Assembly: GCA_965203355.1 (NCBI GenBank)
Contig: OZ241889.1
Location: 1,760,001 to 1,824,000, forward strand
Reading direction: 5' to 3'
Length of the DNA: 64,000 nucleotides
Source: Candidatus Latescibacterota bacterium
Lineage (GTDB): Bacteria > Latescibacterota > UBA2968 > UBA8231
The position numbers were made by a program, and so were the translations under genes. The notes under the pieces are model-generated. The model was not told the DNA's origin. It did not search any database and saw only the letters and a list, made by a program, of their open reading frames with translations. This document shows, piece by piece, positions 1 through 64,000 of this stretch (within the stretch, counting starts at the first letter, position 1; each line of letters begins with the position of its first letter).

Positions 1-2
1 CG

Positions 3-1031
3 CTCTTCGGCGACCCGGCGACGCGCTTGGCCATGCCGCGCTTTCAGGTGCAGATCGACGCGGCCGACTCGCTCCGCGCCCTCGGCGAGGTAGCCATCGC
101 CGGCCAAGTGCTCGACGCGGCGGGTGCGCTGGCTACGGCCTATGCGGGCCAAGTGTGGTTGCAGGCCTTTGATTCGAGTGAAGAGAGCGCCCTAGAGGGC
201 TATACGTACCAGCAGACCGGTGCTCCCATGTTTCGCGGTCGCTTTCCTGTAGCCGAGGGCCGCTTCCGCGCCGCGTTTCGAGTCCCCAAAGACATTACGT
301 ACGGCGGGCAAAACGGCCGCATCAGTGCCTACGTCTGGAGCGATGATCAGCCGGCGGCTGTTGGCGCGGTGAGTGAACTGGTGCTGGCGGGCACGGCTGA
401 AGGAGTGGAAGCGGATGTGGAAGGTCCCGAAATTTCCCTGCGCTTCACGGGAGCCAAAGGCAACGCGATTCCGCGGCAGACGGTGTTGTTGGCCTCGATT
501 GCGGATCCCAGCGGCATCAACATCACCGGAGAAACCGGGCACGAAATTGAGCTGGCCATCGACGGCGAGCTATTCACTTTGACGGATCTGTACAGCGTGC
601 AGGGCGGGGATTATCGGCAGGGGGTCATCGAATTTCCCTTGCCCGAATTGGCCATCGGCCAACGCGAAATCCGCTTGAAGGCTTGGGACAACTTCAACAA
701 TTCGTCGCGTGCGACCGTGGTCGTCACGGTCGGAGACGACGAAGGCGAGGCCGGCCTTACCAACGTCCTATTTTATCCGAATCCCATGCGCGATAGCGGC
801 CACTTCACGTATGAGTTAGCAGACGAGATGCAGGCGGTGCAGATAGCGGTCTTTTCGCTGGCTGGGCGGCTGATAGAGCGGCTAGCGGGGCCGACACGCG
901 CTGGCTACAACCAAGTGCCCTGGACGCCGCCGCCGGGTTTGGCCAACGGCGCGTATATTTATCGAATAGAAGCCGAGGGGGCACGCGGTGCGGCGGTCGC
1001 ACGGCGCGCTGTCTTGCAGGTCGCCAAGTGA
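3..1031 (+). CDS. porU: T9SS sortase PorU-like C25 peptidase, C-terminal part (5' truncated by window)
   Basis: Frame open from nt 3 reads LFGDPA (end of C25/gingipain domain), then PorU-like FRVPKDI, D-x-EGP-x-I, D-x-SGIN-x-TG-x-GH and LKAWDNFNNSS, and a C-terminal FYPNP...NGAYIYRI sorting domain; adjacent to porV. Confidence 0.8.
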   Translation, partial: LFGDPATRLAMPRFQVQIDAADSLRALGEVAIAGQVLDAAGALATAYAGQVWLQAFDSSEESALEGYTYQQTGAPMFRGRFPVAEGRFRAAFRVPKDITYGGQNGRISAYVWSDDQPAAVGAVSELVLAGTAEGVEADVEGPEISLRFTGAKGNAIPRQTVLLASIADPSGINITGETGHEIELAIDGELFTLTDLYSVQGGDYRQGVIEFPLPELAIGQREIRLKAWDNFNNSSRATVVVTVGDDEGEAGLTNVLFYPNPMRDSGHFTYELADEMQAVQIAVFSLAGRLIERLAGPTRAGYNQVPWTPPPGLANGAYIYRIEAEGARGAAVARRAVLQVAK

Positions 1032-1127
1032 GCATGGCGAGAGGAATGCCTTTGCAGCAATGAGATCGCCTTAGTACGTAGGAGGCATCATTTTTCTATT
1101 TTATTCCGAGCTGAGGAGGACTCCGCT

Positions 1128-2180
1128 ATGAGGAAACTGACGACCCTGCTGTTGGCTGGCCTTTGCGTCAGCGCATGGCCCGATGGGGTCCGGGCCACGC
1201 CCGAGAGCCGCAGTGCTCCGCTGCTGTTGTTGATCGAGCCGGGTTCCCGCGCCATTGCCATGGGCGAATCGTACGTGGCGGTGGCCGATGACGCCACTGC
1301 GAGCTACTTCAACCCAGCCGCGCTTGTCGGGCAAAACAAGAAAAAGCTCCACCTTTCACACACCAAGTGGCTGCCGAAGCTGGCCGATGACTTGTCCTAC
1401 GAGTTTTTGGCCTATTCCCAGCCCGTAGAAGGATGGGGCAGCTTTGGCTTCAATGTCGCACTGCTCAATCTAGGCGAGCAGATCCGCACGGACGAGCGCG
1501 GCAACCAACAAGGCACTTTCCGCAGCTATGACGTGGCGGTGTCTGCGGCCTACGGGGCGCATATCGGCGACCATTCGGCCGCTGGTATCGGCTTGAAGTT
1601 CATCCGCAGCAATTTGGCCGACGCCGGGGCCGGCATTGAGCGAGGGCGAGGTGTGGGCAACAGCTTTGCCGCGGATTTGGGTTTTTTGTGGAAGCCCGTT
1701 CCCAGCCTCAGTTTTGGCGCGGCCCTGCGCAATCTAGGCCCTAAAATTGCCTATATCGACGCCGATCAGGCCGATCCGCTGCCCCAGCACATCGTCGTCG
1801 GAGTGGCCTACGACGTGATGGATACCCAATACAACGACCTGATGCTCTCCTTTGATCTGTACAAGCCGCTGATTGCCGATGGGTCTTTTGTCGGCAACTT
1901 GGCCAAGGCCTGGGCCGACGAGGGCCTGAGCAACGAGTTCAAGGAGATGGACCTGCACGTGGGCGGCGAATACAAATACGGGCTTTCCGCGCGCGAAGGG
2001 GAGGCGTTTATCGCGTTGCGGGCGGGCCTTTCTCAGGATTTCGATGGCGAGGTGAGCACCAAGACCTTTGGCGTTGGGCTAAAATACAATCGCTTCCAGT
2101 TTGACGTGGCGTATATAATCGGCAGCGAAGAGACGGTGGTGGGAGACAATACGCCCATTTCCATGAACATCATTTTCTGA
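1128..2180 (+). CDS. porV: PorV/PorQ-family outer-membrane beta-barrel
   Basis: Signal peptide; LLIEPGSRAIAMGE..VAVADDATASYFNPA motif; HTKWL; C-terminal Phe; RBS gaggagg. Confidence 0.8.
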   Translation: MRKLTTLLLAGLCVSAWPDGVRATPESRSAPLLLLIEPGSRAIAMGESYVAVADDATASYFNPAALVGQNKKKLHLSHTKWLPKLADDLSYEFLAYSQPVEGWGSFGFNVALLNLGEQIRTDERGNQQGTFRSYDVAVSAAYGAHIGDHSAAGIGLKFIRSNLADAGAGIERGRGVGNSFAADLGFLWKPVPSLSFGAALRNLGPKIAYIDADQADPLPQHIVVGVAYDVMDTQYNDLMLSFDLYKPLIADGSFVGNLAKAWADEGLSNEFKEMDLHVGGEYKYGLSAREGEAFIALRAGLSQDFDGEVSTKTFGVGLKYNRFQFDVAYIIGSEETVVGDNTPISMNIIF

Positions 2181-2235
2181 GGGTGTTTCCATCGGACGCT
2201 GGTTTTGTTGCCGCGGCGCGCGGCGACGCTGCGAT

Positions 2236-4959
2236 TTGGCTCCCTTGCTCCTCTTAGGCTTCTGCCTCACACTGCTGTGGTCAGCGGCCACCGACGCGGC
2301 TGCCGAGTGGCGAATTTTGGCTTTGCGCGTGGATTTTCCGCGCGAAGAGCCCGATGAGCTGACGACCACTGGAATCGGCGCGTTTGATCTGCGGTCGGCC
2401 GCGGAAGCGGCTGAGAGTTACGCGCTTCCCTACGACCTGCCGCCGCACGACCGCGCTTATTTCGAGCGGCATTTGACCGCGTTGGCGCGTTACTACGAGG
2501 TCGTATCCGCCGGTCGGGTGGCGATTTCCGCCGAGGTATTTCCCCGCGCCGCACAGCAGGCGTACACCCTTCCCCAACCCATGCTTCACTACGGCAACGG
2601 GCGCACGACCGAGGAAATCGGCGCGAAGTGGATCGAGTTGGTCCGCGATGCCCTGTACGCTGCGCTAGCCGATCCCGATGGCCCGCGCTTGGACGAATTC
2701 AACAGCTTCCTCGTGTTGCACGCTGGAGTTGGCTACGAGACGGGCGCACTGAACGATATTCGCTCGGTATTCCTAGCCGAGAGCGATTTTGCGGGTTTTA
2801 ACGGGGGGCCGCTGACCGTGGGGGGGGTGGAGATTGAGCAGGCGTGGATCCTGCCAGAATCGCCCAGCCTCAACGGTCGGGCTGGCCTCAATGGCTTGCT
2901 GGCCAAGTTCTTTGGCCACCAGTTGGGTCTGCCCGGGTTGTCCAATTTCGCCGAAGGTACCCCGGCGCTGGGCGGTTGGAGCCTGATGGATATAGGAGCC
3001 AATGTTTCGGGCTACGTGCGGACCGACAGCCTCGCGTGGGTGGTTGGTTTCGCTCCGCCGCATCCCATGGCGTGGAGCAAGATGCAGCTGGGGTGGATCG
3101 AGCCGGTGGTGGTGCGGCGCGACACGGTACTATCGCTGCTGGCGACCGACCGCAACGGCGATCTGCCCAAGGCCGTGCGCATCCCCATTGACGCGCACGA
3201 ATACTTTTTGCTGGAGAACAGGCAGCAGCGCGGCCAGCGCGGGATTGAAGATAAGGTGTGGATCGACCTCGATCAGGTCTCCCTAGCAGAGGGCGTGTGG
3301 ACGGCGATGGACGAATACGACGCCTTTGTCCCGGGGTCGGGGGTGCTGATATGGCACGTAGATGAAGGCGTGATGGCTCGCGCCGGGGATCCCAGTGCCG
3401 CGAATAATCAGGCCCATTGGCAGGCGATTGCCTTGGAAGAAGCCGATGGATACCGCGACATTGGCCATCCGGTCTTTGAGCGGCAAGGGCAGATCGAGGG
3501 GTCACCAGACGATCCGTTGTTTGTCGGCGGACAAACGCTGTTTGGCGCGGCGACCCAACCCGATTCGCGCAGCAATCGGGAGTGGGAGACCGGCATTGAA
3601 ATCGAAGTGCTTTCCACACCCGGTGATACCATGCAGGTGGCTATACGCTTTGCGCGTGTGCGCTTAGGCTGGCCGCGGGATTTGCCGGGCGACGGTCGGC
3701 TGCAAACCGCCGATCTGGACGGCGACGGAATACAAGAGTTGCTCTTTGAAGCCGGGGGGGGCGTCGGCTATGCGACCGGCGACAGCGTGGCGGCGTGGCA
3801 AGTACCAAGGGCGCGGTTGCTGGCGGCTGGCGACGGCGACGGCGATGGCCGGCCCGAGGTTTTTTTGCGGCGCGACGCCGAGGTGAGCGCGTGGGACGTT
3901 GGGGCGGACCAACCGCTATGGCAACTGGCGCTAGATGAAGTGCTGTCGGACGCGCGTTTCAGCGCGGCCGCCGCGGCCGAGTTGCTACTTGTCGGAGCGG
4001 AACAAACCTATGTGGTAGATGCCATAAGCGGCGCGCTAAAGCAACAAAGGCCGCCGATGATGCCCTCGGCTGTAGGCGATTTGGACGGCGACGGCCAAAT
4101 CGAGCGGATCTTTGCCGCGGCTGACGGACAGGTCGAGATCGGAGGGCGGGTCGTCGAGTTGGGCGATTCGCTCGCCGCGCCGCCGGTCTTGGGCGATTTG
4201 GATGGCGATGGCTTGTTGGAGGTGGTTTTGCTGGCGCGCGGTGGAGCGATACACGCCTTGCGCTCCGACGGATTGGGCCAAGCCGACTTTCCCACGGCCT
4301 TGCCGCGCTTTGCCGCAGCCGGCGACCCGGTCTTCGAGCCGGTGCTTTGCGACGTGGATGCCGACGGCAAACAGGAGATATTCGTCGCCGGCCCCAGCGG
4401 GATTTTTGGCGTAGACGAGGATGGGCGGCTCTTGTCGGGCTTTCCCCTGCTGATGGCCGCGCCCCCGACCGCGTCGCCGGTGGTAGTGGACTTAGACGGC
4501 GATGGCCGGTTGGCGTTAGCGGCCTTGGCGAGCACGGCTGTGTATGCGTGGGATTTGCCGGCGGTGGCGGCGCAGTACACCGGAGGACCGGCCCATTGGT
4601 CGCAGGCCGGTGCCGATGCGGCGGGGTCGCGGACGGTGCTGGTGGCTGGGCGGCCCGTTGTGCGGCCTGGGAAGCCCTTGCTAGATCGGGTCTATTGCTA
4701 TCCGAATCCGGTCGGCCCGAATGAAGCAGCGCGGTTGCGCTTTGCGCTGAGTGCGGCCGGGCGCGTTGAATTGGAGGTATTCGATGCGTTGGGCGGGCGC
4801 GTTGGCCAGTTCGGCCGCGACGGCTTGGCCGCTGGTGAGCGCGAAATCACGTGGCCGGTGGCAGCCTATGCGAGCGGCCTGTATCTGTGCCGATTGATCG
4901 CGCACAGCGACGACGGACGGCGCGCCGAAGCCGTGGTCAGAATGGCGGTGAGTCAATGA
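2236..4959 (+). CDS. Secreted M6 (immune inhibitor A)-like protein with FG-GAP/VCBS repeats and T9SS-type CTD; zinc motif degenerate
   Basis: M6 motifs GGWSLMD, AWSKxxLGW, EYFLLENRQ, GVLIWHVDE, LEEADG; repeated DLDGDG; YCYPNP CTD; HExxH replaced by KFFGH. Confidence 0.75.
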   Translation: MAPLLLLGFCLTLLWSAATDAAAEWRILALRVDFPREEPDELTTTGIGAFDLRSAAEAAESYALPYDLPPHDRAYFERHLTALARYYEVVSAGRVAISAEVFPRAAQQAYTLPQPMLHYGNGRTTEEIGAKWIELVRDALYAALADPDGPRLDEFNSFLVLHAGVGYETGALNDIRSVFLAESDFAGFNGGPLTVGGVEIEQAWILPESPSLNGRAGLNGLLAKFFGHQLGLPGLSNFAEGTPALGGWSLMDIGANVSGYVRTDSLAWVVGFAPPHPMAWSKMQLGWIEPVVVRRDTVLSLLATDRNGDLPKAVRIPIDAHEYFLLENRQQRGQRGIEDKVWIDLDQVSLAEGVWTAMDEYDAFVPGSGVLIWHVDEGVMARAGDPSAANNQAHWQAIALEEADGYRDIGHPVFERQGQIEGSPDDPLFVGGQTLFGAATQPDSRSNREWETGIEIEVLSTPGDTMQVAIRFARVRLGWPRDLPGDGRLQTADLDGDGIQELLFEAGGGVGYATGDSVAAWQVPRARLLAAGDGDGDGRPEVFLRRDAEVSAWDVGADQPLWQLALDEVLSDARFSAAAAAELLLVGAEQTYVVDAISGALKQQRPPMMPSAVGDLDGDGQIERIFAAADGQVEIGGRVVELGDSLAAPPVLGDLDGDGLLEVVLLARGGAIHALRSDGLGQADFPTALPRFAAAGDPVFEPVLCDVDADGKQEIFVAGPSGIFGVDEDGRLLSGFPLLMAAPPTASPVVVDLDGDGRLALAALASTAVYAWDLPAVAAQYTGGPAHWSQAGADAAGSRTVLVAGRPVVRPGKPLLDRVYCYPNPVGPNEAARLRFALSAAGRVELEVFDALGGRVGQFGRDGLAAGEREITWPVAAYASGLYLCRLIAHSDDGRRAEAVVRMAVSQ

Positions 4960-7900
4960 TAAGGTTCGCGTTTTGTCTGCTGCTCAGTTGGGCGGGTGCG
5001 TCCTGGGCCCAAAACCACCCGCAATTAGCTTGGCAGGTGGTGGAGACCGAGCACTTTCGCATTTTCTATCACCAGGGGTTGGAAGGGGCGGCGGCGCGGG
5101 CGGCGCGCATTGCCGAAGCCGCGTACGCGCCCCTTACCGAGCTGTATGGGTACGAGCCGGACGGGCGCGTGCGGATCGTGCTCAAGGACCACGACGATTA
5201 CGCCAATGGCGCTGCTTTTTTCTATCAAGACGCCATTGAGATCTGGGCCACATCGCTGGACCACGACTTTGACTTGCGCGGCAGCTCGGACTGGCTGCGC
5301 AACGTAATTACCCACGAGTTTGCCCACATCATTTCGCTGGGTGCCGCGCGCAAGGGCGTCCAGCGCGTCCCGGCGCTCTATTTGCAGTACTTTGGCTACC
5401 AGCGGGAGAAAGATCGGCCTGACATTCTCACCGGCTACCCAGATGTCATCGCCTCTTATCCAGTGATGGGCACGGTGGTGCCGATGTGGCTGGCCGAGGG
5501 CGCGGCCCAGTATGGCACTGCGACTACGGCTCACGACCGCTGGGACGCCAACCGCGACATGGTGCTGCGTTCTTTGGTGCTGGCCGACGAGCAGCTATCC
5601 TTCGAGCAGATGGGCGTCTTTGGCAAGCAGGGCTTTGGCAACGAATACGTGTACGATCACGGCTTTGGCTTGGTGCGCTACATTGCCGAGACATACGGGG
5701 AAGAAAAAGTCGCCGAACTCTATCGGGCCGCATCGCAGTGGCACACACTCGCCATTGACGGGGCGTGCAAAAAGGTCTTGGGCAAGAGCGCGGACGAGTT
5801 ATACGGCGAGTGGATCGAGTCGATGCGGCAGGGCTATCAGGCGCAGGTGGCGGCGTTGGGGCCGCTGCGCGAAGGCGAGCGAATTGCGGATGTCGGCTTT
5901 TCCAATCTGCGGCCGCGACTGGCCCCCAATGGCACGCGATTGGCGTATCTGTCAACGCGCAAGCGGCACCACTACCCACACGGCTTAATCGTGCGCGACC
6001 TCGCTACCGGCGAGGAGGAAATCGCCGCGTTTCCGGTGGCCGCTTCGACTGTGGATTGGTCGCCAGACGGGCGCAAACTGCTCTTTTCGCGCATTGACCG
6101 AGCCGACAAATACGGTTCGCGGCAGGCGGATATTTACGAGTGGGATTCCGCGGCCGCGGGTCCTAGTTTTTGGCGCAGTATGCTGTGGTTTGTGCCGGCT
6201 CTGGTCAGCGGCACGGCGCCAGAGACGCCGCGCATCAAGCGGTTGACGCGGGGGCTGCGCGCACTGTATCCGACCTACGCGCCCGATGGTGAGTGGATCG
6301 TCTTTGTGCAAAACAAGGACGCCAGCAACAATTTGGCGATGGTGCGGGCCGACGGCACAGACCTGCGCTATCTGACCCATTTCGCCGACGGCACCCAGCT
6401 CTACACGCCGCGCTTTTCGCCCGATGGCCGCAAGCTGGCGTTTGCCATCGCGCGCGAGGGCCAGCGCGACATCGCCGTAGTGGAGTTGGACGCCGGGGGC
6501 GGTTTACTCGCCGAAGGAGCATTCGACCTCGCCATTGCCACGCCGGGTACGGACCGCGATCCAGCGTGGAGTGCCGATGGCGCGGAGCTCGTGTTTGCGT
6601 CGGATTTTAGCGGCATTTTCAACATTTATGCTCTGAACTTAGAGACGCATGCGCTGCGGCAGATAACCAATACTGTCGGCGGTGCGTTTAGCCCATCGGT
6701 CGGCTCGGACCGCGAGGTCGTCTTTACGGCTTATACGGCGGCTGGCTTTGAGATTCGCCAGTTGCCGGGCGAGGGGACGGCGGTGGCGGCTGACGAGGCG
6801 TGGTTTTCCCAATATGTGCCGCTGGAGTGGGACGGTGCGCCAGCACGCGCGTTGCCGAGTGCGCCGCAAGCCTATGGCATTGACTTTCTCAAGACCGGGG
6901 TTCTGCCGAGGCTGTTTGTCGACGAGGGGCGTTTCAAGGCGGGCGCGTATATCTCTTCTAGCGACGTGCTCAATCGCCAGAGCATATTGGCCGGAGGGGC
7001 GATCGCGCCAGACAATGCCGACCGCGACTTGTTCGCCATATACGAGTTTAAGGGATTTCGCCCTACCTTCTTTTTAGAGGCATTCAATCAGCGTCGGCGC
7101 TCGGCCCGCGGCGATAGCTCGAAGGCGCGGGCGGGCATTGTCAACGCCGTCAATTACAACTTGAGCCAGTTCAACGCTGGGGTGCGCGGCAAGTTGGGTC
7201 GCTACGGGGAGCTGACGGCTTCGGCCATGTACGAACGCTACGACGCCAGCGTCCAATGGGAGGCTTTTGTGCCGCGCCGCGACGGTGGCCTCGGTTTTGA
7301 ACGCCAGCGGCAAAGGCCCTTTGGCTATACCTATCTCAATGGTTTTGGCTTAGGGCTGACCTATCGGTTGGCGCTGATTGCGCGGCGGCGGGATCGCGAG
7401 ATAAGCCCGGTGGGCCGTCAGCTCTACGCGCGCTACGACCGGATGTTCAACTATTTCATCGACGGCTTTAACGAGCAGGCCTCTTTTATCGACGAGAATT
7501 ATATCAAGCTCTTTTACAATCAGTTTACCGTTGATTGGCGAGAGCACATGCGCATGCCCGGCAATACTCGCTTGGGCCTGCGGCTGTACGGCGGCTGGAT
7601 CGACAATGACGCGGTGAGCGACACGTCGCGGGTCGGCGATTTCTTCGACTATCGCCTCGGCGGTCTCAACTTTATGAAGGGCTATACGTTTTACAGTATT
7701 GAGGGGCGCAAGGCCCTGATGGGCACGGCGACGCTGCGCTTTCCCTTGCTGCCGAATGTGGGCAAGCGCATGGCGCAGCTGTATTTCGACAAAGTGTATG
7801 GTGCGGTGTACGCTAGCATGGGCAAGGCTTGGGACCGGAATATCGGCGAGTGGAACGAACGATATGGACGCGACGGCCCGCTGCGGGATGTGGGGGGGCA

Positions 7901-8033
7901 GTTGCGCTTTGACTTGATTTCTTACTACAGTGTGCCGACGCGGGTGCAGGTGGATGTGGCTTACGGGATTGACGAGGTGCCGGATAAGGGACGGTGGAAG
8001 TCCTATTTTACTGTGTTGTTTGGGTATTTGTAG
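4956..8033 (+). CDS. Outer-membrane protein: MA-clan zinc-peptidase-like domain + TolB/PD40 propeller + Omp85/BamA-like barrel
   Basis: ATGA overlap with upstream stop; signal peptide; HEFAH...EGAAQY; WSPDG/FSPDG/WSADG repeats; C-terminal LGG...KGY barrel motif. Confidence 0.7.
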   Translation: MIRFAFCLLLSWAGASWAQNHPQLAWQVVETEHFRIFYHQGLEGAAARAARIAEAAYAPLTELYGYEPDGRVRIVLKDHDDYANGAAFFYQDAIEIWATSLDHDFDLRGSSDWLRNVITHEFAHIISLGAARKGVQRVPALYLQYFGYQREKDRPDILTGYPDVIASYPVMGTVVPMWLAEGAAQYGTATTAHDRWDANRDMVLRSLVLADEQLSFEQMGVFGKQGFGNEYVYDHGFGLVRYIAETYGEEKVAELYRAASQWHTLAIDGACKKVLGKSADELYGEWIESMRQGYQAQVAALGPLREGERIADVGFSNLRPRLAPNGTRLAYLSTRKRHHYPHGLIVRDLATGEEEIAAFPVAASTVDWSPDGRKLLFSRIDRADKYGSRQADIYEWDSAAAGPSFWRSMLWFVPALVSGTAPETPRIKRLTRGLRALYPTYAPDGEWIVFVQNKDASNNLAMVRADGTDLRYLTHFADGTQLYTPRFSPDGRKLAFAIAREGQRDIAVVELDAGGGLLAEGAFDLAIATPGTDRDPAWSADGAELVFASDFSGIFNIYALNLETHALRQITNTVGGAFSPSVGSDREVVFTAYTAAGFEIRQLPGEGTAVAADEAWFSQYVPLEWDGAPARALPSAPQAYGIDFLKTGVLPRLFVDEGRFKAGAYISSSDVLNRQSILAGGAIAPDNADRDLFAIYEFKGFRPTFFLEAFNQRRRSARGDSSKARAGIVNAVNYNLSQFNAGVRGKLGRYGELTASAMYERYDASVQWEAFVPRRDGGLGFERQRQRPFGYTYLNGFGLGLTYRLALIARRRDREISPVGRQLYARYDRMFNYFIDGFNEQASFIDENYIKLFYNQFTVDWREHMRMPGNTRLGLRLYGGWIDNDAVSDTSRVGDFFDYRLGGLNFMKGYTFYSIEGRKALMGTATLRFPLLPNVGKRMAQLYFDKVYGAVYASMGKAWDRNIGEWNERYGRDGPLRDVGGQLRFDLISYYSVPTRVQVDVAYGIDEVPDKGRWKSYFTVLFGYL

Positions 8034-8054
8034 GGCGCACATTTCGAGGTAGAG

Positions 8055-8978
8055 ATGCTACGGCACGTGACAATTCCGCATCCATTTCCCTATCAGGGTA
8101 GTAAGCGCGGCATTGCACGGCATATCCTCGCGCATTTTCCGCGCGATGTCGATTGCCTCATCGAGCCTTTTTGCGGGTCCGGTGCCATTGCTCTTGCCGC
8201 TGCCGCGCACGGGATCGCAAAGCGATTTTGGCTCAATGATTTGAACGAACCTTTGATCGGGCTGTGGGAAGAAATTTTGCAGCGGCCCAATGAGCTGAGT
8301 AAAAACTATGAACGGCTATGGATGGAACAACACCCGGACAAAAGGGCTTTCTTTCTCGACATTCGCGACAAATTCAATGCAGCCCATCGGCCTCATCACC
8401 TGCTCTATCTGCTGGCGCGCATAGTAAAAGGCTCGGTGCGGTACAGTGCCGAGGGCTCGTTCAACCAAAGCGCGGACAACCGACGGTCGGGCATGCGTCC
8501 CATACTTATGCAGCGTCAGATACGCGGCGTTCACACCCTGCTTGCTAGGAAAACCACGCTTTCCGCAGTCGATTTCCGCGCGGTGATCGCAGAGGCCGAT
8601 AAAGAGGATCTCATTTACATGGACCCGCCCTATCAGGGTACATCTTTTACGAGGGATCATAGGTATTGTAGCGGCCTGAACTATGCCGAGTTCGCAGACG
8701 CGCTGCAAGCTATGAACGATCGGGGGCTTTCTTACATAGCGAGCTACGACGGGAAAACCGGCGAAAAAAGCCACGGCAAGCCACTGCCTCGCTCGCTTTC
8801 CCTTGCTCACTTGCACATTCGCGCTGGTCGCTCAAGCCAGGCGACACTCTTGGGCGACAAGCACGAGACGGTCGAATCCCTGTATCTTTCGCCTGCTTTA
8901 GTGGAGCGTTTGAACGATGGTCAGTTAGCCATTGTCGGTCGTGCTATTGGGCGTTTCCAGAATCCTATAATCATGTAG
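8055..8978 (+). CDS. Dam/D12-family DNA adenine methyltransferase
   Basis: PYQGSKR, EPFCGSG (motif I), DPPY (motif IV); lower GC than flanks. Confidence 0.9.
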   Translation: MLRHVTIPHPFPYQGSKRGIARHILAHFPRDVDCLIEPFCGSGAIALAAAAHGIAKRFWLNDLNEPLIGLWEEILQRPNELSKNYERLWMEQHPDKRAFFLDIRDKFNAAHRPHHLLYLLARIVKGSVRYSAEGSFNQSADNRRSGMRPILMQRQIRGVHTLLARKTTLSAVDFRAVIAEADKEDLIYMDPPYQGTSFTRDHRYCSGLNYAEFADALQAMNDRGLSYIASYDGKTGEKSHGKPLPRSLSLAHLHIRAGRSSQATLLGDKHETVESLYLSPALVERLNDGQLAIVGRAIGRFQNPIIM

Positions 8979-9094
8979 CGATGCGCGCGATGCGCAGGCT
9001 GGATGTTCTATGGACCGGTGCGGAAGTAACCGAGTACGACCGATTGCAAGAGACCGCCGAGAAAGTTGGCGAAGAAACTCGAATGTGCAGGTGA
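8933..9094 (+). pseudogene. C-terminal remnant of a probable cognate (HNH-type) restriction endonuclease
   Basis: Alternative frame overlapping the MTase 3' end reads CRSCYWAFPESYNHVAMRAMRRLDVLWTGAEVTEYDRLQE...; no start codon or N-terminal part present. Confidence 0.55.
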
Positions 9095-9123
9095 TTAGAG
9101 TATAAAACTAGGTCGCGCTTTGA

Positions 9124-9238
9124 TAATGGTACATTTTGCAATCTCCAATTGTCGCGCGGGCTTGGGGGGTCGGGGTTCAGGCGGAGCCGGGGCGACCCGT
9201 TTAACGGGAGTAAAGCTAAATCGCAAAATGTACCACTA
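9124..9238. mobile_element. MITE-like element with terminal inverted repeats and TA ends
   Basis: TGGTACATTTTGC (9127-9139) / GCAAAATGTACCA (9223-9235) perfect 13-bp IR, bounded by TA at 9124 and 9237; internal palindrome CCCGTTTAACGGG. Confidence 0.65.
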
Positions 9239-9274
9239 CCCGCGTTTTGGGTGTTGCAATGGAAAGGAGCGAGC

Positions 9275-10192
9275 ATGACGAGGACAGGAATCGCGCTGGT
9301 GGTTGCGCTGCTAACGGCTAGCGGCCTCCAAGCCGAGGGATTGCCGAGTATTTTGAGCGCGGAGGGACAGGCGTTTTTGGCGGGATTGCGGGCGGTAGAA
9401 GGCGATGCGAACCCTGAGCCAACGCCTCGCGTTGCGCCGCGCAAGGACAAGTCGTCGAAGCGGGCGTTTTTGCTGTCCGCGCTGGTGCCGGGGTTAGGCG
9501 AGTGGTATGCGGGGTCGAAGAAGCGAGGACTGGCGTTTTTGGGCGCCGAAGCCGCGCTATGGGGCCTGTGGGCGGTCTGGCGGGGCCAGGGCAATGACCT
9601 GGAGGAAAAGTTCCGAGCCGTAGCCGACGAGCACTGGGATCCGCTCAACTACTTGGCTTGGCGCGGCTCGACGATGTCAAACAATTCTTCGATCACGCAC
9701 GCGCTGCCTTGTAGTAGCGAGGTCGTCCGCGTGTACATTCCAGCGCGCAACGAGTGGATGCAGCAGCAGCGAACAGGTGGGTTGGGGAGTGCGGCCTTCG
9801 GCGGATGCGCGCCGCGTGAGGTTCAGCAGTACTACGAACTGCTTGGCAAATACGATCAATATGTCGCTGGTTGGGACGATCTAGTGAGCCGCAGGACCGG
9901 CAATGCGGCTGCGCCGGCCGATGTCGATTCCGTCGAAAATTTCCATTCCGAGCGTCGGCTCCGCTACGAAGACCAGCGCGATGAGAGCAATCGCTTTCTC
10001 AAGCGAGCTTCCACCATAAGCGGGGTCATCCTGATCAACCACGTTATCAGCGCCATAGACGCGGCGCGGGTGGCGCGGGCGCGGGCTGCGGGGGCGGACG
10101 AAGCGGCCCTGCGGCGGCGGACGCGCTTGGCGTTGGTCGTGCCGCCGTGGGGGCGCGTGCCCATGCTCGTGGCGTACAAGCCGTTGGATTGA
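9275..10192 (+). CDS. Hypothetical exported/membrane protein (SALVPGLGE motif, DUF5683/TM2-like)
   Basis: RBS aaaggag before ATG 9275; signal peptide; AFLLSALVPGLGEWY and NHVISAIDA motifs. Confidence 0.65.
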   Translation: MTRTGIALVVALLTASGLQAEGLPSILSAEGQAFLAGLRAVEGDANPEPTPRVAPRKDKSSKRAFLLSALVPGLGEWYAGSKKRGLAFLGAEAALWGLWAVWRGQGNDLEEKFRAVADEHWDPLNYLAWRGSTMSNNSSITHALPCSSEVVRVYIPARNEWMQQQRTGGLGSAAFGGCAPREVQQYYELLGKYDQYVAGWDDLVSRRTGNAAAPADVDSVENFHSERRLRYEDQRDESNRFLKRASTISGVILINHVISAIDAARVARARAAGADEAALRRRTRLALVVPPWGRVPMLVAYKPLD

Positions 10193-10196
10193 GCTT

Positions 10197-10802
10197 ATGT
10201 GGTGCTGGATCGCGTTTATCTTATTGTTGCCCGGCGTGGCTGAAGCCGGGAAGGCCCAAGGGGCGTTTTGGCGCTCCTTGCTGGTGCCCGGGTGGGGGCA
10301 GCAGTACGCACGCGGCGGCGGCGGTGGCTTCTTGGCTGCTGAGTTGGCACTTTGGGGCGGCTATTGGGGTTTTGAGTGGCTGGGTCAGATGCGCCGCGAT
10401 CGCTACCAAGCGTATGCGGCCGAGCGCGCGGGTGCGCGGCCCGAGGGCAAGGGGCGCGACTATTTCGACGACTTGGGGTTTTATGCGAGCCGGTTGGAGC
10501 ACAACCAGTTCGCCCGCTACGAGGACGGCCCAGACGCCGAGCTCTATCCAGTAGAAGCGGATTTTTTCTGGGAATGGGATCGCGACGAGTCGCGCCAGCA
10601 CTACCGCGCGTTGCGCAATGCGAGCCAGCACGCGCAGCGGCAGGCACTCTACGTAACGGGGTTGGTGGTCGTCAATCACCTCGTGGCCGCCATCCATGCG
10701 GCGCGGATGGCTAGCGCGGAGCAAGCTCAAACGGGCTTCGCGCCCCAGGTGGCGGTGGGGCCTGGGGGAGCGGCGTTCTTCCTCGTGCGGCATTTCTACT
10801 GA
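10197..10802 (+). CDS. Hypothetical protein, shorter paralog of the upstream gene
   Basis: RSLLVPGWGQ and NHLVAAIHA motifs match the upstream ORF. Confidence 0.65.
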   Translation: MWCWIAFILLLPGVAEAGKAQGAFWRSLLVPGWGQQYARGGGGGFLAAELALWGGYWGFEWLGQMRRDRYQAYAAERAGARPEGKGRDYFDDLGFYASRLEHNQFARYEDGPDAELYPVEADFFWEWDRDESRQHYRALRNASQHAQRQALYVTGLVVVNHLVAAIHAARMASAEQAQTGFAPQVAVGPGGAAFFLVRHFY

Positions 10803-12385
10803 TGGCCGGCTTTTTTCCGCGAGTGGCTTGGGCCGCGTGGATGCTCTTGCTGCCGCTGGAGGTCGCAGCCCAAGAGCGGATATGCGGGACGCGCTGGCTT
10901 GAGCAGCACCGCGCGTCTTTCCCCGCGTCGGCCGCCAAGGCCGCAGGCGCAAGTCAAGAAGCAGGCCCGATTGAAGTGGGAACCCAGCGCGCCTTTTACG
11001 TGCCGACTGAATTCGCGCTCAAGTTGGCCACTTGCCGCTACAAGGGGACGCACTGCTATATCTTCGTCGAAGAAAGTCAGTGGGACGTCATCGCGGCCCA
11101 GCCGGATGTAGATAAGCTGGGTGCGCTTTTCGACGCGGCGACTCCGGCGGATCCCGCGCGCGGCGTATTTGAAATAGCGGTCGATGCCTTTGGCGAGCCT
11201 GCTGACAAAGACGGCGACCCTCGCCTCTTCATGCTGATTTTGGACCTTCCGGGGAATATAGTCGGCTATTTCGACCCCGCGCTGTACGAGCGGGCTCAGC
11301 CCGAATTGCAGCGCGATACGATTTACCTCGACGCGAACACGCTGGCCTTCCGTGCCTATCTCGCCCACGCCACCTTAGCGCACGAATTTCAGCACCTCAT
11401 CCATTGGAGCCGCGATGCCGACGAGGAGGCATGGATCGACGAAGGACTTGCTGGGTACGCCGAGGATCTGGTGGGTTTCCCCGAAGCGGATCCGAGCATG
11501 GTGCCGAGTTTTCTCGCCGATCCCAGTATCAATCTGACGCACTGGACGTCTAGTTCCGCTAGCTACGGCAAGACGTATCTGTTCGCCTCGTTTTTGGCCG
11601 ACCGCTATGGTGCGGGGCTGATTCGCCAAATCGTCGCTGAGCCGCGCAACGGCATTTTGGGCATTGACGACGCGTTCAAGAACCAAAACTGGGTCGAGGA
11701 TTACGCGGGTGCTTGGCGGTTGTGGATTGCGGCTAACTATGCGGGTGGGTACGAGGCCCTGCGCGGTCGCCGGGCCGCTGCGATGGCCGCGCCCGAGGTG
11801 CCTTTCGCAAAACTGGCCGGCGCGGTTGGCAACCAATGGGGCGCGGCCAATGTGGTCATTCGCCCAGCGGGCGATGTAGCCGTTGATTTCGCGGGCGCGG
11901 CCGAGGGGGACTATGCCGTGTGGGTGTACGCCCAGCGCGCCCAGCGCGGCGAACTGATGGCGATGGAACTTAGCGCGGATAATGCTGGGCAGGTACAGGT
12001 TGCGGATGTGGACAGCGCAGCGGTCATCGTCGGCCGGGCTTCGCCGACGGGTGGAGCGTTTGCTCTCGCGGCTCGGTATTTTACGCCCACGGTCGTAGCC
12101 ATGCGGGTTGAGGAGCGGGCCGGAGCCAGCGGCTTGGCACCGGTTTATCCGAACCCGGCCAACAGCGCGGTGAGTCTGTCCTTTCGCTTGGCAAGGGAAG
12201 CGGACGTCGAGCTGGCGATATACAATGTCTTAGGCCAGCGCACGGCCCTTTTGGTGGCCGAGCGGCTCGGGGCTGGTCAGCACTGGGCGCGCTGGCGCGG
12301 CGACCGGGCGGCGAGCGGGGCGTATTGGGCTGTGTTGAAGGTCGGCGGGGAAACGCGAATGCGTCGGTTGATGTTGGTCCGGTGA
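10802..12385 (+). CDS. Secreted zinc metalloprotease (M30/hyicolysin-like) with T9SS-type CTD
   Basis: Signal peptide; TLAHEFQHLIH...WIDEGLA; VYPNP...IYNVLGQ...ASGAY CTD. Confidence 0.75.
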   Translation: MAGFFPRVAWAAWMLLLPLEVAAQERICGTRWLEQHRASFPASAAKAAGASQEAGPIEVGTQRAFYVPTEFALKLATCRYKGTHCYIFVEESQWDVIAAQPDVDKLGALFDAATPADPARGVFEIAVDAFGEPADKDGDPRLFMLILDLPGNIVGYFDPALYERAQPELQRDTIYLDANTLAFRAYLAHATLAHEFQHLIHWSRDADEEAWIDEGLAGYAEDLVGFPEADPSMVPSFLADPSINLTHWTSSSASYGKTYLFASFLADRYGAGLIRQIVAEPRNGILGIDDAFKNQNWVEDYAGAWRLWIAANYAGGYEALRGRRAAAMAAPEVPFAKLAGAVGNQWGAANVVIRPAGDVAVDFAGAAEGDYAVWVYAQRAQRGELMAMELSADNAGQVQVADVDSAAVIVGRASPTGGAFALAARYFTPTVVAMRVEERAGASGLAPVYPNPANSAVSLSFRLAREADVELAIYNVLGQRTALLVAERLGAGQHWARWRGDRAASGAYWAVLKVGGETRMRRLMLVR

Positions 12386-12558
12386 AAGTGGGAATTAGAC
12401 ACTCGAAGGCTCCTTCTAGAGCAGCCTAGGCCTGGGGAAGCCCCGCGCCGTTCTAAGCCGCTTGACGGCCCGTTGAAGTAGTCCGACGAGAATCTTAAAA
12501 AGGCTTCTGAGGCACTCAGGTATATAATTCCCTAAAATTTTGTCTTGGGCTGTTTGAT

Positions 12559-12590
12559 GGGGGATGCGCTGCGGCGCGTCCCTTTTTATT
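12559..12590. terminator. Intrinsic terminator between convergent genes
   Basis: GGGATGCGC-tgcg-GCGCGTCCC followed by TTTTT. Confidence 0.55.
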
Positions 12591-13434
12591 TGGGCACCGC
12601 TTTGATATTGTCAATCAGCCGGACGTTGGCCAGGCGCACGGCGAGGGCGATGACGACCGGGCCGGCGATGTGGGCTGTTTCTTCGAGCGTGTCCGGGTGG
12701 GCGATGGAAATGTAGTCAATGGACGCATCGAGTGTGTGCTCGATGTGCGCCCGCAGCGCGGCGATGACTTGGCTGGCGTCGCGTTCGCCCTGTTCGATTT
12801 GTTCGCGGCCCATGGTGAGTGCTTCGTAGAGGGCCGATGCGCGCTGCCGCTCTATTGCGCTGAGCAGGACGTTGCGCGAGCTCATGGCCAGGCCGTTTGC
12901 TTCGCGCACGGTGGGGGCAACCTCGATGTGCAAGCCCAAGTTCAAATCGCGCACTAGGCGACGAATGATGGTCGCCTGCTGGTAGTCTTTTTGGCCGAAG
13001 ACGGCTAGGTGCGGTTTGACGGCGGTAAATAGCTTGGTCACTACGGTGGTGACGCCGCGAAAGTGACCGGGGCGGAAAGGGCCGCACAGCCCCTTGGCTA
13101 GCGCTTCGACCTCGACGAAGGTCGAGAAGTCTGAGGGATAGAATTCCGCTGTTTGGGGATGGAATACTGCATCGACGCCTCGGCGGGACAACAGGTCGAG
13201 GTCGCGCTCCATGTTGCGCGGATAGATCGCGAAGTCTTCTTGCGGCCCGAATTGCAGCGGGTTGACGAAGATGCTGACGACCGTGCGGTTTGCCGCTTTG
13301 AGGCTGTGATCGACCAAGCTGAGATGCCCCTCGTGCAAAAACCCCATCGTCGGCACCAGCCCGACGCACAGGCCCGCGCCGCGCCAAGCGTCGGATTGCC
13401 GCTGCATTTCCGCAATGGAATCAATGCGTTGCAA
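12586..13434 (-). CDS. panC: Pantoate--beta-alanine ligase
   Basis: VPTMGFLHEGHLSL, SIFVNPLQF, FGQKDYQQ, GLAMSSRN, RLIDN; TTG start inferred. Confidence 0.95.
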   Translation of the reverse strand: MQRIDSIAEMQRQSDAWRGAGLCVGLVPTMGFLHEGHLSLVDHSLKAANRTVVSIFVNPLQFGPQEDFAIYPRNMERDLDLLSRRGVDAVFHPQTAEFYPSDFSTFVEVEALAKGLCGPFRPGHFRGVTTVVTKLFTAVKPHLAVFGQKDYQQATIIRRLVRDLNLGLHIEVAPTVREANGLAMSSRNVLLSAIERQRASALYEALTMGREQIEQGERDASQVIAALRAHIEHTLDASIDYISIAHPDTLEETAHIAGPVVIALAVRLANVRLIDNIKAVPK

Positions 13435-13945
13435 GACGCACCTTTTCAGGTCGGGCGAGGGGGCCGATGGCCTGGGCTGCGCGACCGTTGAGTGCGGCGC
13501 GGTACGCCGCAAATGGCTGGCCGGTGATCGGATGGCTAAGGCGCGGGGCGATTTCGCAGAGGGGCACCAGCACAAAGCTGCGCTCGTGCATGTGCGGATG
13601 CGGCAGGGTCAGATCCGCGCTTGCGACGACGCGCTCGCCATAGAGCAACAGGTCGAGGTCGAGGGTGCGCGGCCCCCAGCGAATGCGGCGTTGTCGCTGG
13701 TGTTTTTTTTCTGCGGCGAGCAGGGCGACGAGCAGCGGCTCGGGCGCGAGCGCAGTTTCTATGGCAAAAACGGCGTTGAGGAAATCCGGTTGCGCGACCG
13801 GCCCCACTGGCGGGGTTTCGTAGGCTTGGGAGACCTCGGCCAAGCGCGTGTTGGGGAGTGCGGCGACTTCTCTGAGTCCGGCTTCAAGGTACGCCTGGCG
13901 GTCGCCGAGGTTGCTGCCGATGGCGATGTAAGCACGCTCAAGCAT
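13421..13945 (-). CDS. folK: 2-amino-4-hydroxy-6-hydroxymethyldihydropteridine diphosphokinase
   Basis: IAIGSNLGDR, RWGPRTLDLDLL, LPHP, RSFVLVPL. Confidence 0.95.
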   Translation of the reverse strand: MLERAYIAIGSNLGDRQAYLEAGLREVAALPNTRLAEVSQAYETPPVGPVAQPDFLNAVFAIETALAPEPLLVALLAAEKKHQRQRRIRWGPRTLDLDLLLYGERVVASADLTLPHPHMHERSFVLVPLCEIAPRLSHPITGQPFAAYRAALNGRAAQAIGPLARPEKVRLATH

Positions 13946-14303
13946 AGGAGCGGTGTATTTCGATTTCGACGCCGTCGAAGTGCGCGGCTACTGGGGGGTT
14001 GGGTTTGCGTACGCGGACGACGAGTTCGACCGGGGCGCAGTAGGTGCCCACCTTCTCGGCGACGCGCTCGGCGAGGGCTTCGATCAATTTGCAGGGTTCA
14101 CCCGTGACTACATCGGCCACCAGCGCGTACACCGCTGGATAGTTGATCGCCGCGGCCATATCGTCGCTGCACCCTGCCTGGCGAAAGTCGCCGTAGAGTT
14201 CGACATCGACCTCGTAGTGCTGGCCGAGCGCGGTCTCTTCGGGGAAAAGCCCGTGATAGGCAAAAAAGCGCATGTTGCACAGACGGAGTGCGTCGTTGGG
14301 CAT
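13938..14303 (-). CDS. folB: Dihydroneopterin aldolase
   Basis: FFAYHGLFPEE..LGQ, INY, LIEALAE, VRKP. Confidence 0.93.
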   Translation of the reverse strand: MPNDALRLCNMRFFAYHGLFPEETALGQHYEVDVELYGDFRQAGCSDDMAAAINYPAVYALVADVVTGEPCKLIEALAERVAEKVGTYCAPVELVVRVRKPNPPVAAHFDGVEIEIHRSYA

Positions 14304-14312
14304 GGCAAAAGC

Positions 14313-15620
14313 TCAGCTGCGCCCCAAGGCCCGGTAGGCGATGTCGCGGCGGCAATAGGCGTTGTCAAAGGCGATCTGATCGACCGCTGAGTAGGCTTTG
14401 GCGACGGCCGCTTGGATGTCGGCGTCCGTGGCCGTCACGCAAAGCACCCGGCCGCCATCCGTAATGAAACGACCGTTGCGCTGGGCCGTTCCAGCGTGAA
14501 AGACGAGAAGGTCGCTGCGGTCGGCAAAAGCCTCCAAGCCGCGGATCTCAAAGCCCTTCTCGTAAAATTGCGGATAGCCGTCCGAGGCCATGACCACGCA
14601 GACGGCCGCCCCGGTCGCGCATTCGACTTGCACCTGATCCAAACGGCCATCGGCGGCGGCGATGAGCACATCGACGAGGTCGGTTTTGAGCAGGGGCATG
14701 AGTATCTGGCATTCGGGGTCGCCGAAGCGGGCGTTGAACTCTACGACTTTGACGCCCACGTCGGTACACATCAATCCGCAGTAAAGCACGCCTTGGTACG
14801 GGGTGCCGAGCCGCCGCATTTCGGCGAGCACGGGCCGGATGATGCGCTCCTCGGCCTCGCGCACTCGGGCGGGCGTCATCACCGGGGCCGGGGCGTAGGC
14901 TCCCATGCCGCCGGTGTTGGGACCTTTGTCGCCGTCGTAGATGGGTTTGTGATCTTGGGCGGGCGGCAGCGTGATAAAATGCTCGCCATCGCAGATTGCA
15001 AAGAGCGAGGCTTCCTCGCCGGTCATGTATTCCTCGACGACGATGTGGTGGCCGGCCCGGCCTAAGGTGCCTTGGTCGAGCATATCGCGTGTGGCTGCGA
15101 GGGCTTTTTCTACGCTCTGACAGACGACCGCGCCCTTGCCGGCGGCCAGGCCGCTGGCCTTGACCACGATCGGGGCTCCTTGCTGGCGGATATAGGCACT
15201 GGCGGCTTGGCTATCGGTGAAACTTTGGTGCCGAGCGGTGGGGACGCCGACGCGCTGCATCAGCTCTTTGGCGAAGACTTTGCTGCTTTCGATGCGTGCC
15301 GCCGCTTCCGTGGGGCCGAAGATCGCCAAGCCACTGGCGCGGAAGCGATCGACAATGCCGCCGGCCAGGGCGTCGTCTGGGCCGACGACGGTCAGCCCGA
15401 TTTGCCGCTCGTGGGCAAAGGCGATCAGACGCTCGATTTCGCTGGTGAGTTTGTCGCGCTCGGCCACCGGGGTATCGACGCGGATATCGACGCATTCAGC
15501 GAGGGAGGCCATGCCGGGATTGCCGGGGGCCGCGTAGAGTTTGTCGATGCGCTGGCTCTGCGCCAGCTTCCACACGAGGGCGTGTTCGCGCCCGCCTTTG
15601 CCGACGACTAAGACGTTCAT
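14313..15620 (-). CDS. purD: Phosphoribosylamine--glycine ligase
   Basis: VGKGGREHAL, VVKASGLAAGKG, QDHK, GPNTGGMGAY, EFNARFGDPE. Confidence 0.97.
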   Translation of the reverse strand: MNVLVVGKGGREHALVWKLAQSQRIDKLYAAPGNPGMASLAECVDIRVDTPVAERDKLTSEIERLIAFAHERQIGLTVVGPDDALAGGIVDRFRASGLAIFGPTEAAARIESSKVFAKELMQRVGVPTARHQSFTDSQAASAYIRQQGAPIVVKASGLAAGKGAVVCQSVEKALAATRDMLDQGTLGRAGHHIVVEEYMTGEEASLFAICDGEHFITLPPAQDHKPIYDGDKGPNTGGMGAYAPAPVMTPARVREAEERIIRPVLAEMRRLGTPYQGVLYCGLMCTDVGVKVVEFNARFGDPECQILMPLLKTDLVDVLIAAADGRLDQVQVECATGAAVCVVMASDGYPQFYEKGFEIRGLEAFADRSDLLVFHAGTAQRNGRFITDGGRVLCVTATDADIQAAVAKAYSAVDQIAFDNAYCRRDIAYRALGRS

Positions 15621-15639
15621 TGGTGCTCCTTTCTCAGGA

Positions 15640-16566
15640 TCAGAGATAGCCAAATTCTCGCAAGTCGCGCTCTTTGTCGCGCCAGTCTGGACGGACTTTT
15701 ACCCACAGCTCTACATAGACGGGCGCGTCGAGCAGTTCCTCTAAGGCCGCACGCGCTTTGCGTCCGATTGACCGCAGGCGCGTGCCCTTCTTGCCGATGA
15801 CGATGCCCTTCTGACTCTCGCGCCCGACGTAGATAATGGCGCGAATGTAGGTTTTGTGGCCGGGGCGTTGGCGGAATTCCTCGATGTGGATGTTGATGGC
15901 GTACGGTAGCTCGTCTTCGAGGTGCTCAAAAGCTACCTCGCGGATGCGCTCGGCGGCAAAAAACCGCTCGGGCTGTTCGGCCACCATATCGTCCGGGTAG
16001 AGCTTGGGGCCGCAAGGTAGTTGGGCCTCTAAGCGCGCCAGCAATTTGCCGAGTCCGTCGCCGCGCCGGGCCGAGATCGGAATCGGACTGGCGATGGCGA
16101 ACTCGGCCGCGATGCTTTTTTGCAGGCCGTCTAGCTGGGTGGGTTTTAGCAGGTCAATTTTGTTGAGCGCGGCCAAGACGGGTGCCCGTGTGCGCGTTAA
16201 GAAGTGCTTTACTAGCGCCCGGCGGTCTTGGGGGCGGGAGGCGTCGAACAGCAGCAGGACGAGGTCGGCTTGACGGGCGGCTTGGTCGATCTGATGGGCC
16301 ATGGTCTCGTGCAACTTGTAGGAGGACTCCAGCAGGCCCGGCGTGTCCAAGAAAATCATCTGGCTCTGTGGGCGGGTGAGGATGCCGAGGATGCGGCTGC
16401 GAGTCGTTTGCGGCTTGGCGGTGACAATGGAGAGCCGTTGGCCCAAGAAGGCGTTGAAGAGGGTGGACTTCCCGGCGTTGGGGCGACCGGCTAGGGCTAC
16501 GTAGCCGACGCGGGGTTGCTCAGAAGCGGAAACTGGCGGACAACTGATACGTTGCTTCGAGTGCAT
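15640..16566 (-). CDS. era: GTPase Era (start uncertain)
   Basis: GRPNAGKSTL, KPQTTR, DTPG, NKID, KH domain SQKGIVIGKKG. Confidence 0.95.
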   Translation of the reverse strand: MHSKQRISCPPVSASEQPRVGYVALAGRPNAGKSTLFNAFLGQRLSIVTAKPQTTRSRILGILTRPQSQMIFLDTPGLLESSYKLHETMAHQIDQAARQADLVLLLFDASRPQDRRALVKHFLTRTRAPVLAALNKIDLLKPTQLDGLQKSIAAEFAIASPIPISARRGDGLGKLLARLEAQLPCGPKLYPDDMVAEQPERFFAAERIREVAFEHLEDELPYAINIHIEEFRQRPGHKTYIRAIIYVGRESQKGIVIGKKGTRLRSIGRKARAALEELLDAPVYVELWVKVRPDWRDKERDLREFGYL

Positions 16567-17446
16567 CGTGCTGCAAATAGGCGAGGTCGAGGTCGAGGGT
16601 GCGGTGCGGGGTGAACCCTAGCCCAAAGGCTTGGCGGCCTTCTTCCAATCCAGCCCGTAGGGCGATGTAATGATGGCGGTATTCTACGCCGGCGTTGAGC
16701 GGGACGTCGGTAGAGGCCGTGTCGCCGCCGGAACGGGTGGCTAGGAGGGCGGTGGTCTGGCCCCCGGCAATAGGTATGGCATACGCCACGCCCAAGAGCA
16801 GGGCGGGCTGGATGCGGTCGGTGCTGTCCGTATTCCAGATCATGGGCGTGGTGGTGATGTCGCGCACGTTGGCCGCTAACGCGATCTGGGGACTCAATTG
16901 GTAGCGTGCGCCTAGGTCGAGGCCGAAGCCATAGGCATTAAAGGCGGCGACGTGGCGGTAAATGGCCTTGGCACTTAGCCCTAGGGATAGGCGCGCACCG
17001 AGTCGGCGACTGCCCGACAGATACAGGGCATAATCCGCGCTTTGCTCGGTCGAGGCGATGCGCGGACGATTGTCGGTGCTGGGAGCCTGGAGGGGATCTG
17101 GCAGCTCGGTAAAGTGGATGTCGTCAAGGCCTAGGCGCACCACGCTCAGGGCCATGCCGTGCAAAAGGTGCCCTGGCCGGGCGATGGCGATAAAATCGCG
17201 CTGAACGAGGCCGGAGAAATGCTCGGAATGCGTCAGGTGAACTTGGCGACTGCTGAGGGCCGCGAGGCCAGCCGCATTCCAATAGCCTGCGGTGGCGTCG
17301 TCGGCAAGGGCCACATAGGCGCTGCCCAAGGCCGCCGAGCGGGCACCCGCGCCCAAGCCGAGAAACGCACCGGCGTAGCGCGAGGCAGCGTGTGTAGCTC
17401 CGGTCAATAACAGAGCTAGTGCAAGCGGAAGAAGACTCTTGGGCAT
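16520..17446 (-). CDS. Second PorV/PorQ-like beta-barrel protein
   Basis: FLGLGAGARSAALGSAYVALADDATAGYWNAAGL; ends SASFRF. Confidence 0.7.
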   Translation of the reverse strand: MPKSLLPLALALLLTGATHAASRYAGAFLGLGAGARSAALGSAYVALADDATAGYWNAAGLAALSSRQVHLTHSEHFSGLVQRDFIAIARPGHLLHGMALSVVRLGLDDIHFTELPDPLQAPSTDNRPRIASTEQSADYALYLSGSRRLGARLSLGLSAKAIYRHVAAFNAYGFGLDLGARYQLSPQIALAANVRDITTTPMIWNTDSTDRIQPALLLGVAYAIPIAGGQTTALLATRSGGDTASTDVPLNAGVEYRHHYIALRAGLEEGRQAFGLGFTPHRTLDLDLAYLQHDALEATYQLSASFRF

Positions 17447-17455
17447 GGGCTTAAA

Positions 17456-17484
17456 AAGCTAGCGGAAGGGGGGACGAGTGTCAA
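17456..17484 (-). promoter_or_regulatory. Sigma70 promoter for the porV2-era-purD-folB-folK-panC run
   Basis: TTGACA-17 nt-TAGCTT on the minus strand; the -10 ends about 10 nt before ATG 17446. Confidence 0.5.
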
Positions 17485-17524
17485 ATCGGCTCCCGGCATC
17501 CTTTCTTGCCAATGTGGCCGATTT

Positions 17525-18853
17525 TCAGGCTATAAGGACGATTTGCAGATCCATGACGTTGGTACCAGTAGGCCCGGTGATGACGAGGTCGCCCAACGCC
17601 GCAAAGAAGGAATAGGAGTCGTGGCGGTCGAGAAAGGCGCGGGCGTCGAGACCTTGGGCGCGGGCGCGGATCAAGGTCTGGCCGTCGGCAAGGGCGCCGG
17701 CCGCATCGGTGGGACCGTCGGTGCCGTCCGTGCCGCCCGAGAGCAGCGTGATGGCGGGCCAACCGTCGAGCTGGAGAGAGGCGGCTAAAGCCAATTCTTG
17801 GTTGCGACCGCCCTTGCCATCGCCGCACAGCGTGACGGTCGTCTCGCCGCCGACGAGGAGACAAGCGGGTCGGGCGATGGGACGGTCCGCTTCCGCGATT
17901 TCTTGGGCAATGGAGACTAATGCGGTCGCGGCATGGCACGCCTCGCCCTGCAAGCGGCTGGTGAGGACGCATACCTCGTAGCCGAGTTCGCTGGCTTTGT
18001 GCGCGGCTGCGTCCATGGCCAAGCGGCTGTTGCCAATGACAAAGCTCTCGGCGCGGGCAAAGCAAGGATCCCCGGGCTTGGGGGTTTCCGGTCGCTCGCC
18101 GCGGGCACCGGCTTCGAGGTGCCGACGGACTGGACTGGGGAGTTGGTGGCCCAGGTCGTAGCGATTGACTATTGCTAGGCAATCGTCAAAAGTCGTGGCG
18201 TCTGGGTGGGTCGGGCCGGAGGCGATGGTCTCGAGGGAGTCGCCGATGACATCCGAGAGCATGAGGGCGATCACGCGGGCTGGTGCAGCTACCCGAGCGA
18301 GCAAGCCACCCTTGATGGCCGAAAGGTGTTTGCGCAGGGCGTTGATTTCGTCGATAGTCGCGCCGCAGGCGAGCAGGAGGCGGGTGGTTTCTTGCTTTTC
18401 CGCGAGGGTTAGGCCCTCGGCCGGAGCGGGCAGCAAGGCCGAGCCGCCGCCGGAGAACAGGCCGAGGACCAGCGCGTCGGGAGCCAAGTTTGCTAGCAAT
18501 TCGAGTTGGCGCTGCGCACCGGCTACGCCCGCTTCGTCTGGGACTGGATGCCCGGCTTCAAAGGTCTCGACCCGCGCCAATGGCTGCGCGTGGCCGTACT
18601 TGGTGTTGATAGCCCCGCAGTCAATGCGGTCGCCGAGCATGGCCTCGGCGGCTGCGGCCATGGCCGCGGTGGCTTTGCCCGCGCCGACTAAGCGCAAGCT
18701 GGAAATGGAATCAAGGGGAAAGCAGAGCGGGCCACAGCACAACGCACCGCCCGTGACCTTGAGGGTTTGGTGAATGCAACGGCCGGGGTCGGCGGCCGCG
18801 ACTCCGGCCGCAAAAATGGTGTGCGCGTGCGCACGCCGCAAAGCAGCATCCAC
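17525..18853 (-). CDS. Glycerate 2-kinase (TtuD/MOFRL family)
   Basis: GAGKA, SGGGSAL, RKHLSAIKGG, SDVIGD, GGETTV, GGRNQE, GTDGTDG, TGTNVMD. Confidence 0.92.
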   Translation of the reverse strand: MDAALRRAHAHTIFAAGVAAADPGRCIHQTLKVTGGALCCGPLCFPLDSISSLRLVGAGKATAAMAAAAEAMLGDRIDCGAINTKYGHAQPLARVETFEAGHPVPDEAGVAGAQRQLELLANLAPDALVLGLFSGGGSALLPAPAEGLTLAEKQETTRLLLACGATIDEINALRKHLSAIKGGLLARVAAPARVIALMLSDVIGDSLETIASGPTHPDATTFDDCLAIVNRYDLGHQLPSPVRRHLEAGARGERPETPKPGDPCFARAESFVIGNSRLAMDAAAHKASELGYEVCVLTSRLQGEACHAATALVSIAQEIAEADRPIARPACLLVGGETTVTLCGDGKGGRNQELALAASLQLDGWPAITLLSGGTDGTDGPTDAAGALADGQTLIRARAQGLDARAFLDRHDSYSFFAALGDLVITGPTGTNVMDLQIVLIA

Positions 18854-18864
18854 CTAAGCGCACC

Positions 18865-19491
18865 TTAGAAGCGGCGCATGAGGCCCACAACTTTGCCGGC
18901 GATGCTGAACCCGTCGGCGTCGGGGGGGACGACGATGGGGTCGCACGCATCGTTTTCAGGCAGGAGCCGGATGCCGTCGGGGTCGGGAGCATAGCGCTTG
19001 ACCGTGGCCTCGTCGCCGAGCAGTGCGACGACGATATCGCCGCGCTCGGCGCGATCTTGCTGGCGGGCGATGACGATGTCGCCGTCGAGAATCCCGGCGT
19101 TGTACATGCTCTCGCCGTGGATGCGCAGCGCGAAGACATCGCCCGAAGCGGGAACGAGCGATGCATCGACATTGAGCGTGTTTTCGATGTTTTGAGTAGC
19201 GAGGATAGGGGTGCCGGCCGCGACTCGGCCAACGAGGGGCACTTCGCGCAGGTCCGTGGAAAGGGAGGCGGGCCTGACGTAATCGACCAGTTCAATGCCC
19301 CGGGAGCGGCGCGCCCGCCGGCGAATGTAGCCTTTTTTTTCCAAGGTCTCCAAGGTAGTGCGTACGCCATTGGTGGAGTTGATGCCAAAGACGTCCATGA
19401 TCTCGCGGATAGTGGGCGGGCCTCCAGAGCGAATTGCATGGGCGATGAAGTCGTAAATGGACTGCTGGCGCTTGGTTAGGGGTTTGGGCAT
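18865..19491 (-). CDS. lexA: SOS repressor LexA
   Basis: LTKRQ, PPTIREI, VAAG cleavage site, GESM (Ser), EATVKR (Lys). Confidence 0.95.
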   Translation of the reverse strand: MPKPLTKRQQSIYDFIAHAIRSGGPPTIREIMDVFGINSTNGVRTTLETLEKKGYIRRRARRSRGIELVDYVRPASLSTDLREVPLVGRVAAGTPILATQNIENTLNVDASLVPASGDVFALRIHGESMYNAGILDGDIVIARQQDRAERGDIVVALLGDEATVKRYAPDPDGIRLLPENDACDPIVVPPDADGFSIAGKVVGLMRRF

Positions 19492-19536
19492 GAGTGTAGC
19501 TCCATGTGGGAGAAGAGGTAAAAACAAAACATAAAA

Positions 19537-19565
19537 TATATACTGCACATTAGTTCATTTGTCAA
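19537..19565 (-). promoter_or_regulatory. lexA promoter with putative SOS box in the spacer
   Basis: TTGACA-17-TATATA; spacer contains TGAAC-taat-GTGCA (19544-19557), near GAAC-N4-GTTC. Confidence 0.6.
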
Positions 19566-19635
19566 TGGGCACCTCTTCGTCTAATTTGCCCTTTCACTAA
19601 CTGCTCGGGGTTTTTGCGCGACCGGGACGACGGAT

Positions 19636-21009
19636 ATGGAAGCCATAGTCGCCAGTGTGCGACAAGTGTTGCAGGAAGAGGGCTTGGAAGTCGGTGCTAG
19701 CGTAGTCGTCGCAGCGTCGGGCGGCGTTGATTCGACGGTGTTGCTCGATGTCTTGGATGGCCTAGAGTACCGGTTGCACGTGGCGCACTTAGACCACGCG
19801 CTGCGGCCGGGTTCGGTGGCCGACAGCCGCTTTGTCGCCGACGAGGCGCAGCGACGCGGGTTGCCTTGCTCGGTAGAACGGCGCGACGTAGGGGCTTACG
19901 CCCGAAGCGAGGGGCTGTCGCTAGAGGAAGCGGGTCGTCGGCAGCGCTACGCCTTGCTCGACCAAGTCGCCGCTCGGGTCGGGGCCGAGTTCATCGCCTT
20001 GGGGCACCACGCCGACGACCAAGCCGAGACCGTGATCTTGCGCCTGTTGCGCGGCAGCGGTGCCACCGGCTTAGGGGGGATGGAGATTGTGCGCGAGGGC
20101 CGCTATGTGAGGCCGCTGCTGCGCGTGCGGCGCGCTGAAATCGAAAAATACGCACGCCAGCGGGGCTTGCGCTACCGAGAGGACCCCTCCAACCGCGACC
20201 GGCGATTTTTGCGCAATCGAGTACGCGCGGAACTAATGCCCTTGCTCAAGAGCTATAATTCCAACATCGCCGAGGTTCTAAATCGCACCGCTGCGCTGCT
20301 CAAGGCCGAGGATGACCTACTCGCCGCGCTAGCCCAAGAGGCTTTAGATACAGTGATTTGTGAGCGTTGTAGCGACAAGGTGGCTCTTGATAGTAATAGG
20401 CTTCTCTCTTATCATATAGCCATACAAAGGCGCGTGTTGCGCGCCGTGCTTCAGGGCCTTGCCGCCGCAGAAGGCCCTTTTGATTTTGCCCGCGTCGAGC
20501 AAGTGCGGCGCTGGATTGGCGGCGGCGACAAACGCCTGCGGATGTTGGGTGCTGGGCTGAGGGCGCAGGGTTGTGGTACACGCTATATCTTGCGTCGCGG
20601 TCAGCGGTCGCCGATCGCGTGCTGTTTCGAGATACCCGGTGTACTCGTGCTAAGAGAGCACGGCGTGAGAATCCGCGTTCAAATCGTCTCCCCAGAGCAC
20701 TTCGACAAGGCCCAGCTAGGAGGCGCGCAGGTGGCTTTGGACGCGGACCGACTCGGCACGCAGGTGCGAGTGCGTAGCCTGCGGCCGGGCGATCGCTTTC
20801 AGCCGCTGGGCATGGAAGGACACAAAAAACTGAGCGACTTTCTCATCGACGCTAAGTGGCCAAAAATCTCGCGCGACGAAGTGCTGGTGCTGGCCCAAGG
20901 AGAGGAAATAGCTTGGGTTGCACCCCTGCGTTCTAGTCATGCCTTTAGAATAGAATCCACTACGCGCCGCATCGCCTTGTGTACGCTGAGGCACTGGGAC
21001 GGCGATTGA
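19636..21009 (+). CDS. tilS: tRNA(Ile)-lysidine synthase
   Basis: SGGVDS, HLDHALR, GHHADDQAET, RPLL, EDPSN, RNRVR. Confidence 0.95.
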   Translation: MEAIVASVRQVLQEEGLEVGASVVVAASGGVDSTVLLDVLDGLEYRLHVAHLDHALRPGSVADSRFVADEAQRRGLPCSVERRDVGAYARSEGLSLEEAGRRQRYALLDQVAARVGAEFIALGHHADDQAETVILRLLRGSGATGLGGMEIVREGRYVRPLLRVRRAEIEKYARQRGLRYREDPSNRDRRFLRNRVRAELMPLLKSYNSNIAEVLNRTAALLKAEDDLLAALAQEALDTVICERCSDKVALDSNRLLSYHIAIQRRVLRAVLQGLAAAEGPFDFARVEQVRRWIGGGDKRLRMLGAGLRAQGCGTRYILRRGQRSPIACCFEIPGVLVLREHGVRIRVQIVSPEHFDKAQLGGAQVALDADRLGTQVRVRSLRPGDRFQPLGMEGHKKLSDFLIDAKWPKISRDEVLVLAQGEEIAWVAPLRSSHAFRIESTTRRIALCTLRHWDGD

Positions 21010-21024
21010 CCTAGAGCATCTGTC

Positions 21025-22949
<1,925 letters not shown>

Positions 22950-22953
<4 letters not shown>

Positions 22954-23798
22954 TCTGGGAGTTGGGAAGTCGCACTCTCCACTTTGGCGACCTCGTACAG
23001 ATCATGGGCGTCCTCAATGCGACGCCCGATTCGTTTTACGACGGGGGGTGCTACAGCGAACCGAGTGCTGCGGTGGAGCGCGGCTTGGCGATGGTGGAGG
23101 AAGGGGCGGCAATCGTCGATATTGGGGGGGAATCGTCGCGCCCGCCGATGTACGGGGCCGCCGCAGAGGTCTCAGTTGCCGAGGAGTGCGCTCGGGTTCT
23201 TCCGGTCGTCCGGGGCCTTCGCCGCCAGAGTGCCGTGCCCATCTCGGTTGACACGGTCAAGGCCGAAGTGGCGCGCCGGGCCCTTGAAGTGGGGGCCGAC
23301 ATCATCAACGACATTAGCGCCCTGCGGCACGATCCGGCCATGGCCGAGGTCGCCGCACAGGCTAACGCCCCCGTGGTACTGATGCACCGCCGGGGCACGG
23401 CGGCTACCATGCAGCAAAATACCCACTACGATGACCTGCCCGGGGCGGTGTACTCCTTCCTACAAGAGCGCGTATGCGCGGCCCGCGCCCAAGGCGTCGA
23501 GCGCGTGGCCGTGGATCCGGGCTTGGGGTTTGGCAAGTCGCCGGAGGGCAATCTCGCTTTGTTGGGGATGTTAGAGCACTTCTTGGGATTGGAGTGCCCG
23601 CTGGTGGTAGGTGCTTCGCGCAAATCCTTTATCTGGAAGACGCTTGGGCTCTCGGCCGCCGAGAGCTTGGAGGGCAGCTTGGCGGCGGCAACGCTAGCGG
23701 CTAGGGCCGGCGTCCACGTGCTGCGAGTCCACGACGTGTCTGCGACGCTGCGGGCCGTCCGCTTGGTCGAGGCCGTGCGGAGCCAAATGCCGTGCTAA
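22950..23798 (+). CDS. folP: Dihydropteroate synthase
   Basis: MGVLNATPDSFYDGG, DIGGESSRP, DPGLGFGK, SRKSF, RVHDV. Confidence 0.96.
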
Positions 23799-24574
23799 AA
23801 GACCCGGTCCTGTTCCATCTGTTTGGCTTTCTGCCGGTCTCGTTGGCCTCTGTGGTGGATATCCTACTGGTGAGTTTCATCTTTTTTCGCTTGTTCTCCC
23901 TGATTAAGGAAACCCGCGCCGCGCACATGGTCGCCGGGCTGCTCTTGATGGTGTTCGTGGCCTTGGCCGCACCTTGGCTCAAGATGAACGCCCTGTCTTG
24001 GCTTTTGGAGCAGGTGCGCTCCATCTTGCTGATCCTGCTGGTCATTCTCTTTCAGCCCGAGCTGCGTCGGCTCCTGCAAGTCTTGGGGCAGACCCCGGCG
24101 TTCCGTTGGTTTTACAAGGCCGAGCCGTCGCGGATCATCGACGAGGTCGTCAGCGGAGTCGGGCGTTTGGCCGATCTGGGGTACGGCGCGTTGATCGTGC
24201 TGGTGCGCCAAGTCCAGATCAGACCGGTCATTGAGACTGGGGTGCCCCTGAATTCGGAAGTGTCGGACGATTTGCTAACCACGATTTTCAGTCCACGCGC
24301 TCCGCTGCACGACCGCGCCGTCGTCATCCAAGGCGAGCGCTTGGTGGCGGCCCGCTGCACCTTGCCGCTGGCCGAAGAGGTCGAAGACCAGCGGCTGGGA
24401 ACCCGCCATCGGGCGGCATTGGGGCTATCGCAGGAATCGGACGCGGTAGTTATCGTCGTCTCCGAGGAGAACAGTGCTATTTCGCTGGCGGTGGGTGGGG
24501 TGTTTTGGCGGGGGTTAGACCGCCGGCAACTCAAGCTCCGCCTACAAGAGCAGATGGCCTCGGGCCGAGCGTAG
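23792..24574 (+). CDS. dacA: Diadenylate cyclase CdaA/DacA
   Basis: Three TM helices; FQPELRR, GALIV, PLHDRA (canonical DGA), GTRHRAA, VSEE. Confidence 0.9.
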   Translation: MLKDPVLFHLFGFLPVSLASVVDILLVSFIFFRLFSLIKETRAAHMVAGLLLMVFVALAAPWLKMNALSWLLEQVRSILLILLVILFQPELRRLLQVLGQTPAFRWFYKAEPSRIIDEVVSGVGRLADLGYGALIVLVRQVQIRPVIETGVPLNSEVSDDLLTTIFSPRAPLHDRAVVIQGERLVAARCTLPLAEEVEDQRLGTRHRAALGLSQESDAVVIVVSEENSAISLAVGGVFWRGLDRRQLKLRLQEQMASGRA

Positions 24575-24590
24575 CGCGGCGGCGTTTTGC

Positions 24591-24659
24591 TTGACACGGT
24601 CTCGGCGGTACTCTACTTTAAATCGAATTTTTATTTTAATTAAAGAATAAAAATTATGA
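24591..24659 (+). promoter_or_regulatory. argR promoter with tandem ARG-box-like sites
   Basis: TTGACA-17-TACTTT, then ATCGAATTTTTATTTTAA and AAAGAATAAAAATTATGA (GAAT-W4-ATT cores); very AT-rich. Confidence 0.65.
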
Positions 24660-25123
24660 AAAATAAACAGATGCGGCAGACTCGCATGCGGGAGCTGCTC
24701 TACAGAAGGTCCATTGACACGCACGAAAAATTGGCCGAAGTCCTCCAGCAACAAGGCATTGAAGTCAGCCAGTCGACCTTGTCGAAAGACTTGCGTGAAA
24801 TAGGCGTGGTGCGAGTGCCGCAGGCCGGTGGGGGATTTCGCTATACGCTGCCCGAAGCCGGGGCTACGCTGCGCGACCTACACATTCTAGAGCGAGAGCT
24901 GCAGGACTTCTTGGTCCAGACCGAACAGATAATCAACATGGTGCTGGTGCGGACCGTGTCCGGGCATGCCCAAAGCGTTTGCGAGGCCATTGATCGCATG
25001 AGTTGGGCCGAGGTCGCGGGTACGCTGGCCGGCGAAAACACCATCTTTATCGTCACTCGTTGCGAGCGAGATGCGGCGAAGTTAGTCGATAAGATCGACG
25101 CAGTATGCGGCGCGGAGGATTGA
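24656..25123 (+). CDS. argR: Arginine repressor
   Basis: VSQSTLSKDLREIG helix; GTLAGENTIFI. Confidence 0.92.
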   Translation: MKNKQMRQTRMRELLYRRSIDTHEKLAEVLQQQGIEVSQSTLSKDLREIGVVRVPQAGGGFRYTLPEAGATLRDLHILERELQDFLVQTEQIINMVLVRTVSGHAQSVCEAIDRMSWAEVAGTLAGENTIFIVTRCERDAAKLVDKIDAVCGAED

Positions 25124-26010
25124 TGAACGCCGAGGTTTTGCAGGACTTTCAGATCCAGATCAGCAAAGCCGAGACCCTGATAGAGGCCCTGCCGTACCTA
25201 CAGGAATTTCGCGGCAAAGTGATGGTCGTCAAATACGGCGGCAGCACCATGGGCAGCGGGGACACCGTATATAAGGACATCGTTTTCATGCAGGCGGTCG
25301 GCATTTGTCCGGTCGTGGTCCACGGTGGTGGCCCGGCCATCACCCGGCGTCTGCAAGAGTTGGGCATTGAAAGCCAGCGCATAGATGGGTTGCGGGTGAC
25401 GGACGCCGTCGCGATGAAGGTGGTTGAAGATGTGCTTTTTGGCGAGGTCAACGCGCGGATCGTCCGCGAGATTGGGGCACTAAACGGGCGGGCCGTGGGC
25501 CTCTCGGCCAAGGACGCCGGGATCATGCAGGTGCGCAAGCATTGGGCCCAAACCGATGGTGCGCCCTTGGACATCGGCTATGTCGGCGATGTCCAGCACG
25601 TGGATACCGAGCCTTTGTTGGACTTGATAGCCAAGGGCATGATCCCGGTGGTCGCGCCGATTGGCCGCGGTCCAGCCGGGGAAAGCTTCAACGTCAATGC
25701 CGATACGGCGGCCGGGGAAATCGCCGCGGCCCTGCACGCTGAAAAGTTGGTCTTTTTGACGGACGTGCAGGGCGTTATGCGCAATCTCACAGACGATGCG
25801 TCCCTGCTGTCAACGGTGCGCGTGTCTGATGTGGGCCAGCTCATTGACCAAGGCGTGATCCGGGGCGGGATGATTCCCAAAGTCGAAGCCTGTATCAAGT
25901 CCGTCAAAGCGGGTGTGCGCAAAACCCACGTCATCGACGGGCGCGTGTCGCATGCGATGTTGCTCGAGTTTTACACTCGGCAGGGTATTGGCACCCAAAT
26001 TGTCCAGTAG
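25123..26010 (+). CDS. argB: Acetylglutamate kinase
   Basis: EALPY, VKYGGS, VHGGGP, GLRVTD, NVNAD, GGMIPKV. Confidence 0.95.
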   Translation: MNAEVLQDFQIQISKAETLIEALPYLQEFRGKVMVVKYGGSTMGSGDTVYKDIVFMQAVGICPVVVHGGGPAITRRLQELGIESQRIDGLRVTDAVAMKVVEDVLFGEVNARIVREIGALNGRAVGLSAKDAGIMQVRKHWAQTDGAPLDIGYVGDVQHVDTEPLLDLIAKGMIPVVAPIGRGPAGESFNVNADTAAGEIAAALHAEKLVFLTDVQGVMRNLTDDASLLSTVRVSDVGQLIDQGVIRGGMIPKVEACIKSVKAGVRKTHVIDGRVSHAMLLEFYTRQGIGTQIVQ

Positions 26011-26025
26011 GACGACGGAGGAACC

Positions 26026-27222
26026 ATGAAAACCGAAGACATTATCAAGGGCGAGGCGCGATACATTTTGCAGACCTACGGTCGGCCCGAGTTCGTATTA
26101 GAGCGGGGCAATGGGGTCTATCTCTTCGATACGGACGGCAATCGCTACCTCGATTTCGTCAGTGGCTTAGCGGTCAATGCCTTGGGCTATGGCGACTACG
26201 AGGTTGTCAAGGCGATTGAGGCGCAAGCGGCCAAATTGATGCATGTGTCCAACCTCTACCACACCATCCCGTCGGTCCAAGTAGCGCAGCGGCTAGTCGA
26301 GCATTCGTTTGCCGATCGGGTGTTCTTCTGCAACAGCGGCACCGAGGCGTGGGAGGCGTCGCTCAAATTTTGCCGCAAGTGGGGCAACACCACCCACGAC
26401 TCGCCCAAAAATCGCCTCATCGCCTTTGAAAATTCCTTTCACGGGCGGACCTATGGCTCCATCTCGACGACCGGCCAGCCCAAGTATCACAAGGGGTTTG
26501 AGCCGCTGCTGCCGGGCATTGACTTCGCCCGCTTCAACGACTTGGCCTCTGTGGAGGCACTGGTTTCGGATCAGACCTGTGCGATTTTGGTCGAGCCGTT
26601 GCAGGCCGAGGGGGGGATCCACGCCGCAACGGCGGAATTTCTCACCGGGCTAAGACGCTTGTGCGATGAGCGGGAGATGCTGCTGGTCTTCGACGAGATC
26701 CAAGTGGGGTGCGGGCGTTTAGGCTCGCTGTGGGCCCATCAGCAATACGAGGTTGAACCGGATATTATGACCTTGGCCAAGGCCCTCGGCGGCGGTTTGC
26801 CGATCGGCGTCGCGCTCTTGCGGCAGAAGGTGGCCGACGCCATTGAGGCCGGCGATCACGCCGCGACGTTCGGCGCCAATCCCGTGGCTTGCGCCGCGGC
26901 AAACGCGGTCTTAGACAAGTTGCTGGAGCCAGATTTTATGGACGGAGTGCGCGAAAAAGGCGCGCACTTGATCGGCCGCCTGCAAAAGCTGCAACAGCGC
27001 TGGCCTGAGCACATCGCCGAAATCCGCGGCAAAGGGCTGATCGCCGGCGCGGTCACCAGCCAGCCAGCCGCGGGCTATCTGGCCGCCTTCCGTCAGCGCG
27101 ACATCTTGATCGCCACGGCTGGGGCCGATGTGGTGCGCTTCCTGCCGCCGCTGATCGTCGAGCGGGATCGCATTGACGAAGTAGTAGATGTATTCGACGA
27201 GATATTGCGCCAAGGCGTCTGA
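26026..27222 (+). CDS. argD: Acetylornithine aminotransferase
   Basis: FCNSGTEA, SFHGRT, DEIQVGCGR, LAKALGGG. Confidence 0.93.
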   Translation: MKTEDIIKGEARYILQTYGRPEFVLERGNGVYLFDTDGNRYLDFVSGLAVNALGYGDYEVVKAIEAQAAKLMHVSNLYHTIPSVQVAQRLVEHSFADRVFFCNSGTEAWEASLKFCRKWGNTTHDSPKNRLIAFENSFHGRTYGSISTTGQPKYHKGFEPLLPGIDFARFNDLASVEALVSDQTCAILVEPLQAEGGIHAATAEFLTGLRRLCDEREMLLVFDEIQVGCGRLGSLWAHQQYEVEPDIMTLAKALGGGLPIGVALLRQKVADAIEAGDHAATFGANPVACAAANAVLDKLLEPDFMDGVREKGAHLIGRLQKLQQRWPEHIAEIRGKGLIAGAVTSQPAAGYLAAFRQRDILIATAGADVVRFLPPLIVERDRIDEVVDVFDEILRQGV

Positions 27223-28607
27223 TGGCCGTGGTACAAACGCCTTGGGGCGGGCGGTTTCAGTCGGCACCGGCCGAGCTGATGGAGCGCTTCAACGCCTCGA
27301 TTGGCTTCGACCGCAAGCTGTTGGCCGCCGACATTGCCGGCAGCGTGGCCTACGCCCGCGCCCTACAGCGGGCCGGCGTCCTCAGCGCCGGGGAACTGGG
27401 GCAGATTGAAGCGGGGCTAAAGCAGGTACAGGAAGATTTTTCGGCTCCTGACTGCGTACTCCCCGACGCGCTTGAAGACATCCACATGGCGGTGGAGCAG
27501 CGGCTGACCGAGTTGATTGGGCCGGTCGGCGGCAAGCTGCACACCGGGCGCAGCCGCAACGACCAAGTCAACTTAGACGAGCGGCTCTACCTGCGGAGCG
27601 CGATTGCATCGCTTCAGGCGCAGATTCGCCACCTGCAAGGGGTGCTGCTGGCCTCAGGTGAGCAACACAGCCGCGTGGTGCTGCCCGGCTACACGCACCT
27701 ACAACAGGCCCAACCGATTCTTTTCCCCCACTATGCGCTGTCGTTGTTCTGGATGCTGGAGCGCGACCGCGGGCGGTTGGGAGACGCTTGGCAGCGAGCC
27801 GACTTTCTGCCGTTGGGTTCTGGGGCGTTGGCCGGGAGTGCGTTTCCGCTCGACCGAGCCTTCCTCGCCCGCGAACTCGGATTCTCGCAGGTGACCCCCA
27901 ACAGCCTCGACGCGGTTAGCGACCGCGATTTTCTGCTCGAGACCCTGTCCGCGCTGGCGATTCTAATGATGCACTTGAGCCGTTTCTGCGAGGATTTGAT
28001 CCTCTGGTCGTCGTCGGAGTTTGGCTTTGTCGAACTCGACGATCACTTTGCCACTGGCTCGAGCATGATGCCGCAAAAGAAAAACCCGGACGCGCTGGAA
28101 TTGGTGCGCGGCAAAACGGGCCGGGTGTACGGCAGCCTGATGGCGTTGCTGACGACGATGAAGGCCGTGCCGTTGACGTACGCTAAGGATTTGCAAGAAG
28201 ACAAGGAGCCGCTCTTTGATGCGCTGGAAACGGTGGCCCTTTGTCTAGCGGTTTTTGCCGGTGCTTGGGAGAGCATGGAAGTGCGTGCTGAACGGATGGC
28301 GGCCGCGGTGGATTCCACGGCCTTGGCAACGGATTTGGCCGACTATTTGGTGGGCCAAGGCGTGCCTTTCCGCGAGGCCCATCGCGTCGTTGGCCGCTTG
28401 GTGCGGGCCGCGCTAGAGCAAGGCCGCGCCCTCACCGACCTTAGCTTGGAACAGCTGCGCTCCCATAGCGCGGATTTCGGCGAGGACGCACTCGGCCTGC
28501 TCGATGTGCGCCACAGCTTGGCGCGCCGCAATATAGAGGGTGGTACCGGCCCGCAGGCCGTGGCCGAGCAGATGGAAAAGGCGCGGCGCGCATGGGCCGC
28601 GAAGTGA
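27222..28607 (+). CDS. argH: Argininosuccinate lyase
   Basis: WGGRF, HTGRSRNDQ, PGYTHLQ, GSSMMPQKKNPD. Confidence 0.96.
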   Translation: MAVVQTPWGGRFQSAPAELMERFNASIGFDRKLLAADIAGSVAYARALQRAGVLSAGELGQIEAGLKQVQEDFSAPDCVLPDALEDIHMAVEQRLTELIGPVGGKLHTGRSRNDQVNLDERLYLRSAIASLQAQIRHLQGVLLASGEQHSRVVLPGYTHLQQAQPILFPHYALSLFWMLERDRGRLGDAWQRADFLPLGSGALAGSAFPLDRAFLARELGFSQVTPNSLDAVSDRDFLLETLSALAILMMHLSRFCEDLILWSSSEFGFVELDDHFATGSSMMPQKKNPDALELVRGKTGRVYGSLMALLTTMKAVPLTYAKDLQEDKEPLFDALETVALCLAVFAGAWESMEVRAERMAAAVDSTALATDLADYLVGQGVPFREAHRVVGRLVRAALEQGRALTDLSLEQLRSHSADFGEDALGLLDVRHSLARRNIEGGTGPQAVAEQMEKARRAWAAK

Positions 28608-28611
28608 ACCC

Positions 28612-30039
28612 ATGTTAGTGGCGATTAAAGATATCGAGTTTTACGTGCGCGAGATGCGGATGCGGATGCCGTTTAAGTTCGGCAACGCGATTGCCGATAG
28701 TCTGACTGCGCTACACGTGGCCATGGATCTAGAACTGAGCAATGGTCGTCGGGCGCGGGGTTGGGCTGCGGACATGCTTTCGCCTCGGTGGTTCGACAAA
28801 AACCCAAACAAGCCGATGGCCGAGGGGAGCCGCAACTTGGTGGATGGCGCGCGTGCGGCTGCCACCGCTTATCGGGAGTCGGGTCGAACTGGCGCGGCCC
28901 CATTCGCCATATGGGAGGCGGGATACGAGGCCAGCCGGGCGTGGGGTCGGGCGCGGGGCGTCAACGATCTGCTGGCGTCCAATGGCGCGGCCCTAATGGA
29001 ACGGGCACTCATCGATGGCTTGGGGGTCGCGCTGGACCAGCCCTATTTTGCGCTGTTGCAGGGCAATGTGCTCGGGTTGGCGTTGGGGAACATGCACCCG
29101 GAGCTAGCCGGGCTGGAGCTTGCGGCGGTGCTGCCGGCGGCACCGGTGCGCTCGCTGTACATCCGCCACACGGTCGGCTTGGTCGATCCCATTCGCACGG
29201 CCGCGATTGCACCCGCCGAGCGATTGAACGACGGGTTGCCGCAGTCCTTGGAGGAGTGCATTCAGAGCCAGGGCTTGCGCTATTTCAAGATCAAGATCGG
29301 CGGCGACCCCGAGGCTGATTTCGAGCGCTTAGCGGAGATTGCTGCGCTGTTGGACGAGCGCAGCGCCGAGTACCACATCACGCTCGATGGCAACGAACAA
29401 TACGGCGATGCGGCCGATTTGCTGGCCTTATTGGAGCGGATTGAAAATCAATTGGGCGCGTTTTACCACCGCATCCTCTACGTCGAGCAGCCCATGGACC
29501 GCGCCCTTTCCCTCGATCCCGCGCTAAAGAGCGACCTCGAAGTGCTGGCGGCGAAACGCCCGTTGTTGATCGACGAGTCGGATGAATCCTTGGATTCCTT
29601 TCACCGGGCGCTGGATTTGGGGTACAGCGGCGTCTCGTCCAAGTCCTGCAAAGGGTTGATCAAGGCGCTGGCCAACCGCGTACTCGCTTGCCAGCGCACG
29701 GCCGCGGGCCAGCCGCGTTTTGTCTCAGCCGAGGATTTAACCGCGGTGCCAGTGGTATCGCTACACCAGGATTTGGCGCATGTGGCGGCACTGGGTATCG
29801 GCCACGTCGAGCGCAATGGGCACCACTACGTGCGGGGGCTGGACCACTTGTCGGTTGCTGAGCGGGCGTGGTGCCTTGAGCGGCACGGCGATCTGTATCG
29901 CGCCGAAGGCCCGAGCGGCTTGCTCGACATCCGCGACGGCCAGATCGCGGTCGGTTCCCTGCAACGGCCGGGTCTCGGAGTTGATGGCGCGGTCGATAGC
30001 GCCGCCATGCAGCCACTAGCAGAGGCGCAACGCTCGTGA
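28612..30039 (+). CDS. Enolase/mandelate racemase superfamily protein (paralog 1)
   Basis: RMPFKFG, FKIKIG, LDGNEQY, EQP, IDES, HVERNGHHY. Confidence 0.75.
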   Translation: MLVAIKDIEFYVREMRMRMPFKFGNAIADSLTALHVAMDLELSNGRRARGWAADMLSPRWFDKNPNKPMAEGSRNLVDGARAAATAYRESGRTGAAPFAIWEAGYEASRAWGRARGVNDLLASNGAALMERALIDGLGVALDQPYFALLQGNVLGLALGNMHPELAGLELAAVLPAAPVRSLYIRHTVGLVDPIRTAAIAPAERLNDGLPQSLEECIQSQGLRYFKIKIGGDPEADFERLAEIAALLDERSAEYHITLDGNEQYGDAADLLALLERIENQLGAFYHRILYVEQPMDRALSLDPALKSDLEVLAAKRPLLIDESDESLDSFHRALDLGYSGVSSKSCKGLIKALANRVLACQRTAAGQPRFVSAEDLTAVPVVSLHQDLAHVAALGIGHVERNGHHYVRGLDHLSVAERAWCLERHGDLYRAEGPSGLLDIRDGQIAVGSLQRPGLGVDGAVDSAAMQPLAEAQRS

Positions 30040-31472
30040 GTGCCGCAGAAATAAGGCTTGACGACGTGCGGTTTTACATGCGGAATGTGCATACCCGCAT
30101 GCCCTTCAAATACGGTGCTGCCGTGCTGACCGCCGTGCCGATTCTCCACGTGGTGGCTCAGGGTGCGCTAAAAAACGGCACTCCGGTACAAGGGGTTGCC
30201 GCCGACATTCTGCCGCCGAAGTGGTTTGACAAAGACCCGGCCAAAAGCTACGAAGACAATGTCGCCGACTTGCTATGGGCGGCGCAGGCGGCGCGGTTGG
30301 CGTATTTGGATGCGGCGCGTACGCCCAAATCGTTCTTTGCCATATGGCAGGACGGTTATGCGCAGACGGTGTCTGCTGGCGACGCGCACGGCCTGAATAG
30401 GTTGACGGCTGTCCACGGCAGTACGCTGATGGAGCGCGCCCTAATTGACGCGGTAGGCTGCGGTGTGGACGCGAGTTACTTCGCATTGCTCAAGACCAAT
30501 GTCCTCGGCTTGGATTTGGGGGCGATGCACACTGAACTGCAAGGGGTGGAACCCGGCCAAGTGATCGGGGCTGCGCCGCTGGCGCAGTTGCACGTGCGGC
30601 ATACGGTCGGATTGGCCGATCCGATTGTCCCAAGCGACATGGCACCCGAGGAGCGCTTAGACGATGGGTTGCCGCAGTCGCTGGCCGATTGCGTCGAGCG
30701 TCAGGGGCTGACGTACTTCAAGGTCAAGGTGAACGGCGACTTGGAAGCCGACTTGGCGCGGTTGACCGCGATTGCCGAGCTGTTGGACGGGCGCGACGCC
30801 GAGTACAAGGTCACGCTCGATGGCAACGAGCAATACCGGGAAATGGACTCGCTCATTGGCTTGCTCGATACCCTTGCAGTCGCCCAGCCGCGTTTGTACG
30901 AGCGGATCCTCTACGTTGAGCAGCCCTTAGAGCGGAGCGTGGCGTTGGATGCTGCCCTGGAATCGGGCATCCGCGCCGCGGCTGGGCGTCGTCCCTTGCT
31001 CATTGACGAGTCGGACGATGCGCCGGACACCTTCCGCCAAGCCTTGGCCCTGGGGTACAAGGGCGTTTCGTCCAAAGCCTGCAAAGGGCTGGTCAAGGCC
31101 CTGGCCAATCTGGCGTTGGCGCGGCGCCGGGCGGGCTGTTTTCTCTCGGGCGAAGACCTAATGAACCTACCCGTGGTGCCCCTGCACCAAGATTTGGTGC
31201 AGGTAGCGGCGTTGGGGATTGGGCACGTCGAGCGCAATGGACACCACTACGTGCGGGGGTTAGATCACTTGACCGCGGACGAGCGCGCCGCCTGCTTGGC
31301 CACGCACGGGAAGCTCTATCGGGCGGCGGGCGACGGGTTGGTGGCTTTGGATGTGCGGGAAGGGAAAATCGAGATCGGATCGCTGCAAGTGGCGGGTTTG
31401 GGCGTGGGTGTGCCGGTGGCCGTGGATGAGATGGTGGAATTAGAGGAATGGAGATTTGCGTCGTTGGCCTGA
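30036..31472 (+). CDS. Enolase/mandelate racemase superfamily protein (paralog 2)
   Basis: RMPFKYG, FKVKVN, LDGNEQY, EQP, IDES, HVERNGHHY; colinear with paralog 1. Confidence 0.75.
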   Translation: MSAAEIRLDDVRFYMRNVHTRMPFKYGAAVLTAVPILHVVAQGALKNGTPVQGVAADILPPKWFDKDPAKSYEDNVADLLWAAQAARLAYLDAARTPKSFFAIWQDGYAQTVSAGDAHGLNRLTAVHGSTLMERALIDAVGCGVDASYFALLKTNVLGLDLGAMHTELQGVEPGQVIGAAPLAQLHVRHTVGLADPIVPSDMAPEERLDDGLPQSLADCVERQGLTYFKVKVNGDLEADLARLTAIAELLDGRDAEYKVTLDGNEQYREMDSLIGLLDTLAVAQPRLYERILYVEQPLERSVALDAALESGIRAAAGRRPLLIDESDDAPDTFRQALALGYKGVSSKACKGLVKALANLALARRRAGCFLSGEDLMNLPVVPLHQDLVQVAALGIGHVERNGHHYVRGLDHLTADERAACLATHGKLYRAAGDGLVALDVREGKIEIGSLQVAGLGVGVPVAVDEMVELEEWRFASLA

Positions 31473-31486
31473 CCTAGGAGAAGGCT

Positions 31487-33849
<2,363 letters not shown>

Positions 33850-33904
33850 TTATTGTCCGTCGCCGGGTCCAGCCTTATATTTTTGTCGCGGAACGAGATA
33901 GGAC

Positions 33905-34765
33905 ATGACTGGTACTTGGTGCGACTACTGGGAACTGACTAAACCGAGAATTGCCTTTTTGGTGCTGGTTACGGCCGCCTTGGGTTTTTTTTGGGGCGGG
34001 CAAGGCATCCACGCGCCGCTGCTTTTTTGCTGTCTGCTCCTCGGCACGGGCCTGACTACGTGCGGCTCGTCGGTGCTCAACCAGTATCTGGAGCGCGATG
34101 TCGATGGGTTGATGAAGCGCACGCGCAACCGTCCCTTGCCAGCCGGCCGCGTCAAGCCGGGTACGGCGTTGTCAATGGGGTTTGCGCTGGTATTGGGCGG
34201 CGTGTTCTTCCTGCTTTTTACCGCTGGGTTGTCGACGGCGTTTTTGGCGCTTCTCTCGGCGTTTCTCTACGTGGTAGTGTACACCCCGATGAAGCGGCAA
34301 AATTGGCTCAATACCTCGCTGGGGGCCGTGCCGGGTGCCCTGCCGCCCGTAGGGGGCTGGACGGCGGCGACCGGCGCGATTGACCCGGGTGCTGTGGTCC
34401 TGTTTCTCATTCTCTTTGCTTGGCAGCACCCGCATTTCTACGCCATTGCTTGGATCTTCCGCGACGACTACCGACGCGGCGGTTTCAAGATGTTGCCGGT
34501 CGTCGAGCCGGATGGGAACAGCACCTGCTGGCAGGTCGTGGGCTACTTGGTGCTGCTGCTGATTTTTTCGGTATTGCCTTCGTTTATGGGGCTTACCGGC
34601 CCGTTCTATCTCGCCGGCGCGGTGGTGTTGGGTGCGCTGTTTTTGGCCTCCGGTCTCGCGCTTAGCTTCTCGCGCTCGGCGACCAGTGCGCGGTGGCTGC
34701 TCAAGGCTTCGGTTCTCTATCTGCCGCTATTGTTGGTGCTGAGCGTGGTGGATGCTGGATTTTAG
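33905..34765 (+). CDS. cyoE: Protoheme IX farnesyltransferase
   Basis: LTKPRI, ERDVDGLMKRTRNRPLP, YTPMKR, WQHPHFYA. Confidence 0.93.
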   Translation: MTGTWCDYWELTKPRIAFLVLVTAALGFFWGGQGIHAPLLFCCLLLGTGLTTCGSSVLNQYLERDVDGLMKRTRNRPLPAGRVKPGTALSMGFALVLGGVFFLLFTAGLSTAFLALLSAFLYVVVYTPMKRQNWLNTSLGAVPGALPPVGGWTAATGAIDPGAVVLFLILFAWQHPHFYAIAWIFRDDYRRGGFKMLPVVEPDGNSTCWQVVGYLVLLLIFSVLPSFMGLTGPFYLAGAVVLGALFLASGLALSFSRSATSARWLLKASVLYLPLLLVLSVVDAGF

Positions 34766-35335
34766 GAGTGCGGCTTGCGCCCGCTCGTACTCTGCGGGCG
34801 CGTTGAGATTGGCAAAAAGCAGGCCGCGCTCGTCGTAGGGCCGCCAGTCCCTTTCCCTTACTACATCCAAACTCAGATCGCGCAAGAGGTCGCGCATGCC
34901 GAGCTGACCGGCTTGTACGGCCGCTTGTACGGCCGCTAAGCAGGACGGATCGTAGAGGGCGCAGAGTGGTTGCAGCCCGGTGGCTGCGTAGGGCACGACC
35001 GCTTGATGCGACCCGCGTCGGCCGACGAGGTGGCGGAGAAAAGCTGGAGTGAGAAAGGGCAAATCGCAGGCGAGGAGGAGCACGGGTGTGGAGATTGTGC
35101 TGAGCGCGGTGTACAGGCCGCCCAGCGGCCCAAGCCCGGGGGAGTGGTCAGGATGGACGGACAGACCGAGGTGGGCATAGGTGGCGGGATGGCCGATGAT
35201 GACGCGGGGATAGCCGAGCGGGTGCGCCGCGGCGAGGACTCGTTCAATCAGGGTCTGCCCGCCCAGTTGCAGGAGGGCCTTGTCGCGGCCCATGCGTCGG
35301 CTCTGGCCGCCGGCTAGCACGGCGACGTGGATCAT
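34727..35335 (-). CDS. mobA: Molybdenum cofactor guanylyltransferase
   Basis: LAGGQSRRMGRDKA, GPLGG, ACDLP, NLNAP. Confidence 0.9.
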   Translation of the reverse strand: MIHVAVLAGGQSRRMGRDKALLQLGGQTLIERVLAAAHPLGYPRVIIGHPATYAHLGLSVHPDHSPGLGPLGGLYTALSTISTPVLLLACDLPFLTPAFLRHLVGRRGSHQAVVPYAATGLQPLCALYDPSCLAAVQAAVQAGQLGMRDLLRDLSLDVVRERDWRPYDERGLLFANLNAPAEYERAQAALLKSSIHHAQHQQ

Positions 35336-36096
35336 TCGGGGTACGGGCTGGGGCGGCGGTTGATCTGGGCGGCGGCGTACCCAGCACCAAAGCCGTTGTC
35401 GATGTTGACAACAACTACGCCGGCCGCACAGGAGTTGAGCATGGTCAAGAGAGCGGCGAGGCCGTGGAAACTCGCGCCGTAGCCCACGCTAGTTGGCACG
35501 GCCACGACCGGAACATCCACCAGCCCGCCGACGACGCTGGCGAGTGCGCCCTCCATGCCGGCGACGACGACGATGGCCCGCGCCTGCTGCAAAAGTTCGC
35601 GGTACGCTAAGAGCCGGTGCAGGCCCGCGACGCCGATGTCGCAAACCTCCTCGACCTGTGCGCCCATGGCGCGGGCCGTGACGACCGCTTCGCGGGCCAC
35701 GGGCAAGTCCGAGGTGCCGGCGGCGGCGACGACGACGAGGCCGTCGGCTGTGGGCTGTTCGGCGCTTGGTACTAGGACCGTGCGGGCGAGCGAATCGTGC
35801 TCGGCGTGGTCAAAGCGCTTGACGAGTGCTTGGGCTGTGGCCGCTTCGACGCGGGTCGCCAAGACCTGTGCGCCCTGCGCGATTATGCGCTCGGCGATAG
35901 TCAGCACCTGCTCGCAGGTTTTGCCTTGGGCGAAAATGACTTCCGGGAACCCAGTGCGCAGGGCGCGGTGATGATCGACGTGGGCAAACCCCAGGTTTTC
36001 GAACGGCAGGTTCCTAAGCCGCTCTAAGGCTTGGCCCGGCGCGAGGTCTCCGGTGGCGACTCGTTCTAACAGGTGGCGGAGTTGTTCTTGGTCCAT
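35332..36096 (-). CDS. larB: Nickel-pincer cofactor carboxylase/hydrolase LarB
   Basis: DHHR..RTGFPE, AGTSD, AGMEGAL, PTSVGYG, VNIDNGFGA. Confidence 0.92.
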   Translation of the reverse strand: MDQEQLRHLLERVATGDLAPGQALERLRNLPFENLGFAHVDHHRALRTGFPEVIFAQGKTCEQVLTIAERIIAQGAQVLATRVEAATAQALVKRFDHAEHDSLARTVLVPSAEQPTADGLVVVAAAGTSDLPVAREAVVTARAMGAQVEEVCDIGVAGLHRLLAYRELLQQARAIVVVAGMEGALASVVGGLVDVPVVAVPTSVGYGASFHGLAALLTMLNSCAAGVVVVNIDNGFGAGYAAAQINRRPSPYPE

Positions 36097-36114
36097 GGCA
36101 TTGGGAACGCGAGG

Positions 36115-37494
36115 TCAACGGCAGCAGCGGAAGCCGAGGAGGGGCTGCTCGTAGGTTTGCAAGGGCGAGTCGGCCGCGATTTCCGCTAAGACTTCTATAT
36201 CATAAGAGTCTTGGCCTTCGGTGGATAGGGTGCTCACGAGAATGGCGCCGTCGCAAGCACCGCTCGCAGATACGCTGCTGGCGGCCACATACACCGCGAG
36301 GTCGCCGGCCGCATCGAGCGCGGCGGTCCACTCGTCTATGTTGCCTGTCAAATCAAAGACGCCACTCGCGCTGCCGCAGTTGGGAAACGAGCCGGAAGGC
36401 GCGAGTTGTGCGGTTGGGTCGCTGCTGAAGTGGGAAAAGGCCGAACCCGGCACGTTGCAGAAGCGTACGCCAAAGTGGTCGCGGCCGTCGTACTCGGCTA
36501 AATCATCGATCGAAGAAAAGCGCCGCGTTTGGCCTGCTTGACAAGCGGTGCGCCACTCGTCTGGGCTGCACAGACGCTTGCCCTCGGCCGCGCACTGGCG
36601 CGCCGCTTGGAAAAACGAAGCCGACTGCGGCCGCGCGCCTCTGGCATTGGGATACTCGAACGCATCGATCTCGTATTCTCGACCTGTTGGCAGGGCTAGA
36701 CGCACCATGCCGCCCGTCGGTAGAGGCGTCTCAATGGAGACGTGGAGGGCGATTTCGCGCTCGATGTTTGCGGCGCCGTCACTGGCGGAAACGCGCAGTT
36801 TGTGGCTGCCGGCAAAAAAGGCGACGATGGTAGCACGCGAGCCGATTTGCCGACCGGTTTCCTCGTCTCGGATGGCCTCCTCCGCCCAGATGCTAAGGCT
36901 GTCCTTGGCCATCGGTTCCCAGTGGTATTCGAGCGGGTCGCCGTCCGGATCGCTGCCAAAAGCGTCAATGACTATCTGCGGCGCACTAAACGCGCTGGTC
37001 ACATCGGCGGGTGCTTCGAGCCGGGGTTCGCGCTGTACGACCTCCACGAGGAAGTTTTCGACCAGCACCCGCGCGTCGGCGGCGCAGCGCTGGCGGTCGG
37101 CTAAATCGGGTACGACATCGCAGTCGCGGTCGAGTACGAGAACCTGCACGACAAATTGCTCGCTGGAGCCAGCGATGGCTTGGGGGGCGAACCAAGCGTT
37201 GGTCTCTTGGGCCTGCGCCGCGCGAAAACGGCCGCTTGGCGCGCGCCACTCGTAGAACACCGGGTCGTCGTCGGCATCGGCTGCGCGGACTTCAAAGCGG
37301 ACCTCGCCGCCGCGTTGGACTCGGCAAACGGCATCCGCGCTATTGAGCAAGGTGTCTAGGGAGGTTGTGCCGGGCGACTGACAGATCATCCGCGCCAAGT
37401 GTACGGTCGGGGGATCGTTGGGGAGGTCGTCGTGGAGCAAGCTACAGGCCCCGAGGGCGAGAAACAGGGCTGCGAGGCACCAACCGAGGTTCAT
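36115..37494 (-). CDS. Lipoprotein with Ig/PKD-like domains and a C-terminal FGE-sulfatase (SUMF1) fold domain
   Basis: Lipobox LGAC; DxDxDP Ig motifs; IDAFEYPN, GKRLCSPDEW, GVFDLTGNIDEW, GFRCC; ATGA overlap with parB. Confidence 0.7.
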   Translation of the reverse strand: MNLGWCLAALFLALGACSLLHDDLPNDPPTVHLARMICQSPGTTSLDTLLNSADAVCRVQRGGEVRFEVRAADADDDPVFYEWRAPSGRFRAAQAQETNAWFAPQAIAGSSEQFVVQVLVLDRDCDVVPDLADRQRCAADARVLVENFLVEVVQREPRLEAPADVTSAFSAPQIVIDAFGSDPDGDPLEYHWEPMAKDSLSIWAEEAIRDEETGRQIGSRATIVAFFAGSHKLRVSASDGAANIEREIALHVSIETPLPTGGMVRLALPTGREYEIDAFEYPNARGARPQSASFFQAARQCAAEGKRLCSPDEWRTACQAGQTRRFSSIDDLAEYDGRDHFGVRFCNVPGSAFSHFSSDPTAQLAPSGSFPNCGSASGVFDLTGNIDEWTAALDAAGDLAVYVAASSVSASGACDGAILVSTLSTEGQDSYDIEVLAEIAADSPLQTYEQPLLGFRCCR

Positions 37495-38372
37495 TCGCCT
37501 TCGATCATCAGGTCGAGTAGCCGCTCTAGATCCCCATCGTTGTAGAATTCGATCTGGATGGCCCCTTTGTTCGCTGCGGTGCGACGGATGTTGACCGCGG
37601 TGCCAAAGCGATGCTGCAACCGCTCCTCGTAGTCGCGGATGTGGGGGTCGTTGGAAACTTCTTTGGGCGCCTTCTTTTTTTTGCGGCCCACGCGCTGATT
37701 GGCAACGGCCTTTTCGACCTCGCGGACCGCCATTTTTTCCTCGACGGCGCGGCGGGCCAGCCCGAGCCGGTCTTCGTCTTCTTCGAGCCCGAGCAGCGCG
37801 CGGGCATGCCCCATCTGTAGCTGACCGTGGCGCAAGAAGTCTTGGACTTCGTGCGGCAATTGCAACAGCCTGAGAAGATTGGTCACGGTCGAGCGATTTT
37901 TCCCCACCTTGCGGGCGACTTCCTCTTGTGTGAGGAAGCACTTGTCGGTCAGCGAACGGTAGCCTTCGGCCTCTTCGATGGGGGTCAGGTTTTCGCGCTG
38001 AATGTTCTCGATCAGCGACAGTTCCATCAAGTCTTGCTGCGACTCGATTTCGTGGACGATCGCCGGTATTTCTTGGAGCCCGGCCTTCTTGGTAGCCCGC
38101 CAACGGCGCTCGCCAGCGATAATCTGGTAGCTCTGGCCGATGCGGTTGACGGTGATGGGCTGGATGACGCCTTTCTCTTGGATCGAGTGCATCAGTTCGT
38201 TGATGCTCTCTTCGTCAAACTCAGTGCGAGCTTGATAGGGATTGGGCTCTATATCATCGACGTTGATATAGAAGATTTGGCGCGAGGCGTCGCCTTGGCC
38301 GCTAGGTTCGGCGTACTCGGGGATGAGGGCGGTGAGACCCTTGCCGAGGACCGGCTTCTTACCCATGGTCAA
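37491..38372 (-). CDS. parB: Chromosome partitioning protein ParB
   Basis: [33 protein letters not shown]. Confidence 0.95.
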
Positions 38373-39126
38373 TCACTTCTCCTGCGAGGCTCATGTAATC
38401 CTGCGATCCCTGCGACAAGATGTCGTAGAGTACGATGGGTTGGCCGTGGCTAGGGGCCTCGGCCAAGCGCACGTTGCGGCTGATGGAGGTCCTGTAAACC
38501 TTGTTGCCGAAATAGGACTTGACCTCTGAAGATACCTGGCGCGATAGGTTCAGGCGTCCGTCGAACATGGTGAGTAGGACGCCAGCGATCTGGAGCTTGG
38601 GATTGAGATGGCGTTGGATCTGGCGCACGGTGTTGAGCAGCCGACCCAAGCCCTCTAGCGCGTAGTACTCGCACTGAATGGGTATCATCACCGAGTCGGC
38701 TGCCGTCAGGGCGTTGATAGTCAGCAGCCCCAAAGAGGGTGGACAATCGAGAATGATATAAGCGTATTGGTCGCGGACTTGGTTGAGCAGCCCGTCCAAC
38801 TTTTGCTCGCGCGCGATCATGTTGACCATCTCGACCTCGGCACCCGTCAGGTTGATGTGCGAGGGAATCAAGGACAAGAAGGATATCTTGGTCTCGTAGG
38901 TAACGTCAGCGGTCTCTCTTTGCCCGATCAGCGCGTGGTAAATATTGGCCGTTTCGATTTCCTCGCTGTTTTGAAAGCCGCAGCCGGAGGTGGCATTGGC
39001 CTGTGGATCCATGTCGATGAGCAAGGTCTTTTGCTCGGCCACAGCCAAACTAGCCGCCAAGTTGACGGCCGTGGTGGTTTTGCCGACCCCTCCTTTTTGA
39101 TTGGATATGGCGATAACCCGGCCCAT
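38359..39126 (-). CDS. parA: Chromosome partitioning ATPase ParA/Soj
   Basis: [35 protein letters not shown]. Confidence 0.95.
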
Positions 39127-39135
39127 GACAGCATC

Positions 39136-41766
<2,631 letters not shown>

Positions 41767-41945
41767 TGCTTTCCTATTCTATATAATACGTTGTGAGTTG
41801 AGAGGGCATCTTGGCCTTGACAGCCTTTGCCGCTGAGCTTGAAAAAGGGGCGAATTTGGGTGCTGGGAAGAGTCCAAGGGTCGAACATGATCGGTGCTTC
41901 AAGGAACGGCCTGAATATATCCCAAAGGAGCGGTTCGTGCAAGCA

Positions 41946-42965
41946 TTACGCCCACACCTGTTCCCAGCGCTGGCTAGCGGCCGAGCGATAGAGCGCCAAG
42001 GCGGTGCGCAACTCGCCGAGCGCGTGCTCGGCCGGCGCGTCCGGGGCCTTGCCGTCGAGGACGGCGGCGGCAAAATCGGCTAGCTCGGGGCCAAAGGATT
42101 CGGCGTACCCTCGACTGGCAAAAAGCCGCTTGCCGTCGGGATGGTCTGCATCCCACAGCAAGAGTTCGGCGCCGTCGAGAGCGGCGTTGATGGTCAGCTC
42201 GCCCTTGGTGCCGGTAATGCGCCACCAAGGATCGGGGGCGAGAACCGCGTCGATCATCATGGCGTCGAAGATGGCGGTCTTGCCCGAGTCAAAGCGGAAG
42301 AGCGCCCGGGCGAGGGATTCGCCCTCCATTTGCGCGAGCGGGTGCCCCAACACGCCGACCACTTCTTTGATTTCGCCCATCCACATGCGCAAGGGCCGGA
42401 TCCAGTGCGAGCCGCCGTCGATGGCGATACCGCCGCCGGTGCGTCCCCTTTCGTAGCGCCAGGGCCGTTCCTCTTTGAACCAGTAGGAGTCAAAAGGATA
42501 GACAAAGGCCGCACGAGCGGTGATGATCTCGCCGATGGCTCCGGCGGCAAGGTGTTTTTGGGCCTCGACAATTTCGGGCCAGTACTGGCTGTTTTCCGCG
42601 ACCATGAAGATGCCTGGGGCCGCGCGGGCGGCCGAGAGAATGCGGTCGCAGGCGTCGAGGGTGGGGGCCATGGGCTTTTCCAAGAGCACGTGCTTGCCGG
42701 CGGCAAAGCACTGGAGGGCGATGGGTTCGTGTAGGTCGTGGGGCAACATGATGTCGACGGCGTCGAAGTCGCCTTTTGCGAGGGCCTCGTCGAGCGAGGT
42801 GAAGGCCTGCCCGCCGGTTTCAGCGGCGTAGGCTTGGGCTTTGGATTCGTCGAGATCGACTAACGCGGTGACGTCGATGCGGGGGGCTTGGGCCTTGATG
42901 CCGTCGAGGTGAAAGCGGGCGATGGCACCGCAGCCAATAAAGGCGAGCTTGAGTTGGTCCGGCAT
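41946..42965 (-). CDS. Gfo/Idh/MocA-family oxidoreductase
   Basis: IGCGAIA, HVLLEKP, GGGIAIDGGSH. Confidence 0.9.
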   Translation of the reverse strand: MPDQLKLAFIGCGAIARFHLDGIKAQAPRIDVTALVDLDESKAQAYAAETGGQAFTSLDEALAKGDFDAVDIMLPHDLHEPIALQCFAAGKHVLLEKPMAPTLDACDRILSAARAAPGIFMVAENSQYWPEIVEAQKHLAAGAIGEIITARAAFVYPFDSYWFKEERPWRYERGRTGGGIAIDGGSHWIRPLRMWMGEIKEVVGVLGHPLAQMEGESLARALFRFDSGKTAIFDAMMIDAVLAPDPWWRITGTKGELTINAALDGAELLLWDADHPDGKRLFASRGYAESFGPELADFAAAVLDGKAPDAPAEHALGELRTALALYRSAASQRWEQVWA

Positions 42966-43188
42966 GGAATAAGTCTCCGATAGCATAGGGGAATTAGGGT
43001 TGGGAAAATACGCAATGGAGGCGCGGGAAATCAATAGGGCGAGACTTGGAACGGAGCAAGGTTGGGAAGAGGAGATAGATAGATTTGCCTTTGCCCGGTC
43101 GTGCGTTGCGATATTACTTTTGGGTGGCGAGGGTAGCGGGGTCGGATGCTCGGGGGTAGATTTGGAATCCCAAACAAGGAGTCAGTGT

Positions 43189-46062
43189 ATGAAGTGCCAA
43201 TTGCTTTTATATACTCTGGTGCTGTGGGCGAGCGTCGCCTTCGGCGCAGAAGGAACGCTTTCCGGTGTCGTGATGGGGCCGGCGGGCGAAGCCATCCCTG
43301 GGGCTAACGTCGTTCTGGTCAGCGACCTGCTGGCCGATGGCAAGACCGGCACCGCTACCGACGAAGCGGGTCGCTTCCGCTTGGAGGCACTGCCGGTCGG
43401 CGAGTACCAGCTCCGCGTCACGCATATTGGCTATCGGGCCCTAATGCGAGAAGGGGTGGACATCGTCGCCGGTGAACAGGTGCTGAGGCTGGCGTTGGCA
43501 ACGGGGATCATCTTCCTCGACCAGAGCGTAGTTTCGGCTTCGCGGCGGCAGGAAAAAGCCCTCGAAGCCCCGGCCTCGGTGGCGCTAGTTGAAGCCGAAG
43601 AGATCCGCAATCGGCCGGCGCTCAGCGTTGCCGAGCACATCCGCGATCTGCCGGCGGTAGATTTTTCTCAGACCGGCTTGGCGCAGAGCAATGTGGTGGT
43701 GCGGGGCTTCAACAATGTCTTTTCGGGTGCGCTGCTGACGCTGACCGACAATCGCATTGCGCGCGTTCCCTCGCTGCGGTTAAATGCCTACAACTTCATT
43801 CCGGTGACCAACGACGACATCGAGCGCATTGAGGTGGTGTTGGGGCCGGGGTCGGCGCTTTACGGCCCGAATAGCGCCAACGGCGTGATGCACATTATCA
43901 CCCGCTCGCCCTTTACTTCGGCGGGGACCAATGTCAACTTGGGCGTTGGCGAGCGGAGTGTGCGCAAGGTCGGTATGCGCCACGCCGGGGTGGCTGGCGA
44001 CCGCCTCGGCTACAAGGTCTCGGCCCAATACTATACGGGAATGGACTGGGAATACGAAGACCCCGTAGAGGTGCAGGCTAGAGCCGCCAATCCAGACATT
44101 CCATCGCGCAATTTTGACGTCGAACGCCAGAGTGCCGAAGCGCGCTTGGATTACGAGGTATCGGACGACTTGACGGCCATTTTGGCCGCCGGATACAACA
44201 AGGCTAATCAGATTGAGTTGACCGGCTTGGGTGCTGGCCAAGTTCGAGACTGGACGTACAACTACGTCCAGCTGCGCCTGCTCTACAAGAATTGGTTCGC
44301 TCAGGTATTCCAGAATGCGAGCAATGCGGGCGACACTTTTATCCTGCGCGATGGCAATTCGATTGTCGATAACTCCAAGCTGACCGCGCTCCAGGTCCAG
44401 CACTCGGCGGCCCTGGGGACTCGGCAGCACTTTACGTACGGGGTCGATGTGCTGTTGACGCGGCCCGATACCGAGGGAACCATCAACGGTGGCAACGAGG
44501 ACTACGATCATATCGACGAGTTCGGAGCCTACGTACAGAGCGAGACGGCCCTAAGCGAGATGCTCGACTTGGTGGTGGCCTTGCGCTACGACGACCACAA
44601 CCGCATTCCCGAAGGCGAAATCTCGCCGCGCGCCGGGCTCGTCTTCAAGCCTAGAGAGACTCAGATCCTGCGGCTGACGTACAACCGCGCCTTTGCGACC
44701 CCGTCGAGTAACAACCTCTATTTGGACATCCGCTCGTCCCCCGATCCTTTCGGCCTTGGTGCGGCCTTTGCTCCGACGCTAGGTTTTGCGCCGGCGATAG
44801 ATATCCGGGCGCAGGGAACTTATCGCGAGGGGTTTGCTAGCGGCTGGACTTTTGCTCGTTCGGGCAATGGCCGGCCACAGTTTCGCTCGTCTTTTGCGCC
44901 GGTGGCCGGGATGGATCCGTCCGACTACATCGACTTGGGGGATCCGACGTTTACCAATGTGATGTGGGGGTTAGGGCGCGGCGGCGTGTTGAGCAGGCTC
45001 AATACACCGCTTTTTCTGGGGCTGGCGACGGCTCAAATAGGCGTGCTGCAAGATCTGGACCCAGCCGCGGCCGAGGCGGCTGCCCAGCAGTTGTTGGGAG
45101 GGTTAGCTGAGCTGGTGCCCGAGCAACTGACGGGCTTGGACAACGCCCTGCTCATGCTCAACCTCGAGAAGGTGGCGGCTGGCGATTCGGCTCCCTTTGA
45201 TCGGGTAGCCGATGTGTTCGACGTGCCGCTGACCCGCTCTACTACGACCGAGACCTTTGAATTGGGCTACAAGGGGATAGTCGGCGAGAGGCTGGTAGTA
45301 GCGGCCGATCTATACAACACGCGGATAAAGGATTTTGTCTCGCCGATTCAGGTGCAGACGCCCAATGTTTTCCTCGATCCGGCTAGCCTCGGAGCGGCAC
45401 TGGGAACCAGCGTTGGAGCGGTGCTGGCCGAAAATGCAGAGTTGGCCGAGGCGGTTGCCCCCCTCGACAAGATGCAGGTCCCGGGCACCTTGTCTGGCAA
45501 CGGCAACGGCTCGCCCGTGGATGAAGTTGTCTCTTTGTTTGCCGGTGGGGCCGCGAGCATCCCGTTTGGCACGGTTACGCCGGAGCAAGCCTACGATCCC
45601 ACGGCGGTGATATTGACCTACCGCAACTTTGGCGTGATCGACCTGAACGGCTTGGACGTGTACTTGGCTTATTTCCCGAGCGACCAATGGTCGCTAACGG
45701 GCAGCTACTCTTATGTCGATAAGACTTTATTTAAGAACGTCGATGGCATCGCCGACATAGTGCTCAACGCGCCGGGCAACAAGTTCAAGGTGGGAACGTC
45801 CTACACCTTTGACCAGCCGCAACTAACCCTAGGGGCGCAGTGGCGCTATGTGGGGGCGTTTCGCCAAGAGTCCGGGGTGTTCGTCGGGGATGTGGACGCG
45901 TACTCGCTGCTCGATTTGAACGCGAGTTATTTGCTGCCGTTTGGCAACAACTTGCGGCTCGGGGTGGATGTTTCCAACGCACTCGACAACAGGCACCGGA
46001 CTTTTGTTGGCGCGCCGGAGATTGGTCGCTTGGTCTTTGCCCAATTAGGCCTGGCGTTTTAA
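43189..46062 (+). CDS. TonB-dependent receptor with N-terminal carboxypeptidase-regulatory-like domain
   Basis: RBS aagga; signal peptide; VVSASRR; IERIEVVLGPGSALYG plug motif; C-terminal Phe. Confidence 0.9.
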   Translation: MKCQLLLYTLVLWASVAFGAEGTLSGVVMGPAGEAIPGANVVLVSDLLADGKTGTATDEAGRFRLEALPVGEYQLRVTHIGYRALMREGVDIVAGEQVLRLALATGIIFLDQSVVSASRRQEKALEAPASVALVEAEEIRNRPALSVAEHIRDLPAVDFSQTGLAQSNVVVRGFNNVFSGALLTLTDNRIARVPSLRLNAYNFIPVTNDDIERIEVVLGPGSALYGPNSANGVMHIITRSPFTSAGTNVNLGVGERSVRKVGMRHAGVAGDRLGYKVSAQYYTGMDWEYEDPVEVQARAANPDIPSRNFDVERQSAEARLDYEVSDDLTAILAAGYNKANQIELTGLGAGQVRDWTYNYVQLRLLYKNWFAQVFQNASNAGDTFILRDGNSIVDNSKLTALQVQHSAALGTRQHFTYGVDVLLTRPDTEGTINGGNEDYDHIDEFGAYVQSETALSEMLDLVVALRYDDHNRIPEGEISPRAGLVFKPRETQILRLTYNRAFATPSSNNLYLDIRSSPDPFGLGAAFAPTLGFAPAIDIRAQGTYREGFASGWTFARSGNGRPQFRSSFAPVAGMDPSDYIDLGDPTFTNVMWGLGRGGVLSRLNTPLFLGLATAQIGVLQDLDPAAAEAAAQQLLGGLAELVPEQLTGLDNALLMLNLEKVAAGDSAPFDRVADVFDVPLTRSTTTETFELGYKGIVGERLVVAADLYNTRIKDFVSPIQVQTPNVFLDPASLGAALGTSVGAVLAENAELAEAVAPLDKMQVPGTLSGNGNGSPVDEVVSLFAGGAASIPFGTVTPEQAYDPTAVILTYRNFGVIDLNGLDVYLAYFPSDQWSLTGSYSYVDKTLFKNVDGIADIVLNAPGNKFKVGTSYTFDQPQLTLGAQWRYVGAFRQESGVFVGDVDAYSLLDLNASYLLPFGNNLRLGVDVSNALDNRHRTFVGAPEIGRLVFAQLGLAF

Positions 46063-46079
46063 GGGAGAATACAGAAGAG

Positions 46080-46114
46080 AAAAGGGGGACGGGCGCGGTC
46101 CGTTCCCCTTTTTT
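46080..46114. terminator. Bidirectional intrinsic terminator
   Basis: AAAAGGGGGACGG...CCGTTCCCCTTTTTT between convergent genes. Confidence 0.75.
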
Positions 46115-46691
46115 ATGTCGGCTCGTTGCCCCGAGCCATGACCACCTTGCCAGTACGCACCATCTCCTTGAGGTCGAATTTGCTCAAGAGCGATTCGAGT
46201 GCGTCCATTTTCTCGGTAGTGCCCGTGGCCTCAATGGTGATGGTGGCTTCCGATATATCGACCGCCTTACCGCGAAAGACCTCGGTAATCTGCAAAACTT
46301 CGGTGCGCTCTTCGACCGAGCAGCCGACCTTAAAGAGCGCCAATTCGCGGGTAATGGCGTTGCCGCCCGAATGGTTTTTGGCGTGGATGACATCGACTAG
46401 CTTGTTGAGCTGCAGGATGATTTGGTGTAGTTCGGCAGCGGGGCCAATGGTGGTAATGGTCATGCGCGAACACTGGGGGATGTGAGCCGGCGAAACGACC
46501 AGATTCTCAATGTTGTAGGCCCGGCGGGCAAAACACTGGGCGATCCGCACTAGGACGCCGGGACGGTCGTTGACCAACAAGCCGATGGTAGTTTTCTGCT
46601 GGGGTTCGGTCGGCCTGAGTTGTGGCGCGTCCACCGCCTCTTGGCGGGCATTGAGATCGGCGGCGGCAAAGTCAATGGCAGTTGTCGGCAT
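46113..46691 (-). CDS. ilvN: Acetolactate synthase small subunit
   Basis: LVNDRPGVL..F.RR.YNI, QLNKLVDVI, RELAL, EMVRTG. Confidence 0.93.
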   Translation of the reverse strand: MPTTAIDFAAADLNARQEAVDAPQLRPTEPQQKTTIGLLVNDRPGVLVRIAQCFARRAYNIENLVVSPAHIPQCSRMTITTIGPAAELHQIILQLNKLVDVIHAKNHSGGNAITRELALFKVGCSVEERTEVLQITEVFRGKAVDISEATITIEATGTTEKMDALESLLSKFDLKEMVRTGKVVMARGNEPT

Positions 46692-48409
46692 TAGGTGCTT
46701 CCTTTGGGTTGAGCCAGTTTCTGCTTGGGAGCCTCGATCAGCATATCGGTGAGCGCAGCCCCGGCGGGAATCATCGGGAAGACGTTGTCTTCTTTTTCGC
46801 ACTCAGCGTGAATGACGCAGGGGCCTTCGTCGTGGTCGAGCGCTTGCTTGAGCACTTTGTCAATGTCGGCGGTGCGCCGGATGCGGAAGCCCTTGGCCCC
46901 GTAGGCTTCGGCCAGTTTGACGAAGTCCGGGTTGCCTTCCAGATCGACGCCAGAGAGGCGATTGTCAAAGAACAGATTCTGCCACTGGCGGACCATCCCT
47001 AGGTACTTGTTGTCGAGGACTACGATCTTGATCGGCAGCCGATGGACGACGGCGGTGGCTAGTTCGCACAGGGTCATCTGGAAACCGCCGTCGCCGCAGA
47101 TGGCGACCACGGTCTCTTCGGGGCGACCAAACTGAGCGCCGACGGCCGCGGGAAAACCAAAGCCCATGGTGCCAGCACCACCGGAGGAAAGCCACTGGCG
47201 GTGGTGCGCTGTCTTGTAAAACTGGGCCGCCCACATCTGGTGCTGGCCGACGTCCGTGGTCACCACAGCGCGACCCGCGGTCAGCTCGTAGAGGCGGTCG
47301 ATGACGGCCTGCATCTTGAGGCCACCGCGCTTGCCGTATTTGAGCGGGTATTTGTCCTTCCACTCGTCGATTTGGGCCAGCCAAGCGGCCGTGTCTAGCG
47401 GCTCGACATAGTTGACTAGCTCTTCGAGTACTTGGCGCGCATCGCCTTCGATAAAAACGTCGGGTATGACCACTTTGCCGTATTCGGCGGGGTCGATGTC
47501 GATGTGGATCTTTTTTGCGTCTGGGCAGAATTCCGCCAGCTTGCCCGTGATCCGGTCGTCCCAACGCCCGCCCACCGACATGATCAGGTCGCAGCCGACG
47601 ACGGCCTTGTTGGCGTAGGCCGTGCCGTGCATGCCGAGCATTCCCACCGAAAGCGCGTGCTGCTCGGGGAACGCCCCCTTGCCGAGTAGGGTGTTGGTCA
47701 CCGGCATCCGCGTCTTTTCGGCAAAGGCCCTGGCGGCCTCGTGACCGCCCGAGGCGATGCAGCCCCCGCCCAAGTAAAGCAGGGGACGCTTGCTGCGGCG
47801 CAGGAGGGCGGCGGCGGCTTTGAGCAACTCGGGCGCGGGCTTGGTCTGCCAAGTGTAACCAGGCAGGTACACCTTTGCTGGGAAGTCAGTAGTGCATTCG
47901 GGGAAAGGAGCCCCTTGGGTGACGTCCTTGGGCAGATCCACGAGCACCGGCCCTTGGCGACCCGTGGTGGCGATGTGAAAGGCCTCGGTCATCACGCGAG
48001 GGATGTCGTTGGGATCTCGGACCAGATAGGAGTGCTTGACGACGGGCATGGAGATGCCGAATACATCGGCCTCCTGAAAGGCGTCTTTGCCGAGCATAGG
48101 GGTGACGGTTTGGCCGGTGAGGGCGATGATGGGCGAGGAGTCCATCAGCGCGGTTAGCAGGCCGGTGATGGTGTTGGTGGCACCTGGGCCAGAGGTTACG
48201 AGGGCCACGCCGGGCTTGCCGGTTGCCCGGGCGTAGCCGTCGGCCATGTGGGTCGCGCCTTGCTCGTGCCGAGTGAGGACGAAGCGGATTTGCTTGGAGT
48301 TGAGCAGCGCGTCGAAAATGGGCATGGCAGCGCCGCCCGGATGGCCAAAGACGTACTCGACGCCGAAGCGGTCGAGTGCTTCGATAACTTTGTCGGCTCC
48401 TCTCGCCAT
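46691..48409 (-). CDS. ilvB: Acetolactate synthase large subunit
   Basis: [33 protein letters not shown]. Confidence 0.96.
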
Positions 48410-48466
48410 GTCGATTTCTCCATCAGAAAAATGGTTTGAGAGTTATTATGTAATTAATTTGAGCAA

Positions 48467-48495
48467 AGTATAGGGATAAATGGCGTTAATGACAA
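48467..48495 (-). promoter_or_regulatory. Sigma70 promoter of ilvBN
   Basis: TTGTCA-17-TATACT in an AT-rich intergenic region. Confidence 0.6.
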
Positions 48496-48557
48496 GAAGG
48501 AAAGAAAAATTTGGACGACTTGTAACGAAAGAGGAGCGAATTAGAGGCTATGGCAGA

Positions 48558-49631
48558 TCAAGAGCGGCTCCACACGTCTTTGAAGAGCCGAATCCAGTTG
48601 CCGGCGAAAATGCCAGCGATGTTGGCGGGCGAGTAGCCCCGGCGCGCGAGAATGGGCTGGAGTTTTTGCAAATCGGCGATCGTGTTGAGGTCGCGCGGGG
48701 CTTGTTCGGTGCCGAAGCCGCCGTCGAGATCGGTGCCAATGCCGCAATGGCGCGAAGTGCCCAAAAGCTGACAGATGTGGTCGATGTGGTCGGCGACGGT
48801 TTCCAAGGTGGCGTTGGTAAGCTGTTCAAAAGCGGGGACTTTGCGCTGCCAGCCCGGATCGAGCATCCACGCATCAAAGGCCGTGCCGATGACTCCGTCG
48901 CGCTCGGCGATGGAGCGGATCATTTCGTCGGTGAGCTGGCGCTGGCCGGGGACGAGGGCGCGGCAGTTGTGGTGCGAGGCGCAGACCGGGCCGTCGTACC
49001 CGGCCAAAAGTTCCCAGTGGGCTTGGTCGGTTAAGTGGGTCAAGTCGATGATGATGCCGGCCGCTTTGAGTGCGTCGAGCAGAGGTTTGGCTGGTGGCAA
49101 CAGCCCCCCTTCGGTGCCGGTGCCGTGCGAATAGGTGCTGGTGCCGTAATGCGATATCGACACTAGGCGCAAGCCAAGTTCGCGCCATTCGGGCACTTGG
49201 TCCGGGCCTAAAATGGGATCGGCGCTCTCCATGGCGAGGATTAGGCCGAAGGGAGTGGTTGGGTCGGGATTTTGCCAAGCGGCGATGGTTTCATCTAGAT
49301 CCGCGATGCTTTTGACGAACCGGAGCAAACCCGCCCGTTCGAGTGCTTGATAGTACGCCAAATGCCCGCGGCCAACGCCGTGGCATTGGGCTTGGCAGTA
49401 CATGCCAGTGCGGGTCCAGCGGTCGCCTAGGTCTAAGCGCGACATCACCGTGCCGCAGAAGAGGCCGACCTTGCCACGGCGCAGTTCGGGGAAGGTCGCC
49501 GTGCAGGAGCCAAAGCCTTCCATAGTCGCCACCGAGTCGTGGACGCGCACGGTAGCCGCCTTTTGCGTCAGGTCGCGGTTGATTTGCAGAGCGGAAAAAG
49601 CTAGATCGAGGTGGCTGTCGAGAATGAGCAT
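48558..49631 (-). CDS. Membrane dipeptidase (peptidase M19) family protein, paralog A
   Basis: DSHLD, MESAD, IDLTH, ASHHN, GTDLDGG, GNW. Confidence 0.85.
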   Translation of the reverse strand: MLILDSHLDLAFSALQINRDLTQKAATVRVHDSVATMEGFGSCTATFPELRRGKVGLFCGTVMSRLDLGDRWTRTGMYCQAQCHGVGRGHLAYYQALERAGLLRFVKSIADLDETIAAWQNPDPTTPFGLILAMESADPILGPDQVPEWRELGLRLVSISHYGTSTYSHGTGTEGGLLPPAKPLLDALKAAGIIIDLTHLTDQAHWELLAGYDGPVCASHHNCRALVPGQRQLTDEMIRSIAERDGVIGTAFDAWMLDPGWQRKVPAFEQLTNATLETVADHIDHICQLLGTSRHCGIGTDLDGGFGTEQAPRDLNTIADLQKLQPILARRGYSPANIAGIFAGNWIRLFKDVWSRS

Positions 49632-49635
49632 GGTG

Positions 49636-50769
49636 TTAGCTCCAGGCTTGGCGGAAGAAGCGTGCGAGGTTGCCGTGGGCGATGGCCGCAATGTCGTGGG
49701 TCGAGTAGCCTCGCCGGTCGAGGATGTCGAGGAAGCGCTGTAGGTCGGCAATGGTGTCGTAGTCAATGGGGGCCATTTCGCGCCCGAAGCCGCCGTCGAG
49801 GTCGGAGCCGATGGCGACGTGCTCGCAGGTGCCGACGAGCTGGCAGATGTGGTCGATGTGATCGACGACGGCCGACATGGAGCGGCGGGCTGTTTGCGGA
49901 TAGGTCGCTGGGTCGTCGAAGTTGATCGAGGGATTGAGCATGAACTCGGCGAAGACCACGCCGATGACGCCGCCGCGCTCGGCGATGGCTTGGATCATCT
50001 CGTCGCTGAGGTGGCGCTGGCCGGGGACGAGGGCGCGGCAGTTGCAGTGGCTGGCGTGGACGGGACCTTGCCAGTAGTTCAAAAGCTGCCAGAAGACCAA
50101 GTCCGAAGCGTGGGTCAGGTCCAGGGCGATGTTTGTTGCGGCGAGTGCGTCGAGCAGGGGATAAGCATCGGCGTATAGCCCGCCGTGCGTGCCGGTGCCA
50201 TGCCCCCAAGTATTGGCGCCAAAATGCGTCAGCCCCACCGAGCGCAGACCCTGTTCCCACCACCAGCTTACTTGCTCGGGATCCAAGATGGGGTCGGCAC
50301 TTTCCATGCTCAAAATCAGGCCGATCGGCGTTGTTGAGTCGGGGTTTTGCCAAGCGGCGATAGCCGCGTCGAGTTCCGTTGCGTCGCGGATGAAGCGCAG
50401 CTGGCCCTCGTGCGCTAGTGCTTTGTAATAGTGAAGATGCGACTGGCCGATGGCGTGGGCTGCTTCTTGGGTTCTCATGCCGTCGTCGAGGGGGCCGGTG
50501 GGTATCTGCACTCGGCTCATGATGGTCGAGAGCGCGATTCCAACGCAGCCTTGGCGCATCTGCGGCAGCGATACGGTGGCGGTGCCGTGCGAGGTGCTTT
50601 CGGGGCGCTTTCTGTCGCGCAGCGAGTCAGGGTGCGAAGGGCCTGGCGGTTTGGGGTCTTCGCGCTCGCGCAAGACGCGGATGTCTTGGGTGAGGTCGCG
50701 GCGGTGGTGCAGGGCGTTGAAGGCCAAGTCGAGGTGGCCATCTATAATGAGTATGGATTGCTCGGGCAT
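49636..50769 (-). CDS. Membrane dipeptidase (peptidase M19) family protein, paralog B
   Basis: DGHLD, MESAD, LDLTH, ASHCN, GSDLDGG. Confidence 0.85.
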   Translation of the reverse strand: MPEQSILIIDGHLDLAFNALHHRRDLTQDIRVLREREDPKPPGPSHPDSLRDRKRPESTSHGTATVSLPQMRQGCVGIALSTIMSRVQIPTGPLDDGMRTQEAAHAIGQSHLHYYKALAHEGQLRFIRDATELDAAIAAWQNPDSTTPIGLILSMESADPILDPEQVSWWWEQGLRSVGLTHFGANTWGHGTGTHGGLYADAYPLLDALAATNIALDLTHASDLVFWQLLNYWQGPVHASHCNCRALVPGQRHLSDEMIQAIAERGGVIGVVFAEFMLNPSINFDDPATYPQTARRSMSAVVDHIDHICQLVGTCEHVAIGSDLDGGFGREMAPIDYDTIADLQRFLDILDRRGYSTHDIAAIAHGNLARFFRQAWS

Positions 50770-50786
50770 GATGGGAAACCTTTGGG

Positions 50787-51899
50787 TTAATGTACTAGGT
50801 ACTTTTCCACGATCGCTTCGTCGATCGTCACGCCCAACCCGGGGCCCTCCGGCACGTGAACGCACCCATCGACAACGGCGAACTTTTCGTGCGTTAGGTC
50901 GTGGCGCAAGGGCGATTCGGCCATGCAGTATTCAAAGATCTCGCCGTGGGGGACTGCCGCCAGTCCGTGCAGGGCGGCGGCGATGGTGATGCCGCTTTTG
51001 AACGAGTGGTTGACGACCTTGCGGTGCAGGCGGTGAGCGAGGCGGCCGACTTCGACCATGGTCGAAAGCCCGCAGCGGCCCGGATCCGGCTGCACCCAGT
51101 CGATGCGGCCCTTGACGAGCAGTCGTTCAAAATCTCGATAGCGCGATTCGGCCTCGCCCGTGGCGATGGGCACTGGACTGCGCTCGCAGAGCTGAGCATA
51201 GCCCGCGACATCTTCGGGGTGCAGAGGTTCTTCGAGCCAGAATATGCCATACTCGGCGAACTGCTCGGCGCGCTTGAGGCCGGTTTTCCAGTCCCATACC
51301 TGCCCGGCGTCCACCAAGATGTCCACATCCGGCCCGGCCCCTTTCCGCGCTGCACGCACTAAGGCGATGTCATTGGCCTCGCTCTGCCCCATCGGCCCCC
51401 AGCCAAACTTGATGGCCGTGAACCCTTGGTCGGCAAAGCGGCGTGCCTGTTCGCCCGTCTCTTGCGGCGTGGCGCCGAAGAGGATGGAGCAATAGGCGCG
51501 GAACTTGGTTTGATAGGGACCCCCGAGCAACTTGTAGGCCGGGCAGCCGTGCGCTTTGCCGGCAATGTCCCACAGCGCGAGGTTGACGCCAGCCATAGCG
51601 TGCGTACCCACGCCGACGCGGCCGTAGTAGTTGGCTGCCTCGATCATGCGATCGCCGCATACGTCGATGGCCAGTGGGTCTAGGCCCTCCAGCGCGTTGG
51701 CCAGGCCGTTGCTAATCTGGTGAGAAAGCGGGGCCTCAACGACGGCCTTGGCCACGGTGGGGGCCGAATCAACCTCGCCCCAGCCGGTGATGCCGGCGTC
51801 GGTTTCTACTTGGATCAGACAGGTGTCCTGCGTGCCGTCGCAGCGGGCGGTGACATCAGGCAGGCGCAGGTAATGGGCGGATACGCGCGTGATTTTCAC
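50787..51899 (-). CDS. Mandelate racemase/muconate lactonizing enzyme family protein
   Basis: TDAGITGWGE, ALWDIAGK, KFGWG, VDAG, WLEEP, TGE. Confidence 0.88.
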   Translation of the reverse strand: MKITRVSAHYLRLPDVTARCDGTQDTCLIQVETDAGITGWGEVDSAPTVAKAVVEAPLSHQISNGLANALEGLDPLAIDVCGDRMIEAANYYGRVGVGTHAMAGVNLALWDIAGKAHGCPAYKLLGGPYQTKFRAYCSILFGATPQETGEQARRFADQGFTAIKFGWGPMGQSEANDIALVRAARKGAGPDVDILVDAGQVWDWKTGLKRAEQFAEYGIFWLEEPLHPEDVAGYAQLCERSPVPIATGEAESRYRDFERLLVKGRIDWVQPDPGRCGLSTMVEVGRLAHRLHRKVVNHSFKSGITIAAALHGLAAVPHGEIFEYCMAESPLRHDLTHEKFAVVDGCVHVPEGPGLGVTIDEAIVEKYLVH

Positions 51900-51900
51900 C

Positions 51901-53529
51901 TTAAAAGTCGAATACGGTTTCGAGGGTCATGACTTTGTGGCGCTGCAAGCGCCTACTGGCCGTGCGCTCAAAGAGGAAGCGAGTATCCCAGCGCACCGAG
52001 GTGCCTTCTTTCATGTTCAGTTCGATGTCAAAGCCGTAGAAGGTGTCCTTGGTCGGCTCGAAGAAATCATCTCGACCGGTGCCGTCTTCGTTGGGGTTCC
52101 GGCCGATGTTGTTCTTGTGAAAGTAAGCGTACGCACGCTTGAGACGAGGGACATACTTGAGCAGTTTGCGCGACAGGGATGCGCTGGCGATGAGCTGCTG
52201 TTTTGGGATGTCGGTGCCGGTCAGGTACTGATAGGAAACCGAGGCGTACGCGTATGAGCCGAGTTCCGTGCCCAAGTGCCCGAAGAAGCCGGAGAGCTCG
52301 TTGCTATGGCCGAGCTGCGCGTCCTTGGATTGGGCCTGTCCGGTGGCGAGGTCGAGATATGCGCGATCGAGTTCGTACAGCTCGTCGAAGTAGCGCGAGT
52401 CGAAATCGCGGCGGAAGTGGCGGAAGTCCAGTTGGCCCTTGAGCGGACCTAAAGACAGCCACAGGCCTGGGGCGGCGAGTCCGAACCCGGTCGCTTGGCG
52501 GTTGCCCGGGGAGACGCCCTGCTGTCGCGCCTCAAAGCTGGAGAGGGCGTCGTCATCGTCGATCAGCAGGGCGAATTGGCCGTAGAGTTTGAGTGCTAAG
52601 CCTAGGTTGCGGATGAGCGGGTAGGCTAGGTCTAAGCCCAAGATAGAAAAGAAGTCTTGGTCAACGTGGTTTTTGTTGAAGGGTTTCTGGCGGTCCACGT
52701 CTTGGTCCACTGGAAAGGCGTTGCCGTAATTGGCGTTGAGCCCCAACAAGGTGGAGGCGATGTCGGCGGAGAGGCCGCTGCCGGCGTCGGCGTCGATGAT
52801 GCCGTCGTTGTCATCGTCGCTGTCGATGTGGTCGGGTACGCCGTCGGCGTCGTTGTCGAGGGCGAATTGGCCGTCTTCCGGGAAGGCGTCGATGGGGTCG
52901 GGTACGCCGTCGGAATCGCTGTCGCGCAGGCCGCTATACTGGTCGAGATCGGCCACAAAGGTTACGCCCACTTCGAGGGCGGCGGCGTAGCCAAAGGTCC
53001 GCAGCCCGATGAGGGCACCGCCTTCTTGGAAGTCTTGGAGGTTGTTGATTACTCCTTCGAGTCCGATATTAGTGCCGGCTAAATTGGCGATGCGAAACTG
53101 GAGTCCGGTTTTCTTGATGCCGGGATAGTGCAGGGTGTTGCGGTAGTTGTCCATGATGAGGCCGTACCCCAACGTCACATCGCTGAGTGCGCCCATTTTG
53201 ACGTACACCGCGTCATTGGGACGGCCATAGCGCACGTAGTAAATTTTGCGCAGAATCGAGTCGAAGGTCTGGGTTGACGAACCGGCCTTCCAGCCGCGCG
53301 ACCCGAGGTCGCCGTTGCGCTCGACAAACAGCTCTAAGTCGAGGCCAATGCCCAAGCGGCCTAGGGGGAAGTCGGGCCGGAGACTGAGGCGATATAGCTG
53401 CTCTTGGTCGACAGTTACGCTGCCCATGCTGAGCGAGTAGCCGAACATGGCCACCGAGGGCTGAGCCGAAGAGACGACCGGATAGAGCGAGAGCAGCAAG
53501 ACAAAGGCGCAGTTGCCGCGAAAATTCAT
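51901..53529 (-). CDS. Hypothetical outer-membrane beta-barrel-like protein with an Asp-rich TSP3-like Ca-binding insert
   Basis: Signal peptide; TLGYGLIMDNY; DSDSDGVPD...DNDADGVPD..DSDDDNDG; ends ETVFDF. Confidence 0.65.
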   Translation of the reverse strand: MNFRGNCAFVLLLSLYPVVSSAQPSVAMFGYSLSMGSVTVDQEQLYRLSLRPDFPLGRLGIGLDLELFVERNGDLGSRGWKAGSSTQTFDSILRKIYYVRYGRPNDAVYVKMGALSDVTLGYGLIMDNYRNTLHYPGIKKTGLQFRIANLAGTNIGLEGVINNLQDFQEGGALIGLRTFGYAAALEVGVTFVADLDQYSGLRDSDSDGVPDPIDAFPEDGQFALDNDADGVPDHIDSDDDNDGIIDADAGSGLSADIASTLLGLNANYGNAFPVDQDVDRQKPFNKNHVDQDFFSILGLDLAYPLIRNLGLALKLYGQFALLIDDDDALSSFEARQQGVSPGNRQATGFGLAAPGLWLSLGPLKGQLDFRHFRRDFDSRYFDELYELDRAYLDLATGQAQSKDAQLGHSNELSGFFGHLGTELGSYAYASVSYQYLTGTDIPKQQLIASASLSRKLLKYVPRLKRAYAYFHKNNIGRNPNEDGTGRDDFFEPTKDTFYGFDIELNMKEGTSVRWDTRFLFERTASRRLQRHKVMTLETVFDF

Positions 53530-53616
53530 ACAAGGGAAGATGCGGTCGCCGGGCCGCTGGTGCAATGGCTGCGGCCGCAAACGACAACGACACAACTCAC
53601 CAGAAAGAGGTTTGCG

Positions 53617-55455
53617 ATGGGACAAACGCTAAAGGAACTGCTCGATCATAGCTTCGCAACCCATGCCGAACAGACGGCCATTCGAGAGCTCAAGCCCGTA
53701 GAAGGTAGCCGCACCTTGAGCTATCAGCCCGCGACCTATGCCGAGCTCAAAAATCGCCGCGACCGGCTGGCGGCGGGTCTTGCGGCCGAGGGCTTGGCCA
53801 AAGGTCAGCGCGTGGGCATTCTCACCGATGGCGGCAGCGAACCGCTCTTGATCTTTCTGGCGACCGACTGCATTGGGGTCAGTGCGGTGCCGCTGTGCAT
53901 CCAGTCGCCCGACGAGGTGCTCGCCCACAGCATCGCGCACTCTGCGGTCGAACTGCTGGTCGTGGACCGCAAGGGCTACGAGCGGTTTGGTGCCGTCCGC
54001 GATCGGCTGGACAAGACGCCGCGGATTGCGTTGACCGAGGGCCAAGCTGAAGACGCGATCCCTTGGCAAGGGCTAGCGGAGAGCCGCGCGGCCGTGCCCG
54101 AGGTTGAGGTGCTGCCAGAAGATGAATCGAAAATTCTCTATACCTCGGGTTCATCTGGCTTGCCCAAGGGCGTGATCCAGACCCACGCCAATATCGTCGC
54201 CAACGTCGAAGAAGTTTGGGACGTAATTAGCAAGCGCCAGCCGCTGCGCCTGTTCAAGTCGGCGCCCGACTATCACTCCATGGGCATTCTCAACATCTAC
54301 TATCCCTTGGCCAAAGGGTGGATTTTGGACTTGGCGCGCTCGCCCGACCGCGTCCTCAGCGATATTCGCCTCTCAGAGCCGGAAGGCTTTCTCACTGTGC
54401 CGCTGATACTCGACAAAGTGTACGGCAATGTGCGCAAGGAAATCGATGCTGGCGGCCTCAAGGGGCGCTTGATCCAGCGCTCGGTTGCGGCTAAGGAGCG
54501 GGCGGTGCGCGGCGAGGCCGGGCTGGTCGACACGCTCTTTTGGGCGGCCATAGGCCGTTCAATAGTCGGCAAAATTCGCGCCCAACTCGCCACGCGGGTC
54601 GGGCCTCACCTCGAACTTTTGATCGTCGGCTCAGCCAAGGCCGATCCCAAGGCGTTGGACTTCTTTCACGAAGTGCTCGATATCACCACGTACGAGGGCT
54701 ACGGCACAACCGAGTGTGCGCCGCTGATTGCCGCCAACCATCTCGACGGCCGCAAAAGCGGCACGGTGGGAAGGCCGTTGCAGGCGGTAAAAATCGTGGC
54801 TGAAGATGGGGCGGAAATCGGGTACAGCGATCCAGCACAGGACGAGTGCAGGCCCAGCGGCGAGCAGATCGGGGAGTTGTGGACCAGCGGCCCCAACGTC
54901 ATGCGCGGGTATTTGCACGACCCGGAGCAGACCGAGCAGGTGTTAGTGGAAGAAGGTGGCCAGGTCTGGTATCGGACCGGCGATTTGTTCAGCATGGACG
55001 ACGAAGGTTTCCTCTCGTTCCACGGGCGAGTTGGCCGACAGTTCAAGCTGCGCAACGGCGAGTTCGTCAATCCCGAAGCCTTGGAGCGCATTTTCGCCCG
55101 GGTATCCCTAGTCGAACATGTCGTCGTGTACGGCGACCAACAGCGCGACTATCCGCTGCCGTTGGTGACCGTGGATGTGGAGGAAGCAAAAAAGAGCGGC
55201 CTTGACGGATTGCCGCTGGAGGACGAGGCCGCGCTGCGCACGCATCCGATCTTGGGCGAGCGGATCCGCGCAGGATTTCTCGCCGAGGCCACGGCCGCTG
55301 GCCTGCCGGGCTACCAGCGGCCGCAGCGCGTCGCGCTCTTGCCCGAGCCGCTGAGCGAGGATGCCGGCACCCTGACCAAGGGCCTGAAGAAGATCGTGCC
55401 CAAGGCGATCGTCGAGCGCTATCGCACGCTCGTCGAACAGACCTACGCATCCTAG
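53617..55455 (+). CDS. Long-chain fatty acid--CoA ligase (AMP-binding)
   Basis: YTSGSSGLPKG, EGYGTTE, VMRGY, RTGD. Confidence 0.88.
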   Translation: MGQTLKELLDHSFATHAEQTAIRELKPVEGSRTLSYQPATYAELKNRRDRLAAGLAAEGLAKGQRVGILTDGGSEPLLIFLATDCIGVSAVPLCIQSPDEVLAHSIAHSAVELLVVDRKGYERFGAVRDRLDKTPRIALTEGQAEDAIPWQGLAESRAAVPEVEVLPEDESKILYTSGSSGLPKGVIQTHANIVANVEEVWDVISKRQPLRLFKSAPDYHSMGILNIYYPLAKGWILDLARSPDRVLSDIRLSEPEGFLTVPLILDKVYGNVRKEIDAGGLKGRLIQRSVAAKERAVRGEAGLVDTLFWAAIGRSIVGKIRAQLATRVGPHLELLIVGSAKADPKALDFFHEVLDITTYEGYGTTECAPLIAANHLDGRKSGTVGRPLQAVKIVAEDGAEIGYSDPAQDECRPSGEQIGELWTSGPNVMRGYLHDPEQTEQVLVEEGGQVWYRTGDLFSMDDEGFLSFHGRVGRQFKLRNGEFVNPEALERIFARVSLVEHVVVYGDQQRDYPLPLVTVDVEEAKKSGLDGLPLEDEAALRTHPILGERIRAGFLAEATAAGLPGYQRPQRVALLPEPLSEDAGTLTKGLKKIVPKAIVERYRTLVEQTYAS

Positions 55456-55657
55456 AGGCTGTCGGAAAACGCTGAGGGCTGTCGTTTGTATGTAGGCAGG
55501 CTCCCCCGCTGATTCCCGCGCAAGTGGGAATGCCCACTTGATAGCGATCTCGGCAACAATATGGACCGCTGGATTCCTGCGCATGTCGTGGCACGGGGCG
55601 ACTTCTTATGCGGGAATGCCCCACCCAATGCGCCCTAGGGGTTTCATACAGTTTCTA
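55453..55657. mobile_element. MITE-like element carrying dRS3/REP-like hairpins
   Basis: Imperfect TIRs TAGAGGCTGTCGGAAAAC / GGTTTCATACAGTTTCTA (13/18); internal ATTCCC-N8-GGGAAT at 55512-55531 and a second expanded copy at 55573-55617. Confidence 0.5.
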
Positions 55658-56656
55658 AGACGGTTTCTTTGGTTTTTGCAGGCCATGTACGCGCATGCGG
55701 GAACGCAGGCGCTCTGGCTTCATGCCCAACAAGTATGCTGCGCCTTGCATTCCATAGATCACCCAATTCGTGGTTTCGAGTGCTTCTATAAGCATTTTCT
55801 TTTCGATCTCGGCGATCTGGTCCACCTTCTCGGCGATCTGGTCCACCTTGGCTACAACTCCCTGTTCAAGCATCGTAGGTGCCTTGGCTAAGTCTTCAGT
55901 TGAGATCTGCACATCCTCCAATCGTATGGAATCACTTTGGCATATAATCACCGCCCGCTGAATCAGGTGCTCTAACTCGCGCACATTCCCCGGCCAATTA
56001 TAATCCGGTCTCTGCAAATGCATTAGTACCTCTTTGCTCAGGCGCGGCGCGGGTCGCTGTAGCTCTTGGGCAAACAGGCGCGCAAAGTGTTCTGCCAAGA
56101 CCGGTATATCCTCGCGGCGTTCCCGCAAGGGCGGAATCATTACCGGGAACACGTCCAAGCGGTAGAATAGATCTTTTCGGAATGTCCCCGCTTCAGCTGC
56201 TTGTCGTAGATCTCGGTTGGTCGCGGCAATTATGCGGACATCCACTTTGATAGATGCTTCTCCGCCGACTCGAAGCAGGCGGTGGTCTTCGAGAACGTGG
56301 AGTAGCGTCGTTTGTGCCTCTAAGGGCAAGTCGCCGATTTCATCGAAAAATAGGGTACCCTTATGCGCCTGCTCAAACCGGCCGATCCGCCGCCCTACGG
56401 CACTGGTAAAGGCCCCTTTTTCATGGCCAAACAGTTCGTCTTCGACTAGTCCGGTCGGTATAGCTCCGCAATTGACCATGACAAAGGGGTTTGCTTGACG
56501 CAGGCTAAGGGTGTGGACACGCTGGGCCAACATACCCTTGCCTACTCCAGTCTCGCCTAGTATTAGGACTGTCGTAGAAGTCTGTGCTACTAGTTGGAGT
56601 TGCTCCAAGACTTTGGTCATGGCTGGGCTTTGGCTGATTATATTCTGAGAGATCAT
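55655..56656 (-). CDS. Sigma54 enhancer-binding protein (AAA+ + Fis HTH) lacking an N-terminal sensory domain
   Basis: GETGVGK, ELFGHEKGAFTSA, FDEIG, ATNRDL, FRKDLFYRL, WPGNVREL; AAA+ starts about residue 5. Confidence 0.92.
   Translation of the reverse strand: MISQNIISQSPAMTKVLEQLQLVAQTSTTVLILGETGVGKGMLAQRVHTLSLRQANPFVMVNCGAIPTGLVEDELFGHEKGAFTSAVGRRIGRFEQAHKGTLFFDEIGDLPLEAQTTLLHVLEDHRLLRVGGEASIKVDVRIIAATNRDLRQAAEAGTFRKDLFYRLDVFPVMIPPLRERREDIPVLAEHFARLFAQELQRPAPRLSKEVLMHLQRPDYNWPGNVRELEHLIQRAVIICQSDSIRLEDVQISTEDLAKAPTMLEQGVVAKVDQIAEKVDQIAEIEKKMLIEALETTNWVIYGMQGAAYLLGMKPERLRSRMRVHGLQKPKKPS
55807..55848. repeat. In-frame 21-bp tandem duplication in the bEBP linker (KVDQIAE x2)
   Basis: TCTCGGCGATCTGGTCCACCT repeated twice exactly. 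Confidence 0.9.
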
Positions 56657-56770
56657 CTTAAAACTCGTTTAGGGCTAGGGCATGACTCGCTTGAGTAGAA
56701 TAGGAATCATAGCGAGATGGATAAATGCTTCGGAATCGTATAAATAGTTCAAAAGAAGTGTTATGTCAAT

Positions 56771-56829
56771 ATCGTATTTCAATACGATTATACCTTGTTT
56801 CAATACGATTATACCTTGTTTTAATACGA
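56771..56829. promoter_or_regulatory. Putative enhancer (UAS): palindrome plus 21-bp tandem repeats
   Basis: ATCGTATT-tc-AATACGAT palindrome (56771-56788); TTTCAATACGATTATACCTTG x2 plus a partial third copy. Confidence 0.7.
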
Positions 56830-56886
56830 CTCCGATATCCATATTAAAGTAGAAAAAAATGGAAATTATCGAAGTAAAGTCATTAT

Positions 56887-56899
56887 AAACAACAGGTTA
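56887..56899 (+). promoter_or_regulatory. IHF-like binding site
   Basis: AAACAA-CAGG-TTA vs WATCAA-N4-TTR (1 mismatch), between UAS and -24/-12. Confidence 0.55.
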
Positions 56900-56928
56900 T
56901 TAACAGAACTAATCCTAATATGACATAT

Positions 56929-56943
56929 AGGCACACTTTTTGC
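56929..56943 (+). promoter_or_regulatory. Sigma54 (-24/-12) promoter
   Basis: AGGCACACTTTTTGC: GG-N10-GC matching TGGCACG-N4-TTGC. Confidence 0.8.
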
Positions 56944-57022
56944 CTTAGTGTTAAGTAAAGTGGGAACTGATAGGCGCAGTCCTAATTCCATTTATCCAAT
57001 CCGTAACACAGGAGGATTTATT

Positions 57023-57256
57023 ATGGAAAAGCTGCACAAACCCCAGCCCGCCTATGAGCCTAACAAGGTTCAGGCATACAATAATGAAAGGGGCCGTTGG
57101 ACGGATACTGGAGACGATATCCTCGATCTTCCCAATGGCTGCCGGAAATACATTCCGATGGAAATGTGTACGATCGTTTGGAACCCTAACAAAAACTGTG
57201 CTTCTATCGGAACGAAACGAGCGGATCCCGGAAGGGCCACTCGCACGGAATGCTAG
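57023..57256 (+). CDS. 77-aa four-Cys peptide, putative RiPP-like precursor
   Basis: Strong RBS AGGAGG; first gene after the sigma54 promoter; Cys40/49/59/77; followed by stem-loops. Confidence 0.75.
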   Translation: MEKLHKPQPAYEPNKVQAYNNERGRWTDTGDDILDLPNGCRKYIPMEMCTIVWNPNKNCASIGTKRADPGRATRTEC

Positions 57257-57276
57257 TACTGCCGAGGACGCGACTC

Positions 57277-57383
57277 TTTCGTTGCTAAGAGGTTTTGACC
57301 TCTTGAGTTGGCGAAAGCCCTATTTTGTTCCCACGTTTGACCCAATGAGTAGCAATTCGGCGTATACCGAATTGCTACTCATT
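57277..57383 (+). terminator. Two stem-loops after the precursor gene
   Basis: Hairpin 57277-57316 (core AAGAGGT-tttg-ACCTCTT); perfect 17-bp stem AATGAGTAGCAATTCGG-cgtata-CCGAATTGCTACTCATT at 57344-57383. Confidence 0.7.
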
Positions 57384-57427
57384 AGCGTTCTGACCATTTT
57401 GCATTGCTTGTGAAATTGGGGTCATAC

Positions 57428-58705
57428 ATGCAGCGATTTTTTAGTTTTCCTCTGAGTGGGCTAATAGCCGGTCTCGTGCTCATCGGCGAGGCCGGAAGTC
57501 AAGAGAACGTTTTATTTTGGCCAGCCAATCTGAAACACATTCCCAAACGATCCGTAGTCCAAGATGACCGTCGCCTGCACCTAAGGCTCGAAAAGGTTAT
57601 CCGCTTAAAGTTGGATGAACATACACCTGTCCTAGATAGTGTACTCAAAGGACAGTGGGCTCTAGGGGATAGTACCTTCTTTTTTATTTCCGGTGCGCTC
57701 TATGAATTCGACCAGACTGGTACCTATGTCCGTACCATCGGGCGGCGAGGTAAGGGACCTGGCGAATACCAAAATCCCACTCATGTCTCCGTAGATGCCG
57801 AGGGCCGTATTTACGTGGTAGCAGACCCCTTTCTCCTCCATGTATATGATAGAACAGGTCGTCATCTACATACTTATAAGGATCAGGCGGTCCGTCGTCT
57901 TTTCTTTGATACACAGGGAAACTTGGTGCAGTTGATAGAAGATTGGTTTGAAGCGCCGTCCGCTTGGAAAGATCGGTTCGCTCGGTTTATACCCGGGGTG
58001 AGGCATTCGCCTATATTTGTGGGGTTGACCAAGAGGAATCGGCAGGGGAAGCCTTTGTATCGGCTGGCTATCTCTACAGATGAGACCGTGGATGTCTTGT
58101 CCTATATGTTATCAAGGATTAGTCTCTGTTACAGTGAAACCAAGGATCGACTCTACTACGTGGAGCCGTGGGACTATAAAATCAAGGTGATTGATGCCCA
58201 TCGTGGACAGATCGTCGAACAATTTGGCCCCGAGCCGGAGTACTATCACAGCATGAGACGGGAAGTTGACTTTCCCATTTACGAGCCCCGTGATTCCGAC
58301 GAACTCTATGAGGCTAAGTTTAATGCATCGTTTACAGAGGAATTGCACCTGCTGGACGAGAAATATGTTCTGTATGTGTATCGCCCAGGCAAATCTGCCC
58401 TTGAGGGAGTTTTCGGGACGAAAAGGAAAGAGGTACGTGGGGGGGTTTGTCTGGCCTATGATATTAGCTCTGGAGACACCATCCGAGTTTTCCAGATGAT
58501 GAAGGAATCTCTTGACGACTGGCGATTGTATCATCCTGATTCCGAAGAAAGAGGGGGAATAAATACGGGTGGAACCAGAAGAGGAAGCTCTCCTACGAAT
58601 GTGATTGCTAGAGGGGAGTACTTGTACATTTATAAACCACCTCCAGAAAACATAATGGAGACTTCGAATGGCCGCGTCGAGGTTTTTACTGTCTCTGTTG
58701 AATGA
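57428..58705 (+). CDS. Exported 6-bladed beta-propeller (NHL-like) protein
   Basis: Signal-like N-terminus; FDQTGTYVRTIGRRGKGPGEYQNP motif; YDRTGRHL. Confidence 0.8.
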   Translation: MQRFFSFPLSGLIAGLVLIGEAGSQENVLFWPANLKHIPKRSVVQDDRRLHLRLEKVIRLKLDEHTPVLDSVLKGQWALGDSTFFFISGALYEFDQTGTYVRTIGRRGKGPGEYQNPTHVSVDAEGRIYVVADPFLLHVYDRTGRHLHTYKDQAVRRLFFDTQGNLVQLIEDWFEAPSAWKDRFARFIPGVRHSPIFVGLTKRNRQGKPLYRLAISTDETVDVLSYMLSRISLCYSETKDRLYYVEPWDYKIKVIDAHRGQIVEQFGPEPEYYHSMRREVDFPIYEPRDSDELYEAKFNASFTEELHLLDEKYVLYVYRPGKSALEGVFGTKRKEVRGGVCLAYDISSGDTIRVFQMMKESLDDWRLYHPDSEERGGINTGGTRRGSSPTNVIARGEYLYIYKPPPENIMETSNGRVEVFTVSVE

Positions 58706-58811
58706 GAAATATTCATACGAGTATAGTATGTTCACGAGAAGGGGCGAAGCACACAGCTTTCAAGTCGTGTAGGATTGCTATATAACTAAACTGTAACGAT
58801 AGAGTAACAAG

Positions 58812-59537
58812 ATGAAAGATTTTATAAAGATAAGTTCCCTAGTCGCCAATCTTTTGCTAGTGATCTTGCTGGGAATTTCTTTTGCTTGGATATATAAAGC
58901 AGAATATAGATTGTCCCACAGTTCGGGTCAATTGGCGACAGAACGCACTAGATTATATGAAGAATTTATAATTGCAACCATGATGGCAGACCGTCTTTTG
59001 GGATTGCCATTCCCTCGACTTGCTCTGGTCGATGTCTATAACAAGAATATATCAACTGATTTCTCACAAAAAGAGGGTGCCTTAATTCTCGTATTCGATC
59101 CTCAAACCTGTCAACCTTGCTTAATAGCTCAACTCAAGTTGTTGAATCATGTTTACAAACAACTTAAAAATCCAGATACATTTCCAGTCATTGCAATTGC
59201 CCCTCGCTATCACTCTCAGTTGATAAAACGATATGCTTTGAAATACGAATTGCAATATACAATAATAGCTGATAAAAAAGATCAAATCTTCAATGATAAC
59301 AATGAAGTACTTTACAAAGCAACTCCTGCCGTATATTTAGTTAATCAGAACAACACTATAATACGAAGCCATATTCCCGTATTTAGGAAACCTTATATTT
59401 CTGTTCTATTTTTTTATGAGGTACAAAATCTAATACCTCTTTCGGAGCCTATTTTTTCCTATATAGAACCTTTATTACTTATTGATGTTGTGAAAGGTGA
59501 TTTTGATCTTGAACCTATCGAGTACTTCCTCTATTGA
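58812..59537 (+). CDS. Membrane-anchored thioredoxin-fold/redoxin protein
   Basis: N-terminal TM; FP...L.D; CQPC (CxxC); cis-Pro motif TPAVYLVN. Confidence 0.75.
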   Translation: MKDFIKISSLVANLLLVILLGISFAWIYKAEYRLSHSSGQLATERTRLYEEFIIATMMADRLLGLPFPRLALVDVYNKNISTDFSQKEGALILVFDPQTCQPCLIAQLKLLNHVYKQLKNPDTFPVIAIAPRYHSQLIKRYALKYELQYTIIADKKDQIFNDNNEVLYKATPAVYLVNQNNTIIRSHIPVFRKPYISVLFFYEVQNLIPLSEPIFSYIEPLLLIDVVKGDFDLEPIEYFLY

Positions 59538-59550
59538 TTTAGAGTCTCTA

Positions 59551-61293
59551 ATGATCTATATAAACAAAAAAACAGCGAGTCGTTTTTTAGCTTTTATCAG
59601 ACCTTATTGGTTTCTACAAAGTGTAGCCTTTATTCTTGCTATATTAAGTACGGCTAGTTTATTAGTCTCTCCTTATATAACAAAGATCATAATAGATGAA
59701 GTACTTCCCAATAGAGACTTATTTTTTCTCAATATAATGCTGGTCATCCTTGTGGGCAGTATTCTCTTTCAATTGGTCATCTCATTTTTTGGCGAATATA
59801 TTTATGCTTGGATTAGTAATAATATCACTTTGGACATGCAGCAGACTCTTTTTCGTCATATGCTGAATTTCTCTTTAACCTTTTATAATCAAAATAAGAA
59901 AGGAGATATTATATATAGGATCGAAGAAGATATAGAAAATATTCAAGATTTTCTTATTACGGGTATAGTCAGGTTTATACATGATGTATTGAAAATAACA
60001 TTTATCATAATCATGCTTTGCTGGCTAAGTTTTGAGTTTTTTTTATGTTCAATCAGTATTATTCCTTTATACATCATTAGTTTGATTTATTTTAGACCGA
60101 AAATAAAAAATATTACAGAGCGTGTCCGTGAAAAACAATCTGATATATTTTCCTTTTTAGTAGAGAGATTCCACAATATTCAACTAATTCAGACGTATAA
60201 CACATACACATACGAGAGTAAAAAATTACGCAAAAATCAGACTGAATTGGTAAACCTGAGTATGAAAAGCACTGTCTATTCCGCTGCAGCGAGTACCGTT
60301 GTGAATAGCATTGTGGGTTTAACGCCAGTGTTTTTCTTAGGCTGGGGCGGTTATCAAATCATAGAAGGAAATCTAACCCTGGGAACTCTAATCGCCTTCA
60401 TGCAATACCTGTCGTTTCTATTTTCTCCAATTAATGACCTAAACAGTCTTTATTTTCAAGCTGTACGAGCATCGGTGTCCATGAATCACTTGATGGAATT
60501 TCTGGAACTGCCTACTCAGCTCAATCTAAATGGTATTGGTGCCGGCTCTGCTTCTTTCTCTTTTGAACGGAAAATAGTGTTTAACGGTATCCATTTTTCC
60601 TACGATGGAGAATCAGTTTTACAAGACTTGAATATGGAACTTATAAAAGGAAAAAAATATGCTATAGTAGGTGCTAGTGGTTGTGGCAAGACTACTCTGG
60701 TCTATCTTTTATGTAGGTTCTATCAGCCTAGTAGGGGAGCTATCTTTATAGATGACACGAACCTTGAAAATATAAATCTTTTTGATATGAGAAAACACGT
60801 TGGATTGGTGACACAAAATAATCAAGTCTTCAACGATACAGTATGGGACAATATACAATATGGAAACATAGAAAGCACTCTCAGCGAAGTTGAGATAGCA
60901 GCTAAGACACTGGATTTGGATAATTATACAGATCGAGATAATCCTGTATTCACCAGATATATTGGTGAGCAAGGAGCACAATTATCTGGTGGTCAAAGAC
61001 AGCGAGTTGCTATTGCTCGAGCTGTACTAAAGGATATAGAAATTATGATCCTGGATGAAGCAACTTCGGCATTAGATTCCAAAGGTGAGCAGATAATTTT
61101 TGCCAAACTAAAAAAGCTGTATAAAGATAAAACCATAATCCTAATTAGCCACCGACTAGCCACGGTCCAAAATGCGGATGAAATCATTTGCTTAGAAAAA
61201 GGAAGAATTGTAGAACAGGGAAACCATGGCGATCTTCTGCGAAAAAAGAGATATTATTGGCAACTCTTTAAAGATCAACTGGAGGAACGTTGA
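59551..61293 (+). CDS. ABC exporter (fused TMD + ATPase), no C39 peptidase domain
   Basis: Six TM segments; GASGCGKTT; LSGGQRQR; ILDEATSALD; ISHRL; very low GC. Confidence 0.93.
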   Translation: MIYINKKTASRFLAFIRPYWFLQSVAFILAILSTASLLVSPYITKIIIDEVLPNRDLFFLNIMLVILVGSILFQLVISFFGEYIYAWISNNITLDMQQTLFRHMLNFSLTFYNQNKKGDIIYRIEEDIENIQDFLITGIVRFIHDVLKITFIIIMLCWLSFEFFLCSISIIPLYIISLIYFRPKIKNITERVREKQSDIFSFLVERFHNIQLIQTYNTYTYESKKLRKNQTELVNLSMKSTVYSAAASTVVNSIVGLTPVFFLGWGGYQIIEGNLTLGTLIAFMQYLSFLFSPINDLNSLYFQAVRASVSMNHLMEFLELPTQLNLNGIGAGSASFSFERKIVFNGIHFSYDGESVLQDLNMELIKGKKYAIVGASGCGKTTLVYLLCRFYQPSRGAIFIDDTNLENINLFDMRKHVGLVTQNNQVFNDTVWDNIQYGNIESTLSEVEIAAKTLDLDNYTDRDNPVFTRYIGEQGAQLSGGQRQRVAIARAVLKDIEIMILDEATSALDSKGEQIIFAKLKKLYKDKTIILISHRLATVQNADEIICLEKGRIVEQGNHGDLLRKKRYYWQLFKDQLEER

Positions 61294-61296
61294 GGG

Positions 61297-61436
61297 CGAA
61301 TATTCTGCACACCCGACCAAGGCCAAGGTCGCCCCTCATTGATGGCGTACCGCTTGCGGATATTCAACTGCGTGAAGTGAGAGCGCCCATCGGCTTGGTC
61401 TCTCAGCAAGTGCATCTGTTCGGGCCCTGGAGTTGA
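61297..61436 (+). pseudogene. Frameshifted fragment of a second ABC-exporter ATPase (Q-loop region)
   Basis: 61338-61436 reads IDGVPLADIQLREVRAPIGLVSQQVHLF; upstream in another frame RIFCTPDQGQ resembles RFYxPxxG. Confidence 0.65.
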
Positions 61437-61440
61437 CCGT

Positions 61441-61908
61441 ATGAAGCAACGGCTGTTTATCACCGGCCTTGTGCTCTGGGCCGGGGTGCTGGCGGGAAGC
61501 GTGTACGCCCTCTGGTCTTATGCAGATCGCTTGCTGTCCGGTGTGCCGCTGGGCGGCTTTGAAGATGCGGCTGTTCACCGACTCAATCCGCTGGAGGCTA
61601 AGCGGAGTTTCGACCGTGGCGCGGCCGTTTTTGTCGATGTGCGATCGGCTTTTGCTTACGAGGCCGGGCACATCCTCGGTGCCTTGCACCTACCTTCCCA
61701 TGTTTCTACGGCTCACTTACGCGAAGTGCTGGCGTCTTATCCGGCGGATATCCGAGTTATCACCTACTGTTCGGGCGGCGGTTGCCAGAGCAGTCGTACG
61801 CTGGCGAAGCGACTCGTCGAAGAGTCCGTCCGCGATGAAGTCTATGTCCTGACCGGCGGCTGGCCCGCTTGGCAAGCGGCCGGGGTGGGCGAGGAGGCTG
61901 GCTCGTGA
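61441..61908 (+). CDS. Membrane-anchored rhodanese-like protein
   Basis: N-terminal TM; FVDVRS..Y..GHILGA; YCSGGGC; LTGGWPAW. Confidence 0.85.
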   Translation: MKQRLFITGLVLWAGVLAGSVYALWSYADRLLSGVPLGGFEDAAVHRLNPLEAKRSFDRGAAVFVDVRSAFAYEAGHILGALHLPSHVSTAHLREVLASYPADIRVITYCSGGGCQSSRTLAKRLVEESVRDEVYVLTGGWPAWQAAGVGEEAGS

Positions 61909-63851
61909 GCTTTCCTTTTGCGGACCAGACCGGCCGTGGCGTCAAGGTCGCAGTAGTCGATAGCGGCATCGTCCCCGATCACCCCAAGGTAGGGCCCGTG
62001 GCTGGCGGGGTTGGGCTTGCTATGGGGCCAGACGGCACCATCCGCTATAGCGACGACCACGTTGATGGCGCCGGGCATGGCACGGCCTGCGCTGGCATCA
62101 TTCGCCGCAAAGCACCGGAGGCCGAGCTATACAGTGTGCGCATCTTCGACGAGTCGCTCCAAGCCGATAGCCGCTTGCTGATTGCGGCCATTGAATGGGC
62201 CTTGGCTCAAGGCATGGACCTTATCAACCTGAGCTTGGGCACGACGGAGGTGACATACCGCGACGCTTTGGAACGGATGTGTCGGCAGGCTGCTGACCAA
62301 GGCGTCCTGTTGATAGCTGCCGAGCATGAAGAAGGCCGGGAGAGCTATCCAGCCCATTTGCCCCCAGTCATTGGCGTGGGCGCGGGCAAAGTGCGAGGTC
62401 TCTATGCGTATCACTATCGCCGAGGGGAGACCATTGAGTGTATTGCTCGGGGTGACTCCCAACGCCTATGCTGGCTGGAGCCGCCTGAGATTATGACGGC
62501 TGGCACCAGCTTTGCCGCGCCTCACCTGACCGGCTTAGTCGCTCTAATCCGCGAGGCGCATCCCAAGGCCGACTTGGAATCAGTGCGTCAACTCCTGCAC
62601 CTTCACGCCCCTCCTACTGCTCGCTCCGTGCCCAAATCCATTGTCCCATCCGAGGCCGAGGAGTCATTCGCTTGGATCCAGAAAGCCGCGCTCTATCCCT
62701 ACAACAAGGAAATGCACGCCCTAATGCGCGGGCGCGATCTGCTCGGCTTTGAGATCGTTGGCATCGGTGATCCCATCGGCAAGGGCCTGACCGGCCAAGA
62801 CGCCGGTCAGGCCCTTGGCCTACCCCCGGTGGGCTTTCAAGTTGCGCCGCGATTGGCTGTGGCCCTGCAAGGGGCTGATACCCTCATTTTGGGATATGTA
62901 GATGAACTGGGTCGCATCCGCAAAAAGGACGTTTTGCGCGAAGCCGTGCAACTGGCACTGGATCAAGGCGTTCACGTCTTCAGCCTGCTGGCCCTGCCCC
63001 GCGAGGGCTACGCCGATTTGTACGAACAGGCCGCGGCCAAGGGCCTGCGCCTGTACTATCCGGCGTTGTCGGCCAAAGACGCGCAGCAGACCCTCGCCTC
63101 GGCCGGGGAGTATCCCCAAGTGGATGTGCCAGTTGTGGCGGTCTTGGGTACCAGTTCACAGCAGGGCAAGTTCACGCTGCAACTGGCCTTGCGTCGCCGC
63201 CTGCTGGAACGGGGCTACCGAGTCGGACAACTCGGCACCGAGCACCACGCCGCGCTGTTCGGCATGGACTGCGCTTTCCCGATGGGCTACGCCGCATCCA
63301 TCGAGATGCCCCTGGATTATTACGCTCCCTACTTAGACGCCAAGATGCGCCAAATCAATCAACGCAAGTGCCCGCATATAATCTTGGTCGGCAGCCAATC
63401 GGGCACCGTGCCGTACAACGTAAGCGAACCCACAACCCACACTCTGTCCACCGTCGCCTTCCTAATGGGGGTCAAGCCAGACGCCTGCCTACTGGTGGTC
63501 AACAGTATAGATACCGACGACTACATTCAGGACACCATAGACGGCATCCGAGCGATGTGCCACGCACCGACCCTGCTGTTGGCCATGAGCGATAAGGAAA
63601 AGCACGTGCGGGAGGCGTATGGGCGCACCGCTATAAAACCCCGACCCATGCGCACAGAAGACCGCCGCCGCAAGTTGCGCCACTTGGAACAGACGTTTAA
63701 GCGGCCGGCCCTATCCATCGCCTCCCAAGCCGATGTCCACAAGGCTGTCGAGGTGGTGATTGACTATTTCGCCGAGAACGAGAATAAGGTACTTGGTAAC
63801 GAAGGGGTCTCAGGTGTGAAACACCCTCGCGCCAGGGCGGTGGCTGGATAG
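61905..63851 (+). CDS. S8 subtilisin-like peptidase fused to a DUF1611 (DgcN-like P-loop) domain
   Basis: GTGA overlap; triad VVDSG, GHGTACAG, GTSFAAPH; C-terminal VAVLGTSSQQGKFT P-loop and VGSQSG; no signal peptide. Confidence 0.8.
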   Translation: MSFPFADQTGRGVKVAVVDSGIVPDHPKVGPVAGGVGLAMGPDGTIRYSDDHVDGAGHGTACAGIIRRKAPEAELYSVRIFDESLQADSRLLIAAIEWALAQGMDLINLSLGTTEVTYRDALERMCRQAADQGVLLIAAEHEEGRESYPAHLPPVIGVGAGKVRGLYAYHYRRGETIECIARGDSQRLCWLEPPEIMTAGTSFAAPHLTGLVALIREAHPKADLESVRQLLHLHAPPTARSVPKSIVPSEAEESFAWIQKAALYPYNKEMHALMRGRDLLGFEIVGIGDPIGKGLTGQDAGQALGLPPVGFQVAPRLAVALQGADTLILGYVDELGRIRKKDVLREAVQLALDQGVHVFSLLALPREGYADLYEQAAAKGLRLYYPALSAKDAQQTLASAGEYPQVDVPVVAVLGTSSQQGKFTLQLALRRRLLERGYRVGQLGTEHHAALFGMDCAFPMGYAASIEMPLDYYAPYLDAKMRQINQRKCPHIILVGSQSGTVPYNVSEPTTHTLSTVAFLMGVKPDACLLVVNSIDTDDYIQDTIDGIRAMCHAPTLLLAMSDKEKHVREAYGRTAIKPRPMRTEDRRRKLRHLEQTFKRPALSIASQADVHKAVEVVIDYFAENENKVLGNEGVSGVKHPRARAVAG

Positions 63852-63913
63852 GGCTTCTGGGCTATTTATCTGGGGAACGGATGATGCCCATTTGGGGTAG
63901 GGCACTGGGCGGG

Positions 63914-63936
63914 ATTCCTGCTTTCGCGGAAATGAC
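63914..63936. repeat. dRS3/REP-like palindromic repeat
   Basis: ATTCCTGCTTTCGCGGAAATGAC, a variant of ATTCCC-N8-GGGAAT also seen at 55512. Confidence 0.6.
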
Positions 63937-64000
63937 GACAGAGAGCGGTAGAAAGTCGCCGAGGAAAACGACTGCTTATCACCAGTGAGGAAAACAGAAT

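Follow-up and report, generated by a model that had tools for sequence, protein, structure and literature searches.

The last part of the window (the whole 64-kb stretch of DNA that was analysed) holds a gene cluster whose most likely product is a small cysteine peptide that is cleaved, perhaps acylated, exported, and folded through disulfides. It is most likely an uncharacterised RiPP-like system, its chemistry being deduced from its genes. A sigma54-controlled peptide maturation and export operon working through the steps proposed below is the reading we favour and regard as reasonably probable. The cluster is real and conserved, and its order is not a chance neighbourhood: the series propeller, redoxin, ABC, rhodanese, S8-DUF1611 recurs in the same order in other Latescibacterota genomes (loci L001, L002, L003, L099, and L104), and parts of it are found in L013, L094, L097, L107, L112, and L113. 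The preliminary description had reported seven genes, and each was found at or near its reported place. The features are as follows.

55655..56656, − strand: divergent sigma54 enhancer-binding protein (bEBP), AAA+ domain and Fis-type HTH, PspF-like architecture
56769..56831, + strand: three tandem 21-nt repeats with the core TTTCAATACGATT, 76–100% identity
56930..56943, + strand: sigma54-type −24/−12 element GGCAC-N5-TTGC, in the 366-nt bEBP/peptide intergenic region
57023..57256, + strand: precursor peptide of 77 aa, a conserved leader and a 58-aa core with the 4 Cys
57344..57383, + strand: perfect 17-bp hairpin (inverted repeat, 100% complementary), 3' of the precursor gene
57428..58705, + strand: exported NHL/DUF5128-type beta-propeller (PF17170 DUF5128 '6-bladed beta-propeller', 9.3e-11, over a partial stretch)
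58812..59537, + strand: membrane-anchored thioredoxin-fold protein (ResA/TlpA-like) with CQPC (AhpC-TSA/Redoxin, PF00578, PF08534)
59497..61293, + strand: half-size ABC exporter, TMD and NBD (ABC_membrane PF00664, 1.4e-44; ABC_tran PF00005, 1.9e-32)
61441..61908, + strand: membrane-anchored rhodanese-fold protein (PF00581, 1.1e-17), N-terminal anchor, active-site loop C-S-G-G-G-C
61905..63851, + strand: S8-DUF1611, cytoplasmic subtilisin-like protease fusion (Pfam Peptidase_S8, DUF1611_N, DUF1611_C)
63978..64000, + strand: start of an ACP gene (RBS and the 'AT' of ATG), cut by the window end; 23 nt identical to those before the ACP ATG in L096

Regulation and intergenic elements

Sigma54 control, suggested in the preliminary description, gained support from the −24/−12 promoter motif located between the bEBP and peptide genes. 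According to Pfam, the bEBP comprises Sigma54_activat (PF00158, 1.4e-66), AAA_lid_14 (PF25601), and HTH_8 (PF02954), with no N-terminal sensor domain, and its translation gives GAFTSA as the sigma54-contact loop. Homologues adjoin the sister clusters L002, L098, L113, and L114, and similar −24/−12 elements occur in L002 (1576), L004 (3167), L011 (4082), and L013 (666). The motif has 2 matches in the 64-kb window, with 0.94 expected. The 21-nt repeats, which sit ~100–160 nt upstream of the element, could serve the bEBP as an upstream activator site. As for the hairpin, the 157-nt region that contains it folds at −56.7 kcal/mol (z = −5.9), and it may act as a transcript stabiliser or attenuator.

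Precursor peptide and leader family

According to the neighbourhood analysis, the small ORF is, as had been supposed, a true gene of precursor type, which is conserved and tied to S8-DUF1611 across phyla. It has AGGAGG 7 nt upstream of the ATG and matches none of the Pfam or NCBIfam families, NCBIfam precursor models included. The leader follows the consensus M-x-x-L-x-K-P ... phi-x-A-Y, all 19 aligned peptides sharing M1, L4, K6, and Y19, while the core is hypervariable (21–41% identity among cores); most Cys-type cores have a Trp 4–8 residues past Tyr19. A search of 1.84 billion proteins with the leader profile returned 21 at E ≤ 1e-3, the window's own peptide being one of the matches, and 17 of these, alike in the leader, align from their first residues (16 from residue 1 and 1 from residue 8).

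Peptides of this leader type adjoin S8-DUF1611 in 23 of 40 loci (15/25 among L001–L017 and L093–L100 and, at HMM E < 0.1, 8/15 among L101–L115), Firmicutes and Ignavibacteriota among them, including Acetatifactor (L016 and L017) and Rosettibacter (L010). The profile found no such ORF in the other 17, and L014 and L100 have weak candidates only. The type of core, Cys-bearing or mostly Cys-free, tracks the accessory genes: in propeller/redoxin/rhodanese clusters 7 of 7 peptides have 2–5 core Cys, whereas in HlyD/TPR clusters 5 of 6 have none (core counts for L104, L112, and L113 are 2, 5, and 6, respectively).

The S8-DUF1611 fusion

The start of S8-DUF1611 is better placed at GTG 61905, in overlap with the stop codon of the rhodanese gene, and this start fits a 648-aa database protein. 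S8-DUF1611 is 59–86% identical to its relatives, and its catalytic triad is intact, D19, H58, and S202 being invariant in 54 of 54 sequences. Where subtilisin has its oxyanion-hole Asn, the alignment gives Glu for the window's clade (Glu in 11 and Asn in 41 of 54), so the protease may be slow or single-turnover. Among NCBIfam models, the S8 half scores highest on QhpE (151 bits, below the cut-off of 165). Cytoplasmic cleavage followed by export through a peptidase-free ABC, as proposed in the preliminary description, has an experimental precedent in QhpE and QhpF (PMC7876137).

The model of the DUF1611 half (pLDDT 85) matches the structures 2G0T, 7XRJ, and 2OBN; for 7XRJ, 'N-acetyltransferase DgcN', Foldseek reports E 1.8e-13 and TM 0.55/0.64. 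The DUF1611 half scores only 18 bits on the DgcN NCBIfam model (cut-off 480), and the TIGR04066 match of S8-DUF1611 is 108 bits (cut-off 200). A P-loop-like G-T-S-x-Q-Q-G-K in the DUF1611 half is invariant save at the x position. Complex prediction for S8-DUF1611 with the precursor gave 0.36 against 0.00 for the best control (no interface given), within a range, up to 0.60, that held only 7 of the 80 solved complexes and both mismatched pairs that passed; 58 of the 80 solved complexes attained the mark itself, as did 2 of 110 mismatched pairs. With at least 55% of contacts agreeing between runs and partner pLDDT of at least 42, this weakly supports a predicted pairing of precursor and protease.

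Genes beyond the window

The preliminary description ended the cluster at 63851, which is wrong: the window's last two bases already belong to the ACP start codon and the operon is cut at this point, so the gene list in that description was incomplete. An ACP follows S8-DUF1611 in most relatives and is present in 33 of 40 loci (13/17, 6/8, and 14/15); of the 7 loci without it, 4 end at a contig edge. In an 85%-identical relative the ACP is followed by a 214-aa unknown protein, a BtrH-like transferase (BtrH_N/DUF4872), and an MFP/RND pump, and judging from relatives of 72–86% identity the window's genome presumably carries the ACP, BtrH-like, and RND genes as well. The suggestion that the peptide is possibly acylated is strengthened by the DgcN-like fold of DUF1611 and by the ACP and BtrH-like transferase that follow in relatives.

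Within the window there is no modification enzyme with proven peptide chemistry. The radical SAM that had been declared absent was indeed not found there by tblastn with two queries, and tblastn of the window also gave no match for GNAT, ACP, the BtrH-like gene, or MauE. GNAT genes are present in the sister clusters L004, L099, L104, and L107, and L002 encodes a radical SAM enzyme of SCIFF/PapB/QhpD-like type, which scores 228 bits against QhpD, under cut-off.

Export and thiol components

Pfam detected no Peptidase_C39 in the ABC exporter, which shares 38–47% identity with its counterparts in sister clusters and is best matched in NCBIfam by MsbA/HlyB-type exporters, with CydC/CydD sub-threshold. 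The redoxin has a hydrophobic N-terminal anchor and keeps CQPC in 7 of 7 orthologues; by NCBIfam it is ResA-like, under cut-off, with no MauD match. In the rhodanese C110 and C115 are kept in 6 of 6, and MauE follows this gene in L094. The oxidative folding postulated earlier accords with such periplasmic thiol chemistry, cores of 2–6 Cys occurring with propeller, redoxin, and rhodanese and mostly Cys-free ones with HlyD/TPR.

As for the propeller, its AF2 model (pLDDT 70) is best matched in the PDB by 4RAA, an exported Bacteroides protein (E 1.8e-12), followed by NHL domains. It diverges fast, with one close homologue only (76%) in 5.8 billion proteins and 23–33% identity to its sister-cluster counterparts.

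Proposed course of maturation

The bEBP would switch on the −24/−12 promoter ahead of the 77-aa precursor, whose leader (~19–26 residues), common to many S8-DUF1611 clusters, would be recognised in the cytoplasm by the fusion protein. The subtilisin half would then cut off the leader, the likeliest site lying at or just past Tyr19, and the DgcN-like DUF1611 half, together with the ACP and the BtrH-like transferase, probably adds to the peptide an acyl group or another group bound to the carrier, the simplest target being the N-terminus that cleavage exposes. The C39-less ABC exporter would carry the product into the periplasm, where the anchored redoxin with its CQPC and the rhodanese with its C-x4-C may handle the four Cys by disulfide formation or isomerisation. 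The fast-evolving exported propeller may be the cognate periplasmic partner, and the product may be expelled by the MFP/RND pump that relatives encode downstream.

Comparison with known systems

ACP-dependent N-acylated RiPPs are known as goadvionin- and selidamide-type lipopeptides. Similarly to these, the precursor-peptide cluster includes an acyltransferase-like gene and one for a carrier protein; however, no PKS or fatty-acid synthase genes are seen, there is no GNAT in the window, and the transferase candidates are DUF1611 and BtrH_N/DUF4872 rather than GNAT. The DUF1611 half shares the two-domain fold of DgcN (the DUF1611-family N-acetyltransferase, 7XRJ) but, unlike that free-standing enzyme, is fused to a protease and ACP-linked, with marginal sequence similarity. 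MauD and MauE serve to make the disulfides, six in number, of the Cys-rich small subunit in methylamine dehydrogenase (MADH). Here too a periplasmic thioredoxin-fold protein is encoded beside a Cys-rich exported small protein, although the window has no MauE and the redoxin does not match MauD.

In quinohemoprotein amine dehydrogenase (QHNDH) maturation, QhpE cuts the leader in the cytoplasm before the ABC pump QhpF exports the product (PMC7876137, also the source for the six disulfides of the MADH small subunit). Qhp (QhpC precursor, QhpD radical SAM, QhpE, and QhpF) likewise combines a small Cys precursor bearing an N-terminal leader with a cytoplasmic subtilisin-like protease, a peptidase-free ABC, and a propeller encoded alongside. 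In contrast, the window lacks a radical SAM, a haem subunit, and QhpG; its S8 forms one protein with DUF1611, an ACP gene comes next, the cores are hypervariable, and several paralogous clusters occur per genome, with up to 8 S8-DUF1611 matches in one.

The preliminary description held that the cluster fits no recognised class, which was too strong, since a cluster type in which S8, TIGR04066 (DUF1611-like), ACP-like, radical-SAM, and ABC genes are separate had already been noticed in Firmicutes. This TIGR04066/TIGR04069 'peptide maturation system', exemplified by the SacP23 cluster of Paenibacillus polymyxa #23 and by Roseburia intestinalis L1-82, has a CcpM-type radical SAM (TIGR04068), a subtilase, and an ABC; the roles given for TIGR04066 and the ACP in these accounts are guesses (PMC10731318, PMC4573289). 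Both types place DUF1611-like, ACP-like, subtilase, and ABC genes near a Cys-rich peptide. Here, however, S8 and the DUF1611-like part form one protein, there is no radical SAM, the peptides match no NCBIfam precursor model, and propeller, redoxin, rhodanese, sigma54 control, and the BtrH-like gene are additional. Fused S8-DUF1611 together with radical SAM does occur in Firmicutes (L015–L017).

Alternative explanations

The base composition raises the prospect of two unrelated units, a mobile cassette of low G+C that comprises peptide, propeller, redoxin, and ABC and was inserted beside a resident rhodanese/S8-DUF1611/ACP/BtrH/RND module that makes or exports an acylated small molecule and leaves the peptide untouched. 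G+C falls sharply to 0.32–0.49 between 56.7 and 61.3 kb, with flanks of 0.61, so the variable module may be a recent arrival and its link to the S8-DUF1611 core young. Identity also drops from S8-DUF1611 (59–86%) through rhodanese to propeller and redoxin (23–34%), and a ~96%-identical relative from sponge metagenome-labelled runs matches bEBP, peptide, and propeller up to 58978, where the match ends. However, sister clusters have the same lower-G+C pattern, which makes it a trait of the module rather than of a one-off insertion; contigs from other studies span both G+C junctions, S8-DUF1611 begins before the rhodanese gene has ended, and the leader family accompanies S8-DUF1611 into other phyla with wholly different accessory genes. 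We consider this reading unlikely.

Only slightly more doubtful is a QHNDH/MADH-like assembly line for a periplasmic enzyme, with the Cys peptide as cross-linked small subunit and the propeller as large subunit; S8 would take the part of QhpE, the ABC that of QhpF, and the redoxin (joined by MauE in L094) that of MauD/MauE. The qhp precedent (PMC7876137), the QhpE match, the ABC without peptidase domain, the adjoining propeller and peptide genes, the Trp following Tyr19 in most Cys-type cores, the sub-cut-off QhpD score in L002, and MauE beside the rhodanese in L094 all agree with it. Yet cores (21–41%) and propellers (23–33%) are far less conserved than S8-DUF1611 (59–74%), unlike enzyme subunits; Pfam reveals no haem subunit, QhpG, or MauG in the cassette, single genomes hold as many as 8 S8-DUF1611 matches, and many same-leader S8-DUF1611 clusters have Cys-free cores and no propeller. 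Amine dehydrogenase propellers are seven-bladed, and that of the window is NHL/DUF5128-type. A sigma54-controlled envelope thiol-redox or cytochrome-biogenesis-type system (CydDC-like ABC, ResA-like redoxin, and rhodanese) with a spurious small ORF is highly improbable: it draws on the sub-threshold CydC/CydD and ResA matches, but a strong RBS, database homologues, and the conserved leader speak for the ORF, the ABC best matches MsbA/HlyB-type exporters, and the linkage to a protease-DUF1611 fusion and an ACP is left unexplained.

On the favoured reading of a RiPP-like maturation and export operon, the cluster presents a protease fused to an enzyme domain that has a candidate role in peptide maturation.

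Gene content and regulatory elements

The preliminary description had listed the genes of a sigma54-controlled cassette for maturation and export of a small Cys-containing peptide. According to domain scans with Pfam and NCBIfam, all of these genes are present in the window, and the observation is confirmed; its interpretation as a RiPP-like system is partly supported. The features are as follows.

55655-56656, - strand: divergent sigma54 enhancer-binding protein (bEBP), with sigma54-interaction AAA+ domain (PF00158, 1.4e-66), lid, and Fis-type HTH, without sensor domain
start 57023: precursor peptide of 77 aa with 4 Cys; AGGAGG lies 7 nt 5' of its ATG
57428-58705: exported DUF5128/NHL-type propeller
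58812-59537: membrane-anchored thioredoxin-fold protein (redoxin)
59497-61293: half-size ABC exporter without C39 domain
61441-61908: anchored rhodanese
61905-63851: fusion of Peptidase_S8 and DUF1611 (S8-DUF1611)

As for regulation, the intergenic region between the bEBP and peptide genes contains a GGCAC-N5-TTGC -24/-12 element at 56930, one of 2 matches across the 64-kb window (vs 0.94 expected), and three 21-nt tandem repeats further upstream (56769-56831). With a bEBP that has the AAA+ sigma54-interaction domain and with a -24/-12 promoter element, the cassette appears to be a sigma54-dependent operon. A perfect 17-bp hairpin (57344-57383) is located 3' of the peptide gene, in a region that folds with z = -5.9. 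The Rfam scan of 55000-64000 returned no known RNA family, and scans for sigma70 promoters and terminators gave matches at chance level only.

Beyond the bEBP lies an AMP-binding (acyl-CoA/ACP ligase-like) gene (53404-55455), which was weighed as a loader of the acyl carrier protein (ACP) and left out of the system because none of the 40 related loci contains a counterpart (0/40). The 574-aa ORF at 51901-53625 (- strand) matches neither a Pfam nor an NCBIfam family; its product, which has Asp-rich DxDxDG-like repeats, may bind calcium or belong to the outer membrane. The spacer 3' of S8-DUF1611 was considered as a dispersed repeat, an idea dropped because the window contains a single copy.

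Precursor peptide family

Small ORFs near S8-DUF1611 genes share a common N-terminal leader, in which M1, L4, K6, and Y19 are invariant in 19/19 aligned peptides. Its consensus is M-x-x-L-x-K-P-x(7-11)-phi-x-A-Y, and the cores downstream of it (19-133 aa) are unalignable; the precursor gene therefore combines a conserved leader with a variable core, as is generic for RiPP clusters. Among the 40 loci of S8-DUF1611 relatives compared with the window (L001-L017, L093-L100, and L101-L115), leader-type ORFs are found at 23, the window's own being additional. These comprise 15 of the 25 loci L001-L017 and L093-L100 (in three cases by regular expression only) and 8 of the 15 loci L101-L115 (by HMM at E<0.1). 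Leader-type candidates in L014 and L100 are weak, and upstream sequence is cut off in L012, L013, L096, and L097.

The leader family extends to Acetatifactor (L016, L017) and Rosettibacter (L010). Searched against 1.84 billion representatives, a profile of residues 1-33 matches 21 proteins with E<=1e-3; 17 of them, including the window's peptide, align from their first residues and have the same leader. NCBIfam precursor models gave no match at E<=10 for 8 leader-family peptides (including the window's and that of L017), and the window's 77-aa peptide has no Pfam or NCBIfam family.

Core type tracks accessory genes across clusters. Clusters with propeller, redoxin, and rhodanese have cores of 47-58 aa with 2-5 Cys in 7/7 peptides, and the cores of L104, L112, and L113 contain 2, 5, and 6 Cys, respectively. 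Clusters with HlyD, TPR, and CAAX genes have acidic cores of 85-133 aa, Cys-free in 5/6, and the cores of clusters linked to radical SAM (rSAM) genes are Cys-rich.

Several variants deserve a separate description. L004 (7206-7589), L005, L006, L011, L093, and L095 carry the same leader with acidic, mostly Cys-free cores of 85-133 aa, in clusters that contain HlyD, TPR, CAAX-protease, and GNAT genes; near-perfect -24/-12 elements occur at L004 3167 and L011 4082, 5' of a response-regulator/AraC gene. In L008 (3415-4415), three tandem precursor genes encode the same leader and hydrophobic membrane-like cores with 4 Cys, each with a GYI end, which represent another kind of cargo served by the shared processing module. 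L094 (5679-19636) has the ACP gene 5' of S8-DUF1611 and two precursors with very acidic 4-5-Cys cores, with a sulfotransferase and two UDP-glucose dehydrogenase-like genes upstream.

Distribution, synteny, and assembly integrity

The S8-DUF1611 search yielded 441 proteins at E<=1e-3 among 8000 candidates scored, and the 120 matches listed have 55-100% identity over 86-98% of the query. The fusion forms a large, well conserved family. Within the phylum, matches at E<=1e-100 are present in 72 genomes of a sample of 150, at most 8 per genome; among the genomes of five named loci, three have 4-5. The loci nearest to the window belong to Candidatus Latescibacterota metagenome-assembled genomes (MAGs). 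Among further matches (L018-L080), many loci of Actinomycetota, Chloroflexota, and Brachyspira match the S8 half only (33-44% identity), without DUF1611. Several S8-DUF1611 matches contain a single in-frame TGA; its reading as selenocysteine was rejected for L094, where, as the match continues past it, this TGA is the stop codon of the gene itself.

The order propeller-redoxin-ABC-rhodanese-S8-DUF1611 recurs in L001, L002 (with its near-duplicate L114), L003, L099, and L104, and partial gene sets are present in L013, L094, L097, L107, L112, and L113. Identity to the window declines along the operon, from 59-86% for S8-DUF1611 through 46-61% for the rhodanese and 38-47% for the ABC exporter to 25-34% for the redoxin and 22-33% for the propeller (the L094 rhodanese is a partial match with 38%). 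The operon thus combines a conserved core for processing with a cargo module that changes fast. Over ~56.7-61.3 kb (peptide, propeller, redoxin, and ABC genes), G+C is as low as 0.32-0.49 vs 0.61 around, and sister clusters show a milder drop over the propeller, redoxin, and ABC genes. This trough suggests a cargo module that is swapped or fast-evolving beside a stable core.

The cassette is no assembly chimera. A public contig of 12.6 kb, which may be the source of the window DNA itself, covers 55000-64000 without difference and extends ~2.4 kb beyond the window end. Two other studies also have bridging contigs, the second study a contig over 61073-61835 and the third, under the label sponge metagenome, contigs over 55968-57290 (~96% identity). 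The sponge-metagenome contigs match the bEBP, peptide, and propeller genes at ~96% and break at the hairpin region (57290-57403) and in the redoxin gene (58978). Past 58978, matching is confined to a short stretch around 61335-61478, into which 436 other letters are inserted; the redoxin/ABC segment of a close strain may be a different one.

Predicted genes downstream of the window end

As a full cluster, the gene list of the preliminary description is incomplete because the window end cuts an ACP start. The window terminates at '...GAGGAAAACAGAAT', inside this start, so that the ACP gene begins at its last bases; the last 23 bases are identical to a stretch of L096 ending in the ACP ATG, and the S8-DUF1611 of L096 is 85% identical. 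An ACP gene (PF00550) occurs in the same locus as S8-DUF1611 at 33/40 loci, and 4 of the 7 loci where it was not found reach a contig edge. Regarding ACP type, those of L001, L002, L010, and L016 match generic ACP models below cut-off, with TIGR04069 not listed among the matches. In L001, L096, L099, and L107, the ACP gene is followed by genes for a 214-aa protein without family, a BtrH_N/DUF4872 protein, and an MFP; large ORFs of 1040-1180 aa, taken for a putative RND pump, lie 3' of the MFP in L001 and L096. The 214-aa protein has no Pfam family, and its protein atlas matches are only 'hypothetical protein' clusters.

Properties of the encoded proteins

In the S8 half, the triad of Asp, His, and Ser202 is invariant in 54/54 relatives. 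With this triad and the ABC exporter, a predicted leader peptidase and exporter are encoded together with the precursor, as is generic for RiPP clusters. Residue 142, aligned to the oxyanion-hole Asn of subtilisin, is Glu in the window's clade (11/54) and Asn in 41/54. By analogy with QhpE, the protease of quinohemoprotein amine dehydrogenase (qhp) maturation, Glu142 may be associated with slow or single-turnover cleavage. The available text of PMC7876137 describes QhpE as a cytoplasmic enzyme that cleaves the QhpC leader in a single turnover, followed by export through the ABC pump QhpF.

The DUF1611 half has the two-domain DUF1611 fold (PF07755, PF17396) with a P-loop-like motif, G-T-S-x-Q-Q-G-K, which is invariant apart from the x position. 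The P-loop Lys is Lys422. Its model (pLDDT 85) matches best 2G0T, 7XRJ ('N-acetyltransferase DgcN', E 1.8e-13), and 2OBN. As for pairing with the precursor, the predicted S8-DUF1611/precursor complex scores 0.36 (best control 0.00; no interface given), with contacts agreeing at >=55% between runs and partner pLDDT of at least 42. The mark for such predictions is reached by 58/80 solved complexes and 2/110 mismatched pairs, and at scores <=0.60 it is passed by only 7/80 solved complexes and by both passing mismatches; the prediction thus lends weak support to the pairing.

The propeller model (pLDDT 70) matches 4RAA, a Bacteroides exported protein of unknown function, and NHL domains, with no enzyme among the top structural matches; a word-indexed homologue search gave a single close relative, uninformative on function. 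CQPC of the redoxin is invariant in 7/7 orthologues, as are C110 and C115 of the rhodanese loop in 6/6. From the charges flanking the one hydrophobic segment of each protein, we infer that the redoxin and rhodanese domains both face the periplasm. In L094, a MauE-family membrane protein is encoded directly 3' of the rhodanese.

Comparison with known systems

Three known systems share the logic of the cluster, which at curated thresholds falls outside each of them. Sactipeptide and ranthipeptide systems have an rSAM/SPASM thioether maturase by the precursor, whereas tblastn with the rSAM proteins of L002 and L010 gave no match in the 64-kb window and no rSAM gene lies in the fetched flanks of the close relatives L001, L096, L099, and L104; it is this absence that sets the cluster apart from them. 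Elsewhere, rSAM genes accompany S8-DUF1611 in L002/L114, L010, and L015-L017. Those of L002 and L010 are of the SCIFF/PapB/QhpD kind, those of L015 and L016 match TIGR04463 (RiPP rSAM/SPASM-like), and that of L017 was detected by tblastn only. AntiSMASH 'ranthipeptide' calls are reported for sponge Latescibacterota MAGs, the available text of that source being without detail on these genes. As for the qhp system, QhpE (NF049966) is the top NCBIfam family of the S8 half, although its 151.0 bits are under the curated cut-off of 165, and the window cassette differs in having no QhpD rSAM and, in its seven proteins, none of the haem-subunit or flavoprotein families to be expected of the dihaem subunit QhpA and the flavoprotein QhpG.

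The third system is that of the Firmicute TIGR04066 clusters, Paenibacillus polymyxa #23 (SacP23) and Roseburia intestinalis, which in the available text of PMC10731318 and PMC4573289 are known from annotation only and comprise a CcpM-type rSAM (TIGR04068), TIGR04066, an ACP-like TIGR04069, a subtilase, and an ABC exporter. The same text only guesses at the roles of TIGR04066 and the ACP-like protein, with 'immunity' (for TIGR04066, in the SacP23 paper) and 'modification' as the suggestions. The DUF1611 half matches TIGR04066 ('peptide maturation system protein') over residues 272-634 with 108.2 bits vs a curated cut-off of 200, and is a distant relative only; the window peptide does not match the curated Cys-rich precursor family of that system, whose peptide is TIGR04065. 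In the literature searched, supplementary files aside, there is no experimental study of a DUF1611/ACP module in peptide maturation, and the search for DgcN returned unrelated acronyms only. What is new here is a fused, rSAM-less, sigma54-controlled form of this annotation-only cluster type, equipped with propeller, redoxin, and rhodanese.

Proposed pathway

The best-supported reading of the cluster is a RiPP-like pathway. Transcription of the precursor would be driven by sigma54 and the bEBP, and the hairpin 3' of the peptide gene may stabilise or partly terminate the transcript. The S8 half would recognise and cleave the leader in the cytoplasm. With subtilisin preferring hydrophobic P4 and aromatic P1 residues, cleavage after Tyr19 seems favoured because phi-x-A-Y would place such residues at these positions. 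A carrier-protein-dependent step would then fall to the DgcN-like half together with the ACP and the BtrH-like protein. Acylation is suggested by the DgcN-like fold, the linkage to an ACP gene, and the BtrH name of the Pfam family, the butirosin enzyme BtrH being an ACP-dependent acyltransferase. The ABC pump would export the peptide product, the redoxin and rhodanese would carry out thiol-disulfide handling, and the product may interact with the propeller and, in relatives, possibly be expelled by the MFP/RND proteins. Besides the DUF1611/ACP/BtrH-like set, both the redoxin and rhodanese are candidates for core modification.

A further-reaching version of this RiPP-like pathway can be put forward only tentatively and seems rather unlikely. 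According to it, S8-DUF1611, the ACP, the 214-aa protein, and the BtrH-like protein would form an unrecognised leader-guided machine that couples leader proteolysis to carrier-dependent capping (acylation) of the new N-terminus, and would define a new RiPP class with its own leader family over Latescibacterota, KSB1, Ignavibacteriota, Myxococcota, and Firmicutes. In the propeller variant, a disulfide-folded product and a co-diversifying periplasmic propeller would constitute a specific peptide/receptor or peptide/immunity pair.

Significance

As a peptide-processing system of uncharacterised chemistry, the cluster is real, widely distributed, and conserved. DUF1611-like (TIGR04066) and ACP-like proteins have long been unexplained in predicted peptide clusters, and three handles are now available: the leader family M-x-x-L-x-K-P ... 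phi-x-A-Y, the DUF1611-protease fusion, and the structural N-acetyltransferase link. With these, the function can be addressed directly through co-expression and mass spectrometry. The processing module is wired to varied cargo, with Cys-rich, hydrophobic, and long acidic cores. Since it is common (72/150 sampled genomes of the phylum) and its cargo types are very different, the module probably serves as a general device for peptide processing, and as a source of new peptide products, in bacteria that are little studied and in part associated with sponges.

Follow-up and report, generated by a model that had tools for sequence, protein, structure and literature searches.

A small cysteine-containing gene beside a beta-propeller gene in Candidatus Latescibacterota: a candidate precursor of an exported peptide

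In a 64,000-nucleotide stretch of a Candidatus Latescibacterota genome (the window), a 77-codon reading frame next to a beta-propeller gene is a real, conserved and strongly translated small gene. The reading preferred here, to which a probability of about 60% is assigned, is that the gene encodes a precursor made up of leader and core, from which an exported, Cys-crosslinked peptide bound by the propeller would arise, with cleavage, modification and function presumed. We know of no cultured model for Latescibacterota.

If this reading is correct, it would add a peptide family together with an accessory set left unnamed in standard family libraries, consisting of the propeller, a CQPC protein, a periplasmic rhodanese, an S8-DUF1611 fusion, an ACP, a BtrH-like protein and an RND pump. 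It would also provide a concrete candidate substrate for DUF1611/TIGR04066, a widespread domain for which we know of no tested role in peptide maturation, and a peptide-propeller pair open to direct binding tests. In method, the work represents the recovery through gene position of a precursor family that is invisible to direct sequence search. Nothing on this cassette was found in the literature as searched by titles and abstracts. The features of the locus are collected in Table 1.

Table 1. Coordinates of the features in the window, with the supporting match or remark for each
Feature	Position	Strand	Match or remark
Sigma-54 enhancer-binding activator, divergent, 333 aa	55655..56656	-	Pfam Sigma54_activat 1.4e-66, AAA_lid_14, HTH_8
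Three tandem 21-bp direct repeats	56769..56831	.	100/86/76% identity, spacing 21; first holds an inverted repeat
Sigma-54-type -24/-12 element, AGGCAC-N5-TTGCC	56929..56944	+	spacing of GG to GC 10 bases; 78 bp upstream of the ATG
Shine-Dalgarno AGGAGG	57011..57016	+	six bases ahead of the peptide ATG
Peptide gene, 77 aa	57023..57256	+	leader-like residues 1 to ~24, putative core ~25-77
Changes in the ORF in the variant strain	57122; 57139; 57199		C>A Leu34Ile; C>T Gly39 synonymous; T>C Cys59 synonymous
Perfect hairpin, 17-bp stem, 6-nt loop	57344..57383	+	88 bases past the peptide stop
NHL-like 6-bladed beta-propeller, DUF5128-like, 425 aa	57428..58705	+	Pfam DUF5128 9.3e-11
Thioredoxin-fold protein (TlpA/ResA-like), membrane-anchored, CQPC	58812..59537	+	Pfam AhpC-TSA/Redoxin
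ABC exporter half-transporter	59497..61293	+	Pfam ABC_membrane and ABC_tran only
Rhodanese, membrane-anchored	61441..61908	+	Pfam Rhodanese 1.1e-17
S8 protease (QhpE-like)-DUF1611/TIGR04066 fusion, 648 aa	61905..63851	+	Pfam Peptidase_S8, DUF1611_N, DUF1611

The peptide gene

The frame runs from its ATG to a TAG stop at 57254-57256, and its product is identical to the sequence quoted in an earlier interpretation of this DNA made from the letters alone (the sequence-only reading), with four Cys at residues 40, 49, 59 and 77, the last of these being the final residue. The description of the N-terminal part as Cys-free and lacking a Sec signal also stands, as residues 1-39 contain no Cys and inspection by eye finds within them no hydrophobic stretch of the Sec or Tat type. 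The mechanical ORF call places the start at a GTG at 56948. The Met at 57023, already favoured in the sequence-only reading, is taken as the start because the family alignment begins there, with 15 of the 15 other aligned members starting at this position with M-x-x-L-x-K (the homologue P0002 carries two additional residues after its Met), and because 56948 lies only 4 bases past the -12 element. The remark that this gene has the best ribosome-binding site in the island holds as well, the AGGAGG being the sole canonical Shine-Dalgarno among the eight listed island starts, and sites of the AGGA/GGAG type precede the start in all 15 distinct family ORFs.

The window peptide has no Pfam family and matches no NCBIfam model (E up to 0.1), and three of its relatives likewise match no NCBIfam model (E up to 0.01). 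A word-indexed search of 5.8 billion proteins returned the query itself and one other protein, P0002, which is 79 residues long, shares 52 of 76 residues (68%) in a gap-free alignment and retains all four Cys. An exhaustive profile search with this pair against 1.84 billion representatives gave only the query itself, P0003 and P0004. The latter two are beta-repeat proteins that match residues 12-36 through 11 and 5 repeats, respectively, and were rejected as homologues, the match being taken as a likeness of motif. The protein atlas gave no usable match for the window peptide. Locus scans of genome contigs with the single propeller, and of metagenome contigs with the peptide pair and with the propeller alignment, returned nothing.

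A variant strain that is approximately 96% identical is represented by contigs from two runs of one study (X5 and X6), which carry identical differences and are counted once. Within the 234 bases of the ORF it has three listed changes, two synonymous and one Leu-to-Ile. For comparison, the upstream 366 bases carry 18 listed changes and an insertion, and the 1576 bases from 57403 carry 58 changes and two gaps. As 3 of the 26 differences of the contig covering 56600-57290 are unlisted and cannot be placed, the ORF carries 3 to 6 changes, a divergence that is below that of both flanks and biased towards synonymous change. If the frame were open by chance in AT-rich intergenic DNA, it would be expected to be short, without a Pfam or NCBIfam family and without a usable match in the protein atlas, as is this one; the homologue, the family profile match, the Shine-Dalgarno sequence and the synonymous-biased strain change below flank divergence leave that explanation with hardly any probability.

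A peptide family recovered by gene position

In the species collection, the nearest genomes with relatives of the S8-DUF1611 protein are Candidatus Latescibacterota MAGs, several of which share the gene order of the window, and in each of these same-order loci a small ORF with a strong ribosome-binding site adjoins the propeller gene. A search with a propeller alignment found the propeller in 24 of 167 Latescibacterota genomes, and an HMM of three small ORFs picked up further small ORFs beside those propellers. In all, 17 members were seen, comprising 15 distinct ORFs from the loci and the window, P0002, and one in the genome G092; apart from the window peptide, all come from other genomes. 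With the 16-row alignment, 15 places in 13 of the phylum's 167 genomes match (E up to 0.001), and from these searches the family appears to be restricted to Latescibacterota.

A profile was then made of 12 such ORFs adjoining related propeller genes, all from Candidatus Latescibacterota genomes other than that of the window and with the window peptide and P0002 excluded. Run against 23,903 stop-to-stop ORFs, it recovers the window ORF with E=1.2e-5 (26.2 bits), and the next match outside the family has E=0.43. In the reverse direction, phmmer and an HMM of the window peptide and P0002 found no family member among 21,004 ORFs, and BLAST of the window peptide against the family members was weak (best E=5.9e-4, in a one-to-one comparison). 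A three-sequence family HMM did not list the window ORF (E up to 100). Given that the reverse searches fail, the window peptide appears to be a divergent member of the family, its membership being argued from one profile match together with gene position.

The members are 62-87 residues long. M1, L4, Y19, W26 and C49 are invariant in the 16 aligned sequences, K6 and C40 are each kept in 15 and C59 in 14, and 11 have a Cys in the alignment column of the C-terminal Cys; a Cys lies at the C-terminus or at most 3 residues from it in 10 of the 16. The ORF and its Cys pattern are thus kept in related loci, the observation on which the sequence-only reading had staked its proposal. The N-terminal pattern consists of M-x-x-L-x-K-K, usually R-R (missing from the window peptide), and then h-x-A-Y-x-x-E-G-x-W at residues 16-26. 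This last element is the conserved one, and the suggestion that YEPNKV recalls a YxxPxL/V leader motif is not supported, with Y11 and P13 kept only in P0002. In lasso-type precursors the YxxPxL leader motif goes together with a PqqD-like recognition protein; Pfam reported no PqqD-type (RRE) family among the ORFs scanned in the window and the related loci.

Mean pairwise identity, calculated with two near-duplicate rows dropped and the window-P0002 pair excluded, is 0.40 over residues 1-26 and 0.19 over residues 27-77, which bears out the proposed division into leader and core in that the N-terminal part is the better conserved. Generic features of RiPP precursors are found here: a short conserved ORF with translation signals, a conserved N-terminus followed by a variable C-terminus that keeps its Cys, and an S8 peptidase and ABC exporter encoded in the same recurring cassette, the cleavage itself being presumed. 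No cleavage motif past W26 is conserved across the family alignment. Four Cys are present in the window peptide and in seven others, three in four peptides (L001, L002/L093, L004), two in one (L112), five in two (L110, L114) and six in one (L125). Since some members have an odd number of Cys, disulfide formation cannot be what the family has in common chemically.

Cassette proteins and their recurrence

The propeller protein has an N-terminal hydrophobic segment and is putatively secreted or membrane-anchored. Its AlphaFold2 model (pLDDT 73.6, pTM 0.77) has as best fold matches 4raa and 3s9j, both Bacteroides exported proteins of unknown function, and a sequence search gave one homologue at 76%. 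The TlpA-like protein matches the NCBIfam ResA model at 5.1e-7, below cutoff, and its CQPC motif is invariant in 5 of 5 aligned orthologues. In the rhodanese, C110 and C115 of the active-site loop are invariant in 4 of 4 sequences, and by the positive-inside rule the protein probably faces outward. The start of the ABC exporter is either GTG 59497 or ATG 59551. The exporter has no C39 peptidase domain, bacteriocin-type ABC models aligning with it from profile position 143-159. A double-glycine leader bacteriocin was considered and rejected on this count and on the lack of a conserved GG leader site in the family alignment.

The GTG start of the S8-DUF1611 gene at 61905 overlaps the rhodanese stop codon, and its product is signal-less and predicted to be cytoplasmic. 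The S8 part matches the NCBIfam QhpE model (NF049966) at 2.9e-44 and 151 bits against a cutoff of 165, and the DUF1611 part, as a domain of the fusion, matches TIGR04066 at 4.2e-31 and 108.2 bits against a cutoff of 200. The Asp/His/Ser motifs and the GxxxxGK-type loop are invariant in 25 sequences. The S8 protease context pointed out in the sequence-only reading is therefore sound, the triad being intact and the gene belonging to the same conserved cassette. The protein has at least 430 relatives (E up to 1e-10) and is also encountered where the peptide family is absent. It is far more widely spread and far better conserved than the peptide, to which it is linked only by neighbourhood. The window ends 149 bases past this gene, and no ACP start lies in that stretch.

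The order propeller, peptide, TlpA-like protein, ABC exporter, rhodanese and S8-DUF1611 recurs in L001, L002, L004, L118, L119, L123, L124 and L127, and the cassettes of relatives continue with an ACP, a 214-residue protein without a family, a BtrH_N/DUF4872 protein, HlyD and RND. The peptide gene is upstream of the propeller gene in the window and downstream of it in all the other loci observed. The genes of G092 run S8-DUF1611, TlpA-like protein, peptide, and L125 holds two peptide-propeller pairs. A peptide match was present in 7 of 18 fetched propeller regions and absent from the other 11, hence a peptide of this kind is not a constant requirement of the propeller.

Two of these cassettes also bear on a different chemistry, in which the product would be a radical-SAM thioether peptide (ranthipeptide or QhpC-like) with Cys-to-carbon instead of Cys-Cys links and a maturase encoded outside the window. 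In L002/L127 alone, a radical SAM/SPASM gene lies within the cassette, between activator and propeller. The L002 protein has as its best NCBIfam matches the SCIFF maturase (2.5e-73), PapB (9.7e-71) and QhpD (1.6e-67), all below cutoff, and the QhpE-like S8 domain and the end of the window so soon after the S8 gene likewise leave room for such a maturase. Against this, Pfam finds a Radical_SAM domain in 0 of the 47 window ORFs scanned and in no ORF towards the propeller end of the cassettes of L118, L119, L121, L123 and L124, and tblastn with the L002 protein finds a homologue in 1 of 18 regions (L127). The maturase-adjacent peptides have three Cys and no C-terminal Cys, compared with four in the window peptide, and the CQPC oxidoreductase and rhodanese are kept in the cassettes. 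A thioether product is accordingly judged improbable, and Cys-Cys links remain the preferred reading for the window. Two disulfides in the window peptide are plausible because the cassette holds an invariant CQPC oxidoreductase and a rhodanese.

Predicted binding to the propeller

The AlphaFold2 model of the peptide, built from the 16-row alignment, has a mean pLDDT of 66.9, and the fold of the peptide on its own is uncertain. Residues 1-21 are predicted to be disordered, with pLDDT below 50 at residues 1-9, 13-17 and 19-21, and are followed by a long hairpin formed by strands 24-35 and 40-51 and by short strands at 65-67 and 74-76. Foldseek gave no match to this model at E up to 0.001.

In complex with propeller residues 27-425, a pairing already raised in the sequence-only reading, the model scores 0.62 (individual runs 0.62, 0.66 and 0.00), compared with 0.00 for the best of three controls. 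This mark is reached by 116 of 157 solved complexes and by 2 of 215 mismatched pairs, counts that apply here only approximately because the present model was built from custom alignments. At least 29% of contacts are common to the runs, and the pLDDT of the partners is at least 39. The modelled interface includes peptide residues 25-37, 39, 41-43, 45-46, 48, 50, 71, 74 and 76 and none of residues 1-24. As a prediction, the model supports binding of the peptide to the neighbouring propeller. The earlier guess of a cut at NERG/R is consistent with it, as this site would fall at the border between the disordered N-terminus and the part predicted to fold and to touch the propeller from residue 24-25 onwards.

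The same model is compatible with a small exported protein that is never cut, in which all 77 residues (or all except the Met) form a subunit or ligand of the propeller and the N-terminus acts as an export or recognition tag. Binding to the propeller is as expected under this alternative, as are the duplication of peptide-propeller pairs as units in L125, the position of W26 of the conserved N-terminal motif inside the modelled interface and the lack of a conserved cleavage motif past that residue. It accounts less well for the retention in the cassette of a cytoplasmic S8 protease with intact triad motifs, for the disorder predicted over residues 1-21 and for the location of residues 1-24 outside the interface. 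The nearest characterised relative of the S8 domain is, moreover, described as a leader peptidase (PMC7876137). An uncut product is therefore considered unlikely, and removal of a leader is retained in the preferred reading.

Regulation and the downstream hairpin

The divergent activator consists of AAA+ and Fis-type HTH domains only and has no sensor domain. Its NCBIfam matches are all below cutoff and start at protein residue 2-29, and the alignments begin at profile position 118 or beyond, except for those of the sensor-less PspF models. From their position, the tandem 21-bp repeats are putative binding sites of this activator; they lie 98-160 bp upstream of the promoter-like element and contain 12 of the 20 strain differences listed for the upstream region. 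The -24/-12 element is a two-mismatch match to the textbook consensus, which on its own is no more frequent than expected by chance (34 matches against 33). When the pattern is relaxed with GG and TGC kept fixed, it is found four times in the whole window, counting both strands, and once in this intergenic region. A similar sigma-54-type site is present between the activator and the first gene in L002/L127, and the GG and GC of the element are unchanged in the variant strain. In L118, L119, L121, L123 and L124 a LuxR-type response regulator takes the place of the sigma-54 activator, hence regulation lies outside the conserved core.

In PspF-type activators, the absence of a sensor domain often means control by a protein partner. 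With a sensor-less activator and the peptide gene first behind the promoter, the peptide could be such a partner, or some other cytoplasmic regulator, unconnected to the export genes. In the five loci with a LuxR-type regulator, however, the family is still found beside the propeller and export genes, and both the conservation of the Cys and the complex model suggest a partner outside the cytoplasm, making a purely regulatory role very unlikely.

Downstream of the peptide gene, the fold of 57250-57420 has an energy of -61 kcal/mol (z -5.75), and 0 of 200 shuffles are as stable. The perfect hairpin within it has no T run and is not called as a terminator, and its arms are unique in the window. 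A scan for sigma-70 promoters and terminators gave nothing at the ORF or the hairpin, and Rfam gave no match near the gathering score over 56400-57600. Of the 15 family ORFs, 10 have a hairpin of at least this kind of stability (-26 kcal/mol or better) downstream; dropping the near-duplicate L093 makes this 10 of 14, of which L109 and L110 are relatives of each other. Of 168 random 160-base segments from the same loci, 9.5% reach that value. In the variant strain, 57291-57402, the stretch that holds the hairpin, is replaced by unlike sequence.

A proposed pathway

Under the preferred reading, the sensor-less divergent activator would drive the sigma-54 promoter of the peptide gene, and the strong ribosome-binding site and 3' hairpin would yield more precursor than enzymes. 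The S8 domain would remove approximately 24 leader residues in the cytoplasm, as QhpE does for QhpC, and the DUF1611 domain, together with the ACP and BtrH-like protein of relatives, may add a further modification; BtrH is an ACP-dependent acyltransferase. The ABC transporter would then carry the core across the inner membrane, where the membrane-anchored CQPC protein and the rhodanese would pair Cys 40, 49, 59 and 77 in two disulfides or edit such bonds. The disulfide role suggested for the rhodanese draws on the periplasmic rhodanese PspE, which is reportedly able to replace DsbA. The folded core would bind its cognate periplasmic propeller, and the HlyD/RND pump of relatives may take the peptide further out. 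The product may be a signal, an antimicrobial or a small propeller subunit.

Comparison with known systems

The closest characterised parallel is the maturation of QhpC, the gamma subunit of quinohemoprotein amine dehydrogenase (QHNDH), with QhpD, QhpE and QhpF; QhpB of this enzyme is a beta-propeller. As described for that system, the crosslinked QhpC loses a 28-residue leader to QhpE while still in the cytoplasm, and an ABC transporter exports it afterwards (PMC7876137). The two systems resemble each other, as far as that description goes, in a small Cys-bearing polypeptide with an N-terminal leader (its removal in the window being presumed), in a cytoplasmic subtilisin-like protease with the QhpE score given above, in an ABC transporter without a peptidase domain, and in a periplasmic protein as the final partner (PMC7876137). 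They differ in that the window has no radical SAM QhpD among its 47 ORFs, its peptide matches no NCBIfam model, and its protease is fused to DUF1611. The window also adds a CQPC oxidoreductase and a rhodanese, and its propeller is of the 6-bladed DUF5128/NHL type. No Pfam families of the haem subunit QhpA or the flavoprotein QhpG were found among the 13 ORFs of 46.7-63.9 kb.

A second parallel, and the nearest gene set described, is the CcpM-type cassette of Firmicutes, which has a TIGR04065 precursor. In the SacP23 cluster of Paenibacillus polymyxa, a TIGR04068 radical SAM protein, TIGR04066, the ACP-related TIGR04069, a subtilase and an ABC transporter are reported beside a Cys-rich precursor, with gene roles that are, in that account, assigned by annotation only (PMC10731318). 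What the window has in common with such cassettes, as they are described there, is that a Cys-containing precursor is accompanied by a subtilase, an ABC transporter and a domain resembling TIGR04066, to which relatives of the window add an ACP. The differences are that in the window the subtilase and the TIGR04066-like domain, the latter at 108 bits for a cutoff of 200, form one protein; that the window and most cassettes lack a TIGR04068 maturase; that the precursors have no TIGR04065 match; and that the ACPs of L001 and L002 match generic ACP models, with TIGR04069 absent among the matches (E up to 0.01). The CcpM-type cassette also has no counterpart to the propeller, CQPC protein and rhodanese of the window. 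With no maturase, no precursor model and sub-cutoff scores, the window system appears to work like QHNDH and the CcpM-type systems and to be a member of neither.

The resemblance to other classes is narrower. SCIFF/ranthipeptide and sactipeptide systems share with the family a SPASM radical SAM enzyme in the L002/L127 cassette variant only; the window has none, the leader motif is another one, and the precursors are 62-87 residues long with 2-6 Cys spread over about 40 residues. In the sublancin operon, sunA is accompanied by the thiol-disulfide oxidoreductases BdbA and BdbB (bdbA/bdbB). The window likewise encodes a thioredoxin-fold oxidoreductase and an ABC exporter beside a Cys-containing precursor, but with a different leader, an ABC exporter without C39, a Gram-negative-type cell, a periplasmic rhodanese, a propeller and, in relatives, an RND pump.

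Mosaic composition of the cassette

The genes of the cassette differ in base composition. GC is 0.35 in the TlpA-like and ABC genes (GC3 0.30-0.32), 0.48-0.53 in the activator, peptide and propeller genes, and 0.61-0.62 in the rhodanese and S8-DUF1611 genes, like the rest of the window. Compared with L119 and L123, the closest loci by S8-DUF1611, identity is 23-42% for the propeller, TlpA-like protein and ABC exporter, 74-78% for the rhodanese and 87-89% for S8-DUF1611. With the 5' part divergent and the 3' part much more alike, the 5' module looks exchanged as a unit and the 3' module inherited. This suggests a specificity module, consisting of peptide, propeller, oxidoreductase and exporter, that is served by a generic processing module.

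A more specific version of the preferred reading, tentative and on balance doubtful, is that peptide and propeller together form a two-part periplasmic protein, in a line parallel to QHNDH that does without radical SAM chemistry. The protease-DUF1611 fusion would cut the leader-bearing peptide and the ABC transporter would export it. Crosslinking would be by the CQPC protein and rhodanese, perhaps with acylation through the ACP and a BtrH-like transferase, and the peptide would then insert into its own propeller. Peptide, propeller, oxidoreductase and transporter would be exchanged between genomes as the specificity module with the protease module staying in place. An alternative in which the low-GC genes were inserted with no connection to S8-DUF1611 was also considered and is rejected on grounds of synteny. 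In L121, the cassette is interrupted by transposases.

S8-DUF1611 proteins beyond this cassette

The S8-DUF1611 fusion is widespread, with identities of 55-90% among the best 120 matches; Gemmatimonadetes, Spirochaetales and Latescibacteria are among the labels that these proteins carry. In five other loci (L003, L005, L007, L009 and L011) the protein is found in gene company different from that of the window cassette, and radical SAM (SPASM) genes lie near it in L009 and L011. A family-profile search for the peptide returned no member in these five loci, so their S8-DUF1611 proteins may serve other precursor families. The database protein P0039 is a second S8-DUF1611 protein, 73% identical to that of the window (61905-63851); its contig and that of the window's own protein are both given as 4,171,184 long, and the genome of the window therefore probably carries two such systems.

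Composition and integrity of the cassette

The window cassette is a sharp mosaic, in which 55655-61293 stands against 61441-63851. The TlpA-like and ABC exporter genes have a GC content of 0.35 and a GC3 of 0.30-0.32, compared with 0.60 for the window, and protein identity to the closest cassettes rises from 23-42% to 74-89% at the border between the ABC and rhodanese genes. In the variant strain (~96% identical contigs), the alignment to the window stops at 58978, within the TlpA-like gene, and is followed by unlike sequence. Transposase genes lie within the cassettes of L124 and L121, and the reading of the L004 ABC gene as two ORFs may reflect a frameshift or an assembly error.

Cassette variants and S8-DUF1611 neighbourhoods in other loci
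Feature	Locus	Position	Remark
IS4/5-type transposase	L124	10636-11523	separates propeller from peptide
Three transposase genes	L121	4665-9231	in place of the ABC-to-ACP part of the cassette
ABC gene split in two ORFs	L004	2597-4336	ORFs 2597-3979 and 4052-4336
HlyD and ABC, TPR proteins, CAAX (Rce1-like) protease, GNAT acetyltransferases, BtrH_N proteins	L003, L005, L007, L009, L011		neighbours of S8-DUF1611

Propeller paralogues also occur in tandem arrays spaced by ~300 bases, with four copies in L128, three in L129 and two each in L130 and L131, and the family-profile search gave no peptide match in these arrays. Residues 12-36 of the peptide profile are matched by two large beta-repeat proteins, P0003 (11 repeats, E 2.6e-6) and P0004 (5 repeats, E 1e-4), with repeats of the type V-x-V-Y-x-N-x-x-G-x-W-x-Q-x-G; the conserved leader motif of the peptide looks like a single blade hairpin of such repeats.

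Surrounding genes and upstream repeats

Upstream of the cassette, 48558-55455 encodes by Pfam two M19 dipeptidases, an MR_MLE enolase-superfamily protein, a 574-aa ORF without a family and a 683-aa AMP-binding enzyme, none of which recurs beside the cassette in the 18 other propeller-bearing regions. DUF1611 is linked with MR_MLE enzymes (DgcN/DgcA). Farther away, 1128-8033 and 43000-46062 encode a TonB-dependent receptor with a CarboxypepD_reg domain, the type IX secretion protein PorV, and proteins with FG-GAP and PD40 repeats, consistent with an organism of the FCB group and in agreement with the Latescibacterota relatives.

Among the differences listed between the window and the variant strain, 12 of the 20 upstream of the peptide gene fall within the three 21-bp direct repeats (56769-56831); these repeats change fast, or jointly, from strain to strain.

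What the first reader, a model, noticed from the sequence alone, without database searches (positions are those of the whole stretch)
61905..63851. Subtilisin fused to a DUF1611/DgcN-like P-loop domain: possible cut-and-modify enzyme
A compact cytoplasmic S8 domain with intact D/H/S triad and no pro-domain or signal resembles small leader-cleaving subtilisins such as QhpE. It is joined to a domain with GTSSQQGKFT. DUF1611 includes the D-glutamate N-acetyltransferase DgcN, and from memory related proteins occur in Firmicute peptide-maturation clusters (TIGR04066-like; needs verification). Inference: it removes the leader and acylates or otherwise modifies the new N-terminus.
Basis: partly seen in the sequence, partly recalled or inferred. 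Interest (0 to 1): 0.75.

Follow-up and report, generated by a model that had tools for sequence, protein, structure and literature searches.

The report
Leader protease fused to carrier-linked enzyme
This gene joins a cytoplasmic subtilisin-type protease to a DUF1611 nucleotide-binding enzyme module and appears to be the core processing enzyme of a widespread, unstudied gene cluster that makes and exports small ribosomal peptides.

Summary
Window 61905-63851 (+) encodes a 648-aa protein with no signal peptide or pro-domain. It has an S8 subtilase half with an intact Asp19/His58/Ser202 triad. The best family model for that half is QhpE, just under its cut-off. A linker joins it to a DUF1611 two-domain module (Rossmann-like plus P-loop, GTSSQQGKFT) that scores as TIGR04066-like, also under cut-off. 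An AlphaFold model of the C-half matches the DUF1611 structures 2G0T, 2OBN and DgcN (7XRJ).

The fusion is the usual form of a large family: 134 of the top 150 cluster representatives are fused, and 82 of 167 genomes of the phylum carry it. It sits in a conserved peptide-maturation cluster. Upstream in the window lie a sigma-54-type promoter and a 77-aa, 4-Cys precursor. Its leader motif (M..L.KP…AY, invariant Tyr19) recurs beside the fusion in four phyla. An ABC exporter, redoxin, propeller and rhodanese follow. In orthologs an acyl-carrier protein follows the fusion directly, and the window ends on the first two bases of its start codon.

"Acylate the new N-terminus" is plausible but unproven; loading the carrier with ATP is a serious rival. 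The scan had noted this family twice before on other DNA. It is uncharacterised and moderately interesting.

The parts
55655..56656 (-). Sigma-54-dependent transcriptional activator (bEBP). The AAA+ domain starts at residue 6, so there is no N-terminal sensor domain. It is divergent from the peptide operon.
   Evidence: Pfam Sigma54_activat 1.4e-66, AAA_lid_14, HTH_8. A homolog with 39% identity lies at the head of the L002 cluster.
56769..56831 (.). Three tandem 21-nt direct repeats, possibly the activator's binding sites (inference).
   Evidence: the repeat finder family D1, identities 100/86/76%. They lie about 100-160 nt upstream of the -24/-12 element.
56930..56943 (+). Sigma-54-type -24/-12 promoter-like element, GGCAC-N5-TTGC.
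   Evidence: One search found 2 matches in 64 kb where 0.94 are expected by chance, so the motif alone is not significant. What counts is its position, 80 nt upstream of the precursor ATG and next to a sigma-54 activator gene.
57023..57256 (+). Precursor peptide of 77 aa. The leader is MEKLHKPQPAYEPNKVQAY (Tyr19 invariant). The core is 58 aa with 4 Cys.
   Evidence: AGGAGG lies 6-11 nt upstream of the ATG. The leader motif was found on the + strand beside fused homologs and never on a minus strand below E about 4. No NCBIfam model matches it.
57404..58705 (+). Secreted 6-bladed beta-propeller (DUF5128/NHL-like).
   Evidence: Pfam DUF5128 9.3e-11. The N-terminus is hydrophobic. Homologs sit in the same position in L001-L003, G139, G134 and G143 but share only 21-33% identity.
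58812..59537 (+). Membrane-anchored thiol-disulfide oxidoreductase (AhpC/TSA, ResA-like).
   Evidence: Pfam AhpC-TSA 2.3e-07; NCBIfam ResA 5e-07. Conserved position in L001-3, L012, L088, G134 and G143. GC 0.35.
59497..61293 (+). ABC exporter (MsbA/HlyB type) without a C39 peptidase domain.
   Evidence: Pfam ABC_membrane 1.4e-44 and ABC_tran 1.9e-32. An ABC exporter accompanies the fusion in 17 of 30 sources. GC 0.35.
61278..61421 (+). High-GC relic of an older ABC-exporter gene (a fragment of the nucleotide-binding domain).
   Evidence: tblastn gives 56% identity to residues 377-426 of the L001 exporter.
61441..61908 (+). Membrane-anchored rhodanese. Its stop overlaps the fusion's start.
   Evidence: Pfam Rhodanese 1.1e-17. 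Orthologs share 46-78% identity in L001-3, G134 and G143. GTGA overlap.
61905..62609 (+). S8 subtilase half of the fusion: Asp19 (61959-61961), His58, Asn108, Ser202. No signal peptide and no pro-domain.
62682..63770 (+). DUF1611/TIGR04066-like half of the fusion: YPYNKEMH motif, Rossmann-like domain, and P-loop domain with Walker A GTSSQQGKFT (63147-63176).
63999..64000 (+). First two bases (AT) of the start codon of the carrier-protein (ACP) gene. This is inferred from synteny; the gene itself lies beyond the window.
   Evidence: Window 63978-64000 is 23/23 identical to the stretch that ends in the AT of the ACP's ATG in the 86%-identical ortholog locus G001:C223. An ACP also follows the fusion in G139, G134 and G143.

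Best explanation
The gene encodes a cytoplasmic, two-part maturation enzyme of a ribosomal-peptide (RiPP-like) pathway.

Step 1 (inferred from context). The QhpE-like subtilase half removes the 19-residue leader of the precursor encoded at 57023-57256. It cuts after the invariant Tyr of the leader motif M-x-x-L-x-K-P...(V/L)-x-(A/L)-Y.

Step 2 (inferred). The DUF1611/TIGR04066-like half works with the dedicated carrier protein whose gene begins at the window's last two bases. It handles a phosphopantetheine thioester. The simplest version, by analogy with DgcN (the one characterised DUF1611 enzyme), is transfer of an acyl or aminoacyl group from the carrier to the amine freed by the cut.

Step 3 (inferred). 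The ABC exporter moves the peptide out of the cytoplasm. There the membrane-anchored redoxin, the rhodanese and the beta-propeller act on its four cysteines.

Shown here: architecture, catalytic motifs, fold, family size, conserved neighbourhood and the shared leader motif. Not shown: any cleavage, any acyl group, any product.
For: Architecture and motifs.

Fold. The C-half matches only DUF1611 structures strongly, including 7xrj, titled 'N-acetyltransferase DgcN'.

The fusion is the rule in this family. 134 of the top 150 representatives are at least 550 aa. Of ten sampled, 7 of 7 long ones carry both halves.

Shared leader. A leader with invariant Tyr lies beside the fusion on the same strand in the window, L001-L006, L008 (three copies), L010, L015, L016, L082 and L092/93. 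It also occurs in regions G139, G143 and G134. The motif accompanies both Cys-rich cores and the Cys-free cores of L004-L006. It therefore tracks the fusion, not the radical SAM enzyme. P4 is hydrophobic and P1 is Tyr, the classic subtilisin preference (recalled).

Carrier protein. It was found in 21 of 30 sources with a fused gene, mostly overlapping or within about 70 nt of the fusion. It was found in 0 of 64 loci that hold a stand-alone S8 relative. Its Ser is present in all 14 aligned members.

Orthologs at 86-89% identity have the order fusion, ACP, BtrH-like, MFP, RND. The window's end matches the ACP's ribosome-binding site and the first two bases of its start codon.

A Paenibacillus cluster in print has TIGR04066, TIGR04069 (ACP-related), a TIGR04068 rSAM and a separate subtilase gene, with a 19-aa leader predicted by its authors (PMC10731318; passages and section 3.2 read).
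Against: - No biochemistry exists for any member.
- The DgcN model scores 18 bits against a cut-off of 480, and TIGR04066 scores 108 against 200. Homology to the acetyltransferase is at fold level only (TM 0.53-0.61).
- Many clusters already encode a BtrH_N/DUF4872 protein. That family's founding member is an ACP-dependent N-acyltransferase (recalled). A second transferase would be redundant, while no ACP-loading enzyme is visible.
- The Walker A Lys is invariant. This suggests nucleotide triphosphate use, which thioester-to-amine transfer does not need.
- Three loci with enough flank (L086, L089, L090) lack the ACP.
- In this window neither the ACP gene body, a radical SAM gene nor a BtrH-like gene is visible. 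The ACP is inferred from synteny.
Confidence: 0.45

Rival explanations
1. The protease role is the same, but the DUF1611 half is the ATP-dependent loader of the carrier protein. It would activate a carboxylate (an amino acid or a small or fatty acid) as an acyl phosphate and put it on holo-ACP, like BtrJ on BtrI in butirosin synthesis (recalled). The BtrH-like enzyme, where present, would then pass it to the peptide.
For: The Walker A motif is invariant in all 37 aligned members. No other candidate loader is seen in the clusters, whereas a BtrH_N/DUF4872 protein follows the ACP in L001, L002, L082, L084, G001:C223, G139 and G134. A weaker BtrH_N-like protein occurs in L004, L006, L016 and G143. 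Weak fold echoes of succinyl-/citryl-CoA synthetases and Mur ligases, which use acyl-phosphate chemistry, appear after the DUF1611 hits at E about 1e-5 and TM 0.2-0.3.
Against: DgcN, the only characterised DUF1611 enzyme, is described as an acetyl-CoA-dependent transferase, not a ligase (recalled; the PDB title appears). In the Firmicute-type loci L014, L015 and L092/93 no BtrH-like ORF was picked up, so a transferase would be missing there. The fold echoes are too weak to carry weight.
Confidence: 0.25
2. The DUF1611 half is not a chemical catalyst. It would be a leader-binding or nucleotide-gated regulatory module that positions or licenses the protease, and the ACP-like protein would be a structural partner.
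For: RiPP proteases often need a recognition module (general knowledge). The leader motif tracks the fusion rather than any tailoring enzyme. The interdomain linker is disordered in the model (residues 239-252, pLDDT below 50).
Against: About two dozen residues of the C-half are invariant across phyla: 24 in alignment A3. They include the whole P-loop, the Lys, Glu and His of the YPYNKEMH motif, and several Asp, Glu and Gln. The carrier's Ser is present in 14 of 14 members. That degree of conservation fits catalysis and phosphopantetheinylation.
Confidence: 0.12
3. Peptidyl-carrier route. The DUF1611 half would activate a carboxylate of the peptide itself and tether it to the ACP. Leader removal would then free the amine that resolves the thioester, giving head-to-tail cyclisation or transfer to another acceptor.
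For: The minimal clusters hold only a precursor, rSAM, ACP, fusion and ABC exporters (L015, L016, L092/93). They show no source of an external acyl group. Fusing a protease that makes an amine to a P-loop module fits coupled chemistry.
Against: The core C-termini show no conserved feature. There is no precedent for DUF1611 acting on peptides. This is pure inference.
Confidence: 0.08
4. The gene is unrelated to the neighbouring peptide. It would be a housekeeping protease joined to a DgcN-like D-glutamate N-acetyltransferase (for example for cell-wall peptide recycling), or an immunity or ATPase protein as guessed for 23sacE in PMC10731318.
For: DgcN is the only named DUF1611 enzyme. The immunity guess is in print.
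Against: DgcN scores 18 bits against a cut-off of 480. The neighbourhood with precursor, ACP and exporter is conserved across Latescibacterota, KSB1, Ignavibacteria-type, Myxococcota and Firmicutes loci. Genomes hold up to 7 matches, which is typical of diversifying peptide loci rather than housekeeping genes.
Confidence: 0.03

Closest known systems
TIGR04066 'peptide maturation system protein' of the CLI_3235 / CcpM-type Cys-rich peptide clusters of Firmicutes (TIGR04065 precursor, TIGR04068 rSAM, TIGR04069 ACP-related protein)
   Same: The C-half aligns end to end with the model (residues 272-634 on model positions 2-359 of 361). A small carrier protein sits next door. Precursors are Cys-rich. 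A subtilase is part of the system (PMC10731318). ABC export is present.
   Different: The score is 108 bits against a cut-off of 200, and all 10 sampled relatives also fall below it, so this is a sister clade. The subtilase is fused here rather than a separate gene. This window and its closest relatives have no radical SAM gene within about 15 kb. Instead they carry redoxin, rhodanese, propeller, BtrH-like and RND genes. TIGR04066 itself has no known function.
QhpE, the subtilisin-like leader peptidase of quinohemoprotein amine dehydrogenase maturation
   Same: It is the best-scoring S8 model (151 bits). It is a compact cytoplasmic S8 without pro-domain or signal. The pathway logic is parallel: a peptide with cysteines, a cytoplasmic S8 cut, then an ABC exporter (QhpE biology recalled). 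The rSAM enzymes of related loci score on the QhpD model (228 bits for L002).
   Different: The score is below the 165-bit cut-off. No DUF1611 half or ACP is known for QhpE (recalled). No amine dehydrogenase genes were seen in the part of the window I annotated. The 64 stand-alone S8 relatives lack the DUF1611 and ACP genes.
DUF1611 proteins: TM0796 (2G0T), Ava_3511 (2OBN) and the D-glutamate N-acetyltransferase DgcN (7XRJ)
   Same: Same two-domain fold (Foldseek E 6e-16 to 2e-12, TMt 0.61-0.70). Both Pfam DUF1611 models score above cut-off. The Walker A motif is shared (2g0t alignment).
   Different: Sequence identity is 16-18%. The DgcN model scores 18 bits against a cut-off of 480. Those proteins are stand-alone, about 340 aa, with no protease or ACP partner known to me. 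The YPYNKEMH motif lies outside the Pfam DUF1611_N match.
Butirosin BtrI (ACP) / BtrJ (ATP-dependent loader) / BtrH (ACP-to-amine acyltransferase) logic
   Same: A dedicated small ACP is followed by a BtrH_N/DUF4872 protein in many clusters (51.8 bits against a cut-off of 29.7).
   Different: The acceptor would be a ribosomal peptide, not an aminoglycoside. No ATP-grasp loader is present. The butirosin chemistry is recalled, not tested.
S8 leader peptidases of other RiPPs (LanP of class I lanthipeptides; PatA/PatG of cyanobactins)
   Same: A subtilase dedicated to a precursor peptide. There is a weak PatA/PatG model hit (34.6 bits).
   Different: These have other domain partners (recalled: LanP is often secreted with a pro-domain; PatG carries a macrocyclase insert). 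None is fused to DUF1611.

Membership tests
Peptidase S8 (subtilases) | Pfam PF00082 score above its gathering cut-off | tested here: met
   92.9 bits against a cut-off of 21.8. PDB profile hits to subtilisin BPN' at E 8e-44.
Peptidase S8 (subtilases) | Asp-His-Ser triad in that order, plus the oxyanion Asn | tested here: met
   D19, H58 and S202 are invariant, and N108 is conserved in at least 90% of 37 sequences.
QhpE (NF049966) | Score at or above the curated 165-bit cut-off | tested here: not met
   151 bits.
QhpE (NF049966) | Sits in a qhp operon with the amine dehydrogenase subunits and the QhpD radical SAM enzyme | tested here: not met
   No radical SAM homolog anywhere in the 64-kb window by tblastn with three rSAM queries. 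None of the neighbours annotated is a dehydrogenase subunit. Dehydrogenase models were not searched directly.
DUF1611 (PF07755 + PF17396) | Both Pfam domains above their gathering cut-offs | tested here: met
   45.5 bits against 25, and 23.4 bits against 22.6, which is marginal.
DUF1611 (PF07755 + PF17396) | Two-domain fold of 2G0T/2OBN | tested here: met
   Foldseek E 6e-16 and 2e-13, TMt 0.70, about 385-415 aligned columns. phmmer hit to 2g0t at E 6.7e-05.
DgcN (NF041892) | Score at or above the 480-bit cut-off | tested here: not met
   18.4 bits.
DgcN (NF041892) | Acetyl-CoA-dependent N-acetylation of D-glutamate | not testable with these tools
   Needs an enzyme assay.
TIGR04066 peptide maturation system protein | Score at or above the 200-bit cut-off | tested here: not met
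   108.2 bits over the full model length. Ten sampled relatives score 72-148 bits.
TIGR04066 peptide maturation system protein | Neighbouring ACP-related protein | tested here: inconclusive
   The gene body is not inside the window. It is present in 21 of 30 sources and in all four orthologous regions examined. The window ends on the conserved RBS and the 'AT' of the start codon. Only L092's carrier touches the TIGR04069 model, at 17.7 bits against a cut-off of 70.
TIGR04066 peptide maturation system protein | Neighbouring TIGR04068 (CcpM) radical SAM maturase | tested here: not met
   None in the window or in the G139, G134, G143 and G001:C223 regions. The rSAM/SPASM genes present in L002, L010 and L015 score best on other models; CcpM gets 95-159 bits against a cut-off of 500.
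TIGR04066 peptide maturation system protein | Small Cys-rich precursor (TIGR04065, CLI_3235 family) | tested here: inconclusive
   A 77-aa, 4-Cys precursor is present. However, no NCBIfam model, TIGR04065 included, matched any of the 7 precursors tested at E <= 1.
RiPP biosynthetic cluster (generic) | Precursor with a conserved leader and variable core, next to a peptidase and an exporter | tested here: met
   Leader alignment with M1 and Y19 invariant, L4 and K6 at least 90% conserved, and cores that cannot be aligned. S8 and ABC genes lie in the same gene string.

The most novel reading that the evidence does not exclude
This may be a carrier-protein-dependent class of ribosomal peptides. 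One bifunctional enzyme would couple leader removal to ATP-driven thioester chemistry on a dedicated ACP. A ribosomal peptide, or a building block destined for its new N-terminus, would then be handled like an NRPS/FAS intermediate. The outcome could be N-terminal extension, lipidation or head-to-tail cyclisation. The family is large, with 792 cluster representatives at E <= 1e-30, and it spans Cys-rich and Cys-free cores. It would therefore be a general maturation platform rather than one compound's pathway.
Probability: 0.3. Interest if true: 0.85.

Novelty: new variant of a known kind. Interest (0 to 1): 0.6.

Why it matters
The family is large. The 50%-identity library holds 2175 representatives at E <= 1e-3. 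It is present in 82 of 167 genomes of a barely cultivated phylum, with up to 7 matches per genome.

Neither half-partner (TIGR04066/DUF1611 in peptide clusters, or the ACP-related protein) has a known role. Six literature searches found only two mining papers that list the TIGR models, plus one guess of 'immunity'.

The fusion is a natural Rosetta stone. It ties the unknown DUF1611 module to leader cleavage. The shared leader motif gives a concrete substrate and a predicted cut site. That makes the function of DUF1611 in peptide maturation directly testable with three or four genes in E. coli. If the ACP really feeds a ribosomal peptide, this would be a new route to hybrid peptide natural products.

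Tried and rejected
1. Complex prediction of the whole fusion (alignment A2) with residues 1-45 of the precursor (alignment A4). Result: no verdict (score 0.21, mark 0.32). It counts neither for nor against binding.

2. Own genome. None is held, so the region downstream of the window could not be read directly. I used orthologous regions instead.

3. The metagenome scan with the single protein found nothing closer than 70% identity.

4. NCBIfam on 7 precursors and on the 214-aa 'fam8' protein gave no family. Pfam on fam8 gave none either. The protein atlas only tied fam8 to a domain that is fused to BtrH_N proteins in Bacillota.

5. The in-frame 'TGA' and 'TAG' flags in the phylum search looked like possible selenocysteine or read-through variants. 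tblastn over residues 1-622 of three of them shows no internal stop, so these are natural stop codons read through by the tool. Rejected.

6. The AMP-binding gene at 53404-55455 was considered as the ACP loader. A homolog lies 6 kb from the L082 fusion, but none appears in the G139, G134 or G143 regions. It is probably unrelated.

7. I considered whether the low-GC block marks a chimeric assembly. The same gene order with a milder GC dip occurs in L003 and G143, and an ABC relic marks a replacement. Cassette exchange is more likely than misassembly, but this is not proven.

8. Searches on 'DgcN' did not reach the primary paper. DgcN biochemistry is therefore recalled.

9. I did not search for stand-alone 'shorter' forms with the word-index tool. 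One search covers that question.
Full report
**What is in the sequence**

Window 61905-63851 (+) is one intact ORF of 648 codons. It starts at a GTG, with GAGGAGG 8-14 nt upstream. The start overlaps the stop of the preceding rhodanese gene as GTGA. The public protein collection holds the identical 648-aa product (P0001).

Pfam places a Peptidase_S8 domain at the very N-terminus (E 2.9e-26). After a gap it places both DUF1611 domains: DUF1611_N at 23.4 bits against a cut-off of 22.6, and the P-loop domain at 45.5 bits against 25. NCBIfam ranks the QhpE model first for the N-half (151 bits, cut-off 165). It ranks TIGR04066 first for the C-half (108 bits, cut-off 200, full model length). DgcN reaches only 18 bits against 480.

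In a 37-sequence alignment reaching down to 27% identity, Asp19, His58 and Ser202 are invariant. So are G415, T416, Q420, G421, K422 and F423 of GTSSQQGKFT. Asp19 lies 19 residues from the start, so there is neither signal peptide nor pro-domain.

AlphaFold models are confident. The whole protein has pLDDT 87.0, with a disordered linker at residues 239-252. The C-half has pLDDT 87.7 and pTM 0.85. Foldseek against the PDB gives subtilisin BPN' at about 1e-16 for the N-half. For the C-half it gives only DUF1611 structures as strong hits: 2g0t at 6e-16, 2obn at 2e-13 and 7xrj 'N-acetyltransferase DgcN' at 2e-12, with TMt 0.61-0.70. Everything after these is weak. By sequence, 2g0t is the only solved relative (E 6.7e-05).

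**How common the fusion is**

- A word-index search returned 856 proteins at E <= 0.001 among the 8000 candidates scored. All 120 listed carry both PF00082 and PF07755.
- A profile of the C-half alone, run against 1.84 billion cluster representatives, found 2175 at E <= 1e-3 and 792 at E <= 1e-30.
- Of the 150 best, 134 are at least 550 aa with the match starting near residue 190-360, so they are fused. The other 16 are shorter.
- Of ten sampled, 7 of 7 long ones score on both the QhpE and TIGR04066 models, and 3 of 3 short ones score on TIGR04066 only. All are below the 200-bit cut-off.
- In the phylum of the nearest genome, 82 of 167 genomes have a match at E <= 1e-60, with up to 7 matches per genome. 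Record titles name this phylum Candidatus Latescibacterota.
- The MAG that holds L001 has four paralogous loci. The window's own 4.17-Mb contig holds a 73%-identical paralog (P0027).
- Full-length fusions also occur in KSB1, Rosettibacter primus, Minicystis rosea and gut Firmicutes.

**Neighbourhood**

I called ORFs in 29 loci with a fused gene plus the window and clustered them.

In the window the gene string is:
- a sigma-54 activator on the opposite strand (55655-56656);
- three 21-nt repeats;
- a GGCAC-N5-TTGC element (not significant on its own);
- a small ORF (57023-57256);
- a secreted 6-bladed propeller;
- a membrane-anchored redoxin;
- an ABC exporter;
- a relic of another ABC gene;
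- a membrane-anchored rhodanese;
- the fusion.

The order propeller, redoxin, ABC, rhodanese, fusion recurs in L001-L003. It also recurs in the three closest complete genomes: G139 at 89%, G134 at 88% and G143 at 87% identity.

Downstream, the window stops 149 nt after the fusion. In the 86%-identical ortholog (G001:C223) the fusion is followed by an ACP, a 225-aa protein of no family ('fam8'), a BtrH_N/DUF4872 protein, an MFP and an RND pump. G139, G134 and G143 show the same order, apart from fam8, which was not picked up there. The window's last 23 bases are identical to the ortholog's ribosome-binding site and the 'AT' of the ACP start codon. The ACP gene therefore almost certainly begins at window position 63999. 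This is inference from synteny.

**The carrier protein is the tightest partner**

I built an HMM from 14 neighbouring ACP-like ORFs. It found such a gene in 21 of the 30 sources, and 7 of those were not used to build it. The gene mostly overlaps or lies within about 70 nt of the fusion. In L014-16 and L092/93 it lies just upstream, and in L008 it lies 4 kb away.

The misses are:
- L005, L011, L012 and L091, whose contigs end at the fusion;
- L088, where the fusion is cut;
- the window;
- L086, L089 and L090, which have enough flank and still lack it.

As a control, 64 loci with a stand-alone S8 relative (L017-L080) contain neither a DUF1611-like gene nor this ACP. The phosphopantetheine-site Ser is present in all 14 aligned ACPs: DS in 11, NS in 2 and SS in 1.

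Radical SAM/SPASM maturases are present in only some loci: L002, L007, L010, L014-16 and L092/93. They are absent from the window (tblastn) and from the four closest regions.

**Precursors**

The small ORF at 57023 has AGGAGG 6-11 nt upstream of its ATG. It encodes MEKLHKPQPAYEPNKVQAY followed by a 58-residue core with 4 Cys.

- A regular expression derived from four such ORFs found four more. All 8 were on the fusion's strand and none on the opposite strand.
- HMMs then added two further copies in L008 and precursors in L001, L002 and L003.
- Weaker hits (E 0.003-3.5) turned up in L082, L092/93, G139 and G143. One in G134 was seen by eye.
- Noise in these searches starts at about E 2.6.
- In the 15-sequence alignment only Met1 and Tyr19 are invariant, and Leu4 and Lys6 are nearly so. 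The cores do not align.

The motif accompanies Cys-rich cores (window, L001-3, L008, L010, L015/16, L082, L092) and also the Cys-free cores of L004-L006. It therefore tracks the fusion, not the rSAM. Hydrophobic P4 with Tyr at P1 is the textbook subtilisin preference, and subtilisin BPN' cuts its own pro-peptide after ...AHAY (both recalled). No NCBIfam model matches these peptides.

The one cluster of this kind described in print is Paenibacillus SacP23 (PMC10731318; passages and section 3.2 read). It has a 61-aa CLI_3235-family precursor, for which its authors predict a 19-aa leader. It also has a TIGR04068 rSAM, a TIGR04066 protein, a TIGR04069 ACP-related protein and a separate subtilase. 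The authors guess 'immunity' for the TIGR04066 protein.

**Mechanism**

Best-supported reading, confidence 0.45: the S8 half is the leader peptidase, cutting after Tyr19. The DUF1611 half acts with the ACP on a thioester. In the simplest version it moves an acyl or aminoacyl group to the new amine, as DgcN moves acetyl from acetyl-CoA to D-Glu (recalled).

Main rival, 0.25: the DUF1611 half is the ATP-dependent loader of the ACP, and the BtrH-like enzyme does the transfer. Three points favour this:
- the invariant Walker A lysine;
- the lack of any other loader in the clusters;
- the BtrH-like gene in many clusters, which would make a second transferase redundant.

Lesser rivals:
- a non-catalytic recognition or gating module (0.12);
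- a peptidyl-ACP route to cyclisation (0.08);
- an unrelated housekeeping or immunity role (0.03).

No step has been tested biochemically by anyone, as far as six literature searches show.

**Comparison and novelty**

The protein works like a QhpE-type or LanP-type leader peptidase. It belongs to the S8 and DUF1611 superfamilies. It fails the curated cut-offs of QhpE, TIGR04066 and DgcN, so it should be filed as a sister clade: 'S8-fused TIGR04066-like'. The fusion, the shared leader motif, the Cys-free members, and the redoxin/rhodanese/propeller and BtrH-like/RND additions are not described in the papers I could search.

Two earlier notes of this scan, on other genomes (e1-1430769 and e1-2131188), reached the same general reading: protease-DUF1611 enzyme, carrier partner, Cys-rich peptides. 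I reached mine before seeing them, and I tested those points here.

**Caveats**

- ORFs in the loci were called by a simple longest-ORF rule, so small genes can be missed or starts misplaced.
- The ACP in the window is inferred.
- The leader HMMs were built from the hits they then score best.
- The count of 21 of 30 includes truncated loci in the denominator.
- DgcN, butirosin, QhpE and subtilisin facts not tied to a call are recalled.
- Supplements of the papers were not available.

Noticed in passing
window 56500-61300, against 61300-64000: The precursor, propeller, redoxin and ABC block has GC 0.35-0.48 in a genome of GC 0.60-0.62. Its proteins share only 21-48% identity with those of relatives whose fusion and rhodanese share 46-89%. 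The upstream module behaves as a hypervariable, exchangeable cassette. L003 and G143 show a milder dip.
   Followed up: partly
window 61278-61421: A 48-codon, high-GC relic of an ABC nucleotide-binding domain lies directly after the intact low-GC ABC gene. It shares 56% identity with residues 377-426 of the L001 exporter. It is probably the scar of a cassette replacement.
   Followed up: partly
window 55655-56943: The sigma-54 activator has no N-terminal sensor or receiver domain (the AAA+ domain starts at residue 6). It faces three 21-nt tandem repeats (56769-56831) and a GGCAC-N5-TTGC element 80 nt upstream of the precursor ATG. This suggests sigma-54 control of a peptide operon. The L002 cluster also begins with a homologous activator.
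   Followed up: partly
window 61441-61908: The rhodanese has an N-terminal membrane helix and an active-site loop with two cysteines (YCSGGGC). Its best NCBIfam hit is a 'rhodanese-related (seleno)protein' model, at 43.8 bits against a cut-off of 115. Together with the redoxin it hints at persulfide or disulfide chemistry on the exported peptide.
   Followed up: no
window 53404-55455: A 683-aa AMP-binding (acyl-activating) enzyme lies just upstream of the cluster. A homolog lies 6 kb downstream of the fusion in L082, followed there by a second ACP-like ORF. None appears in the G139, G134 or G143 regions, so the link is doubtful.
   Followed up: partly
L001 8018-8662; L082 10099-10737; L084 2253-2852; L101 (reverse strand) 2700-3377: A roughly 200-225-aa protein with no Pfam or NCBIfam match always sits between the ACP and the BtrH-like gene. 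The protein atlas shows the same fold fused to BtrH_N/Peptidase_C39_2 proteins in Bacillota (TM 0.78).
   Followed up: partly
L004 7206-9984, L005, L006 7324-9865: Some clusters have long, Cys-free, acidic precursors (127-144 aa) with the same leader. Instead of an rSAM they carry TPR, CAAX/Rce1-like, weak GNAT or TPR-C39-like genes. The leader and fusion platform therefore serves chemically different peptides.
   Followed up: partly
L008 3097-4415: Three tandem precursor genes have near-identical leaders and hydrophobic, Cys-containing cores ending in GYI.
   Followed up: no
L101 (G001:C223), reverse strand about 2260-2370: The intergenic spacer between the fusion and the ACP holds two copies of a roughly 20-nt element (GGGAGGCCTGCACACAAGGG) that the window's shorter spacer lacks.
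   Followed up: no
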